Source: Acaryochloris marina MBIC11017
GTDB taxonomy: Bacteria; Cyanobacteriota; Cyanobacteriia; Thermosynechococcales; Thermosynechococcaceae
Assembly: GCF_000018105.1 (NCBI RefSeq)
Contig: NC_009927.1
Coordinates: 270,001-302,000 of the forward strand
Direction of reading: 5' to 3'
Length of the DNA stretch: 32,000 nt
This document shows positions 1 through 32,000 of the stretch, piece after piece. Every line of letters begins with the position of its first letter. Positions within the stretch are counted from its first letter, which is position 1. The notes beneath the pieces were generated by a model. It saw nothing but the letters and a program-made list of their open reading frames with translations. It was not told the origin of the DNA and ran no database searches. A program made the position numbers and the translations under genes.

Positions 1-50
1 AAAAACTTATTATAAATAATAGCAAAAAGTATTTATATCAGTTTTATTTT

Positions 51-347
51 GTGTTACTTATTGTTTTTATTTGTAGCCATGGTTTTGACATAAAAAGCCT
101 CCCTCTCATAAGAACAGTAGTTAACTACGCAAGTATGAATTCAAATCAGTTATTATTTACGTGGATATCATATATAATATTAATACTATATGCCTTTTTA
201 ATTCAAAATACAACTAGCACTTTAAAAAATAGTCTCCAATCAAAAAATTTAAGGAAAAAGACATTAAAGCGATTATTTATAGGATTTATAGCCTTTTTAA
301 CTTTCTCTGGCTTAGAATCTTTAATTTGGAGAATGTTGGAATTTTAG
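51..347 (+). CDS. hypothetical small hydrophobic protein (weak call)
   Basis: 98-aa ORF in very AT-rich DNA with hydrophobic stretches (LLIVFICS, ISYIILILYAFLI, FIGFIAFLTF). No family recognised; may be a spurious AT-rich ORF. Confidence 0.25.
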   Translation: MLLIVFICSHGFDIKSLPLIRTVVNYASMNSNQLLFTWISYIILILYAFLIQNTTSTLKNSLQSKNLRKKTLKRLFIGFIAFLTFSGLESLIWRMLEF

Positions 348-535
348 TTAGTTCACTACTCTTGTAACCGTCGAAATTTTTATAAATCATTGAAGTCAAA
401 TAGACCTTTTGCAATATTCAATTCATGATGCATTGCTTACTCAATTTATGCCGCGATCTGACTTGAATATATATTCCTCTACCATATCGGTAGGTGAATT
501 ATGAAAGAGGTCAACTGGATACCTCAAAGTTTCCT

Positions 536-964
536 TCAGTTTTCATCACCCCAAACCCTACTCACCCTTTCCCGCTCCAACCACACCCCGATCATCTCGA
601 TAGTTTCCCCTGGCCGCAGACTCAAAACCTGCAACACATCGAACTTGACCTCTAACTCCAAGGCGCACTCATAGCAAAACTTGGGCGTTTCAAACGGAAT
701 TCTGATGAATGGCTTACCACTGCCTTCGACGGTGATCAAATATTTCCCTGAACTGCTTCGGGAAACGGCCAAGTACTCAAGCTGGCCCTCTAGCTTGGTC
801 TGCTGAACCAGATTCTTTTGCTTGCTCTCAAGTTTATGAAATTTGGACTCAAATGCTCTGGAGACTCTAGAGGGCCGTGTTCTGCCTGCTGTATACCGAG
901 CGGAATACCTTCGCTGTGTGCTCCGAGTATGGCCTAAAACGACCGAAGCTGCGATATGGGGCAA
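536..964 (-). CDS. hypothetical protein, 5' end probably disrupted by the transposon end
   Basis: 142-aa ORF whose only N-terminal ATG lies inside the transposon terminal repeat (931-991). The first ~45 aa are basic low-complexity; the C-terminal ~95 aa look protein-like. No family recognised. Confidence 0.3.
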   Translation of the reverse strand: MPHIAASVVLGHTRSTQRRYSARYTAGRTRPSRVSRAFESKFHKLESKQKNLVQQTKLEGQLEYLAVSRSSSGKYLITVEGSGKPFIRIPFETPKFCYECALELEVKFDVLQVLSLRPGETIEMIGVWLERERVSRVWGDEN

Positions 965-991
965 TTTAGTATAGATGTACTTAAATGAGAG
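931..991. repeat. left terminal inverted repeat of the Tn3-family element
   Basis: GGCCTAAAACGACCGAAGCTGCGATAT followed by GGGGCAATTTAGTATAGATGTACTTAAATGAGAG. The GGGG-initiated ~34-nt part resembles the classic Tn3-family IR layout. A near-perfect inverted copy lies at 8780-8840. Confidence 0.75.
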
Positions 992-1012
992 GCGATTCTG
1001 TCACAATTACCG

Positions 1013-1513
1013 TCAGCCCTCCTTCTCCACATGGAGCGCTTTTAGGGCTTGATAAGCCGTTCCACAATACGGACAGAATCGATGCTTGAGAGACGCAATC
1101 CGTTCATCACAATTGACACATCTGTCTCGAAGTTGCGTACCGCAAACATAGCAGTATTGAGCACGGCTATGAAGCCAGATTGAATCTGGAGGCGTTCCCG
1201 GCCGCCAACAGTGAGGGCAAAACCGAATCCCTTGGTTGGGACTAACCACCGTTCCACGACAGACCGCATCAAGATAATCACTGGGAATTTGGAGGGCAGC
1301 TGCTAATCCTTGTTTCGTTTTCCGATTCAAGGAACTGGTTTTATTGCGTTCTAGCTTGCCATAGCTTTGGGCATGGACCCCTGCCTTTATCGCCACTTCC
1401 TTTTGGGACAAACCGAGCGTTGTTCGGAGACGATGGACATAATCACCCAAGGATTCTCCAGCTTGTGGAACCGAGCTAGATTCTAAACGCTGCATTACAA
1501 GCTTACTCATCAA
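1013..1513 (-). CDS. XRE-family helix-turn-helix protein with C-terminal double zinc-ribbon
   Basis: N-terminal HTH signature (LRTTLGLSQKEVAIKAGVHAQSYGKLERN). The C-terminus carries four CxxC pairs (CPHCW, CYVCG, CVNCD, CPYCG). Divergent from the recombinase gene inside the transposon. Confidence 0.7.
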   Translation of the reverse strand: MMSKLVMQRLESSSVPQAGESLGDYVHRLRTTLGLSQKEVAIKAGVHAQSYGKLERNKTSSLNRKTKQGLAAALQIPSDYLDAVCRGTVVSPNQGIRFCPHCWRPGTPPDSIWLHSRAQYCYVCGTQLRDRCVNCDERIASLKHRFCPYCGTAYQALKALHVEKEG

Positions 1514-1576
1514 TCATTCATCAGAGGTATACTTCATGCGGCTGTTGGAGCCTTAAGACTTAACAGAAAGATCATC

Positions 1577-2473
1577 ATGTCCAAGCCTTTGGCAATGGTT
1601 ACAACCGAGTTTTTAGATCGCCCTGGCTTAGCTGCCAGCACGGTTCGCTCCTACGAATTCACCTTATTGCCTTTGCTTCAACAATATGGTCAGTGGTCCT
1701 TAGAATTACTCGACCGACAGACCCTAGAAGAATATCTCAATTCCTTGAGCCATCTATCGTTCAAGACTCATCATCGTCACCAAGCCATCCTACAAGCACT
1801 CCTCAACTTTGCAGTTGAGCAAGGATACCTGCGGTCTAATCCAATGACCCGTATGAAACGGCGTAAGCCAGATCCTGCTAAAGGAGAGCATGACTCAGAC
1901 CAGATCATTCGATACCTAACCCCAGACCAACTACAGCTGCAATACCAACTGGTCAGCAAAGATGCTCGTACTGCGGCTCTTGTCCGCTTACTTCATCGCA
2001 CCGGTGCCCGCATTTCTGAGCTACTTAGCTTAGACCTTGAAGCACTGGATCTGGAACAGCGCAAGTTCCAAGTGATTGGCAAAGGCAACCGACAACGGTG
2101 GTGTTTTTACAGTGAAGATGCAGCGGAAGTTTTGCAGAAATATTTGGCAGAGTATCGGCACCCCGGATCTCCGGCGCTGTTTACCGCACAGCAATACTTA
2201 AGTGACCAGGTGAATCGACTCAGTTATCGGAGTGCCCACCATAATTGGAAGCAGCTCATCAAGGGCCATCCAACATTAGCTGGAACTCGGCTCCATGATC
2301 TGCGCCATACATTTGCCACCGAGAGAGTGGGCATCATCGCCCTAGAAGAGCTCAGGGCCTTGATGGGTCATCAGAGTATTCAGACAACCTTGCGCTACCA
2401 AAAGGTCACTTCTGAGCAAGCACAAAATGCGGCTCAAAGAGCCTTCGATAAACTCTCTCAAACCACCCTTTAA
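1577..2473 (+). CDS. tyrosine site-specific recombinase (TnpI/XerC-like, likely cointegrate resolvase of the transposon)
   Basis: 298 aa with catalytic signature TGARISELLSL (Arg), HDLRHTFA (His-x-x-Arg) and GHQSIQTTLRY (His...Tyr). It sits just upstream of tnpA, as in tyrosine-recombinase Tn3-family members such as Tn4430. Confidence 0.85.
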   Translation: MSKPLAMVTTEFLDRPGLAASTVRSYEFTLLPLLQQYGQWSLELLDRQTLEEYLNSLSHLSFKTHHRHQAILQALLNFAVEQGYLRSNPMTRMKRRKPDPAKGEHDSDQIIRYLTPDQLQLQYQLVSKDARTAALVRLLHRTGARISELLSLDLEALDLEQRKFQVIGKGNRQRWCFYSEDAAEVLQKYLAEYRHPGSPALFTAQQYLSDQVNRLSYRSAHHNWKQLIKGHPTLAGTRLHDLRHTFATERVGIIALEELRALMGHQSIQTTLRYQKVTSEQAQNAAQRAFDKLSQTTL

Positions 2474-2678
2474 GGAGAGTTTGGTATTCCCTGAGAAATT
2501 GTCTTTATCTATGTCTATACAAGAATAGAGCCAAATTTAGAGAGTATGGACAGTACTGTGCAAGTGCAGACTATGAGTCAATTTAAAAGCCTGGGATCCT
2601 TGCTAAGGGCTACAGCAATAGCGGGACATACATCTTTGGATTCATCTGCAAAATCCGCTATCTTGTCGCGAGTGAGGA

Positions 2679-4844
2679 ATGAGTGGAGCAAGCGATATGA
2701 AGCGTCAATGGCAACCAGATGAACTGATTGAATCCTTCATTCTGTTGCCCAATGAGTTGGCGCTTATTCCCAATTATCAGACCAACGCCACGGAGCATAA
2801 CCAGCTGGGTTTCGCTGTTCTGCTGAAATTCTTTCAACTTGAAGGTCGCTTCCCCAAGCACCTGGGCGAGATTCCTCAGATCGTTGTGGAGTTCATTGCC
2901 AAACAACTAAAGCTGACGCATCAAAGCTTGGTTGATTACAAGTGGAAAGGCCGGACTATCAAGGAGCATCGAGCTATCATCCGTTCCTTTCTCGGATGTC
3001 GTCCCACCCAGCGACCCGAAAAGAAGTCATTGATGACCTGGCTCAAAGAGAAAGTGATGCCTCTGGGGCTCCATTTGAATGCGATTCGAGAGCAAGCCTA
3101 TCAACGTCTGCGTCACCTTAAGCTTGAACCCCCTTCCCCCAAAGAATTGACCCGGCTTATCAGCTCAGCTGCCCACAACCATGAACAGGACTTTTGCCAA
3201 ACCATTGCGGCACGACTCCCAGCAGATACTCGAAAAAGGATGGATGCTTTATTAGAAACAGAATTCACCCGAGACCATGAGGAAAGTCAGTTCCGGCAGT
3301 CCGACTTCAACCGTCTCAAGTCAGATCCGGGGCGTCTAGGCCTGAAAAGTCTCTTCAATGAAATCGATAAGCTGCAAAGTATCCGACAGATTCAGCTGCC
3401 TACAGATCTATTTGCCTCCTATTCTCCTAAGCTGATTGAGCAATATCGGCGTCGAGCCTCAGCCGACCTGGCGGGACGCCTACGCCGCCACCCAAAGGCC
3501 ATTCGCTACACTCTCATTGCTTCGTTCTGTTATCAACGCGAAAAAGAGATCACTGATAATCTAGTCGATTTGCTAGTCCAGATCATCCATCGTCTTAGCA
3601 TCAGTGCCGAGCGTCGTGTAGAGCGAGAACTGATCGCTAATTTCAAACGCGTCAATAATAAAGAGGCCCTTCTATACCGAATTGCGGAAGCGGCCTTAGC
3701 CAATCCAGATCAACCCGTTAAAGAGGTGATCTTTCCGGTCGTTAGTCCCGATAAATTGACTAACGTAATTGAGGAGCGAAAACGAACCGGCATTACCTAC
3801 CGAGAAAAAGTGAATGTCAAGATTCGAGCCTCTTATTTGCATCACTATCGGCGGATGGTGCCGGCCATTTTGGAGACCCTGGATTTTCACTCCAACAACA
3901 AGCAGCATCGCCCTGTCATTGAGGCCATTGAATTGCTCAGGCAGTATCAGGGCAGTGGAAAGCGATACTTCACTGAGGATGAAAAGGTGATCACCACTGG
4001 TGTCCTAAAAAGCGGTTGGCGCGAGCTCGTCATCGAATCCAATTCCAAAGGCCAAGACCAGGTCAACCGCGTCAACTATGAAATCTGTGTCTTGCAAACG
4101 CTGCGAGACACACTGCGCTGTCGTGAAGTGTGGGTGATGGGTGCCAAACGCTACGGGAATCCTGATACGGATTTACCCCAAGATTTTGAAGCTCAACGAG
4201 AGCAGTACTATTTAGAACTCAACCAACCCTTGGATGCTGAAGCCTTCGTCACGAAACTGAAACTGGATATGACGGCAGCTCTGTCCTCCTTAAATACGAG
4301 CATCCCCAACGATCCACAGGTCAATATTCTGTCCCGAGGTAACGGCTGGATTAGTGTTACCCCCTACCCGGCTCAAGAGGAACCCAGTAATATCCACAAA
4401 CTGAAACAGGAGGTGGCGAAACGCTGGCCAATGACCAGCTTGTTGGACATCCTCAAGGAAACGGACCTGCGCGTTAATTTCACGGATCAGTTTCATACTG
4501 CAGCCTCCCGCCAACAGCTCCACGGTCCTACACTGCAAAAACGGTTATTGCTCTCTCTGTTTGGCTTAGGGACCAACATGGGCCTCAAACGAGTCTGTGC
4601 TGGGATTGCTGATGAAAGCTATCCCAATTTGCTCTACGTTAAACGTCAGTTCCTGCACCGAGAACATCTGCGCAATGCCATTGGTGAAGTTGTAAATGCC
4701 ACCCTCAAAGCTCGGTTGGGAAACCTTTGGGGAGAGGCGACAACGGCCTGTGCTTCTGACTCCAAAAAGTTTGGAGCGTGGGACCAGAATCTAATGACCG
4801 AATGGCACAGCCGTTATGGGGGCCGGGGTGTGATGATCTACTGG
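2679..4844 (+). CDS. tnpA: Tn3-family DDE transposase, exon 1 (722 codons)
   Basis: Long ORF ending ...[14 protein letters not shown], immediately followed by the GTGCG intron 5' end at 4845. The start may instead be the ATG at 2697 ([10 protein letters not shown]...). Confidence 0.85.
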
Positions 4845-5473
4845 GTGCGATTCGTTGGCTAGAAACTAGACCTGAATAGGGTTTGAGGGGATTAGCCGCA
4901 AGCGTAAAGAAGGGGAAAATATCCCAACTGTACCTTGACAACTTAATAGCCATATAGGTGAGAGTCAGTATCCTAGACCGCTCTAGTCCTATCCCGCAGG
5001 TGCAGCGGTGACAGCATTTCCCCCAGGTTCGCGACTAGCCATCAACGCCTGAAGCGGGGAAAAAAGGAGGTAACAGGGAGCCTAGCTCTGAACCCCTTCG
5101 AGCAAGAACTTATGAGTAGCGAAAGCGAAGATGTGGTTAACCCACCGTAATCATTAACCAGCGAAATTAGGTTGATAACGCTGGGAGTCCCAAAAGGGCA
5201 AGGATATACGGAGCTGGCGTGTCCAGTAGCGACCAGTTAGCACTTCCAATAAACCCGGTGGAGCGCATCACTCTAACAGTTCAATCAATGGCTATTAGGA
5301 ACGAAGTAACCCCCGCCTATCTCTCTTGGAGGTCGATTGGCTAAGAGTAGGTGCTAACCAGAAGTTAGGCGGTGGGAAGGATTGGGTCAAAAGCAAAAGC
5401 CCCACTGTAATGGTGAGGATAAGCAGACAGACTCACGGTGACTTGGAATGAATAGGAACAAGTAGCAATAAAT

Positions 5474-7204
5474 ATGTCTAAAGCACGGGTCAAACCGATG
5501 ATGGAATGGAGCGCAATCCCCTGGCCAAAACTAGAGCGGAAAGTGTTTAAGTTGCAAAAGCGCATATTCAGAGCCAGACAACGTGGCGATGTCAAAGTAG
5601 TACATAGACTCCAGAAAACTCTGATGAGGTCCTGGTCAGCCAAATGCCTTTCAGTTAGACGGGTCACACAAGACAACCAGGGAAAAAAGACGGCAGGTGT
5701 GGATGGAGTTAAATCTCTGTCCCCAGAAGCTCGTCTGCCCCTAGTGGGTCAACTTAAACTCGGCTCAAAGGCCCCTCCCACCAGACGGGTGTGGATTCCT
5801 AAACCAGGAAAAGACGAACAACGTCCTTTGGGTATACCGACCCTGTATGAAAGGGCAAGAATGACACTAGTCAAACTAGCCCTGGAACCTGAATGGGAAG
5901 CGGTTTTCGAACCAAACTCCTATGGTTCAAGACCAGGCCGTTCATGTCATGACGCGATAGAACAAATTTTTGCAGCCATTAAACAGAAAGCAAAATATGT
6001 GTTGGACGCTGATATAGCCCAATGTTTTGACCGAATAAACCACGAAGCACTGCTCAAAAAGCTGAAGACCTTTCCCACTCTACGCCGACAAATAAAAACT
6101 TGGCTAAAAGCTGGGGTAATTGATGGTCATCAGTTCTTACAGACATCTGAAGGAGCACCTCAAGGGGGGACTATCTCTCCTTTGTTGGCAAATGTAGCCC
6201 TCCATGGCCTAGAGTATCGAATCAAGCAAGCCTTTCCTATCAGAAAGATTGCCGACGGGAATAAGCGAAAAAGAATTGCTACTCCTGATGTCATTCGATA
6301 CTGTGATGACTTCGTGATTCTTCACGAGGATTTATCCGTAGTTCAAAGATGTCAGAGCTTAGTTCATGAGTGGCTAAAAGACATGGGGTTGGAACTAAAA
6401 CCTAGCAAAACGCATATATCCCATACTCTCAAAAGGTATGAAGCTGAAAACCCTGGATTTGATTTTCTAGGATTCTCAGTTAGACAATTCCCGGTCGGTC
6501 AACATCAATCGGGGAGATTATGCGGGACATTGCTGGGATTTAAGACCATCATTACCCCCAGTCGAAAGAAGCAAAAAGTACATTACAATCGGCTCGTTAG
6601 TATCATCAACGCCCATAAGGCAGCGCCGCAAGCGGCATTAATCCGCCACCTCAATCCCGTGATTAGAGGATGGACGAGATATTATTCGACCATGGCTAGT
6701 AAAGAGACCTTCTCCCGTCTAGACCATTTACTGTATCAAAAGCTTCAAACATGGGCTAACCACCGCCATCCTGGCAAATCCAGGAAATGGGTGGTGAATA
6801 AATATTGGCAAACTGTCGGGGGAGATAAATGGGTCTTCGCGACTAGAGTAACTAAATCTAGAACCGAAAAATTACTCAAACATCGACAGACTCCAATTAT
6901 CCGCCATGTCAAAGTCAAGGGGGATGCAAGTCCCTACAATGGCAATCTAGTTTACTGGAGTTCAAGGACTGGGAAGCATCCAGAAGCTCCGAAGAGAGTA
7001 TCTATGCTCTTGAAGAAGCAGAAGGGGAAATGCGCTCAGTGCGGCATGTTCTTCCGAGAAGAAGATTTACTTGAAGTGGATCACATTCTCCCTACATCAA
7101 TGGGAGGATTGGACGTATACAAGAATCTTCAACTACTACACAGACATTGTCATTATGTTAAAACGGCCAAGGAGAAGTCCTCTCAGGCCAAATGGTATGT
7201 ATGA
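5474..7204 (+). CDS. group II intron reverse transcriptase/maturase with C-terminal HNH endonuclease domain
   Basis: 576 aa. RT motifs include RRVWIPKPGKDEQRPLGIPTLYERA, VLDADIAQCFDRINH, GAPQGGTISPLLANVAL and IRYCDDFVILH (YxDD). The maturase X region has RGWTRYY. The HNH part reads CAQCG...EVDHILP...NLQLLHRHCH. Confidence 0.93.
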   Translation: MSKARVKPMMEWSAIPWPKLERKVFKLQKRIFRARQRGDVKVVHRLQKTLMRSWSAKCLSVRRVTQDNQGKKTAGVDGVKSLSPEARLPLVGQLKLGSKAPPTRRVWIPKPGKDEQRPLGIPTLYERARMTLVKLALEPEWEAVFEPNSYGSRPGRSCHDAIEQIFAAIKQKAKYVLDADIAQCFDRINHEALLKKLKTFPTLRRQIKTWLKAGVIDGHQFLQTSEGAPQGGTISPLLANVALHGLEYRIKQAFPIRKIADGNKRKRIATPDVIRYCDDFVILHEDLSVVQRCQSLVHEWLKDMGLELKPSKTHISHTLKRYEAENPGFDFLGFSVRQFPVGQHQSGRLCGTLLGFKTIITPSRKKQKVHYNRLVSIINAHKAAPQAALIRHLNPVIRGWTRYYSTMASKETFSRLDHLLYQKLQTWANHRHPGKSRKWVVNKYWQTVGGDKWVFATRVTKSRTEKLLKHRQTPIIRHVKVKGDASPYNGNLVYWSSRTGKHPEAPKRVSMLLKKQKGKCAQCGMFFREEDLLEVDHILPTSMGGLDVYKNLQLLHRHCHYVKTAKEKSSQAKWYV

Positions 7205-7223
7205 CAAGCACCAAGCCACTGAG

Positions 7224-7257
7224 GAGCCGTGTAAATCGAAAGATTTACGCACGGTTT
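7224..7257 (+). ncRNA. group II intron domain V
   Basis: A 34-nt hairpin, GAGCCGTGTAAATCGAAAGATTTACGCACGGTTT, with the AGC catalytic triad at positions 2-4 and a GAAA tetraloop. Confidence 0.8.
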
Positions 7258-7298
7258 TGAAGCCAAGTCGGAGGAGTGATCCTCCGGCTTAGGTTAAC

Positions 7299-8117
7299 CA
7301 CGTTGAAAAGAAGTCGTTGTGCGTCTACTCGCAACTGAAAAACTGTTCCTCTTCTGAGGTTTCATCCATGCTCACTGGGCTGTTGCGACACAACACAGAT
7401 CTGAAGCTGGAGAAGAACTATGTTGATACTCATGGCCAGAGTGAGCTGGGCTTTGCCTTCTGCCATCTTCTGGGGTTTCAGTTGATGCCCCGTTTCAAAC
7501 GCATTGGTGTTCAAAAGCTCTCTTTGCCAGAGGCAGGAACGAAAGCAGCCTATCCCAATCTCAAGCTGATATTGTCGAAGGCGATTGACTGGGATCTGGT
7601 GGCTCAGCAGTATGACCAAGCCATCAAGTACGCGACGGCATTGAGGTTGGGGACGGCTGAGGCGGAAGATATTTTCCGGCGCTTTGGGAATGCGGAGATT
7701 CAGCATCCGACGCATAAGGCACTGCTGGAGATAGGCAAGGCGGTCAAAACTATTTTCCTGTGTCAGTATCTATCGTCTGAAGCACTCAGAGTGGAAATCA
7801 ATGAGGGGCTGAATGTGGTGGAACGATGGAATGGGGCCAATGACTTTATCTACTTTGGTCGGGGTGGTGAGTTCGCGACCAATAAGCGGGAGAATCAAGA
7901 GCTGTCGGCACTGGCCTTGCACCTGCTTCAAGTCAGTATGATCTACATCAATACGCTGATGATTCAGAATGTGCTCAGTGAACCACAATGGATGCAGAGA
8001 ATGAAAACAGAGGACTTGAGGGCTTTGTGCCCCCTGATCTGGAATCATGTGACGCCCTATGGATGGTTCAATCTTGATTTCACACAACGGATGGCACTCG
8101 ATGTTGCCTGGAGGTAA
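7299..8117 (+). CDS. tnpA: Tn3-family DDE transposase, exon 2 (272 codons + stop)
   Basis: The in-frame continuation HVEKKSLCVYSQLKNCSSSEV...VDTHGQSELGFAFCHLLGFQLMPRFK matches the conserved catalytic-domain pattern of Tn3 transposases (Y-x-HV..., DTxGQS, LLG..LMPR). Confidence 0.85.
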   Translation, partial: HVEKKSLCVYSQLKNCSSSEVSSMLTGLLRHNTDLKLEKNYVDTHGQSELGFAFCHLLGFQLMPRFKRIGVQKLSLPEAGTKAAYPNLKLILSKAIDWDLVAQQYDQAIKYATALRLGTAEAEDIFRRFGNAEIQHPTHKALLEIGKAVKTIFLCQYLSSEALRVEINEGLNVVERWNGANDFIYFGRGGEFATNKRENQELSALALHLLQVSMIYINTLMIQNVLSEPQWMQRMKTEDLRALCPLIWNHVTPYGWFNLDFTQRMALDVAWR

Positions 8118-8119
8118 AC

Positions 8120-8182
8120 CTAAATGGATGTAATTGCTTAGTACTAAATGGTGCGATATCGCAGCTTCGGTCGTTTTAAGCC
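8120..8182. repeat. right terminal repeat of the transposon (outer part conserved, inner part degenerate)
   Basis: The outer 27 nt (8156-8182, ATATCGCAGCTTCGGTCGTTTTAAGCC) match the inverse of 931-957 with one mismatch. Of the inner part, only the 8-nt core (TACTAAAT at 8142-8149, inverse ATTTAGTA in the left IR) is retained and the GGGG is lost. Confidence 0.55.
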
Positions 8183-8229
8183 TATCTCTGACAGTGCTCT
8201 CAGGTTAGGCGGGTCGTCTATCTCGATGG

Positions 8230-8568
8230 TCATGGCTCCCCCTCTACAAGCTTTTCGGCTGCGATGTGATAGTACATCTCGTAGTCTTCGCGCTCATCTT
8301 TCCCCCACTGTTTGTGGTCGTACTCGTCAGAGCGGCCTTTCTGCACGTACTCACTGAATTCGTAGTGGACGTCAACGGAACCCGTCACACAGAACACTAT
8401 TGTCCCAGCTTCTTCGTAAGCGTCTACGCTCAGGTCAAAGTTATCGAAGTCGGCAGTGACTGAGGCATCGCCTTCAATGGGGTTGCCCTGGTGTCCATTA
8501 GCAGCTTCTATGTCTTCCTGGGCTCGTTCTAGCACGTATTCATCGGTGATGTGAACGGGTCGCTTCAT
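8230..8568 (-). CDS. hypothetical acidic protein
   Basis: 112-aa ORF rich in D/E, lying between two transposon-end copies. No family recognised. Confidence 0.4.
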   Translation of the reverse strand: MKRPVHITDEYVLERAQEDIEAANGHQGNPIEGDASVTADFDNFDLSVDAYEEAGTIVFCVTGSVDVHYEFSEYVQKGRSDEYDHKQWGKDEREDYEMYYHIAAEKLVEGEP

Positions 8569-8640
8569 GGTTTCTTCCCGGGGAGGTGGTTATGGGCCTG
8601 TGGTTGTGGAATGATCTCGGAAATAATTGTAATGTTATTA

Positions 8641-8840
8641 GACCTAAAACGACCGAAGCTGAGATGGGCCAATGACGTTGCTCAAGCATCGATTCTGTCC
8701 GTATTGTGGAACGGCCTATCAAGCCTCAAAAGCACTCCATGTGGTGAAGGAAAGCTGCCGGCAATAGTGGCAGAATAGTCTCTCATTTAAGTACAAATAT
8801 ACTAAATTGCCCCATATCGCAGCTTCGGTCGTTTTAGGCC
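8641..8840. mobile_element. miniature Tn3-derived inverted-repeat element (TIME-like) or second transposon end
   Basis: 8641-8673 resembles 931-965 in direct orientation. 8681-8840 is an inverted copy (~85-90% by eye) of 931-1090, including the IR and the 3' end of the XRE/zinc-ribbon gene (LKHRFCPYCGTAYQA...). The flanks are tATTA / gATTA. Confidence 0.6.
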
Positions 8841-9245
8841 GATTAAACGCAGCTCACCAATCTTAAACCCGTCAGTAAATTTAATCTTTTTGGGACTCAG
8901 AAGCTTCCACCCAGAGGTTTTGTATTCTACTGACCGGGAATGCTTCTTAAACCTTGGAAAGCCAACGGGTTTTATACCCCGTTTGTAATTCTCATAGAAA
9001 CGGGTGATTGAACTCCAAGCTCACTCAGCACTTGCCTGCCGAGCCATAGAGTTGAGTTGCTTAGCAAAAGGAAAATCATTGGCAAGAACTCTACACAACT
9101 TATTTAAGTCGTATTTGCCCGTACCTTTGTTATCCATCCAAAAGCGCAAGCACTTATTACGAATGAATTGAGCCGTTCTGATGGCTTCATCAATTGCACT
9201 TGCTTGATGCTTACTGGTTCTTGCTTTAAACTCTAGTACAATCAT
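8841..9245 (-). pseudogene. tnpB: IS200/IS605-family TnpB (OrfB) 5' fragment
   Basis: The N-terminus MIVLEFKARTSKHQASAIDEAIRTAQFIRNKCLRFWMDN is typical of cyanobacterial TnpB. An in-frame TGA follows codon 74. The frame then continues AWSSITRFYENYKRGIKPVGFPRFKKHSRSVEYKTSGWKL...FTDGFKIGELRLI and is cut off at the transposon end (8840). Confidence 0.75.
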
Positions 9246-9256
9246 ACTATTATACT

Positions 9257-9281
9257 AGCATGTTCGGCATGACAACATGCT
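9257..9281. repeat. hairpin upstream of the tnpB remnant (possible IS605-type left-end structure)
   Basis: AGCATGTT - 9-nt loop - AACATGCT, a perfect 8-bp stem 12 nt upstream of the tnpB start. Confidence 0.35.
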
Positions 9282-9355
9282 GGGAATTAAGTGATATACA
9301 CATCTCTAACTAACATTTGTATAGCTGGAGTCTTCACGCACATTTTCTGGATAGA

Positions 9356-9697
9356 TTATTTAGAGGGCTGTAGATAGTTCTCTAGCGCTTCAGTTACAAG
9401 AGCATTGAGATTGATTCCCCGCTGCTGAGCTGCGATCGCAGCCCGCCTATGAAGTTGAGTTCCAGGTCTAATATTGAAGCTGCCTTTGAAGGGACGTTCA
9501 GGCTCAATCTCGTTTTCAGTACAATCAGCAAGATATTCATCAACGGCTCCATGAAAAGCAGATTTCAAAGATTGAACATCAGTACCCTCATAGCTAATCA
9601 GGCTGCGGATGAACTCAACCTTCCCAAAAAATACTTCATCCTCATCACTGAAATTCACAGAGCCAAAGTAGCCTTGGTATTCCATCATATTTTTCAT
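9356..9697 (-). CDS. hicB: HicB-family antitoxin
   Basis: 113 aa with the pattern YQGYFGSVNFSDEDEVFFGKV...EGTDVQSL...AVDEYLADC...PFKGSFNIRPGTQLHRRAAIAAQQRGINLNALV, typical of HicB. It overlaps hicA by 4 nt. Confidence 0.85.
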   Translation of the reverse strand: MKNMMEYQGYFGSVNFSDEDEVFFGKVEFIRSLISYEGTDVQSLKSAFHGAVDEYLADCTENEIEPERPFKGSFNIRPGTQLHRRAAIAAQQRGINLNALVTEALENYLQPSK

Positions 9698-9960
9698 AGC
9701 AGCCCCTCCTGCTCAAGAATGTCCATGACTTGTTCAATCTGATACTTCTTTAATATTTTTTTTGGATGGGGTTTATGAAGGCTGATCACAAGCCCCTCTT
9801 CATTAATGAAGCGTCTTCCAGAACCACCCGTTTTACCCGTCGATACTTCAGAGAATTGAAAAAAGGAAAGCAACAAAACTAACTCGTCCCAGGTAAAGTC
9901 TTTGGGCCGTGTGAGAAAGCGTTTAATCAGCTTCTCTTTTCGAGTCATATTGGAGGTCAA
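9694..9960 (-). CDS. hicA: HicA-family mRNA interferase toxin
   Basis: 88 aa with KLIKRFLTRPKDFTWDELVLLL...GGSGRRFINEEGLVISLHKPHP...KKYQIEQVMDIL, matching the HicA/YcfA-like pattern. It lies upstream of and overlaps hicB. Confidence 0.8.
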   Translation of the reverse strand: MTSNMTRKEKLIKRFLTRPKDFTWDELVLLLSFFQFSEVSTGKTGGSGRRFINEEGLVISLHKPHPKKILKKYQIEQVMDILEQEGLL

Positions 9961-9992
9961 AACTGCTTATATTATCTCTGATGCCACAGGAA

Positions 9993-10016
9993 CTTGCAAC
10001 TAAAAATAGTTGCAAG
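9993..10016. promoter_or_regulatory. 9-bp inverted repeat between the upstream operon stop and the hicA start (terminator or operator)
   Basis: CTTGCAACT - AAAAAT - AGTTGCAAG, located 33 nt upstream of the hicA ATG and 9 nt downstream of the 10025 stop. Confidence 0.3.
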
Positions 10017-10024
10017 CAGTCAAT

Positions 10025-10672
10025 CTACCTCTGACTTACCCGAAGAGACTGGCTATAGAATCCTCCTCGCTGCTCCACCCGAAATCCACCCAAAAGCACC
10101 CCGATCAACACAGCCACGGGCGCAAAACCAAGCCCTCGCGCTAAGTCACCGAACAACACAGCATCCTCTTTACCCTCAAGAAAGTCATGGATCGCACCCA
10201 CCCAAGCGCCAACATCCTCCTCATGGCTGACCTTCAGAGCAACCGCCTCCCCACTCTCTAGCTCATCCACAAATTCCAACACATCATCCTTGCTAACCTC
10301 ACCCACGACGGACTCCACAGGCTTCCCCGTGAACCCATGACGTTGCTTCCGTGACTTCGGCTGACGGCAGAGATCCGACACGTCGAGGAACATGGTCTCT
10401 TGAACCAACCCGGCCAAGAAGTCATCATCCAGCACTGGTCCTTGGGTATTATGTCGATCCTCCCAATCCTGGATCAGCAGTTCTGCTCGTTGACAGACAA
10501 CATCAGCAATGTCCCTGATCGCATCCCCAGCTACCCGAAGCTGTTCATGTGATGACCGACCTTGCAAATGCTGATCGAGTGATGCACACATCAGGGAAAT
10601 ATCAGCTTGTTCCGGTTCATCCAAAGCAGAGGCCAAAGCACTGGCAAAATCTAGCTCAAGCTGTTTGAACAT
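10025..10672 (-). CDS. hypothetical acidic protein with hydrophobic C-terminal segment
   Basis: 215 aa. The ATG overlaps the upstream gene by 17 nt. A C-terminal stretch GLGFAPVAVLIGVLLGGF looks like a TM helix. No family recognised. Confidence 0.5.
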   Translation of the reverse strand: MFKQLELDFASALASALDEPEQADISLMCASLDQHLQGRSSHEQLRVAGDAIRDIADVVCQRAELLIQDWEDRHNTQGPVLDDDFLAGLVQETMFLDVSDLCRQPKSRKQRHGFTGKPVESVVGEVSKDDVLEFVDELESGEAVALKVSHEEDVGAWVGAIHDFLEGKEDAVLFGDLARGLGFAPVAVLIGVLLGGFRVEQRGGFYSQSLRVSQR

Positions 10673-11186
10673 GGCGCTTATCCTTCAGTGGACAGTCCAC
10701 AATTTCGCACTCAGAAGGCTCCATGCGAATCGGCGGTTCAAACTCTGTAATTCCGTATCGTTCTCGTAGTACCCTCAGCACCTCTTTCAAATACCGATTA
10801 ACTTGAGTATTGGTCATCCCCATACAATGGACAGCTTCAATTTCCGCTAACTTCTCACTCCCCTGCCAGACACTGACGGCCATGGCATGGAGATGGGCAT
10901 CCTTGGGTTTCTCCTTGTAGAGGTAGAGTAAAGCTACTGGAGGGGCTTGGACGGGAATCGAAAAGGTTTCTGTGGTCTCGGCTGGTGCTGGTTTTGAGTT
11001 CCTATCCCTGTAATGTGCTCGTTGTTTTTCATTGTTCTCCCTGCGATGCCGATAATGCGATCGCTTCCGGGGGCAAGTCTTAGGATTCCAACAAGCCGTT
11101 GTCGTTTCAGGTCCGTGGAGTGAGATCGCTTCCTTTTGGGAAAGCTTCGAGCACTCTAAACAAAGCTTGTTGATAGGGCGTCCCAT
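10656..11186 (-). CDS. hypothetical protein: N-terminal Cys4 cluster plus basic tract
   Basis: I trimmed the 240-aa ORF to the ATG at 11186, which lies 1 nt after the vapC stop and is preceded by GGAGGAGG. It has CLEC...C..KTC followed by RKRSHYRHRRENNEKQRAHYRDR, and a C-terminal helical part (TNTQVNRYLKEVLRVLRERYGI). No family recognised. Confidence 0.5.
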   Translation of the reverse strand: MGRPINKLCLECSKLSQKEAISLHGPETTTACWNPKTCPRKRSHYRHRRENNEKQRAHYRDRNSKPAPAETTETFSIPVQAPPVALLYLYKEKPKDAHLHAMAVSVWQGSEKLAEIEAVHCMGMTNTQVNRYLKEVLRVLRERYGITEFEPPIRMEPSECEIVDCPLKDKRHVQTA

Positions 11187-11187
11187 C

Positions 11188-11598
11188 TCAAGCCTCCTCC
11201 TGCCAGTTTTCCCAGGCCAGACCATCCACCCGTGAAAACTCCCGAACATTATCCGTGACCAGGGTGAGGTCGTGAACCAGAGCAATGGCTGCAATTTGCA
11301 AATCATAGGGACCAATGGGAGTGCCCTTCGCTGCAAGAGCTGCCCGGATCTGGCCACAGACTTTGGCAACCTCGTCATTAAACGGAATCGATTGGAACTG
11401 GCGATAGAAAAGCCTGAGACGTTCTAAGTTAGCCTGTCGTTTGACACTTTTATAAGCGCCATAGAACAATTCACTCTTCACCGGAACGCACAATCTAATA
11501 TCAGCAGGAGTGTATTGTGCTAAACGCTTTGCAATTGCAGAGTCCTGGTTAGCCTTAAGCAGTTGGATACAGGCGTTTGTATCCAGTAAATAGGTCAT
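11188..11598 (-). CDS. vapC: PIN-domain toxin VapC
   Basis: 136 aa with PIN acidic residues in LLDTNACI, KSELFYG, YDLQIAAIA and LVTDNVREF. It overlaps the upstream antitoxin by 4 nt. Confidence 0.9.
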   Translation of the reverse strand: MTYLLDTNACIQLLKANQDSAIAKRLAQYTPADIRLCVPVKSELFYGAYKSVKRQANLERLRLFYRQFQSIPFNDEVAKVCGQIRAALAAKGTPIGPYDLQIAAIALVHDLTLVTDNVREFSRVDGLAWENWQEEA

Positions 11599-11837
11599 GT
11601 CCAGTCCTCACGGATCTCAAACTCGCCCTGATCGGATCGCGTCAACTCTCCCTCCCAACTGCCGATCACATCTGAAAAGAAACCCGGTTGCCATTCTGTA
11701 GTGGTGGGGGCAGAGGATTCAGCCGGAGACAGTAGAACCGTCACCTCTAAATCGGCATCCGCAAACTCCGTGGGCACCTCTAAGCGAAGAACGCCATCGG
11801 CACCCACATGGGAGCGAATCGAAATGGGTTGGCTCAT
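11595..11837 (-). CDS. VapC-associated antitoxin (VapB-like)
   Basis: 80-aa ORF overlapping vapC (ATGA). The call rests on gene order, size and the C-terminal W.GE..R..QGEFE.RE tail common in cyanobacterial PIN partners. Confidence 0.65.
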   Translation of the reverse strand: MSQPISIRSHVGADGVLRLEVPTEFADADLEVTVLLSPAESSAPTTTEWQPGFFSDVIGSWEGELTRSDQGEFEIREDWT

Positions 11838-12033
11838 CGATCACCTAGTTCTCAAAAGTCAACAATGAGGCGATGGCTCTGAAGGTCTTGGGTGAAACAT
11901 GCCTCTGAACTAGTGTACAAGTCGCCCTTCTGATATGACATATTTTAATGTAATTTTTAATGTAAATAAGATATTAGACACATATTTTATGTTGAAATTC
12001 TCTCCTTCAAATAAAGGATGAATTTTCGTAGGT

Positions 12034-14256
12034 TTAGAACTGAGGGGGTAGGAACATCTGCTGTCGGATGGCATTCCAATCATTTACCGAGAGGCCACTC
12101 GCTTGTTTACTGCAGTCGATCATGAGCTGGCAGGTTGAGAAGTAGTTGGTAAGCATTTGCAGGTCATCTTTGGACAAATCAAAGAGTTCTTGAGAGATAT
12201 TTAGAGACGAGCTGACTATTGATGTGAGTCCTTTAGATGAAGTTTTTAAGGCATGTGATGAATTTTTTAGACATGAGATGAGGGTTTGAAGTTCAACATC
12301 TACCATTAGTTTCTTATCCAGGGCAAATTGGGCCATGGCGAGAACGTTGCCGCGAGCGAAAGCGCTGGCCAGAGCGAGGTCGCTTGCGAGGGTGTCGTCG
12401 AGGGCATGGTCGAGGGCGACGTCCAGATTGAGGCCGCTTGAGAGGTTGCTTGCGAGGGCACGAACACTGGCGAGGTCGCCAATGGTGGCTATGGCTTTGG
12501 CTCGTTCGCTTTCACGTAAGCTGGCGATGACACTTGCACTGCTGGCAAAGCGTTCCCGGTCGCGGTCGCGGGCAAGGGCGACATCGAGGGCGAGAGCAAG
12601 GTCTAAGTCGAGAGCGAGGGCGAGAGTGAGGGCAATGGTGAGGTCAAAGATTAATATTAGGGTAAATACTCGTCTAATCTCACCAGAAAAGTCACTGATA
12701 GCAGTAGATGTCTTTGACTCAACCCAGGCTAGCAATCCGCTTAATTTAGGGTATTCAGAAAGCGCTTGAGTTTGTTCTTCCAATTGTTGCAAGAATTCGA
12801 TCGCAGAATGTCCTTTCAGCTCAGTTACGAGAAGAAAGACTCCTCGCCAATGCTTATCTGCGGCATGATTCTGAATTAATTGATCTTCGTAGCTCCAGTT
12901 TCTAATATACTCAGCGCAAAGATGTTCTTGAAGCGTTAGGTGAGAGAAAGAATAAATATCTGTAGCCTGCTTGACTAAGATCCCCGACTGCACTGCGATC
13001 TCTTCCATCAGTTTATTGACATCAAGATGCTTGGAGACATTCAAATTATTGGTCAAAAAGGCTGTAATCTGCTCAGCTAATTCATCTTTTTCAAAAAAAA
13101 GCTTGTCTTCTTCAAAGCCAACATAGGCGATTGACGCCAGCATATCTTTTTTTATATCAGCGCTGAAATCTTGATAGATTTCCCAGTTCTCATCCATTAA
13201 TTTTGAATTGGCCCAATCTTTTAATGAGAAGTCTAGTGCCTTGGAATAGAGTTTGGCCTGATTGTCGATAATTGTCTTTCCCTGTCGGCAGACTAAACAG
13301 ATGAACGCCAGCAGCAACGGGGTTTGGGGTAGTTCCTTCGTATAAATAAAGTCAGGTTCTTTGAGTTGTTCCCAAATCGTATTTACATATTCTGCCTTTT
13401 TCTCACGGGTCAGTTGGGGGTTGGGATCAGCATCAAACCATTTTTTGATGAATTCAAAGATCTGATCATCATCAAGTTCTGCAATAGCAACCGTTTTAAA
13501 TCCAGTGAAGTAAGTGGGATAAGCAGCGATTCGGCAGGAGGTAATAAATCGATTATTAGAGTATCGGTCTGAGAAATCTATAATGGATTGAACCACTTGA
13601 TTGAAACTACCGCTGAGTACTTCATCTAGTCCATCCAAGAGAATCAGAAAATCACCTGATTTGAGGGCATGATCAGTAAATTGTTCTGGTTTAGGAAAAC
13701 CACAAATCTCAAACTCTTCAGCAATAGATTTTTTGAGGTCTAGGTCTGGATCTCGTAATCGCTTCAAGTCCAAAAATACGGGAATTTTCTCATGGTCGTA
13801 ACTTTCCACATTCCTAAGTAGGGCTGCTAAGCCAACTTTACGGAGATAGGTGGTTTTACCAATCCCTGGACCGCCCAACACGCAGAGATATTGCTCTGTG
13901 TTTTCAACCGCTATCCCTTTCTGTTTAGCCTCTGTTTGCTGCCATAAATATCTTTGATGGGCTTCTCGGTATACTTTTTCTAGTCTTTCAATACTCTCTA
14001 GAATTTTGACCGTCTCAGCATCCATCATCTTGACGTTGGTGTAGATGTCATCAAAGGATATGGACTGCGACATCCCTAGTACTTGGATCTGACCATGACG
14101 CTTATAGTAATTTTGAGCATAGATCTCTGACAAGTTGTATATTTGCTGTTCTACTGATATCAGAGGCTGATTTTCAAGGAATTGACCAAAGACTTTGAGA
14201 CTAATACTAACAAGTCCTGTTACAGCAGTTTCTAAAGTTTTTCCCTCCAGTGACAC
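12034..14256 (-). CDS. NACHT-domain STAND NTPase with helical/low-complexity C-terminal region
   Basis: 740 aa. Walker A is VLGGPGIGKTTYLRKV and Walker B is FLILLDGLDEV. It has the NACHT-type FSHLTLQEHLCAEY motif, a pre-NACHT RHGQIQVLGM...FDDIYTNV segment, and a C-terminal Ala/Leu/Asp-rich segment and tail (...TNYFSTCQLMIDC...IRQQMFLPP). Confidence 0.9.
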   Translation of the reverse strand: MSLEGKTLETAVTGLVSISLKVFGQFLENQPLISVEQQIYNLSEIYAQNYYKRHGQIQVLGMSQSISFDDIYTNVKMMDAETVKILESIERLEKVYREAHQRYLWQQTEAKQKGIAVENTEQYLCVLGGPGIGKTTYLRKVGLAALLRNVESYDHEKIPVFLDLKRLRDPDLDLKKSIAEEFEICGFPKPEQFTDHALKSGDFLILLDGLDEVLSGSFNQVVQSIIDFSDRYSNNRFITSCRIAAYPTYFTGFKTVAIAELDDDQIFEFIKKWFDADPNPQLTREKKAEYVNTIWEQLKEPDFIYTKELPQTPLLLAFICLVCRQGKTIIDNQAKLYSKALDFSLKDWANSKLMDENWEIYQDFSADIKKDMLASIAYVGFEEDKLFFEKDELAEQITAFLTNNLNVSKHLDVNKLMEEIAVQSGILVKQATDIYSFSHLTLQEHLCAEYIRNWSYEDQLIQNHAADKHWRGVFLLVTELKGHSAIEFLQQLEEQTQALSEYPKLSGLLAWVESKTSTAISDFSGEIRRVFTLILIFDLTIALTLALALDLDLALALDVALARDRDRERFASSASVIASLRESERAKAIATIGDLASVRALASNLSSGLNLDVALDHALDDTLASDLALASAFARGNVLAMAQFALDKKLMVDVELQTLISCLKNSSHALKTSSKGLTSIVSSSLNISQELFDLSKDDLQMLTNYFSTCQLMIDCSKQASGLSVNDWNAIRQQMFLPPQF

Positions 14257-14476
14257 TGTTCTCTAATCCCCCAATAATATTGACTTTGATTATTATTAAT
14301 TGAATACGTTGATTCTCATATATTCCTTGGATTTAATTCATAAAAAGCATGAGCGATAGAGTAGGAAAGATGTATATATTTCTCTTCTTATTTGTTACTC
14401 AGCCTGCATAATAAACCTCAAAATTGCCGTACTTCTTCCCAATAATTTTTATGATATCTGGCTGCAATGCCATTGA

Positions 14477-14499
14477 TATGTTATTACAGTATGTTATAA
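14477..14499 (+). promoter_or_regulatory. candidate operator: tandem direct repeat upstream of the antitoxin gene
   Basis: TATGTTATTA cag TATGTTATAA, 26-48 nt upstream of the 14525 ATG. AbrB-type antitoxins commonly autoregulate through such repeats. Confidence 0.25.
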
Positions 14500-14524
14500 C
14501 GTTGGTATTGCTTGGTTTAGCGCT

Positions 14525-14848
14525 ATGACTGATAAAACTTACAAGGCATCTTGGGCCAAAATTGGGAATTCCTCTGGCTATCGGATCACGAGTGATTTCT
14601 TCCGGGAACATCCCGAGTTCGTTGGTTCAGATGGGGTTATCCAAGTCATTGCCCCAGACACCGTTGTCTTTTCACGCGCGAAGACGGAGGAAGAAGGCCA
14701 GGAGGAAGATGATCTAATGCTCAGTCTCTACCTGGACTTTCTAACCAAACAGGCCCTCGCTAACCCTGATGAGTTGGAAGAATATACTCAGGACATGGCC
14801 GATGAGGACGAAGAGTTAATCGCGGGTGTGATCCTCGATGCTGATTAA
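14525..14848 (+). CDS. prlF: AbrB/SpoVT-fold antitoxin, PrlF-like
   Basis: 107 aa. The N-terminus AKIGNSSGYRITSDFFREHPEF resembles a swapped-hairpin DNA-binding fold, and the C-terminal tail is acidic. It overlaps the YhaV-like toxin gene. Confidence 0.65.
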   Translation: MTDKTYKASWAKIGNSSGYRITSDFFREHPEFVGSDGVIQVIAPDTVVFSRAKTEEEGQEEDDLMLSLYLDFLTKQALANPDELEEYTQDMADEDEELIAGVILDAD

Positions 14849-15281
14849 TGACTGGAATATTTACTTTCTCAAACGCCTGTTTGGACAACAACGTTTGGCA
14901 TTAAGGACTGAAGTAAAGCGACTGAAAGCCACTCTACCGCCAGAAGACTATGTACGCCATCCCCAGGTGAAGCTCTATGCTGCTACCATGCAGGCGATCA
15001 AAGCGAAAATTCCAGCCGATCCCTTTGCGTCTCATTTTGCGTTGACTGGACCTCTCAAGAAGTTTGGTCGGGTGAAAAAGATGGGGATTCCTAATCGATA
15101 TCGGTTATTTTTTCGAGCGTTTAAAGTCCCTGAAAGTCAGTCCATCTTCGTCCTATGGTTGGGTTATCCCCGTAAGGAAGGTGATAAGAAGGATTGCTAT
15201 CGAGCGTTTCGAAAAATGGTTGAGCGGGGTGATTTCCCTGATTCTTTGGATGATTTGATGGTTGAAAGTGAGCAAGGTTGA
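14838..15281 (+). CDS. yhaV: YhaV-family ribonuclease toxin
   Basis: 147 aa. RYRLFFRAF, ...IFVLWLGYP... and DCYRAFRKMVERGDFP match, from memory, the E. coli YhaV motifs RYRLFFRY and DAYTVFSKMLKRGHPP. Confidence 0.7.
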   Translation: MLINDWNIYFLKRLFGQQRLALRTEVKRLKATLPPEDYVRHPQVKLYAATMQAIKAKIPADPFASHFALTGPLKKFGRVKKMGIPNRYRLFFRAFKVPESQSIFVLWLGYPRKEGDKKDCYRAFRKMVERGDFPDSLDDLMVESEQG

Positions 15282-16936
15282 TGAGTAAAAATTATGGGGT
15301 AGATATCCCGGAAGTCAAACTCATCACCTTCCCCACGACGGAAGCGGATCAAGCACCGTCTCCAAAATCCATCCGTCGAGGCAGACCGACACAGATTCCC
15401 ACTCCGATGGATATCCGCTGGCCGATGGTTCAGGAGTTCCTACGTAACAGCAATTTATCCCCCAATTCTCAAAAGCTCTATGAACGGGAGCTTAAACGGT
15501 TCTTGGGCTGGACCCATTTTCGATGGTCGGATCTGACGCTTCGGCATCTGGGCCAATACAAAGTCTACCTGATGGAGCTAAAGGTCGCTGAAGGAAAGAC
15601 GCTCTCCAAAAACAGTCTCAATAGTGCCTTAACGGCCCTCAAGAGCTTCTTCAAATGGCTGACCCAGTTTCACCCGGAGCTATGCCCGACCAATCCCACC
15701 AAAGGGGTGAAGTTTGAGAAGGTGCCTTTGCCCCCGGCCCAGAATTTGACCCCGGAGGAGATGACGCGAGTCTGGGATGCGATCACACAGCGGGAACAGA
15801 CCCAACTGAGAGACCTGGCCCTAGTGCAGTTGCTCAGTCATAACCTTCGAGCGGGGGAAGTAGTAACCGCCAATGTGGGGTCTTTTGATGGCCGATTGAT
15901 TAGTATTACCAAAACCAAGAATAACCAACCTCGACTCGTGCCCCTTTCAACGGAAGGGCAGCAGGTGGTTCAGGAGTATCTAGATTGGCGAAAGGATCAA
16001 CAAGGGGAAGCGTTATCGGCTGAGTCTCCGTTGATTCTGTCCCACCACCAGGGCTGGGAAGGGCAACGCCTGAGTTATCACGGGGTCTATTTTGCTGTGG
16101 AGGATATCGGCAGATTAGCTGAACTCCCCGATCTTCACCCCCATCAGTTTCGACATACAAGTGCGACTGAATATTTGCGAATGGGGTTAGACCCGGCTCA
16201 TGCCCGACGATTAACAGGGCATACGGATGAGCGGTCCTTTCGACGGTATACGGTGGCAGCAGAACAAGAGGCTGCGATCACTGCGTTTTACCGGGCGGAA
16301 AAGGAGGGGCAACCTTTAGTCTTTGCCCAGTCGTTGGACCGGAAGCAGCGTCAATTGCTGGAGGCACTAGCAGAGATGACGGGGAAGCCTCCCCTGTACC
16401 AAGATGATTTGGATGAAGGGATCATTGATTTTGCTCAGCTCTGGCAGGAAAACTTACAGGAACTTGAGCTATTAGTGGCTGATGTGCGGGCTTTGCCAGA
16501 AAAGCTGGGACTGAGAGGTTTTGTGAAAAATGAGCGGCAGTCGACATCGCTAGAAGAACGGGTCCTGCGTGGCGAAATACCGACCAATGAGGTGCTTCAG
16601 TTAGATCCTGTCGTCGAAGAGCCTTCGGACTGTCCCCAGGTAAGGTCTGTGGAGAGTTCTCATCAAGTCATTCATTTGGGTATGAAGCTCTGGGTTAATG
16701 GGAAGAAAAAAGGCAAAGTTAGGAAAGCGATTGAGGAGCGGGTACTCGAACAGTTTCAGATGGTCAAGCGGAAACCGCGAGGAAATGAATACCAGCTAAC
16801 GGTTGAGGTTGAGGAAGACGATGACTTGCCAGCGATCCTCTCTCAGATGAAGTGGGAGATGGAGGTTCTGGGAGAGTTGGATGAATGTTTGGTTGAAGTA
16901 AAGCTCAATGACGAAGCCAAGAAGGGTAAACCCTAA
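15278..16936 (+). CDS. tyrosine recombinase/integrase with ~200-aa C-terminal extension
   Basis: 552 aa. The core-binding-like N-terminus has SPNSQKLYERELKRFLGW. Catalytic residues are NLRAGEV (Arg), HPHQFRHTSAT and GHTDERSFRRY. Residues ~350-552 have no recognisable domain. The start overlaps the yhaV stop (ATGA) and the stop overlaps the WD40 start (TAATG). Confidence 0.85.
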   Translation: MMSKNYGVDIPEVKLITFPTTEADQAPSPKSIRRGRPTQIPTPMDIRWPMVQEFLRNSNLSPNSQKLYERELKRFLGWTHFRWSDLTLRHLGQYKVYLMELKVAEGKTLSKNSLNSALTALKSFFKWLTQFHPELCPTNPTKGVKFEKVPLPPAQNLTPEEMTRVWDAITQREQTQLRDLALVQLLSHNLRAGEVVTANVGSFDGRLISITKTKNNQPRLVPLSTEGQQVVQEYLDWRKDQQGEALSAESPLILSHHQGWEGQRLSYHGVYFAVEDIGRLAELPDLHPHQFRHTSATEYLRMGLDPAHARRLTGHTDERSFRRYTVAAEQEAAITAFYRAEKEGQPLVFAQSLDRKQRQLLEALAEMTGKPPLYQDDLDEGIIDFAQLWQENLQELELLVADVRALPEKLGLRGFVKNERQSTSLEERVLRGEIPTNEVLQLDPVVEEPSDCPQVRSVESSHQVIHLGMKLWVNGKKKGKVRKAIEERVLEQFQMVKRKPRGNEYQLTVEVEEDDDLPAILSQMKWEMEVLGELDECLVEVKLNDEAKKGKP

Positions 16937-17829
16937 TGCACATTGTCTCTGGACATCTAGATTGTGTCTCTGGTATTAGTGTTAGCCCTGATGGTCAAAC
17001 CCTCTTCTCTGCATCCTGGGACAAGACTCTGAAGATTTGGGAGCTGGCAACGGGTCGGGAGCTGAGTATACTCTCTGGACATACTGACTTCGTTTCTGAT
17101 GTGATGATCAGCCCTAATGCTCAGACTCTGGTCTCTGCATCTTGGGATATGACTTTGAAGGTCTGGGAGTTGGAGACAGGCAAGGTAAGGCACACCCTTA
17201 CTGGGCATACTGACTTCGTCAATGGCATCAGCATCAGCCCTGATAGTCAAATCCTCGTCTCCACGTCTTGGGATGGGACATTAAAGGTTTGGGAGCTAGA
17301 GACGGGCAAGGAGCTGCATACCCTCAATGGTCACACTTTTTCAGTCCATAGCGTCAGTATCAGCCCCGATGGTCAGACTCTCGTTTCAGCATCTAGTGAC
17401 AAGACCTTAAGGGTTTGGGAGCTAGCAACAGGCCGGGAGCTGGGCATCCTCAAGGGTCATTCTGACTCTGTATCTGATGTGAAGATCAGCTCTGATGGCC
17501 AGACCCTCATCTCTTCATCTAGTGACAACAGCCTTAAGATTTGGGAGTTAGCAACAGGTCGTGAGTTGGGTATTCTCAATGGACATACTGACTCTGTCAT
17601 TGGCATCAGCATCAGTCCCAATGCTCAAACCCTCGTCTCTACATCTTTGGATAAGACCCTCAAAGTCTGGGATCTGCAGACGGGTAAAGAAGTAATGAGT
17701 TTTTCTGGCGAAAGTGCATTTAGTTGTTGTGAGATCGCCCTGGATGGTCACACAGTTGTTGCTGGAGATTTTGATGGAAAACTTTACTTTTTTTCTCTAG
17801 AAGATCTAAGTTTTTCCGATGAGCACTAG
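16936..17829 (+). CDS. stand-alone WD40 beta-propeller protein (about 7 repeats)
   Basis: 297 aa made almost entirely of 42-aa units of the form GHTDxVxxxxISPDGQTLVSASxDKTLKVWELxTGxEL. There is no N-terminal domain; the protein begins inside the first repeat. Confidence 0.92.
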   Translation: MHIVSGHLDCVSGISVSPDGQTLFSASWDKTLKIWELATGRELSILSGHTDFVSDVMISPNAQTLVSASWDMTLKVWELETGKVRHTLTGHTDFVNGISISPDSQILVSTSWDGTLKVWELETGKELHTLNGHTFSVHSVSISPDGQTLVSASSDKTLRVWELATGRELGILKGHSDSVSDVKISSDGQTLISSSSDNSLKIWELATGRELGILNGHTDSVIGISISPNAQTLVSTSLDKTLKVWDLQTGKEVMSFSGESAFSCCEIALDGHTVVAGDFDGKLYFFSLEDLSFSDEH

Positions 17830-18168
17830 AGCACTTAAACTCCGTCCTAGTATGCATTCCAGAGATAAAGGTGTTATCTTTTCGTGTAAGTTTTTGGGTA
17901 ATGCAGATAAGAGGGATTATTTGGAGTAGAAATAACTACTAAAATACCCTTGCTGCTATAAGAAGGTTTTTGAAACGTGGTTTTGAGATTATGGAGGAAG
18001 GAAGGATGTTCTGTAACTCGGGTTTTGAACATTAAAAGGCAATAGTTTAGGTCAACAGAATAAAAACCCGAAGCCCTTTATAACTATTTTAGTTTGTATC
18101 GCTTGAATGACATACAGGGAATGGATTTCAGTTTAATCAACCTCTAAAATAAAAACTGAAATGAGTTG

Positions 18169-21100
18169 CTAGGGACAACTAACTACATTCGTAAAGGGAC
18201 TAGAAGGAGTTCCAGGAGGAACCAACGTGCCATCGAAGCTGAAGATTGCATTATTATTGTCAAGACTGACAGTTGTTAAACTTTCCACCTGGAAAGGACT
18301 CCTCGCAGAGATTAGATTAAAATCTAACCCTCCTGCCATTGCAACGTTGGGATTATCACTACGATTGCCAGAAATAGCAGCACAGATGGGATTAACATCA
18401 TAATTTCCTATCCGTAAACTATCCTGTCTTGCTTGAATCCGTACACTGTCCCGCCCTGCTTGAAGGATTTTATTATTAGAAATAGTAGCGGATTGGATGG
18501 CTCCATTGCCAACAGGCCTTACTAAGATACCGTCAGCATTTTTCCCTGACGTCGAAACCGTGTTTCCAGAGATAGTCGCTTTATTGATAGTGCTGTCTAT
18601 GTATGGCTGGACCCTAATACCAGCAGCATTGAATCTATCCGTTGAGACAGTGTTACCTGAAATAGTCGCAACGGTGATTGTACCGTTTTGGGAAGGTTGA
18701 ACGTTAATGCCATAGGCAAGTCCAGTTGTCGAGACGGTATTTCCAGAGATGATCGCAGTGGATATAACGCTATTAGTAGTAGGCCTGATATTAATACTGG
18801 CAGTTGTACTAGGAATAGTAAAGAAAGGTCTTAAAACCATATCATCAGAAATTAATCCAGCTGTTGAAATTTTATTTCCAGAGATGGTCGTGGTGGTAAT
18901 AGCACTGTTATAGCCGGGTCGGAGCAAGATCCCATCAGCAATTCCAGTAGTCGAGACAGTATTTTCAGAGATGCTTGCGGTAGTAATAGTACTTTTATTG
19001 AACGGCTCAACCAAAATGCCATAAGAAAAGATTCTATCCGTTGAGACGGTGTTTCCAGAGATAGTAGCAGTAGTGATGACACTGTTGTAGATAGGCCGAA
19101 CGGAAATACCCTGAGAGTTCAATCCTGCTGTTTCCACCGTATTTCCAGAGATGTTAGCGGATTGAATAGTACTATTATTGGAAGATTGAACCACGATGCC
19201 GTCAGATTGTACTCCATTTGTTTCAATCGTATTTCCAGAGATAGTAACGGATTGAATAGCACTATCATTCAAAGACTGAATCACAATGCCGTCAGTACTG
19301 ATCCCTGTTGTTTTAATTGTGTTTTCAGAGATGACTACACGGTCCAAATTGATGTTGGATAAGCTGAGAGAAATACCGTGAGATATACCTGGAGCAGCAG
19401 GATCAACAAATATAGGGTTCCTGGTAATCTGGTTATTAATAATTTCAGCAGAACCTGTTATGTTCTCTAATTTGATGCCTGGAGAAAAGTCTCTCCCGAT
19501 AACAATAATCTGATTGTTCTGCACCCTAACATTACGAACGTTACGGCCAAAGATGCCTCGATTGCCTGAAAAATCTACGTTGTTGGGTAAAGGGGCTATG
19601 TTTAAATTTGCGATGGTAGTATTATTTCCCAGCACCACTCCATCTCTTCCCGTGCGTTGGATGCGGCTCCCTGAGGTACCTACAATTCGAACTGAGCCTG
19701 TAGACGCACTAACATTGCTAATATCCACTCCTGCCATCGCAGGGTTATCAATATTAATCGCGTTATTGTCAAGATTGAGTGAGCCACTAATGCCATTGAT
19801 TGAGATGCCATTGGTAGTTGAATTTGTACTAGCAAGACTATTATCTATAACAGTCGCAGTAGTAATGTTGTTAGCTACTAATGCTGGGGCACCCGTTACC
19901 TGTACATCAAACCCTGAGAGCAGCGTGTTATTCCCCAAACTGACGGTACTAGTGATGCGAGGGAAGCTACTATCGCCAGAGAAGGGAAGTTGAACCTGGC
20001 CTAGCCTAAGAACACTCTCTGGCCGCAATGGGAATGAAATGGGGTTAACATCAATCTGCTGTACAGCTCCTCTTGAACGAACTTGTACCTTGTCAGGAAT
20101 CGTAAATCCTTCAATACCTGAATTTATCCCATTTGCTACATAAACGATGTCATTCCCATCCCCCCTTATCACTCCTAGTGCATCTTCCAAGCTAGGAAAT
20201 GGTGATTCAAAGGTGCCATCGCTATTGCCCAAACCTAAGTTGACATGGTGAAAAAACCATGGCTCTCCCGTGGTTGGGTTCATTGCTGCAACCGTTTGAG
20301 TCTCAGTTTCAAGAAGTTCTGTAGTGTTGGGGGTATCTACAATTATGCTGTTGTTGCGAATGACTGAATCACCCATTCGTGCCACAACATTGTTCGCTGG
20401 TGAAACTGGGCTTTGAGGCTGATTTACTGAGAGTGTAAAGGTGATATTTCCCAACACATGGGTGCCGAAAAAATCATCATGCTGAATTCCAATTCCACCA
20501 CTGATATTAGGAGTAGGTCGTACCTGTAAGCGCAACCGACCTCCAATCGTATTACCTCGAATACTGCTATGGAGAAAGTAAGGGCCTAGGTATGCTCGTA
20601 AATCACCTCCATTCTTAAAACTAAGGAGTTGTTTTCCAACTTCAAAGTCCACTCCGGCCAAGGCTTCTTCAAATTGACGCGTAATCAGACGTCGCCGCAG
20701 CAAGTCTAAAAGTAGAATATTCCCAGTAAATCGAGGGTCACCATTAAGTTGCAATACCTCAAAAATACGTTGCCTGGTTTGGCGGCGAGTACTGCCAACG
20801 GGCCAATACCCATTCAGGTGAAGGTCAACATCCTTTCCGAGACTCTCTATACCCAAGCTCAATTGCTGGAAGGTATTATTATCAGTGTTACGAATATCAA
20901 AACCTAGATGACCACCAAATATACGTTTTAGATCATCACTATACTGACGGAAGCCGAACAGAATATTTCCACCTGGGTTGCCCTGGTCATCTAGCAGGAG
21001 ACGGCCTTCGAAGAAGGTCAATGCTCGACCCGGCTTCTGCCAAACAGGAACAAAGGTTTCGAGGCGAGTGGTGGTGTTTGTACCACTGCTGGGGCTATTC

Positions 21101-21237
21101 GCGCCAATACCGAAGCGAGGCGAGAAGCGTAGGTCAGAGGCTTGAGTTGAAGGTTGAGGCTCAGCGATCGTAGGCAGGCTATAAAAAACAGTAAGGGTAA
21201 TCGCTGTGATGGCTATGCGATCGCAAAATAATGCCAT
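18169..21237 (-). CDS. inverse-autotransporter-like outer-membrane adhesin with parallel beta-helix repeat passenger
   Basis: 1022 aa with a signal-like N-terminus. Residues ~35-280 resemble the intimin/invasin beta-barrel domain (GANS...TRLETFVPVWQ..., GFDIRN..., LHLNGYWPVG). They are followed by more than 10 ISGNTVST.G... repeats typical of right-handed beta-helices. Confidence 0.7.
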   Translation of the reverse strand: MALFCDRIAITAITLTVFYSLPTIAEPQPSTQASDLRFSPRFGIGANSPSSGTNTTTRLETFVPVWQKPGRALTFFEGRLLLDDQGNPGGNILFGFRQYSDDLKRIFGGHLGFDIRNTDNNTFQQLSLGIESLGKDVDLHLNGYWPVGSTRRQTRQRIFEVLQLNGDPRFTGNILLLDLLRRRLITRQFEEALAGVDFEVGKQLLSFKNGGDLRAYLGPYFLHSSIRGNTIGGRLRLQVRPTPNISGGIGIQHDDFFGTHVLGNITFTLSVNQPQSPVSPANNVVARMGDSVIRNNSIIVDTPNTTELLETETQTVAAMNPTTGEPWFFHHVNLGLGNSDGTFESPFPSLEDALGVIRGDGNDIVYVANGINSGIEGFTIPDKVQVRSRGAVQQIDVNPISFPLRPESVLRLGQVQLPFSGDSSFPRITSTVSLGNNTLLSGFDVQVTGAPALVANNITTATVIDNSLASTNSTTNGISINGISGSLNLDNNAINIDNPAMAGVDISNVSASTGSVRIVGTSGSRIQRTGRDGVVLGNNTTIANLNIAPLPNNVDFSGNRGIFGRNVRNVRVQNNQIIVIGRDFSPGIKLENITGSAEIINNQITRNPIFVDPAAPGISHGISLSLSNINLDRVVISENTIKTTGISTDGIVIQSLNDSAIQSVTISGNTIETNGVQSDGIVVQSSNNSTIQSANISGNTVETAGLNSQGISVRPIYNSVITTATISGNTVSTDRIFSYGILVEPFNKSTITTASISENTVSTTGIADGILLRPGYNSAITTTTISGNKISTAGLISDDMVLRPFFTIPSTTASINIRPTTNSVISTAIISGNTVSTTGLAYGINVQPSQNGTITVATISGNTVSTDRFNAAGIRVQPYIDSTINKATISGNTVSTSGKNADGILVRPVGNGAIQSATISNNKILQAGRDSVRIQARQDSLRIGNYDVNPICAAISGNRSDNPNVAMAGGLDFNLISARSPFQVESLTTVSLDNNNAIFSFDGTLVPPGTPSSPFTNVVSCP

Positions 21238-21328
21238 AACTTAGCTCCTTAATTTTCAGGAAAGGAAATGGAACGATGCTGAGGGGAAATTATAATCTGA
21301 TAAATGATTTCGGATTTTGTGTGTAACC

Positions 21329-21434
21329 TACCTGAAATAGCTACTTTTTAGTTTAGTAGTTAGCGTTAATAAGGTCTTGATTAAGACAAATTATTAAGTA
21401 TTATCTTGTTGATATTTATTACCTGAAATAGCTA
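21329..21434. repeat. two exact copies of the 15-mer TACCTGAAATAGCTA, 91 bp apart, upstream of the adhesin gene
   Basis: Exact copies at 21329-21343 and 21420-21434. A related TACCTGAAATCGCCTA lies at 29019-29034. Confidence 0.5.
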
Positions 21435-21608
21435 ATTAACAGAGTGGCCAAATGTCATTAGATTAGAGTTTTGAGATAAATTAGGGAATTCTTTGAATTA
21501 TTAGATAACCCTAAATTAGCTAAAATAATTTGCACCTAATATAGGTCTGATGAAAGGTAAACTCCCATCTGTAAGAATTATCCAAAAATTCAAGAAACTA
21601 CAAGGCCC

Positions 21609-21733
21609 AAATCAACTGCCCTGCTGCAAGCAGACGGGGTATGGAATACGATTTGCTCCCAAACCGTAGATTTGAATTGCAATTCCATTTCTTCGCTGCA
21701 AGCAGCGGGGAATCTACCCTCACTAGATTGAAG
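21609..21733 (+). repeat. ~125-nt structured repeat, copy 1 (MITE or small RNA)
   Basis: About 95% identical by eye to the reverse complement of 26445-26567, and more distantly related to 29781-29899. It contains the hairpins CTGC...GCAG and GAATTGCAATTC. Confidence 0.7.
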
Positions 21734-22014
21734 GGCCGCTGACACCAGCTTCAATCAAACACTTTTAGGGGCTTGAAACGACGCAAATACGTTCGAGAAG
21801 AATCCAAATTATTACTAAAGGCTAAAGAAAATTGAGAAATACTAAGGCCTGAAGTCCTTTCTCTGTATAGCTTCTAGCTTTCGTTGCAGTTGGTATCAGC
21901 AACTCTTCAATTGGGCCAAAGTGATAAAAATGTTAGTGTCCTTATTTATTCGCCATGGACTGAGATAGCTGAAATGCTTTGATAATAGAGAATTCAGAGC
22001 ACTCCTTGATGAAC

Positions 22015-23864
22015 TGCGTATTCTCGTAACCTCGGGATCTAGTCCACTTTTGGTGATGCTTGAGAAAATGCACGCAAAGCTATAAGCAGCAACTACTTCA
22101 GCTCATAAGCACCAAGCGTTTATTCAAAAGGTCGAGACCAGCCCTCCCATACATTTGGCGCTTCACCATTTTCAATCGATTATTTTGTCCTTCAACCTGG
22201 CCATTACTCACTTCCAGTGTTAGGGCAGCTTTGACCGCTTCGTAGTCGTCTAGGAGCCCTTTCGCAAAACTCTGAAAAGGTTTCAGTGCACTATTTTTAG
22301 CTCTGTCCAACCACGGGTCTAGATGTTGAGGTAATCTCTTCCTGACGATGAAGAGCAAGCTTTGAGCCAGATCAATGGCTTTTGAGAGTTCAGGTTGACT
22401 ACTCAGCTGTTCCAAAATTGTCTCATCCTCTTCCGTTAGATTTTCCACCTTGCGCATCACCAACCAAGCCGCCCTCTGAACTGTCAAAGGCTTTTGGATG
22501 AGCTCTTGAGCCTCAGGAACAGGTCCTCTTCCTGGTAGCTCATTGAGGGAATCTCGTGGAGGCTGCGGGGGTAGAGACTGACGCAATTTGTGAGTGTAGC
22601 GAACGACCATCGTATAACTGCCCTTGAAGCCCTGCTGCTGAATCTCTGCTAATAATTGTTTGGAATTCTGACGACCTTTATTCCATTGTTCAAGCAGGTA
22701 GGCTTTGTAAGGGTTAAGACCACTCCATCCTCGTCGGGGATGGGTTTTATACTCTTGAAATGTATCAGCAGCTAGGTAGGTATACACAGTGCGTTTGCCA
22801 ATCCCCAGATGATGAGCAATATCTTTGATCAGGTAACCTTGCTTGCGTAAAGCATGAGTCTGCTCGTATTTTTCCAATCTTCGAGCCCGATTTTGAGCCT
22901 TACGAGAATTAGGATCAACTTGAGGTTTCACCACAGGCTGGCTCATTGCTTCTGTGTCTTGATGCTCAGCAAGTGTAGCTTTCAGCAGGGTGTACTCGAC
23001 TGTCTTGATTACTTGGGAATGAGAGCTAAACACGTTTTCTAGAATTTCTTCAAGGTTCTGGAGTAGATGAAAGCGGTCTGCAACCTGCAATGCATCAGGT
23101 GCCCCTTCACTTGCTCCTGATTTATATGCCTTGGAGCGATCACGAGAAATGACTTCGACACCAGGGTGCTCGTTCAACCAATCTGCTAACGTGTCTGCTT
23201 TGCGATCTGTTAACAAGACAATAGGTTGATGCTTTTCAAGGTCCACAAGAATGGTGCCATATTCATGGCCTCTGCGAAGTGCAAAATCATCCACCCCTAA
23301 TATTTTGGGCGTTGTCACTGAGGGAAGTGGAAGCTTGAAGAGGGCTCTCAACATAGTATTGCGACTACTTCCATAATTGATTTGATAACTCAGCCGGGCT
23401 GCAGCTGCACCACCAAGGGCCAAGCCAATCGAACTAAGGTGTTCTGCAAAGCGAACTGTCCTCCGAGCCCAAGGAACCGCGACCTGGGGTAATCGCTCAG
23501 TAAAAATGCGACGCTTACAAGTTTTATTGGAACAGAAGAACTTGCAAACTTGAAGCAGAATAGTCAGACAGAATTCCACACAGGGAAGATCTCTCAAGGT
23601 CCGCTCATAGCGACTGTGAACCCGGTGTGATGTTTGATGGCAGACTGGGCAACAAGCCAAAGCTTGAGTTGAAGAAACATGGAAGGTCATCTGATGGTTT
23701 GTGGAGTCAAGATCCCAACTGTCCAAGTGAAGGGTGTCTTGGCACGGAAGGAATTGTTGGAAGAGTTCCATAACCAGACCTGGCAAGGGTTTACTCCTCT
23801 ATCCTCTACCGCATAGTTGGCATCACCAAAAGAGGACAAGAGCCCGAAGCTATGCAAATACGCA
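22015..23864 (-). mobile_element. ISL3-family insertion sequence (~1.85 kb)
   Basis: 45-nt imperfect terminal inverted repeats (37/45 match): TGCGTATTCTCGTAACCTCGGGATCTAGTCCACTTTTGGTGATGC at 22015-22059 versus the inverse of 23820-23864. They enclose a single transposase gene. No clear 8-bp target duplication. Confidence 0.85.
22098..23786 (-). CDS. ISL3-family transposase
   Basis: 562 aa. The N-terminal zinc finger is CPVCHQTSHRVHSRYERTLRDLP. The DDE region has GVDDFALRRGHEYGTILVDLE...LLTDR...EVISRDRSKAY...QVADRFHLLQN. The C-terminus reads SNGQVEGQNNRLKMVKRQMYGRAGLDLL. Confidence 0.92.
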   Translation of the reverse strand: MPGLVMELFQQFLPCQDTLHLDSWDLDSTNHQMTFHVSSTQALACCPVCHQTSHRVHSRYERTLRDLPCVEFCLTILLQVCKFFCSNKTCKRRIFTERLPQVAVPWARRTVRFAEHLSSIGLALGGAAAARLSYQINYGSSRNTMLRALFKLPLPSVTTPKILGVDDFALRRGHEYGTILVDLEKHQPIVLLTDRKADTLADWLNEHPGVEVISRDRSKAYKSGASEGAPDALQVADRFHLLQNLEEILENVFSSHSQVIKTVEYTLLKATLAEHQDTEAMSQPVVKPQVDPNSRKAQNRARRLEKYEQTHALRKQGYLIKDIAHHLGIGKRTVYTYLAADTFQEYKTHPRRGWSGLNPYKAYLLEQWNKGRQNSKQLLAEIQQQGFKGSYTMVVRYTHKLRQSLPPQPPRDSLNELPGRGPVPEAQELIQKPLTVQRAAWLVMRKVENLTEEDETILEQLSSQPELSKAIDLAQSLLFIVRKRLPQHLDPWLDRAKNSALKPFQSFAKGLLDDYEAVKAALTLEVSNGQVEGQNNRLKMVKRQMYGRAGLDLLNKRLVLMS

Positions 23865-23865
23865 T

Positions 23866-23986
23866 GAGGTTAGCATCGGTGAAGTTGGTACCAATGAGAT
23901 CAGAACCATTAAAGTTAATACCGCTAAAAATTTCTTTCAACTTCCTAAAGTGAAGATGTAGCAGGATTTGTGAATTTTTTTTTCAT
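23866..23986 (-). pseudogene. 5' fragment of a pentapeptide-repeat gene interrupted by the ISL3 element (weak call)
   Basis: The minus-strand frame reads ...LKEIFSGINFNGSDLIGTNFTDANL (four consecutive pentapeptide units) and runs straight into the IS end at 23864. The nearest ATG (23986) is out of frame by one nt across an A9 run (23975-23983). Confidence 0.35.
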
Positions 23987-24719
23987 TTGTGATGGTGGCT
24001 ACAATATTGACTATATATTTAGGAAATATGAGGATATATCTGCATCTCAATTAAGCTATTAAGCTAAATCTTAGAGGATTTTTACCAGCTTCATAAATCT
24101 CCAAGAATGCATGTTACTTAAGACTTATTTCTGTATGAGTCTGTGGCAACAAGAGATATGAAGTAAGAATAAGATAAGTCAGTGGTTAGAGTCCCTCATA
24201 ACCTCTAAGTATCTGGATCGGAACGCTTGCTGCAAAAGATATATTTCACAGTATCTCTTTTATTTTTTAGTGGCTTAAGCACTGATATGGCTTGATGAAA
24301 AGCATCTGAGTAATGTTCTACTCAGTCATTTCTTATTGGAAGTAAATAATGATGAGTAATTCGTGATACCAATTTCGTTTAGAGATGAGCTAATCGATAT
24401 GCTAAAGTGGCGTATTTACAATGCTTTAGCAGTTCAATACAGGTCATCTTTATAGGTAATTGGTATGTGTATTGGTAATTTAATATCTTCCTTTTAAGGA
24501 AAAGAAAGAATTTAGATTGCTAATCTTTCCCGTCATATTTTTTCAAAATGAGGTGCAACAAAGAAGGTTATTGATCAATACCGAATGAAAGCTAAACATT
24601 ATAAATTTATGAAGTAGTTTCTTCAAATATTTACGAATCTCTGTCTCAAATCAGCTCTTGAAAGTAATCCGTGAATAGAGCAAAAATAATTCTCACTTTA
24701 GATATTTTGGAAATGGTTT

Positions 24720-26378
24720 ATGAACATATCTGCATTATTAAAAGTCTCTAGAAATGAAAGAGATATTACTTGGCTAAGAAAAGCACTGCAAACAGCTCTA
24801 AAGCTTGAGTTTTCAACCTTACCTCCTTACCTCATTGCACTGTGGACAATAAATGATCGCAACTCGTTCGCATACCAGTCCATTCGCAATCAAATTGCAG
24901 AAGAGGAAATGCTACATATGGGACTGGTATGCAATCTAATTGTGGCAATGGGTGGGGAGCCAGATCTAACTTCTAGCGATGGTGTACCCACTTATCCAGG
25001 CCCTTTGCCAGGAATGGTGCAATCCGATTTGGAAGTATCTTTAGCACGATATTCTCCAGAAGCACTTCAAACCTTTCTGGCGATTGAATACCCCGAAAAT
25101 CCTCCTATTGAGATTGGCAATGATCCCAAGCCAGATGCCCAGGCTAATGATTGTGCATCGGATTGTGCTAAAACTATTGGCCAGTTTTATACCGAAATTC
25201 TTGAAGAATTTCAAGATTTACAGGATCGAGGCGAACTGCCAGAGTTTGATACTAACCAACAACTCAAATACTCAGTTGATTTTCAGAATGACCCTGATCG
25301 AAAAGTTTTTTTAATTGAAAGCCTTAAAGATGTCAAACGTGCGATCTCAGTTATCAAACGCCAAGGTGAAGGGACAGGCACATCCCCAGAAGATACAGGG
25401 GTAGAAGACCTCTCTCACTACTATCGATATTTAGAATTAGATCGTGAACGGCGAATTCGATTTATAAATGGTCAGTTTGTCTACGGTAACAAGCCTGCAG
25501 ACCAAATTAAAGCTCCAGCAGAAGTTTATTCGATGGCTACTATTCCTGAGAATGGCTATCAGAGAGAAAATGTTTCTAGCGATGTCTGGGAAAAAATCAC
25601 AAAATTTGATAGAACTTACTCCAAAATGCTCTTAGAAATTGAGCGAGCATGGACATACCCTGAAGAAGAAGGTGGTGGAAAACTATCTCTGGATGATGCT
25701 GTTCTAAGAACAATGTTTGAGCTGACTAATGATGCAGTCAGTATTCTACAAGAAATAATTCCTAATGCTTCTGGGGAACGTTATGGACCTTGTTTTCGCT
25801 TTGATCCAACCGTAACCCTCCCAGATGGGAATGATTCAGACAATACTGGAGGTATAAATCCCTTTCCTACTTGGGAAATTGATATCAAAAACTTTTTTAC
25901 TGCTGGTGATATTGGTTGTATGAATAATGTCGGAAATCCTCCCTTTGATTTGGCCAGCTACACAGATGTATTCCAATTTGCTGATCAGATTTTAGATCGA
26001 GTTTCTTTACCTGAAGAAGACCCCCTTCTCATGCCACAAGGGGGACCTCGTTGGCATCAAGATAAGATTGATACATTTCAAAATTGGATAACAAATGGTA
26101 AGCCAAAGGTACCCACTTGGGATGATAATATCCGAGATTTATTTGAATCTTTAGATGTTAATTGCATGAAAAATAGTGGTTCGCGATTTGATCTTAGTAA
26201 CTATGATGATGTCGTTGCGAAAGCTTCAGATATTTTGAATAGAGTTTCTAGAGCTGAGGGAGCTAGTGGAGTGATGCCTCCACAGACAGATAGACATTGG
26301 CCAGATAATTGGGTTGCGACATTTAAATATTGGTCTGAAAATGGAATGCCTAAAAGTAACGATAATCTACCAGAATAG
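24720..26378 (+). CDS. ferritin-like (four-helix-bundle) domain protein with duplicated ~82-aa C-terminal module
   Basis: 552 aa. The N-terminus ITWLRKALQTALKLEFSTLPPYLIALWTI...EEEMLHMGLVCNLIVAMGGEP matches the Ferritin-like family pattern (VioB-related). The C-terminus has two tandem homologous modules, 25863-26108 and 26109-26354. Confidence 0.7.
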   Translation: MNISALLKVSRNERDITWLRKALQTALKLEFSTLPPYLIALWTINDRNSFAYQSIRNQIAEEEMLHMGLVCNLIVAMGGEPDLTSSDGVPTYPGPLPGMVQSDLEVSLARYSPEALQTFLAIEYPENPPIEIGNDPKPDAQANDCASDCAKTIGQFYTEILEEFQDLQDRGELPEFDTNQQLKYSVDFQNDPDRKVFLIESLKDVKRAISVIKRQGEGTGTSPEDTGVEDLSHYYRYLELDRERRIRFINGQFVYGNKPADQIKAPAEVYSMATIPENGYQRENVSSDVWEKITKFDRTYSKMLLEIERAWTYPEEEGGGKLSLDDAVLRTMFELTNDAVSILQEIIPNASGERYGPCFRFDPTVTLPDGNDSDNTGGINPFPTWEIDIKNFFTAGDIGCMNNVGNPPFDLASYTDVFQFADQILDRVSLPEEDPLLMPQGGPRWHQDKIDTFQNWITNGKPKVPTWDDNIRDLFESLDVNCMKNSGSRFDLSNYDDVVAKASDILNRVSRAEGASGVMPPQTDRHWPDNWVATFKYWSENGMPKSNDNLPE

Positions 26379-26444
26379 CCTCTAAAATCTGGTGATATAG
26401 CGAATTTTGAATAATAAGTAGAAAGTCGAAAGACAGAATTCTTG

Positions 26445-26567
26445 CTTCAATCTAGTGAGGGTAGATTCCCCGCTGCTTGCAGTGAAGAAATGGGATTGTA
26501 ATCCAAATCTACGGTTTGGGAGCAAATCGTATTCCATACTCCGTCTGCTTGCAGCGGGCAGTTGATT
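26445..26567 (-). repeat. ~125-nt structured repeat, copy 2 (inverted relative to copy 1)
   Basis: Reverse complement aligns along its whole length with 21609-21733. It sits between the convergent stops at 26378 and 26583. Confidence 0.7.
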
Positions 26568-26582
26568 AGTCCGACAGAAATG

Positions 26583-27176
26583 TTACTGGTTTGGCACCTC
26601 AAGCGTCAAAGATTTGAATGTTAGTGCGAAGTCTGTTGGGAAAGCAGTTACATAATCCCAATGGATAGGAACAAAGGTAACTTGCAGTTGCTTTCTCCCG
26701 TCAAGATGAGCTGGTGTAATGATGCCCGCATGCCATAACCTAGAGAGTGTCGGCGCGATATTAAATTGTTGGGACTGTACGTCCTCAAGACCTAAAACAA
26801 AGCTGCTTATGTAATGCTGATCATCAATGGTAGTGTTAGCATCAGCATCTGGATTCTCAATAAAGATTCGAACACCCTTCAAATCCTTTGCCGCCTGCGG
26901 ATAAACGTCTCGAATAACTAAACGGGCAATCTTGAGAGAGCCACCCTCAAGATGAAGTTTAAGGGTTTGCCGAACCTCATCTCCGATTTCTAACTGAAAG
27001 GTGCTAGAAGAATTGTTGATGATGTTCATAGTCATGGGATCACTCTTACCACTGTTGCCGCTTAGATCGGCTCCTTCGGCTCGAACATCTGAGTTTGAGG
27101 CAGAGCAAGCTACTGAGATGCAACTCATCAAGGCGATGGCAATGAGTCTAAAGATCGCTCTCCTTGAGACCCTCAT
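26583..27176 (-). CDS. lipoprotein paralogous to the tyrosinase C-terminal domain (candidate caddie/shield protein)
   Basis: I trimmed the 233-aa ORF to the ATG at 27176 because the longer form overlaps the tyrosinase 3' end. The signal plus lipobox is MRVSRRAIFRLIAIALMSCISVAC. ARLVIRDVYPQAAKDLKGVRIFIENPDADANTTIDDQHYISSF aligns with tyrosinase VVRLRIEGVKTPKQQNTGVFVFLGPDITAETPISAPGYVGNF. Confidence 0.6.
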   Translation of the reverse strand: MRVSRRAIFRLIAIALMSCISVACSASNSDVRAEGADLSGNSGKSDPMTMNIINNSSSTFQLEIGDEVRQTLKLHLEGGSLKIARLVIRDVYPQAAKDLKGVRIFIENPDADANTTIDDQHYISSFVLGLEDVQSQQFNIAPTLSRLWHAGIITPAHLDGRKQLQVTFVPIHWDYVTAFPTDFALTFKSLTLEVPNQ

Positions 27177-27201
27177 AGCCACCCATGTGAAAAATCTGTC
27201 T

Positions 27202-28668
27202 TCAAGCATTGAGGTCAACCACATCAATCTGAACCATATTTGGTTGGATTTCCTCCACCGATGCGAAGGCATTCTGGTCACCAAAAAGGGAGCGAGTCAC
27301 AATCGAAACTTTCAGGCTATTGCTCTCTGACAAGCGAGTGTCTCCATAGAGTCTCTTGACAGCTTCAGTAGCATTAAGAAGTACATTCTTCTTGTGACCA
27401 TGACTCCAACGCTTTCTGTTGCCGCCACCTTGTCCCTCAAAGAAGGTGAAGTTGCCGACATATCCCGGTGCAGATATAGGAGTTTCAGCAGTAATGTCAG
27501 GCCCTAAAAATACAAAAACACCAGTATTTTGCTGCTTTGGTGTCTTGACACCTTCAATACGCAGACGTACAACATAGTTAGGTACTCCGACTGCTGCCGT
27601 ACTTATAAGACGACGAGTCCGTAGAGATAAATCCACATTAGCTTCAAATGAAAGCACATTTTCCACAAGGATAGACTTCGACTCAATTACAGATTCTACA
27701 ACCTGCTGCCTTATTATGCTTGATCGTGCTGCCAACGTCTGTGTTAGGTTAGTAATCTGATCGGTACTGTAGACATAGCCCATAACCCTTGAGTCCACAG
27801 TCTGACCACACGTGAATTCACTCCCGACCTGGTTTTTATCAACATCATAGAATTCGTTAAAGGATTGGTTCTGCCACTCATCTTCTGAAGGAGGTAAGTG
27901 GCCTGGTCTAGAAAGCCAATCAGAGTAAAGGCGGTCTATGTTGCAGTGATGCATCCAGAATATTGGATCCAGAGGAGAAAAAAACTGCACCATATTGCTA
28001 TTCTTCCCACCGACATCACCAACCCATCGATGGATGAAGTTGTGTGGGATTACCTCTAGTTCACCACTACCTCCAATACCTCCATAGGTTGCATAGTCGG
28101 GATTCTGCTGGATGCTCTCGATCCTAACGGGACCAACATACTCTTCTAATTCTTGTTGTGTAATCTCCTCTCCGTCGGGACGGCCACGACCTGCCGTTGG
28201 TGCTGAAGAACAAATAGACTGGATCGAAATATTATCGTCGAGAGGATTGGCATCGCCATAGAACGAACTCGGTACAGTATGGGTTTGTGACCAATCCCAA
28301 TATGGCAGTGCAAAGGTAGCGTTACCGCTGAAGTGTTGGATGAGTTGCTCGAAATAGTAGAGATAAGAGCGATGCCAGGGTGCAAAGTACCAATTACTAT
28401 GCTTACAATCGGTAAAATCATTACAGTTACCATGAATATAAGCTTGGAGAATCCATCCTCGTGGGTCTTCAGGATCTGTATTTATCAGCCTCTTCATCTC
28501 GCTCACTCCATCGCGCAAAGAGGCAAGATCGCCTTCTGCATCAGGGCTAGCAACATTCTTTCGCGTGCGCAGTTCCTGTGCTTGCGCTACCTTGGTGGGA
28601 AGAAAGAACAAAGCCGTAGCTGCACCAGCAGAGATCAGGAACTCACGACGTGTTTTAGAAGTAAACAT
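27202..28668 (-). CDS. Tat-exported tyrosinase / polyphenol oxidase (type-3 copper)
   Basis: 488 aa with the twin-arginine signal SKTRREFLISAGAATALF. The CuA site is HGNCN...CKHSNWYFAPWHRSYLYYFE. The CuB site is HNFIHRWVG...FFSPLDPIFWMHHCNIDRLY. A C-terminal extension domain of ~170 aa follows. Confidence 0.9.
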   Translation of the reverse strand: MFTSKTRREFLISAGAATALFFLPTKVAQAQELRTRKNVASPDAEGDLASLRDGVSEMKRLINTDPEDPRGWILQAYIHGNCNDFTDCKHSNWYFAPWHRSYLYYFEQLIQHFSGNATFALPYWDWSQTHTVPSSFYGDANPLDDNISIQSICSSAPTAGRGRPDGEEITQQELEEYVGPVRIESIQQNPDYATYGGIGGSGELEVIPHNFIHRWVGDVGGKNSNMVQFFSPLDPIFWMHHCNIDRLYSDWLSRPGHLPPSEDEWQNQSFNEFYDVDKNQVGSEFTCGQTVDSRVMGYVYSTDQITNLTQTLAARSSIIRQQVVESVIESKSILVENVLSFEANVDLSLRTRRLISTAAVGVPNYVVRLRIEGVKTPKQQNTGVFVFLGPDITAETPISAPGYVGNFTFFEGQGGGNRKRWSHGHKKNVLLNATEAVKRLYGDTRLSESNSLKVSIVTRSLFGDQNAFASVEEIQPNMVQIDVVDLNA

Positions 28669-28855
28669 TACTCATCCTCTTCAGTAGTGATTAACAGTTT
28701 TTCTATATATTTTGCAAGTGCAAATCAAAAAAACTCACTAAGGATACTAACTAAACTATAAAAAATAATATAGAATCCGTTCGCATTTATCCAGAATTAT
28801 TTGATGCTTATAATTTAGTCATCACCTCTGATTTTTTAGGTAGGCAAGAGTTAAT

Positions 28856-28905
28856 CTTTATCAAATGTTCACTACTAAAAATACAGTAGTGAACATTTGA
28901 TAAAG
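28856..28905. repeat. perfect 21-bp inverted repeat with 8-nt spacer upstream of the tyrosinase gene
   Basis: CTTTATCAAATGTTCACTACT - AAAAATAC - AGTAGTGAACATTTGATAAAG, about 190-240 nt upstream of the 28668 start. Confidence 0.8.
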
Positions 28906-29187
28906 TCAATTTTAGTTAAATACGACAAGCTGTCAAATTATAGCAGATCGGATAATAGAACAATCCAAAACATGAATTAAAGGCTAAGAATAATACTAGT
29001 TTTAATGGATTTTGGGGCTACCTGAAATCGCCTATCAACTGGTTTCAGATTTTTATACGGTTAATCTAAAATATAGGTTTTTTAGCCTAATAATGAATAG
29101 CTGAGAAAGAATTGATAGGTGATTTCACTACTTCATTCTGGAAGTTCTCTCTATAACTACGTTTTTTCAGCAGGGTAAGCTAGACCC

Positions 29188-29421
29188 ATGTACCAGGGAT
29201 CTCAGGTATTTATGGACCATCAGTTTGTTGCTATTACCTCGTTTCATGACCTGCGAAATGTAGGTTTCAGACGCACGGCTCTGACGCGGATGCACAATGC
29301 TGGAGTGCCGACAAAGCCTATTCAGCGAATTCCGGGGCATAGGACGCTGGCGGTACTGTCGGGATATCTGGAAGTGACTGATGAGCAAGTGGAGGGGGCG
29401 ATAGTGAAGTTGGTGTTTTAG
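29188..29421 (+). pseudogene. 3' fragment of a tyrosine recombinase gene
   Basis: Encodes only the C-terminal catalytic box: SFHDLRNVGFRRTALTRMHNAGVPTKPIQRIPGHRTLAVLSGYLEV. No N-terminal two-thirds lies upstream, where the DNA turns AT-rich and non-coding. Confidence 0.6.
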
Positions 29422-29780
29422 TAAGGTCAGTTTGATCAGTTCATGGAGACAAGGATTGTTGCAAAGTGATGTTTTGCAATTAATAGTGGAGATATTGTGA
29501 TTAAAAAGAATATTTTTAATGATTTTTTTACTGAGTATCTAGTGTATAGAGATGAATTAAATAGTTAATTTATTTCTATGATGGATTCGTTTTTATGAAC
29601 GGGAGAAACCATAATTATATTAAGAAATAAATCTTTAAAGTTGCATTTTAGTTTTAGTAAAAGTATCATAGACTACATTCAGGTGATAACTTTAAAGCAT
29701 TAGGTCGAGGTTCTGTTAACAAACATAAGGAAGATATAGACTTGTAAGTCTACTTTTATCTCTTGAATCTCGCTATCAAA

Positions 29781-29899
29781 AATCAACTACCCCATGCAAG
29801 TAGACAGGTATGAAAGATGTTTCCCTCCCAATCTGTAAGCTTGGATAGGAATCTTTTCTCTTCATTGTAAGAAATGGGGAGTGTACCCTGACTAAATGC
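29781..29899 (+). repeat. ~125-nt structured repeat, diverged copy 3
   Basis: Colinear with copy 1 (AATCAACT.CCC...GCAAG.AGAC.GGTATG...CTCCCAA...GGGGA...TACCCT.ACTA.AT) but much more diverged. Confidence 0.5.
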
Positions 29900-30290
29900 A
29901 AATACCAAAAATCTTAATATTTTCTTGTGCATAAATAATCTCTGTATGCTGTTTTTTTAAAGAACTAAAAGTAAAGCATATTGAATAATAATACTTGGGC
30001 AATAGTGCTGATTTTAAATATGTTTATTCGAATTATTCAATAACTATTTTATGTAGTTGTATAACTTTATTGCTGTGAGATTTTTTAGATCATTTTTCAG
30101 GATTTACCTGTTAAGAAAATATGATTTTGAGTAGCTCCTTCCTACTCTTAGGCCTGATGATTTCGACGCAACTTACCGATTTTGTAAAGCAGAAGATGAG
30201 GAGAGTACTTTTTGAAACCTCACGGTTATGAAGTCACAAAAATAGATACTACTCATTATTAAAATACAAAAGCATTTTAAGGTTAGAAGA

Positions 30291-30956
30291 ATGAACAAGA
30301 AAAATTTACTAGCATTAGCTTGTATATTACCACTATTTATTCAGGCTCCAGTCCATTCTGAATCTCAACAGCCTAGTGGTAGAAACTGCCGCCATATAAA
30401 ATCAGTATTACAATTAGCAGATGATAATAATCTTGATACTGAAATTCTTATTAAACTCCAAGAAAAATATTGCTCTACTAACCATTCGGATAAACTATTT
30501 ATTCTTCCTGAACAACAGACTGAAAAGACTTGCTCAGAGATAACAACTATAGGTAACTTCTCTTATGTTAGCAATGATCAACAATCCAGAGAACTATCAA
30601 AGCAAATAGTTAATCGTTCAAAATTTATATGTAGATTTGATGATGGTAATGGATCATTTGATTGGGGAAATGGTCAAACAGCGAAATCAATAGGTGGTAC
30701 TTGGTATTACCCAAATGGTCAAACAGCGAAATCAATAGGTGATACTTGGTATTACCCAAATGGTAACCGTGCTTCTTCTGTTTCTACCAGTTTATTGCCA
30801 TGGGCTTGCGAAAAAGTAGAACAAGAAATATGTGATCGAAGGTTATCACTAGTTTCTAAGCTACAACAATCAAATGATTCAACTAATGAAGATTATAGAG
30901 AATTTTATCTTAATCAATCTATTATTATGCTCGCTTGGCATGCACATCTTCAATAG
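30291..30956 (+). CDS. secreted Cys-containing hypothetical protein with internal tandem duplication
   Basis: 221 aa with signal peptide MNKKNLLALACILPLFIQAPVHS and a 2 x 45-nt tandem repeat at 30668-30757 (NGQTAKSIGGTWYYP x2). No family recognised. Confidence 0.6.
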   Translation: MNKKNLLALACILPLFIQAPVHSESQQPSGRNCRHIKSVLQLADDNNLDTEILIKLQEKYCSTNHSDKLFILPEQQTEKTCSEITTIGNFSYVSNDQQSRELSKQIVNRSKFICRFDDGNGSFDWGNGQTAKSIGGTWYYPNGQTAKSIGDTWYYPNGNRASSVSTSLLPWACEKVEQEICDRRLSLVSKLQQSNDSTNEDYREFYLNQSIIMLAWHAHLQ

Positions 30957-31138
30957 TGATTAGGAACTATGAAATTTTGCCTTTATCGCATGCATTACTT
31001 CTGAACAAAAATTATTCATAATAAATAATACAATAATTTGTTTGACAAAAGAGGGCTTCATTCGCATTAATTTCACATAATTTTTAGTGAATTGAGTTGC
31101 TTCAGCACCCATAGTTTCAAGCATAATTAAATAATACA

Positions 31139-31265
31139 TAACGCTGGTGTGCCGACGAAACATATCTAGCGAATATCGGGACACAGGACGCTGGCCGCAT
31201 TGTCGGGGTATCTTGAGGTCACCGCTGAGCAGGTGGAGGGGGCGATTGCGAAGTTGATGTTTTAG
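31139..31265 (+). pseudogene. second, more decayed copy of the tyrosine recombinase 3' fragment
   Basis: NAGVPTKHI*RISGHRTLAALSGYLEVTAEQVEGAIAKLMF* is about 80% identical at nucleotide level (by eye) to 29295-29421. It carries an in-frame TAG where copy 1 has CAG. Confidence 0.55.
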
Positions 31266-31370
31266 TTAGGGTTGGTAAGGCATTCTAAAGAAAATCCCAT
31301 AAGGATCTGGTTGATTTTGAAGTAACGCAATGTTGCAATGGTCTACCATACCAATTGAAATATTGATTCA

Positions 31371-31925
31371 ATGCAAGACTCTTTACCCGAATCACTCAGC
31401 AAACTCCTAGGTAACATTTCTACAGATCAGCAAAACTATGTTCTAGAAGCCCGAAAGCAGATCTTAGGATTTGATGATCACATCATCGAAGTGGGGCGAA
31501 CCACTTCAACAGAATATGGCCTTAGGAAAGGAGAAAAGCAGATCTATAAAACCTTGATGTGTGCTAAATTCATTCCGTTTCATAGAGGAGTGTACCGTCC
31601 AAAACTGTTGCTATTACTCCCTTATCCAAAGCGTGAATGGGCTGGGCAAGGCAGTGGAAGAACCTATAAGCGAGAGAAAGTGAAGGGTCTCACCTGGGTA
31701 GAAGCGAGTCATACTAAAGCGTGGGATCAGAACTCACAACTCAAACTGTATTTTTATACAGGGAAGTCACAAAGTCGATATAGCTCCGTGATGGACCTAA
31801 CCCCTTATGAATCAATGTGTCATCTATTATTGGGTAAGGAAGATCTGAAATTCACATCTCTGTTCGACATCATCAATCTTGCTTTGAACGAGTGGAAGCT
31901 GCAAGTTGATGAGCGGGATCAATGA
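31371..31925 (+). CDS. hypothetical protein
   Basis: 184-aa ORF with non-repetitive composition. No family recognised. Confidence 0.45.
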   Translation: MQDSLPESLSKLLGNISTDQQNYVLEARKQILGFDDHIIEVGRTTSTEYGLRKGEKQIYKTLMCAKFIPFHRGVYRPKLLLLLPYPKREWAGQGSGRTYKREKVKGLTWVEASHTKAWDQNSQLKLYFYTGKSQSRYSSVMDLTPYESMCHLLLGKEDLKFTSLFDIINLALNEWKLQVDERDQ

Positions 31926-32000
31926 TTACTCCAATCTGTGCTTGCCACCAGTGAGATCGCTTCAGTGGATACCTCACTGAAGGCTTCCTCGTCTGTGCCA

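Follow-up and report, generated by a model that had tools for sequence, protein, structure and literature searches.

Group II introns nested in bacterial mobile DNA are a textbook phenomenon, exemplified by RmInt1, which homes inside the transposable element ISRm2011-2 of Sinorhizobium meliloti. RmInt1 belongs to class D (IIB3), has an intron-encoded protein (IEP) with no endonuclease domain, and resides in a small insertion sequence (IS). Ll.LtrB, a IIA (mitochondrial-like) intron, lies in ltrB, the gene for the relaxase of lactococcal conjugative elements, and transfer of these elements depends on its splicing. RmInt1 is present in related elements of several hosts, with both vertical and horizontal transfer (PMC4181065). 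TeI4h of Thermosynechococcus elongatus and EcI5 of Escherichia coli are CL/IIB1 mobile introns, and introns of this type are IIB introns that recognize their targets through the exon-binding sites EBS1, EBS2, and EBS3 (PMC2882425). The IStrons join self-splicing introns to transposons in another way: group I ribozymes are fused to IS607/IS605-type transposon ends, and the whole element is spliced from host transcripts (PMC10690162).

In this study, we analyzed a 32,000-nucleotide stretch of Acaryochloris marina MBIC11017 DNA (contig NC_009927.1, positions 270,001 to 302,000; hereafter, the window), and we conclude with a probability of roughly 0.85 that it carries a complete mobile group IIB intron that retrohomed in the sense orientation into the tnpA gene of a Tn3-family transposon on an A. 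marina plasmid. The parts of the transposon are as follows:

931 to 971, plus strand: left terminal inverted repeat (IR; GGCCTAAAACGACCGAAGCTGCGATATGGGGCAATTTAGTA), whose 41 nt recur unchanged in inverted form at 8800-8840 and as the IR of an intron-less relative on a metagenome contig (L085)
1013 to 1513, minus strand: gene for a helix-turn-helix (HTH) and double-zinc-ribbon protein (Pfam HTH_31/HTH_3/DZR)
1577 to 2473, plus strand: tyrosine recombinase gene, a putative TnpI-like resolution module (Pfam Phage_integrase; annotated as a tyrosine-type recombinase)
2679 to 4844, plus strand: tnpA exon 1, 722 codons, encoding the N-terminal DUF4158 region and the beginning of the DDE/RNase H-like domain
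4845 to 7298, plus strand: group II intron, 2,454 nt, GUGCG...AC, of apparent IIB/chloroplast-like type
7299 to 8117, plus strand: tnpA exon 2, 272 codons and stop, carrying catalytic D765 and E897
8146 to 8186, minus strand: inner right IR, directly after the tnpA stop, corresponding to the transposon end in L085
8800 to 8840, minus strand: outer right IR, where homology to the pREC4 copy ends

As with RmInt1, the intron homes inside another transposable element, appears to have reached related elements of several hosts by mixed vertical and horizontal transfer, and makes transposase expression from the invaded copy dependent on splicing. It differs from RmInt1 in having an IEP that carries HNH and most resembles the CL/IIB1 protein of T.el4h, a host that is a 7- to 8-kb Tn3-family replicative transposon, and an insertion site within the DDE catalytic core. 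Ll.LtrB is likewise a mobile group II intron, one breaking an enzyme that is key to the mobility of another mobile element, but it is a IIA intron in a relaxase, whereas the window intron would be a IIB intron in a DDE transposase. TeI4h, whose protein is the closest solved IEP, shares with the window intron the IIB type, recognition through EBS1, EBS2, and EBS3, and a cyanobacterial host; the T. elongatus introns, however, have diversified EBS sequences and occupy many genomic sites, while the window lineage occupies one site in tnpA, and the reverse transcriptase (RT) motif is YCDD in the window IEP in place of the YADD of TeI4h. Unlike the IStrons, the window element is a retromobile group II intron within the transposase coding sequence. 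Literature searches for group II introns in Acaryochloris or within tnpA of Tn3-family elements gave nothing specific, and an earlier database entry is possible. As for the host, Tn4430 and other TnpI-type Tn3-family transposons likewise have a TnpA of ~1,000 aa with a DDE_Tnp_Tn3 domain, an upstream tyrosine recombinase gene (which here adjoins tnpA), and terminal IRs of ~40 bp. The window transposon departs from Tn4430 in its intron-split tnpA, its extra HTH/zinc-ribbon gene, which also adjoins the intron-less relatives, and its duplicated or nested right end.

The preliminary description of this DNA had tnpA ending in GVMIYW at 4844, directly before GTGCG, and resuming after a 2,454-nt intron that ends in TTAAC at 7298, and these coordinates and letters are correct. 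Exon 1 ends in GTGATGATCTACTGG, the intron begins with GTGCG at 4845-4849 and ends in GGTTAAC (AAC at 7296-7298), and from 7299 the frame continues with CACGTTGAAAAG, encoding HVEK. The lengths of both exons are divisible by 3, and conceptual splicing gives a TnpA of 994 aa, the size previously estimated at ~994 aa, with the in-frame junction peptide VMIYW/HVEKK. In the spliced product, the Pfam domain DDE_Tnp_Tn3 (PF01526) is a single unbroken match across the junction (model positions 1-389 of 389), DUF4158 is matched as well, and the protein is colinear with Tn4430 TnpA (E = 2e-75). Residues D694, D765, and E897 align with D679, D751, and E881 of Tn4430, its DDE positions (PMC9579193). D694 is encoded in exon 1, and the intron thus interrupts the catalytic core between the first and second DDE residues. 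Without splicing, the frame runs through five intron codons to a TAG at 4860-4862 (GTG CGA TTC GTT GGC TAG), so full-length TnpA needs splicing; the unspliced product has 727 aa and one catalytic residue, D694, with the second Asp and the Glu left in exon 2. The earlier claim that transposase production depends on splicing can be read directly from the early stop and the position of these two residues. Its extension to mobility of the transposon ignored that TnpA of another copy could possibly complement in trans; among the large open reading frames of the window, we found no second Tn3-family transposase able to do so.

In the NCBI annotation, this gene is no more than a truncated "Tn3 family transposase," and the downstream fragment is unannotated. 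That annotation would suit a dead insertion, in which the intron does not splice in vivo, tnpA is a pseudogene in two pieces, and the transposon can move only if TnpA is supplied in trans. We consider this very unlikely, since the two exons are open and in frame and run colinear across the junction with intact, uninterrupted TnpA proteins, the comparison proposed in the preliminary description. The defined 727-aa product, with DUF4158 and one of three catalytic residues, would also fit a regulatory gate, in which inefficient or conditional splicing throttles the transposase and the truncated protein, with its DNA-binding N-terminal region retained, may bind the IRs as an inhibitor or immunity factor, and from which the host or the plasmid would gain a tamed transposon. 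The idea of group II introns holding other mobile elements in check has a precedent, put forward for RmInt1 (Chillon et al. 2010, cited in PMC4181065). We nevertheless regard such a gate as rather unlikely, because the horizontal spread of the intron among unrelated tnpA genes and its low occupancy, both described below, better fit a selfish element.

The ribozyme, its pairing elements, and the IEP are arranged as follows:

4831 to 4837, plus strand: IBS2 (TGATGAT), pairing with EBS2
4838 to 4844, plus strand: IBS1 (CTACTGG), the 7 nt that close exon 1 and the exact complement of EBS1
4845 to 5473, plus strand: ribozyme domains I to III and the 5' side of domain IV (RNAalifold)
5150 to 5156, plus strand: EBS2 (ATCATTA), 7 bp with IBS2, one of them G.U
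5223 to 5229, plus strand: EBS1 (CCAGTAG), in the loop of the stem GCTGGC/GACCAG
5263, plus strand: EBS3 (G), newly located, pairing with IBS3 C7299, the first nucleotide of exon 2
5474 to 7204, plus strand: IEP gene, 576 aa, with RT, maturase/X, and HNH endonuclease domains
7224 to 7257, plus strand: domain V, with AGC triad, 2-nt bulge, and GAAA tetraloop
7259 to 7296, plus strand: domain VI, in which the branch-point A7291 bulges out 7 nt from the 3' splice site

Rfam model RF00029 matches 7222-7298 over its full length (positions 1-77 of 77) with 48.2 bits, above its gathering score (40), and the fold of domains V and VI (z = -6.9) forms both hairpins, with A7291 bulged. The earlier assignments of domain V, with its triad and loop, and of the branch point are upheld by these results. 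The covariance-model scan proposed with them succeeded for domains V and VI, while the Rfam models of D1 to D4, which cover other classes, did not match the intron even at E <= 1; the best subthreshold match of D5 was to a plastid D5 family. For domains I to III, an RNAalifold consensus of 26 homologous introns contains 93 pairs, 78 of them with compensatory changes, and includes the D1 closing helix, the EBS1 stem-loop, and the D2 and D3 helices. Domains I to III thus have support from covariation. The relatives begin with GTGCG or GTGTG.

The pairings with the exons were in part recognized before, and they hold across relatives. CCAGTAG occurs once in the 5' part of the intron, and its exact complementarity to the last 7 exon nucleotides covaries; the EBS2 core ATCAT (5150-5154), earlier paired with ATGAT (4833-4837), now extends to 7 bp and covaries too. 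Runs of at least 5 nt match the intron's own 5' exon in the EBS1 loop of 18 of 26 introns (against 27% for foreign exons) and in the EBS2 loop of 22 of 26 (against 19%). In two sister introns at the identical tnpA site (L087 and L089), changes on one side are answered on the other: IBS1 TTATTGG stands with EBS1 CCAATAG (C to U answered by G to A), and IBS2 TCATGAT stands with EBS2 ATCATGA (G to C answered by U to G). In 18 of 22 relatives, the EBS3 column can form a Watson-Crick pair with the nucleotide that opens the 3' exon, against 14 of 22 for the runner-up column, and an EBS3-IBS3 pair is a feature of IIB introns, in contrast to the delta-delta' of IIA. C5264, adjoining EBS3, is an A in every relative, a deviation that would fit a dead insertion; the intact ribozyme hallmarks and EBS/IBS pairings, with compensatory changes in sister introns, speak against one.

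The IEP gene sits in domain IV, between D3 and D5 (NCBI places its start at 5498/5501), and Pfam finds RVT_N, RVT_1, GIIM (domain X), and HNH, in accord with the RT, X, and HNH domains noted earlier. The nearest solved IEP, T.el4h (6me0), aligns end to end (E = 2.5e-101, residues 11-562), with the YxDD and HNH residues preserved, although the RT motif YCDD departs from the usual form YADD; matches to LtrA (IIA) or to IIC RTs are far weaker (~1e-31). As T.el4h is CL/IIB1 (PMC2882425), the window intron is probably group IIB of the chloroplast-like/IIB1 type, a class call that comes from the nearest solved homologue and not from a phylogeny. Against sister introns, dN/dS of the IEP is 0.09-0.13, indicating purifying selection, which together with its intact reading frame speaks against a dead insertion. 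The judgment of the preliminary description that the intron looks splicing competent is supported by the covarying ribozyme structure, the compensatory EBS/IBS changes, and the selection on the IEP. From these features, we infer splicing and retrohoming in vivo, as well as any effect on the rate of transposition.

Empty sites, for which the preliminary description had proposed a search, were found. Intron-less alleles in Acaryochloris sp. 'Moss Beach' (L003/L004; TnpA 93% identical) and on the metagenome contig L085 are contiguous across the exact junction of ATGATCTACTGG and CACGTTGAAAAG with 0 gaps, and nearly all of the best 120 TnpA homologues are full length. When the junction was used to query PLSDB, 242 plasmids matched the exon half or the intron half, with exon-side matches ending exactly at 4844, and the match crossed the junction in two A. 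marina plasmids only. The exon-intron junction had 0 matches in viral contigs, and a scan of genome contigs found no near-identical copy of the intron (best IEP identity, 64%), the source genome perhaps lying outside the searched set. Domains, pairings, IEP, and empty sites agree with the central proposal of the preliminary description, a complete sense-oriented group II intron at 4845-7298 that splits tnpA.

Introns of a small related lineage (IEPs 78-97% identical) sit at this very position in tnpA genes that share only ~52% identity with one another. The lineage therefore appears to spread horizontally by homing into a protein-constrained tnpA site, and this site, not a particular transposon, would be its niche. 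The preliminary description did not see a lineage specialized on the tnpA site. The single insertion site in all lineage members could also reflect one ancient entry into an ancestral tnpA followed by vertical codivergence with the transposon family. We hold this to be extremely improbable: the host TnpAs are 52% identical with synonymous sites saturated, while the IEPs are 78-80% identical (dS, 0.9-1.6) and the ribozymes 86-88%; the intron of L086 is 96.4% identical to the window intron, whereas its exon 2 is 71.5% identical; and the closest TnpA relatives (93% and 87%) lack the intron. Codivergence of intron and transposon was thus rejected, the intron being far less diverged than its host genes. 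Decay is visible among sister copies: the intron of L096/L097 has an internal deletion, exon 2 of L086 carries a frameshift, and that of L087 is disrupted by an IS. Residence in tnpA is thus not always compatible with a working transposase. A dead insertion in the window would be in line with this decay; the window intron, however, differs by at most 1 nt between strains and copies, which leaves little time for decay.

Homology with the second copy, on pREC4, runs from ~930 to the outer right IR. No 5-bp target-site duplication flanks the outer IRs (AGTAT versus GATTA), the inner IR, or the pREC4 copy, so recent transposition of the window copy is not demonstrated. The missing duplication, which would also suit a dead insertion, could stem from later recombination between copies. 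In strain MBIC10699, two copies share an identical tract (2369-8559, containing tnpA and the intron) between diverged flanks. These copies were considered as proof of transposition with the intron or of recent retrohoming, and we rejected this, as an identical tract with diverged flanks points to homologous recombination or gene conversion as the last event.

Our preferred reading, a mobile IIB intron retrohomed into tnpA, is consistent with a model in which the target would be recognized by EBS2/IBS2 (7 bp), EBS1/IBS1 (7 bp), and EBS3/IBS3 (1 bp), the 15 paired nucleotides encoding the invariant peptide V-M-I-Y-W/H of the RNase H-like catalytic domain. Transcription of tnpA would yield a precursor RNA from which the ribozyme, assisted by the RT/maturase, would leave as a lariat with branch point A7291, and ligation of the exons would allow production of the 994-aa TnpA; if splicing failed, only the 727-aa product, missing two catalytic residues, would be made. 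The intron ribonucleoprotein could then invade intron-less tnpA alleles, with HNH cutting the second strand, and the transposon and its conjugative plasmids would also carry the intron along.

Collectively, a known pattern gains one member, and no general concept is changed by the finding; what appears to be new, judging from the sequences compared, is that one intron lineage is found across divergent Tn3 transposases by way of one invariant stretch. The locus is a clean case from nature of a retroelement whose target, within another mobile element, is constrained by the protein encoded there. Targets of this kind are also used by homing endonucleases and inteins. A bolder proposal, which we put forward tentatively and regard as doubtful, is that the nesting is no isolated case, that the lineage is specialized on the Tn3 TnpA core, with the codon-constrained V-M-I-Y-W/H-V segment as a "universal" homing site, and moves between transposons down to 52% aa identity, which together with their plasmids serve as its vehicles, that splicing gates transposition, and that the 727-aa protein is an IR-binding inhibitor or immunity factor; if true, specialization and gating would amount to a parasite-on-parasite regulatory circuit. 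With an empty site in a sister strain and an IEP near the solved T.el4h, this is a tractable system for asking whether splicing limits transposition. Here a "truncated" transposase and an unannotated fragment belong to a single intact gene that an intron splits, and transposons of this sort should not be written off as dead.

In the window, a segment of an A. marina plasmid that differs by 1 base (5264) from pREC1 of strain MBIC10699 over 16.3 kb, the tnpA gene of a Tn3-family transposon is split by a group II intron of 2454 nt (4845-7298). The boundaries and sequence elements listed in the preliminary description were all found where it had placed them: exon 1 ends ...GTGATGATCTACTGG at 4844 and is followed by GTGCG, the intron ends ...GGTTAAC at 7298, and exon 2 begins CACGTTGAAAAG. 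Both exon segments are multiples of three, and conceptual splicing (...ATCTACTGGCACGTTGAA...) joins them in frame into the 994-aa product that had been proposed, in which ...GGRGVMIYW is followed by HVEKKSLCVYSQLK. The spliced protein is colinear with the solved Tn4430 TnpA (residues 38-980, E 2e-75) and gives one unbroken match to the whole DDE_Tnp_Tn3 model (1-389/389), plus DUF4158, in Pfam; the M, Y, and W of the junction segment are invariant in the consensus of uninterrupted TnpA homologues. The NCBI annotation labels exon 1 "Tn3 family transposase" and the intron-encoded protein (IEP) ltrA and leaves exon 2 without annotation. The observation of a split gene is thus confirmed and its interpretation is supported, with the activity of the intron being what we infer from sequence.

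The transposon that holds the intron spans ~7.9 kb (about 930-8840), and a second copy of it is present on pREC4 of strain MBIC10699. Its parts are as follows.

931-971 and 8800-8840: terminal inverted repeats (IRs) of 41 nt, the transposon ends
1013-1513, minus strand: HTH/double-zinc-ribbon gene
1577-2473: tyrosine recombinase gene
2679-4844 and 7299-8117: tnpA exons
8146-8186: additional inner IR, directly past the tnpA stop

The transposon has a composite right end: the inner Tn3-type IR is followed by a 112-aa open reading frame (ORF) without a Pfam match (8230-8568, minus strand) and then by a ~200-bp element (8639-8840) bounded by the transposon's own IRs (8639-8665 and 8816-8840). The interior of this element is similar to the transposon left end, forming a 181-nt inverted repeat (931-1111 versus 8660-8840, 87%), and it looks like either a TIME-like miniature derived from a Tn3-type element or a passenger captured between two right ends. 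No 5-bp target duplication was found flanking the window copy or the pREC4 copy. As annotated in RefSeq for the near-identical pREC1, the region 3' of the transposon (9356-15281) holds a dense run of toxin-antitoxin genes (HicA/HicB, VapC, and YhaV-type) together with a gene for a NACHT-domain NTPase (12034-14256, minus strand), followed by genes for a large tyrosine integrase and a WD40 protein.

The pREC1-type and pREC4 copies of the transposon are identical over 2369-8559, a tract that runs from the recombinase 3' end through tnpA and the intron into the downstream ORF, and they diverge by ~3.6% in 930-2368 and ~12% in 8560-8834. An identical core with diverged flanks indicates recombination (module exchange) or gene conversion between two related transposons. 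This mosaic divergence rules out taking the pair as proof of transposition with the intron in place or of separate retrohoming.

The catalytic triad of Tn4430 TnpA consists of D679, D751, and E881 (PMC9579193), and alignment to it places the triad of the window TnpA at D694 in exon 1 and at D765 and E897 in exon 2. Without splicing, the reading frame stops 5 codons into the intron, and the resulting 727-aa protein keeps the N-terminal region with an incomplete active site; active TnpA from the window copy therefore needs splicing. The claim that transposase production depends on splicing is in this respect a direct reading of the sequence, with the triad split across the exons and the unspliced frame ending early. 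The further claim that mobility of the transposon depends on splicing stands for active TnpA made from this copy and does not stand as full dependence, because TnpA made elsewhere in the cell could act in trans. The window itself contains no second gene for a Tn3-family transposase. An intact, covarying ribozyme, conserved pairings between the exon-binding sites (EBS) and their exon partners (IBS), and an IEP under selection suggest that the intron does splice.

The Rfam group II intron model, which represents domains V and VI, is matched over its full length by 7222-7298 (48.2 bits versus a gathering score of 40). Both expected hairpins form when this stretch is folded (z = -6.9), with the AGC at the base of domain V, the GAAA loop, and the bulged A7291, 7 nt from the 3' splice site, all as described from the first reading. 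A scan with the IEP recovered 80 related cyanobacterial loci (IEP identity of 52-64%), whose 5' ribozyme parts are homologous to 4845-5473. The consensus fold of 26 of these relatives contains 93 base pairs, 78 of them with compensatory substitutions, and covers the D1 closing helix, the EBS1-presenting stem, and the D2 and D3 helices. The loop homologous to the proposed EBS1 (5223-5229) is complementary to its own 5' exon, with runs of at least 5 bp, in 18 of the 26 relatives, which sit at unrelated genomic positions, compared with 27% when exons were swapped; for the 5150-5156 loop, which contains the proposed EBS2, the figures are 22 of 26 and 19%. Matches to own exons so far above those to swapped exons confirm both assignments, and the EBS2/IBS2 pairing extends to 7 bp (ATCATTA with TGATGAT, one G.U included). 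We located EBS3 at G5263, which pairs with C7299: in 18 of 22 relatives, its alignment column holds the Watson-Crick partner of the base that opens the 3' exon (14 of 22 for the runner-up column). An intron that uses an EBS3 is of the IIB type. The sole difference from pREC1, C in the window and A in pREC1 at 5264, lies immediately 3' of the putative EBS3, and this position is A in all sister introns at the tnpA site.

The IEP, described earlier as having RT, X, and HNH domains, is encoded at 5474-7204 (576 aa) and indeed contains RVT_N, RVT_1, GIIM, and HNH. Among proteins of solved structure, the T.el4h maturase/RT is its closest homologue (E 2.5e-101), and the two align over nearly the full length with the YxDD and HNH residues kept; the T.el4h intron is CL/IIB1 (PMC2882425), a candidate class for the window intron. 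The RT active-site motif is YCDD (6296-6307, IEP residues 275-278) in every IEP of the tnpA-resident lineage, and YADD occurs in 110 of the best 120 IEP homologues.

Intron-less copies of tnpA, contiguous at the exact junction, do exist. The closest uninterrupted TnpA is P0001 (986 aa, 93% identical), from a plasmid of Acaryochloris sp. "Moss Beach," and DNA of this strain (L003 and L004) aligns without gaps to the conceptually ligated exons (...GTAATGATCTACTGG followed by CACGTTGAAAAG...), so that the empty site reads GTAATGATCTACTGG and then CACGTTG. A metagenome contig (L085) with 87% nucleotide identity and the same terminal IR is likewise contiguous at the junction. When PLSDB was queried with a sequence spanning the 5' junction, 242 plasmids matched the exon half or the intron half; a match across the junction was limited to the two A. 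marina plasmids, and exon-side alignments ended exactly at 4844.

In every contig that supplied a closer relative of the IEP (78-97% identity), the intron lies in a Tn3-family tnpA at the identical position, between ...MIYW and HV.... These contigs are L086, L087-L093, and L094, and a metagenome scan for the junction sequence added L095. In L087 and L089, IBS1 TTATTGG faces EBS1 CCAATAG (CTACTGG and CCAGTAG in the window), and IBS2 TCATGAT faces EBS2 ATCATGA (TGATGAT and ATCATTA in the window), so that compensatory change keeps these pairings within the lineage. The host TnpAs are 52-54% identical to each other, with saturated synonymous sites; identity reaches 78-80% for the IEPs (dS of 0.9-1.6, dN/dS of 0.09-0.13) and 86-88% for the ribozyme parts. 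Between L086 and the window, the intron is 96.4% identical, whereas exon 2 is only 71.5% identical, and the TnpAs nearest to that of the window (93% and 87%) have no intron. Because the introns are far less diverged than their host TnpAs and the nearest TnpAs lack them, the intron must be much more recent than its hosts' divergence. By these comparisons it has moved horizontally between distantly related Tn3-family transposons, homing into one site. That site stays constant because it encodes an invariant peptide rich in low-degeneracy codons (ATG ATY TAY TGG, then CAY GT), and all differences among occupied sites fall at third codon positions.

The association of intron and tnpA is not always stable. 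In two JGI metagenome contigs, L096 (173-~610) and L097 (756-~1195), the identical tnpA position is occupied by an internally deleted remnant of ~440 nt: the 5' 370 nt of the intron run directly into domains V-VI, with a short GGAGC repeat at the joint, and EBS1, D2-D4, and the ORF are gone. Exon 2 is frameshifted in L086 and interrupted by an IS in L087.

Several compared loci have features of their own. Downstream of the remnant, L096 contains another group II intron, which is more distantly related. In Anabaena sp. WFMT (L005, 1339-6269), two related group II introns (5' ends at 1339 and 2386, D5/D6 ends at 4905 and 6269) appear to be nested in a twintron-like arrangement. Planktothrix paucivesiculata PCC 9631 (L016) has three group I intron matches (Rfam RF00028, up to 99.7 bits; 429-693, 3589-3907, and 3980-4253) interspersed among group II introns within a few kilobases. 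In L087/L088 (458-2128, minus strand), tnpA is adjoined, in place of the usual resolvase or TnpI, by a gene whose 556-aa product has a ResT/TelK catalytic domain (PF16684), possibly a resolution module of a kind unusual among Tn3-family elements.

The Ll.LtrB intron resides in a conjugative relaxase gene, so that there too the mobility enzyme of an element depends on splicing. Bacterial group II introns characteristically live in other mobile elements and have been suggested to restrain them, the standard case being RmInt1, which homes into the IS element ISRm2011-2 (PMC4181065). Literature searches turned up no group II intron described from a Tn3-family tnpA or from Acaryochloris, and an earlier listing in the group II intron database is possible. 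What is modestly new is a small intron lineage that targets one invariant catalytic-core segment of divergent Tn3-family transposases and spreads horizontally among them.

Follow-up and report, generated by a model that had tools for sequence, protein, structure and literature searches.

A probable mosaic maintenance core around a tyrosine recombinase on the Acaryochloris marina megaplasmid pREC1

Introduction

Do five neighbouring genes act as a single machine when four of them are coupled by overlapping starts and stops and the fifth is transcribed away from them? The question is posed by a stretch of 32,000 nucleotides (the window) that belongs to pREC1, a 394-kb conjugative megaplasmid (MOBF/MPF_T) of Acaryochloris marina. 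Here a NACHT NTPase gene diverges from genes for a PrlF-like antitoxin, a YhaV-like toxin, a tyrosine recombinase and a stand-alone WD40 protein. An earlier note on this DNA had taken the overlaps to indicate one functional unit, possibly a split NLR-like system. We find a recurrent toxin-antitoxin and recombinase operon, and what is observed around it (which genes and sites go together, where insertions join their flanks, which domains are present) points to a different reading: the region is probably a mosaic maintenance core of pREC1, an ancestral unit with passengers, and not a five-part machine.

Results

A recurrent toxin-antitoxin and recombinase operon

An ORF check found the five open reading frames, their domains and their start/stop overlaps all to be real (Table 1). 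The PrlF-like gene lies directly upstream of the YhaV gene and overlaps it by 11 nt, exactly as had been described. The toxin and recombinase genes overlap too, but not by an ATGA at 15278; the junction reads TTGATGA, so that this detail of the earlier note was slightly off, and the TGA at 15279-15281 shares one base with the ATG at 15281. Translation of the recombinase may begin at TTG 15278 (552 aa) or at ATG 15281 (551 aa), and the product in the database and in RefSeq begins at 15281. The recombinase stop and the WD40 start do share TAATG, at 16934-16938. No tRNA gene is present.

Table 1. Features of the pREC1 maintenance region, in window coordinates.
Feature	Coordinates	Strand	Basis
HicA (9694-9960) and HicB (9356-9697), toxin-antitoxin pair	9356-9960	-	ORFs; Pfam HicB/HicA on identical genes; RefSeq names
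215-aa partner protein (helical at the N-terminus, then a disordered stretch, then a winged helix at the C-terminus)	10025-10672	-	homologs; AlphaFold
176-aa Cys-rich partner protein	10656-11186	-	homologs; conserved residues
VapC (PIN; 11188-11598) and VapB-like (11595-11837)	11188-11837	-	toxin-antitoxin cassette heading the leftward operon
Two tandem 12-bp direct repeats (ATTTTAATGTAA TTTTTAATGTAA)	11942-11965	+	Tandem Repeats Finder, 100% match, 1.9 copies
Candidate recombinase core site ATAAGATAT-TAGACAC-ATATTTTAT, then GTTGAAA	11966-11990	+	9-bp inverted arms, 7-bp spacer
NACHT-NCH2 STAND NTPase, 740 aa	12034-14256	-	Pfam; paralog comparison
Putative promoter of the PrlF operon: TTGATA, 16 nt, TATAAC	14473-14500	+	sequence reading; relatives
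PrlF-like antitoxin, 107 aa	14525-14848	+	weak PrlF matches in Pfam and NCBIfam
YhaV-family toxin, 147 aa	14838-15281	+	PF11663, 157.5 bits (cut-off 35), E 2.7e-46
Plasmid-family tyrosine recombinase, 551 aa	15281-16936	+	Pfam; NCBIfam; catalytic residues; AlphaFold tail
Stand-alone WD40 protein, 297 aa, seven repeats	16936-17829	+	Pfam; repeat period 126 nt
Orphan second site, other specificity	17879-18016	+	140 bp at 73.6% identity (E 3e-17) with L101:8271-8409

The antitoxin scores below cut-off with both PrlF models (PF15937, 22.3 bits against 32; NCBIfam, 25.7 against 125), and a 107-aa gene is kept upstream of YhaV in the related loci L009, L015, L089 and L091. The putative promoter of the operon overlaps a palindrome-like element, and relatives carry TTGAAA...TATAAC and ACGTTAT-N11-ATAACGT at this position; a consensus promoter scan gave no entry here because the -10 hexamer ends in C.

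Coupling of the toxin-antitoxin pair to the recombinase recurs in relatives (L009, L015, L089, L091 and L016). PrlF and YhaV stand upstream of the recombinase in L009, L015 and L089; YhaV abuts the recombinase start in L009 and L089, and the stop/start overlap is kept in L089, L009 and L016, the last with a YhaV 47% identical. The order in L091 is PrlF-YhaV, a 175-aa gene, MazEF and then the recombinase. Across related loci the slot between site and recombinase holds two genes, which may be PrlF/YhaV, MazEF, HigBA, XisHI, or a small gene with HNH; the distance from site to gene falls into discrete classes that match the cassette content, and the cassettes, downstream of the promoter, carry varied leaders. 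Given this exchangeable two-gene cassette between site and recombinase, PrlF-YhaV-recombinase is a genuine, recurrent operon. The claim of one functional unit is supported for these three genes and not for NACHT and WD40.

Leftward of the site, the VapBC gene junctions are tight in the ORF list, and VapC has a PIN domain (E 1.8e-16) and is annotated in RefSeq as a VapC family toxin. HicAB is on the same strand, downstream of the leftward operon and separated from it by a 64-bp gap.

The recombinase and its predicted tail

A SAM-like domain (aa 51-130) precedes the catalytic domain (aa 156-330; PF00589, 81.2 bits against a cut-off of 27.1), whose catalytic set is complete, as the earlier note had it: R190, K213, H288, R291, H314 and Y323 are invariant among 18 homologs. 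The C-terminal extension in which no domain had been recognised is a tail of about 210 residues, likewise without a match in a Pfam profile search. In the AlphaFold model the tail has two conserved parts joined by a linker, the helical module A (about aa 354-408, pLDDT 85-91) and the ferredoxin-like module B (about aa 462-543, pLDDT 91-97); compared with PDB structures, the model gave generic ferredoxin-fold matches only and no specific match. Homology to relatives stops at about 16905.

Members of this recombinase family occur on 60 cyanobacterial plasmids. A plasmid nearly always has just one, and a single strain can have them on several of its plasmids. A second recombinase on pREC1 (Rec2) is 39% identical; those of L089, L090 and L091 are 87-88% identical. 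XerC and XerD are the best-scoring curated models, and assignment as a XerC/XerD dimer resolvase was rejected on scores below the equivalog cut-offs (TIGR02224, 115.6 against 335; TIGR02225, 101.3 against 329.6). Integron integrase was rejected as well (TIGR02249, 35.5 against 265; no repeated site between cassettes).

The candidate site and the partner genes

The direct repeats lie on the side of the site that faces the partner genes. The core is unique within the window, with none expected from shuffled sequences, and exactly one site, on the same strand, is found upstream of the recombinase in 53 of the 83 loci; elsewhere in the loci the pattern has 13 other matches in 924 kb. Between loci the arms are conserved and the spacer varies, while arm type and spacer length shift with recombinase subfamily, the Rec2 site having different arms and a 6-bp spacer. 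We therefore regard the 9-7-9 inverted-repeat element as the candidate cognate core site of the recombinase. Most related loci have two repeat copies, the sequence of which differs between loci, with both copies changing together; the L089 site is without clear direct repeats, and repeat pairs upstream of the Cys-rich gene persist in loci with no recombinase nearby. The orphan site, in the same orientation as the first, comprises direct repeats (17879-17901), a core CAGATAA-GAGGGA-TTATTTG (17904-17923) with a 6-bp spacer, and a flank. The L101 segment that it matches is where the second pREC1 recombinase module has its site, and a pattern search picked out the orphan site as well.

Homologs of the two partner proteins adjoin the recombinase in 53 (winged-helix) and 66 (Cys-rich) of the 83 loci. 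The winged-helix gene is present in one copy per Acaryochloris plasmid and in two on pREC1. Its AlphaFold model has a mean pLDDT of 71 (83-88 in the C-terminal domain); Pfam and PDB sequence searches gave no match, and structure comparison with the PDB gave only generic winged-helix matches. The Cys-rich protein, with no significant Pfam match and no PDB match, has C8, C11, H23, C31 and C37 invariant among 20 homologs and is probably a zinc ribbon. The partner operon runs leftward here, opposite to the recombinase strand; most Nostocales loci instead have it downstream of the recombinase and in the same orientation. On CP071722 recombinase and partner genes are 22 kb apart, and the partner pairs of pREC4 and of four further plasmids have no recombinase near them. 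Partition genes lie near the partner/recombinase loci in the PCC 7120 alpha and A. marina S15 plasmids.

The NACHT and WD40 genes

The NACHT protein matches PF05729 (36.5 bits, cut-off 26.7) and NCH2 (39, cut-off 27). The absence of a recognisable N-terminal effector stands (no Pfam match in residues 1-110); the C-terminus carries NCH2 and therefore is not domain-less. No WD40 or TPR array is fused to it, as had been noted, and the five NACHT paralogs, which share this architecture and a hypervariable LALD-type low-complexity repeat region, all lack repeat arrays. The long GTG start is backed by N-terminal homology with four paralogs; the RefSeq product is 679 aa. PADLOC models gave no match for NACHT, nor for the other proteins of the five, except for a generic repeat match to WD40.

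These NACHT genes are multi-copy, fast-evolving and plasmid-borne. Some 2.5 kb of DNA that contains the gene (roughly 11997-14479) separates the site from the PrlF promoter; in L009, L015, L089 and L091, where NACHT is absent, the sequences on either side (11943-11996 and from 14472 on) join directly. Judged from these junctions, NACHT is a later insertion. In L090 it is present with neither the toxin-antitoxin pair nor WD40, and elsewhere several paralogs of the same architecture occur alone, away from any WD40 gene, toxin-antitoxin pair or recombinase. A NACHT paralog stands beside the recombinase/partner module three times in Acaryochloris (the window, L090 and the second pREC1 module), an adjacency that thus recurs but is facultative. 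Its return to one slot in all three may reflect some functional tie to the recombinase module; NACHT itself is probably a self-contained single-gene conflict or defence protein.

The WD40 protein has, as first described, no effector or NTPase domain. Pfam finds six repeat stretches, and reading the sequence adds a seventh unit, which is divergent; a complete seven-repeat beta-propeller is thus predicted. A leader of about 30 nt of its own (16906-16935, AAGAAGGG) precedes it. WD40 adjoins the recombinase only in contigs of identical sequence, that is, in this plasmid lineage, and has no close homolog (best matches about 44-55% identical). It is absent beside the closely related recombinases of L089, L090 and L091, and its proposed role as a dedicated recombinase partner is not borne out. 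Relatives have a PRiA4_ORF3 module, fused to the recombinase or following as a separate ORF, or remnants of PRiA4 after the recombinase, and L091 and L089 have no intact module after tail module B. The WD40 gene has replaced the usual C-terminal PRiA4 module of the recombinase, and the TAATG overlap is therefore a by-product of this fusion.

Discussion

How, then, might the region work? We favour, at rather better than even chances, a reading in which a toxin-antitoxin pair, a plasmid recombinase and its own DNA site form an old and widely conserved plasmid-maintenance unit. Its ancestral parts would be the site at 11942-11990, with two direct repeats and a 9-7-9 core; a rightward operon ending in the plasmid-type tyrosine recombinase, with a promoter that overlaps the site on its right; and an operon for the Cys-rich and winged-helix proteins. 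Two recombinase monomers would sit on the inverted arms, with strand exchange taking place over the 7-bp spacer. The direct repeats would be occupied by an accessory factor, for which the two small proteins are the likeliest candidates. The reaction would most likely be plasmid multimer resolution, with one site per replicon copy, and binding at the site may also repress the operon. Promoter-proximal slots on either side of the site would collect exchangeable toxin-antitoxin cassettes, here PrlF/YhaV on the right, VapBC on the left and HicAB further left. The passengers of this lineage would be the NACHT cassette, between the site and the toxin-antitoxin promoter, and WD40 in place of PRiA4, now co-transcribed with the recombinase and, by chance of the fusion, overlapping its stop. 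Most of the 60 plasmids have one recombinase, and 53 of the 83 loci scanned have exactly one site; against simple one-site resolution counts that pREC1 has two modules and an orphan site, more than such a role needs. That recombinase and partner genes do not always adjoin also speaks against our reading.

The site may also serve just as an operator, or belong to a replication origin. Together with the two small proteins, the direct repeats may constitute a replication or copy-control (incompatibility) determinant to which the recombinase and core site are mere neighbours. We rate this possibility as less likely than our main explanation, with which it is compatible and which it need not replace. 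Each plasmid has the partner pair once, close to ParA/ParB and directly preceded by plasmid-specific repeats, also in places with no recombinase in the vicinity, and the cumulative GC skew of the window has its minimum at about 11-12 kb; however, there are only two repeats, neither protein shows similarity to known initiators, and the skew signal is irregular and confounded by gene orientation. Could the recombinase instead insert or exchange circular cassettes (toxin-antitoxin pairs, NACHT) at the site, in the manner of integrons or rfsF, or excise the segment between two sites? An integron attI combines an inverted core with two direct repeats, a likeness the site shares. The cargo, variable in size and content, is always located between site and recombinase, the NACHT insertion begins immediately after the GTTGAAA beside the core, and a partial arm-like TTATGATAT (14449-14457) marks its other end. 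The L090 NACHT, at the same position, is 54% identical, against 79-94% for the flanking genes, which suggests cassette replacement; sites of the same orientation bracket 11942-17923, and foreign DNA is found just downstream of rfsF in enterobacterial plasmids (PMC9412624). Even so, we think such capture improbable: no second intact site or attC-like element lies between cassettes, the integron-integrase score is far under its cut-off, and the two sites of the window are unlike in arms and spacer length, so that they cannot recombine with each other. Cassettes with varied leaders lie downstream of the promoter, and ordinary recombination between conserved flanks would give the same pattern.

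It is quite doubtful that the recombinase has gained in WD40 a new partner, regulator or adaptor, as a functional substitute for PRiA4_ORF3. Relatives do hold a variable protein module after tail module B, WD40 is intact with its seven repeats and translationally overlapped with the recombinase, and STAND-WD40 genes lie near two other recombinase paralogs; yet the association is a single occurrence, no close homolog exists among the matches, identity to the nearby STAND-WD40 proteins is only 35-42%, as is general among WD40 repeats, and L091 and L089 do without an intact module at that position. Least probable is the split NLR-like system, with WD40 as sensor, NACHT as switch and YhaV and/or the recombinase as output. 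It would account for the adjacency of the genes, the coupling of the four plus-strand ones, the lack of a repeat sensor in NACHT and the recurrence of NACHT paralogs beside recombinase modules. On other Acaryochloris plasmids, moreover, NB-ARC, TIR and TPR occur as separate adjacent genes beside the same partner pair, so multi-gene STAND systems exist in this setting. But WD40 and NACHT show no consistent co-occurrence, being together only in this plasmid lineage, and NACHT is missing from the four loci with contiguous flanks. L090 keeps NACHT without WD40 or the toxin-antitoxin pair, and the second pREC1 module has it with no adjacent stand-alone WD40 gene or PrlF/YhaV; there, HicAB lies beyond Rec2 and a 1920-aa nSTAND1-WD40 gene several kb further. 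The five paralogs, several of them standing alone, all lack arrays, unrelated toxin-antitoxin types interchange with YhaV/PrlF, WD40 arrived by a fusion that truncated the recombinase, and PADLOC offers nothing beyond the generic WD40 match.

The maintenance unit that we prefer has counterparts among known systems. NACHT, with its NACHT module and NCH2 C-terminal helical domain, is like bNACHT and other NLR-related single-gene STAND proteins, but differs from bNACHT in having no PADLOC match, recognisable effector or repeat sensor, and a hypervariable LALD-type segment instead. The recombinase shares with XerC/XerD the SAM-like and catalytic layout and the full R-K-H-R-H-Y set; unlike them it is plasmid-borne and single, with its own non-dif site and a C-terminal tail. 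As beside an integron integrase and attI, variable cassettes, often toxin-antitoxin pairs, accumulate beside the site, but they are co-oriented with the recombinase and upstream of it, with no attC-like repeats between them. The F plasmid carries a ccdA-ccdB-resD operon with an rfsF site, and the PrlF-YhaV-recombinase unit resembles this rfsF/ccdAB/resD arrangement. Of the related resolution systems, rfsF-ResD has vagCD as its neighbour and rfsF-RsdB has ccdAB, and the stretch directly downstream of rfsF receives foreign DNA (PMC9412624). The unit on pREC1 is like these systems (F rfsF/ccdA-ccdB-resD, rfsF-ResD/vagCD of IncR and rfsF-RsdB/ccdAB of pSLT) in setting a plasmid tyrosine recombinase and its site beside a type II toxin-antitoxin pair, in combining multimer resolution, here predicted, with post-segregational killing, and in having foreign DNA just downstream of the site. 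It differs in that its recombinase, toxin-antitoxin and site sequences are unrelated, its site carries two co-varying direct repeats, two extra partner proteins are conserved, the recombinase has its long tail, and the toxin-antitoxin cassette is exchangeable across the family. With such cassettes in the promoter-proximal slot, post-segregational killing and multimer resolution would thus be expressed together, and the maintenance unit of pREC1 is an ordinary kind of system, not a new immune-like machine.

The recombinase operon and its relatives

The recombinase and WD40 proteins are encoded in identical form on GCA_024347835.1 AP026076.1, and positions 9900-18200 of the window are a 100% match to pREC1, a plasmid of Acaryochloris marina MBIC10699. 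pREC1 is circular, 393,608 bp long and typed as conjugative (MOBF/MPF_T). An earlier note on this DNA had described a NACHT gene diverging from four start/stop-coupled genes; we find all five open reading frames, and the couplings are as claimed, save that the YhaV stop TGA and the recombinase ATG, which databases place at 15281, overlap by one base only (TTGATGA). Likewise, the catalytic set is complete, with R190, K213, H288, R291, H314 and Y323 invariant among 18 homologs. PADLOC gave no match for the NACHT gene, the toxin-antitoxin pair or the recombinase.

Features of the locus and its surroundings (window positions)
Positions	Strand	Feature	Details
1577-8117		Mobile elements	Upstream of the locus
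2679-4862		Tn3-family transposase	Beside a 298-aa tyrosine recombinase
5474-7204		Group II intron and its reverse transcriptase	Rfam intron domain 7222-7298
7317-8117		Further Tn3 transposase fragment	
9021-9245		74-aa ORF, probably a fragment	Resembles IS605/IS1341-type TnpB N-terminus, as read from the sequence
10025-10672	-	Winged-helix partner gene	
10656-11186	-	Cys-rich partner gene	
11942-11996		Conserved non-coding element	Two tandem 12-bp direct repeats, then ATAAGATAT-TAGACAC-ATATTTTAT, then GTTGAAA
11966-11990		Core of the element	9-bp inverted arms, 7-bp spacer
12034-14256	-	NACHT gene	NACHT and NACHT-associated NCH2 domains
12235-12650		12-nt periodic repeats inside NACHT	Encode low-complexity 'LALD/ARD' segment
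14525-14848	+	PrlF-like antitoxin	Weak domain match
14838-15281	+	YhaV toxin	Strong domain match
15281-16936	+	Recombinase	SAM-like and catalytic domains
16936-17829	+	WD40 protein	Seven repeats
17879-18016		Orphan site	Two direct repeats and a CAGATAA-GAGGGA-TTATTTG core (17904-17923), oriented as the first site
18169-23786		1022-aa inverse-autotransporter-like repeat protein (RefSeq name) and ISL3-family transposase (22098-23786)	Downstream

Homologs of the recombinase fall into four length classes: about 340 aa, in Nostocales and often plasmid-borne; about 420 aa, with an added tail module A; about 530 aa, with modules A and B, in Acaryochloris relatives; and about 735 aa, also carrying a fused PRiA4_ORF3 domain. 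By six-frame search of PLSDB, 60 cyanobacterial plasmids carry the family, almost always at one copy per plasmid, and several co-resident plasmids of one strain can each bear a member. The tail, in which the earlier note recognised no domain, is modelled (mean pLDDT 79.6) as a three-helix module (pLDDT 85-91), a disordered linker and a compact beta-alpha-beta-alpha-beta module (pLDDT 91-97). No known integrase accessory domain was recognised in it: Pfam gave no match, and fold comparison with the PDB only generic ferredoxin-fold, aIF2-alpha C-terminal and AsnC-RAM hits at E ~1e-3 with poor superposition. Given that module B and PRiA4 are also found on a recombinase with just 29% core identity, module B behaves as a portable C-terminal unit.

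Neighbouring open reading frames were clustered across 80 genome loci and three contigs with the closest relatives. In this survey WD40 and NACHT do not accompany the recombinase across the family as a whole. A Cys-rich protein of ~155 aa accompanies it in 66 loci and a ~234-aa protein in 53, and the window encodes a homolog of each. In the Cys-rich protein C8, C11, H23, C31 and C37 are invariant; the larger partner is predicted to have a helical N-terminus and a winged helix at its C-terminus. Neither has a significant Pfam match, PDB profile searches were empty for both, and a fold search with the winged-helix partner gave generic winged-helix matches only (E >0.04). A kleisin/ScpA identity was considered and dropped (ScpA at rank 32, E 0.23). 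Most Acaryochloris plasmids carry one copy of the winged-helix gene, and ParA/ParB or ParM genes often lie near the pair.

A conserved DNA element and the modules around it

DNA comparison with close relatives revealed a conserved non-coding element at 11942-11996. Its core occurs once in the window, where zero occurrences are expected. A strict inverted-repeat scan just upstream of Nostocales recombinases returned almost nothing; the site surfaced only with a looser arm pattern and an upstream range widened to 2.5 kb, whereupon 53 of 83 loci had exactly one site, on the recombinase strand and 20-2340 bp upstream, with only 13 further matches elsewhere (924 kb, both strands). Between loci the arms are kept and the spacer is free. 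The second recombinase module on pREC1 has a site of the same layout, CAGATAA-GGCGTG-TTATTTG, and since the arms and the spacer (6 bp) there differ and its recombinase shares 39% core identity, the core co-varies with the recombinase.

The direct repeats vary by locus, the two copies changing in step (AATGTAA, CGTGTAA, CGCTAGA, AGTCGTA, AGTCTAA and ATCGTA/ATCGGA types), and repeat type is not tracked by the global identity of the recombinase, Cys-rich or winged-helix protein. Where no recombinase lies in the vicinity, repeat pairs are still present immediately ahead of the Cys-rich gene, which ties them to the partner pair. A promoter-like -35/-10 pair adjoins the right arm. In sequence, these features fit a candidate tyrosine-recombinase core site with accessory binding sites, overlapping divergent promoters; the recombinase would bind and act catalytically there. 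The cumulative GC skew of the window (1-32000) has its minimum at ~11-12 kb, at this site, an irregular signal that gene orientation and the NACHT repeat segment both confound. An integrative element at a tRNA gene was also considered and set aside, no tRNA being present in the window.

Site-to-recombinase distances form four classes (about 70-120 bp, 650-1100 bp, 1400-2300 bp and 4-6 kb), and the intervening DNA consists of small co-oriented modules: PrlF/YhaV, MazEF, HigB/HigA, XisH/XisI, a 128-aa gene with an HNH nuclease, and others. The YhaV stop/recombinase start overlap is kept in three compared loci with related genes (L089, L009, L016), so PrlF-YhaV-recombinase is a true operon, in a design that recurs: a toxin-antitoxin cassette placed in front of this recombinase. 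The other flank of the site in the window is similarly built, with VapB, VapC, the Cys-rich and the winged-helix gene running leftward with tight junctions and, 64 bp further on, HicA-HicB on the same strand. In 12 loci (L038, L039, L044 and nine other Nostocales loci) XisH/XisI pairs fill the slot immediately before the recombinase; named as excision-controlling factors of the fdxN element, they may act on this recombinase or may simply be another addiction-like pair.

Arrival of the NACHT and WD40 genes

In four related loci (L009, L015, L089, L091) the counterpart of 11943-11996 is contiguous with that of 14472 onward (the PrlF promoter), showing that the NACHT block, ~11997-14479, is an insertion right after GTTGAAA. 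More distant relatives also have the promoter directly after the site; the NACHT-less state is therefore ancestral. A further locus, L090, has NACHT in the same position with neither the toxin-antitoxin pair nor WD40, and its NACHT is only 54% identical, versus 79-94% for neighbouring genes. Paralogs of the same architecture (conserved N-terminus, NACHT module, hypervariable LALD-type repeat segment, NCH2, and no repeat array) occur on pREC3, pREC4 and an S15 plasmid as solitary genes next to conjugation genes. RefSeq starts the gene at 14073 (679 aa), probably too short, as paralogs from pREC3 and the second pREC1 module conserve the 61 residues upstream, from GTG 14256. The 'LALD/ARD' segment differs in length and sequence in every paralog and could be a hypervariable recognition or spacer region.

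The WD40 gene directly follows the recombinase in this plasmid lineage only. Homology of the window recombinase to its relatives ends at ~16905, just past '...ECLVEVKL'. Beyond that point A. thomasi and the pREC3 paralog have a linker and then a fused PRiA4_ORF3 domain, in L090 PRiA4 is split between ORFs, L089 keeps a 25-residue PRiA4 remnant, and L091 simply ends. The recombinase's last 31 nt, including a ribosome-binding-like motif (AAGAAGGG), belong to the acquired WD40 segment, and the TAATG overlap is thus a by-product of the junction. Three codons ahead of the WD40 ATG there is an in-frame stop. An origin of this gene as a recent fragment of a larger one was tried and rejected: a homolog search gave generic 44-55% matches only, and STAND-WD40 giants near recombinase paralogs are 35-42% identical, again a generic similarity. 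Neither comparison yielded a close homolog or evidence of a donor gene.

The second pREC1 module (loci L101/L102, record 135.5-141.3 kb) runs from a 654-aa recombinase, with tail module B and a fused PRiA4 domain, through a divergent NACHT paralog and the site to the Cys-rich and winged-helix genes. Beyond its recombinase lie a HicAB pair, a KAP NTPase and a 1920-aa nSTAND1-WD40 gene. The orphan site downstream of WD40 aligns with the site region of this module (~140 kb of the pREC1 record) over 140 bp at 73.6% identity (E 3e-17), so that the whole region singled out earlier is bracketed by two sites. Differing in specificity and spacer length, the two should not recombine together. The resemblance suggests that the orphan site may be a trace of a past rearrangement between modules, or of a fusion of two replicons.

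Discussion

We consider it highly probable that the five genes do not form one five-part system. The earlier note had proposed a split NLR-like arrangement, with WD40 as sensor, NACHT as switch and YhaV and/or the recombinase as output, or else a recombinase regulated through a WD40 partner. Neither has comparative support, as WD40 and NACHT are not family-wide neighbours of the recombinase and the WD40 placement is confined to one plasmid lineage. The immune, NLR-like candidate does not hold and is therefore not worth pursuing as a new defence architecture. What stands is the toxin-antitoxin-coupled recombinase module, which is real; in place of a conflict system we lean towards a plasmid-maintenance unit of a known kind, likely serving multimer resolution, with NACHT and WD40 as passengers. 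Site-specific recombination at 11966-11990 would resolve multimers, co-expressed with addiction modules, and NACHT and WD40 would be specific to the lineage. The operon of the F plasmid runs ccdA-ccdB-resD. The closest known arrangement is the enterobacterial plasmid rfsF with ResD or RsdB, which adjoins vagCD or ccdAB and just downstream of which foreign DNA is found (PMC9412624).

In the second pREC1 module a NACHT gene (72% identical) again lies between recombinase and partner pair, and on four other Acaryochloris plasmids NB-ARC, TIR and TPR genes diverge from the partner pair; both count against simple chance in the placing of NACHT. We take the position to be a hot spot in which STAND genes are hosted time and again, and do not favour a dedicated NACHT-recombinase system, although NACHT may have a functional tie to the recombinase module. 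A bolder reading, which we think improbable, makes the site (direct repeats and inverted core) and recombinase a cassette-capture hot spot on cyanobacterial megaplasmids, integron-like without attC, that would recruit and swap addiction modules and STAND defence genes beside the plasmid core, the STAND genes being NACHT here and, on other plasmids, NB-ARC/TIR/TPR next to the same partner genes. In loci L104-L107 (A. marina S15 and 'Moss Beach' plasmids), a near-identical block common to four plasmids, the Cys-rich/winged-helix pair diverges from separate NB-ARC, TIR and TPR genes across a 313-bp spacer with two direct repeats and no inverted core; this looks like a genuinely multi-gene STAND arrangement.

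Literature searches found no description of this cyanobacterial recombinase/partner-gene module, and a megaplasmid maintenance module made of recombinase, well-defined candidate site, two small DNA-binding-type partners and an exchangeable toxin-antitoxin slot is apparently undescribed so far. It is spread over large plasmids of Nostoc, Anabaena PCC 7120, Calothrix, Leptolyngbya, Pseudanabaena and Acaryochloris. If active, the site and recombinase, with their naturally varying spacers and arms, might serve cyanobacterial engineering as orthogonal tools for site-specific recombination. Their activity would explain how cyanobacterial megaplasmids remain monomeric and stable, and why toxin-antitoxin and defence genes build up at one place on the plasmid.

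Follow-up and report, generated by a model that had tools for sequence, protein, structure and literature searches.

The repeat and its setting

The window (by which we mean the whole 32,000-nt stretch of Acaryochloris marina MBIC11017 DNA analysed here) holds three copies of a short repeat, all of them intergenic. Copies 1 and 2 are inverted with respect to each other and 95% complementary over 114 nt, and copy 3 is a diverged relative, about 70% identical to the others; a nine-copy nhmmer profile matches exactly these three places in the window. In all this the initial annotation was correct, as it was in placing copy 2 between two convergent genes (24720-26378 on the plus strand and 26583-27035 on the minus strand). 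The extents that it gave (21609-21733, 26445-26567 and 29781-29899) have been revised to those listed here, the final six or seven bases of the element as it was then drawn (ATTGAA) being flanking target that lies outside the element.

21604-21917, no strand: host TIR-MITE (21604-21609 plus 21727-21917), 197 nt without copy 1; it bounds copy 1 and is not part of the inserted element
21610-21726, minus strand: copy 1, 117 nt, very probably an IS200-derived palindrome-associated transposable element (PATE); the tnpA-sense orientation is the minus strand of the window
21619-21639, minus strand: right-end (RE) subterminal hairpin of copy 1; the plus strand reads CCCTGCTG-CAAG-CAG(A)CGGGG; 9 nt from the element end
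21653-21682, minus strand: internal stem-loop of copy 1, TTGC..CCAAA / TTTGr..GCAA, occupying the tnpA position (RNAalifold helices 2 and 3)
21694-21707, minus strand: left-end (LE) subterminal hairpin of copy 1, CGCTG-CAAG-CAGCG
21727-21732, minus strand: target hexamer TTCAAT, directly 5' of the left end, in the host MITE flank
26446-26451: target TTCAAT, adjoining the left end of copy 2
26452-26567, plus strand: copy 2, 116 nt, with its canonical orientation on the plus strand
29781-29895, minus strand: copy 3, 115 nt, old and decayed, with a degraded RE hairpin
29896-29901 (as the complement): target TTGCAT of copy 3

The window matches the reverse complement of plasmid pREC1 of A. marina MBIC10699 (NZ_AP026076.1), in which copy 1 is found with 100% identity. 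Copies 1 and 2 have unrelated flanks, so the repeat has spread by transposition and not by segmental duplication, and the 94-95% identity among copies 1 and 2 and a copy on the Moss Beach plasmid pMB10, all at unrelated sites, points to rather recent movement. Copy 3 and its orthologue on plasmid pREC4 are old and decayed.

Several other repeats were seen in and around the window. The stretch of about 90 nt at 21922-22014 adjoins the left TIR of ISAcma23, an element of the ISL3 family (TIRs at 22015-22059 and 23820-23864), and is found again on other Acaryochloris plasmids beside transposase genes, those of the IS256 family among them; the region from 21.6 to 23.9 kb is a pile-up of nested mobile elements. 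The only Rfam match in the window is to a group II intron, at 7222-7298 (domain V/VI, 48.2 bits), directly after a 576-aa ORF (5474-7204) that presumably encodes the reverse transcriptase of the intron. A dispersed repeat family containing ATCGCAGCTTCGGTCGTTTTAGGCC brackets this region: a 181-nt inverted repeat (87%) is found at 931-1111 and 8660-8840, about 7.5 kb apart, and related shorter pieces at 8142-8191, 8635-8665 and 8816-8846 share ATCGCAGCTTCGGTCGTTTTAGGCC. Tandem repeats of 126 nt in a WD40-repeat gene and of 87-90 nt in an inverse-autotransporter gene (16951-17687 and 18471-19332) are ordinary protein-domain repeats. On pREC4, at about 3120-3283 of locus L003 and just downstream of a copy of the element, there is a repeat of about 160 nt that also occurs on pREC3 and pREC1 (72-78% identity).

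Anatomy of the element

Each copy has two near-palindromes of the CGCTG-CAAG-CAGCG type, in direct orientation on the same strand. The two internal direct repeats that had been reported at a spacing of about 80 nt correspond to these: repeats of the GCTGCAAGCAG type are indeed present, with starts 72 nt apart. In full-length copies (described below) tnpA has one hairpin ahead of its start codon and the other after its stop codon, so the hairpin first seen as 'left' is the RE hairpin and that seen as 'right' is the LE hairpin; the canonical, tnpA-sense orientation is opposite to the one initially used. The element thus consists of two ends, the left about 45 nt long and the right about 35 nt, each with its hairpin, and of an internal stem-loop of about 30 nt that takes the place of the transposase gene. 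The LE hairpin is some 16-20 nt from the left junction, and the RE hairpin 9 nt from the end. The hairpin spacing of IS608 is similarly asymmetric, at about 19 nt and 10 nt.

The true termini (CTAGTGAG... and ...GTTGATT) show no inverted match, nor is there any family-wide pairing between the ends in an RNAalifold analysis of 15 copies. The ends had been described as weakly inverted, and a match of 7 in 9 can be found if they are drawn as they were at first; part of this is explained by the inclusion of ATTGAA from the flanking target, and there is no true TIR. The sole terminator-like consensus match is formed by the RE hairpin followed by TTGATTT on the canonical strand, and would fit a terminator for tnpA in the parent element. 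The element itself has no coding capacity. An ORF given as 34 codons long has 33 (21641-21742) and overruns the end of the element; as was claimed, it is not conserved, having a TAG at codon 3 in copies from Kovacikia, Phormidesmis and Phormidium, and a tblastn search of the window with TnpA was empty.

Insertion boundaries and target

Copy 1 is nested in the left TIR of the 197-nt MITE. The sequence from 21727 onwards was recognised as a separate abundant repeat when the copy-1 region was compared by BLAST (42 places in 17 records, a count that includes matches to the PATE and to an IS-end fragment as well), the MITE segment itself being matched in six other Acaryochloris plasmid records. The inverted ends of this MITE match through about 28 nt (GGCCCAATTGAAGGGyyGCTGACACCAG). 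In intact copies (L127-L129) the left end reads GGCCCAATTGAAGGG, i.e. GGCCCA followed immediately by ATTGAAGGG, whereas in the window GGCCCA and ATTGAAGGG are separated by 117 nt, with not one target base duplicated. Since the intact copies are uninterrupted there, copy 1 extends exactly from 21610 to 21726 and was inserted without target duplication. In canonical orientation ...CCCTTCAAT meets CTAGTGAGGG... at the left junction and ...GGGCAGTTGATT meets TGGGCC at the right, the insertion being 3' of TTCAAT.

Copy 3 can be compared with an orthologous filled site on pREC4 and with an empty site on the Moss Beach plasmid pMB08. When it is excised at the homologous boundary, the remaining sequence aligns with the empty site without a gap; the score for excision stays level along one diagonal, the target being similar to the right-end terminus. 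The proposal that the flanks be inspected for target-site duplications has therefore been answered in the negative, both at copy 1 (from the host MITE) and at copy 3 (from the empty site). These are the only two Acaryochloris sites comparable with empty sites: BLAST searches with flanking sequence brought up no homologous empty locus for copy 1, for copy 2 or for the L003 and L006 copies. Further afield, a gene at locus L088 is interrupted by a full-length copy; when this is taken out at the same boundary, the reading frame is restored (the frame alone would permit offsets of 0, 3 or 6).

Of 15 cyanobacterial copies, 13 have the hexamer TTSAAT next to their left end. Among distinct full-length copies selected by their protein and having a recognisable left junction the hexamer is TTNAAT in 50 of 57, the AAT part being partly imposed by the search pattern.

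Full-length relatives

A scan of one genome per species with a 20-mer from the RE hairpin (the first hairpin with its 3' neighbours, GCTGMAAGCAGNCGGRGTAT) gave at least 114 loci, about 17 chance matches being expected. They are spread over Bacteroidota, Chloroflexota, Cyanobacteria, Proteobacteria, SAR324, Patescibacteria and others. Most are short elements in which 30-90 variable bases separate the first hairpin from the second (with a CAAG loop and a variable stem); at about a dozen, what comes after the first hairpin is coding sequence, on the opposite strand. At L088, the two hairpins enclose a unit of 547 bp with a single ORF of 151 aa, the product of which matches Pfam Y1_Tnp (E = 1.8e-39) and NCBIfam transpos_IS200 (137 bits, with a cutoff of 55).

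Full-length relatives of this kind, about 550 bp long with a Y1/HUH tnpA of 147-151 aa, were found in Kovacikia, Chroococcidiopsis, Pseudanabaena, Bacteroidota and many other phyla. Cyanobacterial examples are carried on plasmids of Kovacikia (L122), Pseudanabaena PCC 7367 (L123, annotated as tnpA) and Chroococcidiopsis (L124). Their left end (TTyAAT, then CTnnnnnGGGTnnATTCCCCGC leading into the hairpin) and their right end (ATACCCCGTCTGCTTGCAGCGGGGTAGTTsATT) are both near matches to the element in the window. The same LE and RE were present at 80 metagenome loci picked by protein similarity alone (69-91% identity). The TnpA family is a large one, with at least 7,719 proteins at E ≤ 1e-40 (8,000 candidates having been scored) and more than 600 metagenome stretches; one homologue, 86% identical, is labelled 'ISMac7 family' at NCBI.

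Two further observations may be recorded here. In metagenome contig Ga0182027_10564800 (L179), about 85 nt upstream of tnpA, a right end abuts the next left end (...GGGGTTGTTTATT joined directly to CTCTTCCGGGT...), which is either a head-to-tail arrangement or an insertion 3' of the terminus of another copy. A metagenome-assembled genome labelled Rhizobium sp. Q54 contains both a full-length IS of the cyanobacterial type and the 125-nt PATE subtype (L010 and L034), which suggests mis-binned cyanobacterial contigs or recent transfer.

Conservation of pairing

For all analyses of covariation, sequences were chosen by similarity of sequence or protein, and never by pairing. Among 43 elements drawn from many phyla, the LE hairpin pairs in 90.2% of cells and has 38 double-sided changes, compared with 8.9 in shuffled alignments (a level reached by none of 500 shuffles); its covariation score is 0.47, and slid controls gave 0.13 at most. 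For the RE hairpin we compared 23 distinct sequences selected by their protein: 95.7% of cells pair, and the 13 double-sided changes compare with 3.4 in shuffles (again 0 of 500). For the complete short element we used 15 cyanobacterial copies, from Acaryochloris, Kovacikia, Phormidesmis, Phormidium and Pseudanabaenaceae, in which RNAalifold found five helices: one for each end hairpin, one that forms a GGG/CCC clamp, and two that make up the internal stem-loop. The whole structure shows 23 double-sided changes, against 7.2 in shuffles (0 of 500). In the internal stem-loop (TTGC..CCAAA / TTTGG..GCAA) about 92% of cells pair and five pairs have double-sided changes, by which pairing has been kept among copies from Acaryochloridales, Leptolyngbyales and Pseudanabaenales. 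In copy 1 itself the basal C-G pair of this stem-loop is a C.A mismatch, a G-to-A change having broken a conserved pair. A terminal AATCTA/TAGATT helix pairs in 89% of cells and shows no covariation.

The general idea of the initial annotation, that pairing rather than coding is conserved, was thus right, although the two helices on which it was based turn out to be coincidental. The substitutions that convert GAATT/AATTC to GGATT/AATCC are real, and yet over the 15 copies they amount to one double-sided cell (in copy 1), which was matched by 314 of 500 shuffles; this helix overlaps the 3' arm of the internal helix that truly covaries. As to the change of CTGC/GCAG to CTAC/GTAG, the critical pair is unpaired in 11 of the 15 copies, and CTAC is the majority state.

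Nature of the element and alternative explanations

What kind of element has these properties? Members of the IS200/IS605 superfamily have subterminal hairpins on one strand, lack TIRs, cause no target duplication and have their left end inserted 3' of a specific short sequence (PMC5027513, PMC4810608), and members that encode no protein are known as PATEs (PMC4810608, PMC7290912, PMC10055086). It is very probable that the copies described here are non-autonomous, gene-less derivatives of the IS200 group, and hence PATEs of that superfamily. The PATE is a kind already known, and is ordinary selfish DNA, not a new structured RNA. The initial description of an uncharacterised MITE or small RNA was apt insofar as the element is short, mobile, non-coding and MITE-like; its kind is not a new one, and the RNA alternative found no support. 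The proposed test for a 'plain MITE' does not apply to an element that has neither TIRs nor target duplications.

How might such an element move? The mechanism and the PATE concept have both been described in published work (PMC5027513, PMC4810608, PMC7290912, PMC10055086), from which transposition here would be of the single-strand 'peel and paste' type, using the top strand (PMC5027513). By homology with IS608 and ISDra2, a Y1/HUH TnpA supplied in trans would bind both hairpins on the single-stranded top strand; by analogy, it would excise that strand as a circle, which would then be re-inserted 3' of the short target TTSAAT with no target duplication. Which strand is active, and how it would be cleaved, are likewise taken by analogy with IS608 and ISDra2. 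The end hairpins are best read as single-strand DNA signals for TnpA and not as an RNA fold; because TnpA would read the shape of the hairpin, stems could drift while pairing was kept, which would account for the compensatory changes.

Covariation of the internal stem-loop is not explained by recognition by TnpA. The stem-loop may make the single-strand intermediate more compact, or may simply have hitch-hiked. We consider it possible, albeit unlikely, that it is a selected module and not filler (joining the ends in the circle, or transcribed), and, as a related idea, that the PATE persists, and passes on plasmids from one cyanobacterial lineage to another, in hosts whose matching transposase has been lost, by using the transposase of incoming plasmids.

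The alternative of a structured small RNA or cis-regulatory RNA, dispersed in the genome and under selection as an RNA, would also accommodate the covariation of the internal stem-loop across cyanobacterial orders and the strong fold of the plus strand (-42.6 kcal/mol, z = -4.7). Both strands fold significantly better than shuffled sequences, however, the canonical strand doing so equally significantly as DNA (z = -4.0), and the most strongly conserved parts of the element are the exact ends of a transposase-bearing IS. The suggested comparison with Rfam gave no family match to the element, whether at the gathering score or with E ≤ 10 (the best overlapping score was 9.2 bits, against a gathering score of 125), and of three promoter-like consensus matches in the copy-1 region none is within 80 nt of the element start. 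At five annotated plasmid loci the element is just downstream of a gene and co-directional with it, often less than 20 nt from the stop codon. A tally of 53 short elements from all phyla revealed no such bias (21 co-directional, 34 opposite); the apparent link between the orientation of the element and that of neighbouring genes disappeared, and this lead was dropped. An RNA of either sort therefore seems to us very improbable.

There is hardly more to be said for a repeat of the REP/REPIN type served by a domesticated, single-copy RAYT (TnpA-REP). RAYTs too are Y1 enzymes that act on hairpin repeats, and some of the TnpA homologues carry the JGI label 'REP element-mobilizing transposase RayT'; the TnpA of the full-length element nevertheless scores only 26-36 bits with NCBIfam REP_Tyr_transpos (cutoff 80), compared with the 137 bits for transpos_IS200. 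Moreover, tnpA lies inside the hairpin-bounded unit, there are several identical copies of that unit per genome (L088, L108, L120), one of which splits a gene, and the hairpins are direct, not inverted. We regard this explanation as improbable in the extreme.

A classical MITE, with TIRs and target-site duplications and moved by a DDE transposase, would be expected to be small, intergenic and present in several copies, as the element is, and the ends as first drawn have the weak 7-of-9 inverted match. That apparent inverted repeat is partly flanking target, the hairpins are direct, the autonomous relatives encode a Y1/HUH and not a DDE enzyme, and the duplication-free boundary in the host MITE refutes the idea, which is almost certainly wrong. 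Searching the literature for a named cyanobacterial MITE matching the element gave nothing specific. The chance that the copies are attC-like or other sites for nearby tyrosine integrases is likewise negligible: integrase genes or fragments do adjoin the L002 copy and lie near copy 3, and a size of about 120 nt is like that of chromosomal attC sites, but the copies are not arrayed and are of mixed orientation, the pMB08 locus has the integrase gene without the element, and hundreds of element loci have no integrase nearby.

Source of transposase and present mobility

If the copies are PATEs of the IS200 group, where is their transposase? No close tnpA (E ≤ 1e-30) was found on the Acaryochloris plasmids in PLSDB. 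A six-frame TnpPred annotation of the MBIC11017 chromosome (PMC3506888, supplementary file 2) includes a 47-aa N-terminal fragment of TnpA at 689,482-689,622, which reads SEYIHKSHNVSVLLYHLVFPKYRRALFDESVDEVLRNICMDIENRF, is 81% identical to the TnpA of Kovacikia (by manual count) and adjoins an IS1 ORF. The C-terminal motifs TVGKHG and DHVHFL are not among the entries listed for MBIC11017 in that annotation (PMC3506888), and the other Y1 genes in it are different, and have stop codons. Among the entries listed, this fragment is apparently the only trace of the parent element in MBIC11017, and it appears from this chromosome, that of a strain other than MBIC10699, that a cognate parent once lived in this lineage and is now a relic. 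With tnpA apparently surviving only as a fragment, the PATE copies are probably orphans, left over from past activity or from plasmid transfer, and may no longer be mobile in this host.

These results leave the current understanding of the mechanism unchanged. They add a lineage of single-strand transposons to the IS-rich and plasmid-rich genome of Acaryochloris, and the nesting of a PATE in a TIR-MITE beside an ISL3 element puts at least the first two of these events in order. Such repeats, and their parents of about 550 bp, which are often missed by genome pipelines, can be labelled as elements of the IS200 group and should not be taken for candidate RNA genes. The size of the family, together with the near-invariant hairpin loops and the TTNAAT target, would make it well suited to studies of end recognition by Y1 enzymes.

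Comparison with known systems

The copies in the window have the same ends, hairpins and TTNAAT target as tnpA-only IS elements of the IS200 group, from which they differ in having no tnpA. Like IS608 of Helicobacter pylori and ISDra2 of Deinococcus radiodurans, the family has hairpins on one strand at both ends and is inserted 3' of a specific sequence without duplication (PMC5027513), but the target appears to be a hexamer, TTNAAT, rather than TTAC or TTGAT, and there is no tnpB. The short hairpin repeats known as REPs, BIMEs and REPINs are likewise associated with a Y1/HUH enzyme, the RAYT; their hairpins are inverted, whereas those of the window family are direct, and the latter has an IS-type transposase in a unit that is itself multicopy and mobile. 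Classical MITEs, such as the 197-nt host of copy 1, are alike in size, copy behaviour and intergenic habitat, but the PATE has no TIRs and a different transposition chemistry. PATEs already described similarly consist only of an LE and an RE with subterminal hairpins, lack any ORF, TIR or target duplication, and would be mobilised only in trans, by a Y1 TnpA. Those in the literature often encode ωRNAs or carry remnants of the tnpB of IS605 (PMC4810608, PMC7290912, PMC10055086), whereas the element in the window derives from a tnpA-only element of the IS200 group, has a covarying internal stem-loop of its own and is common to several cyanobacterial orders.
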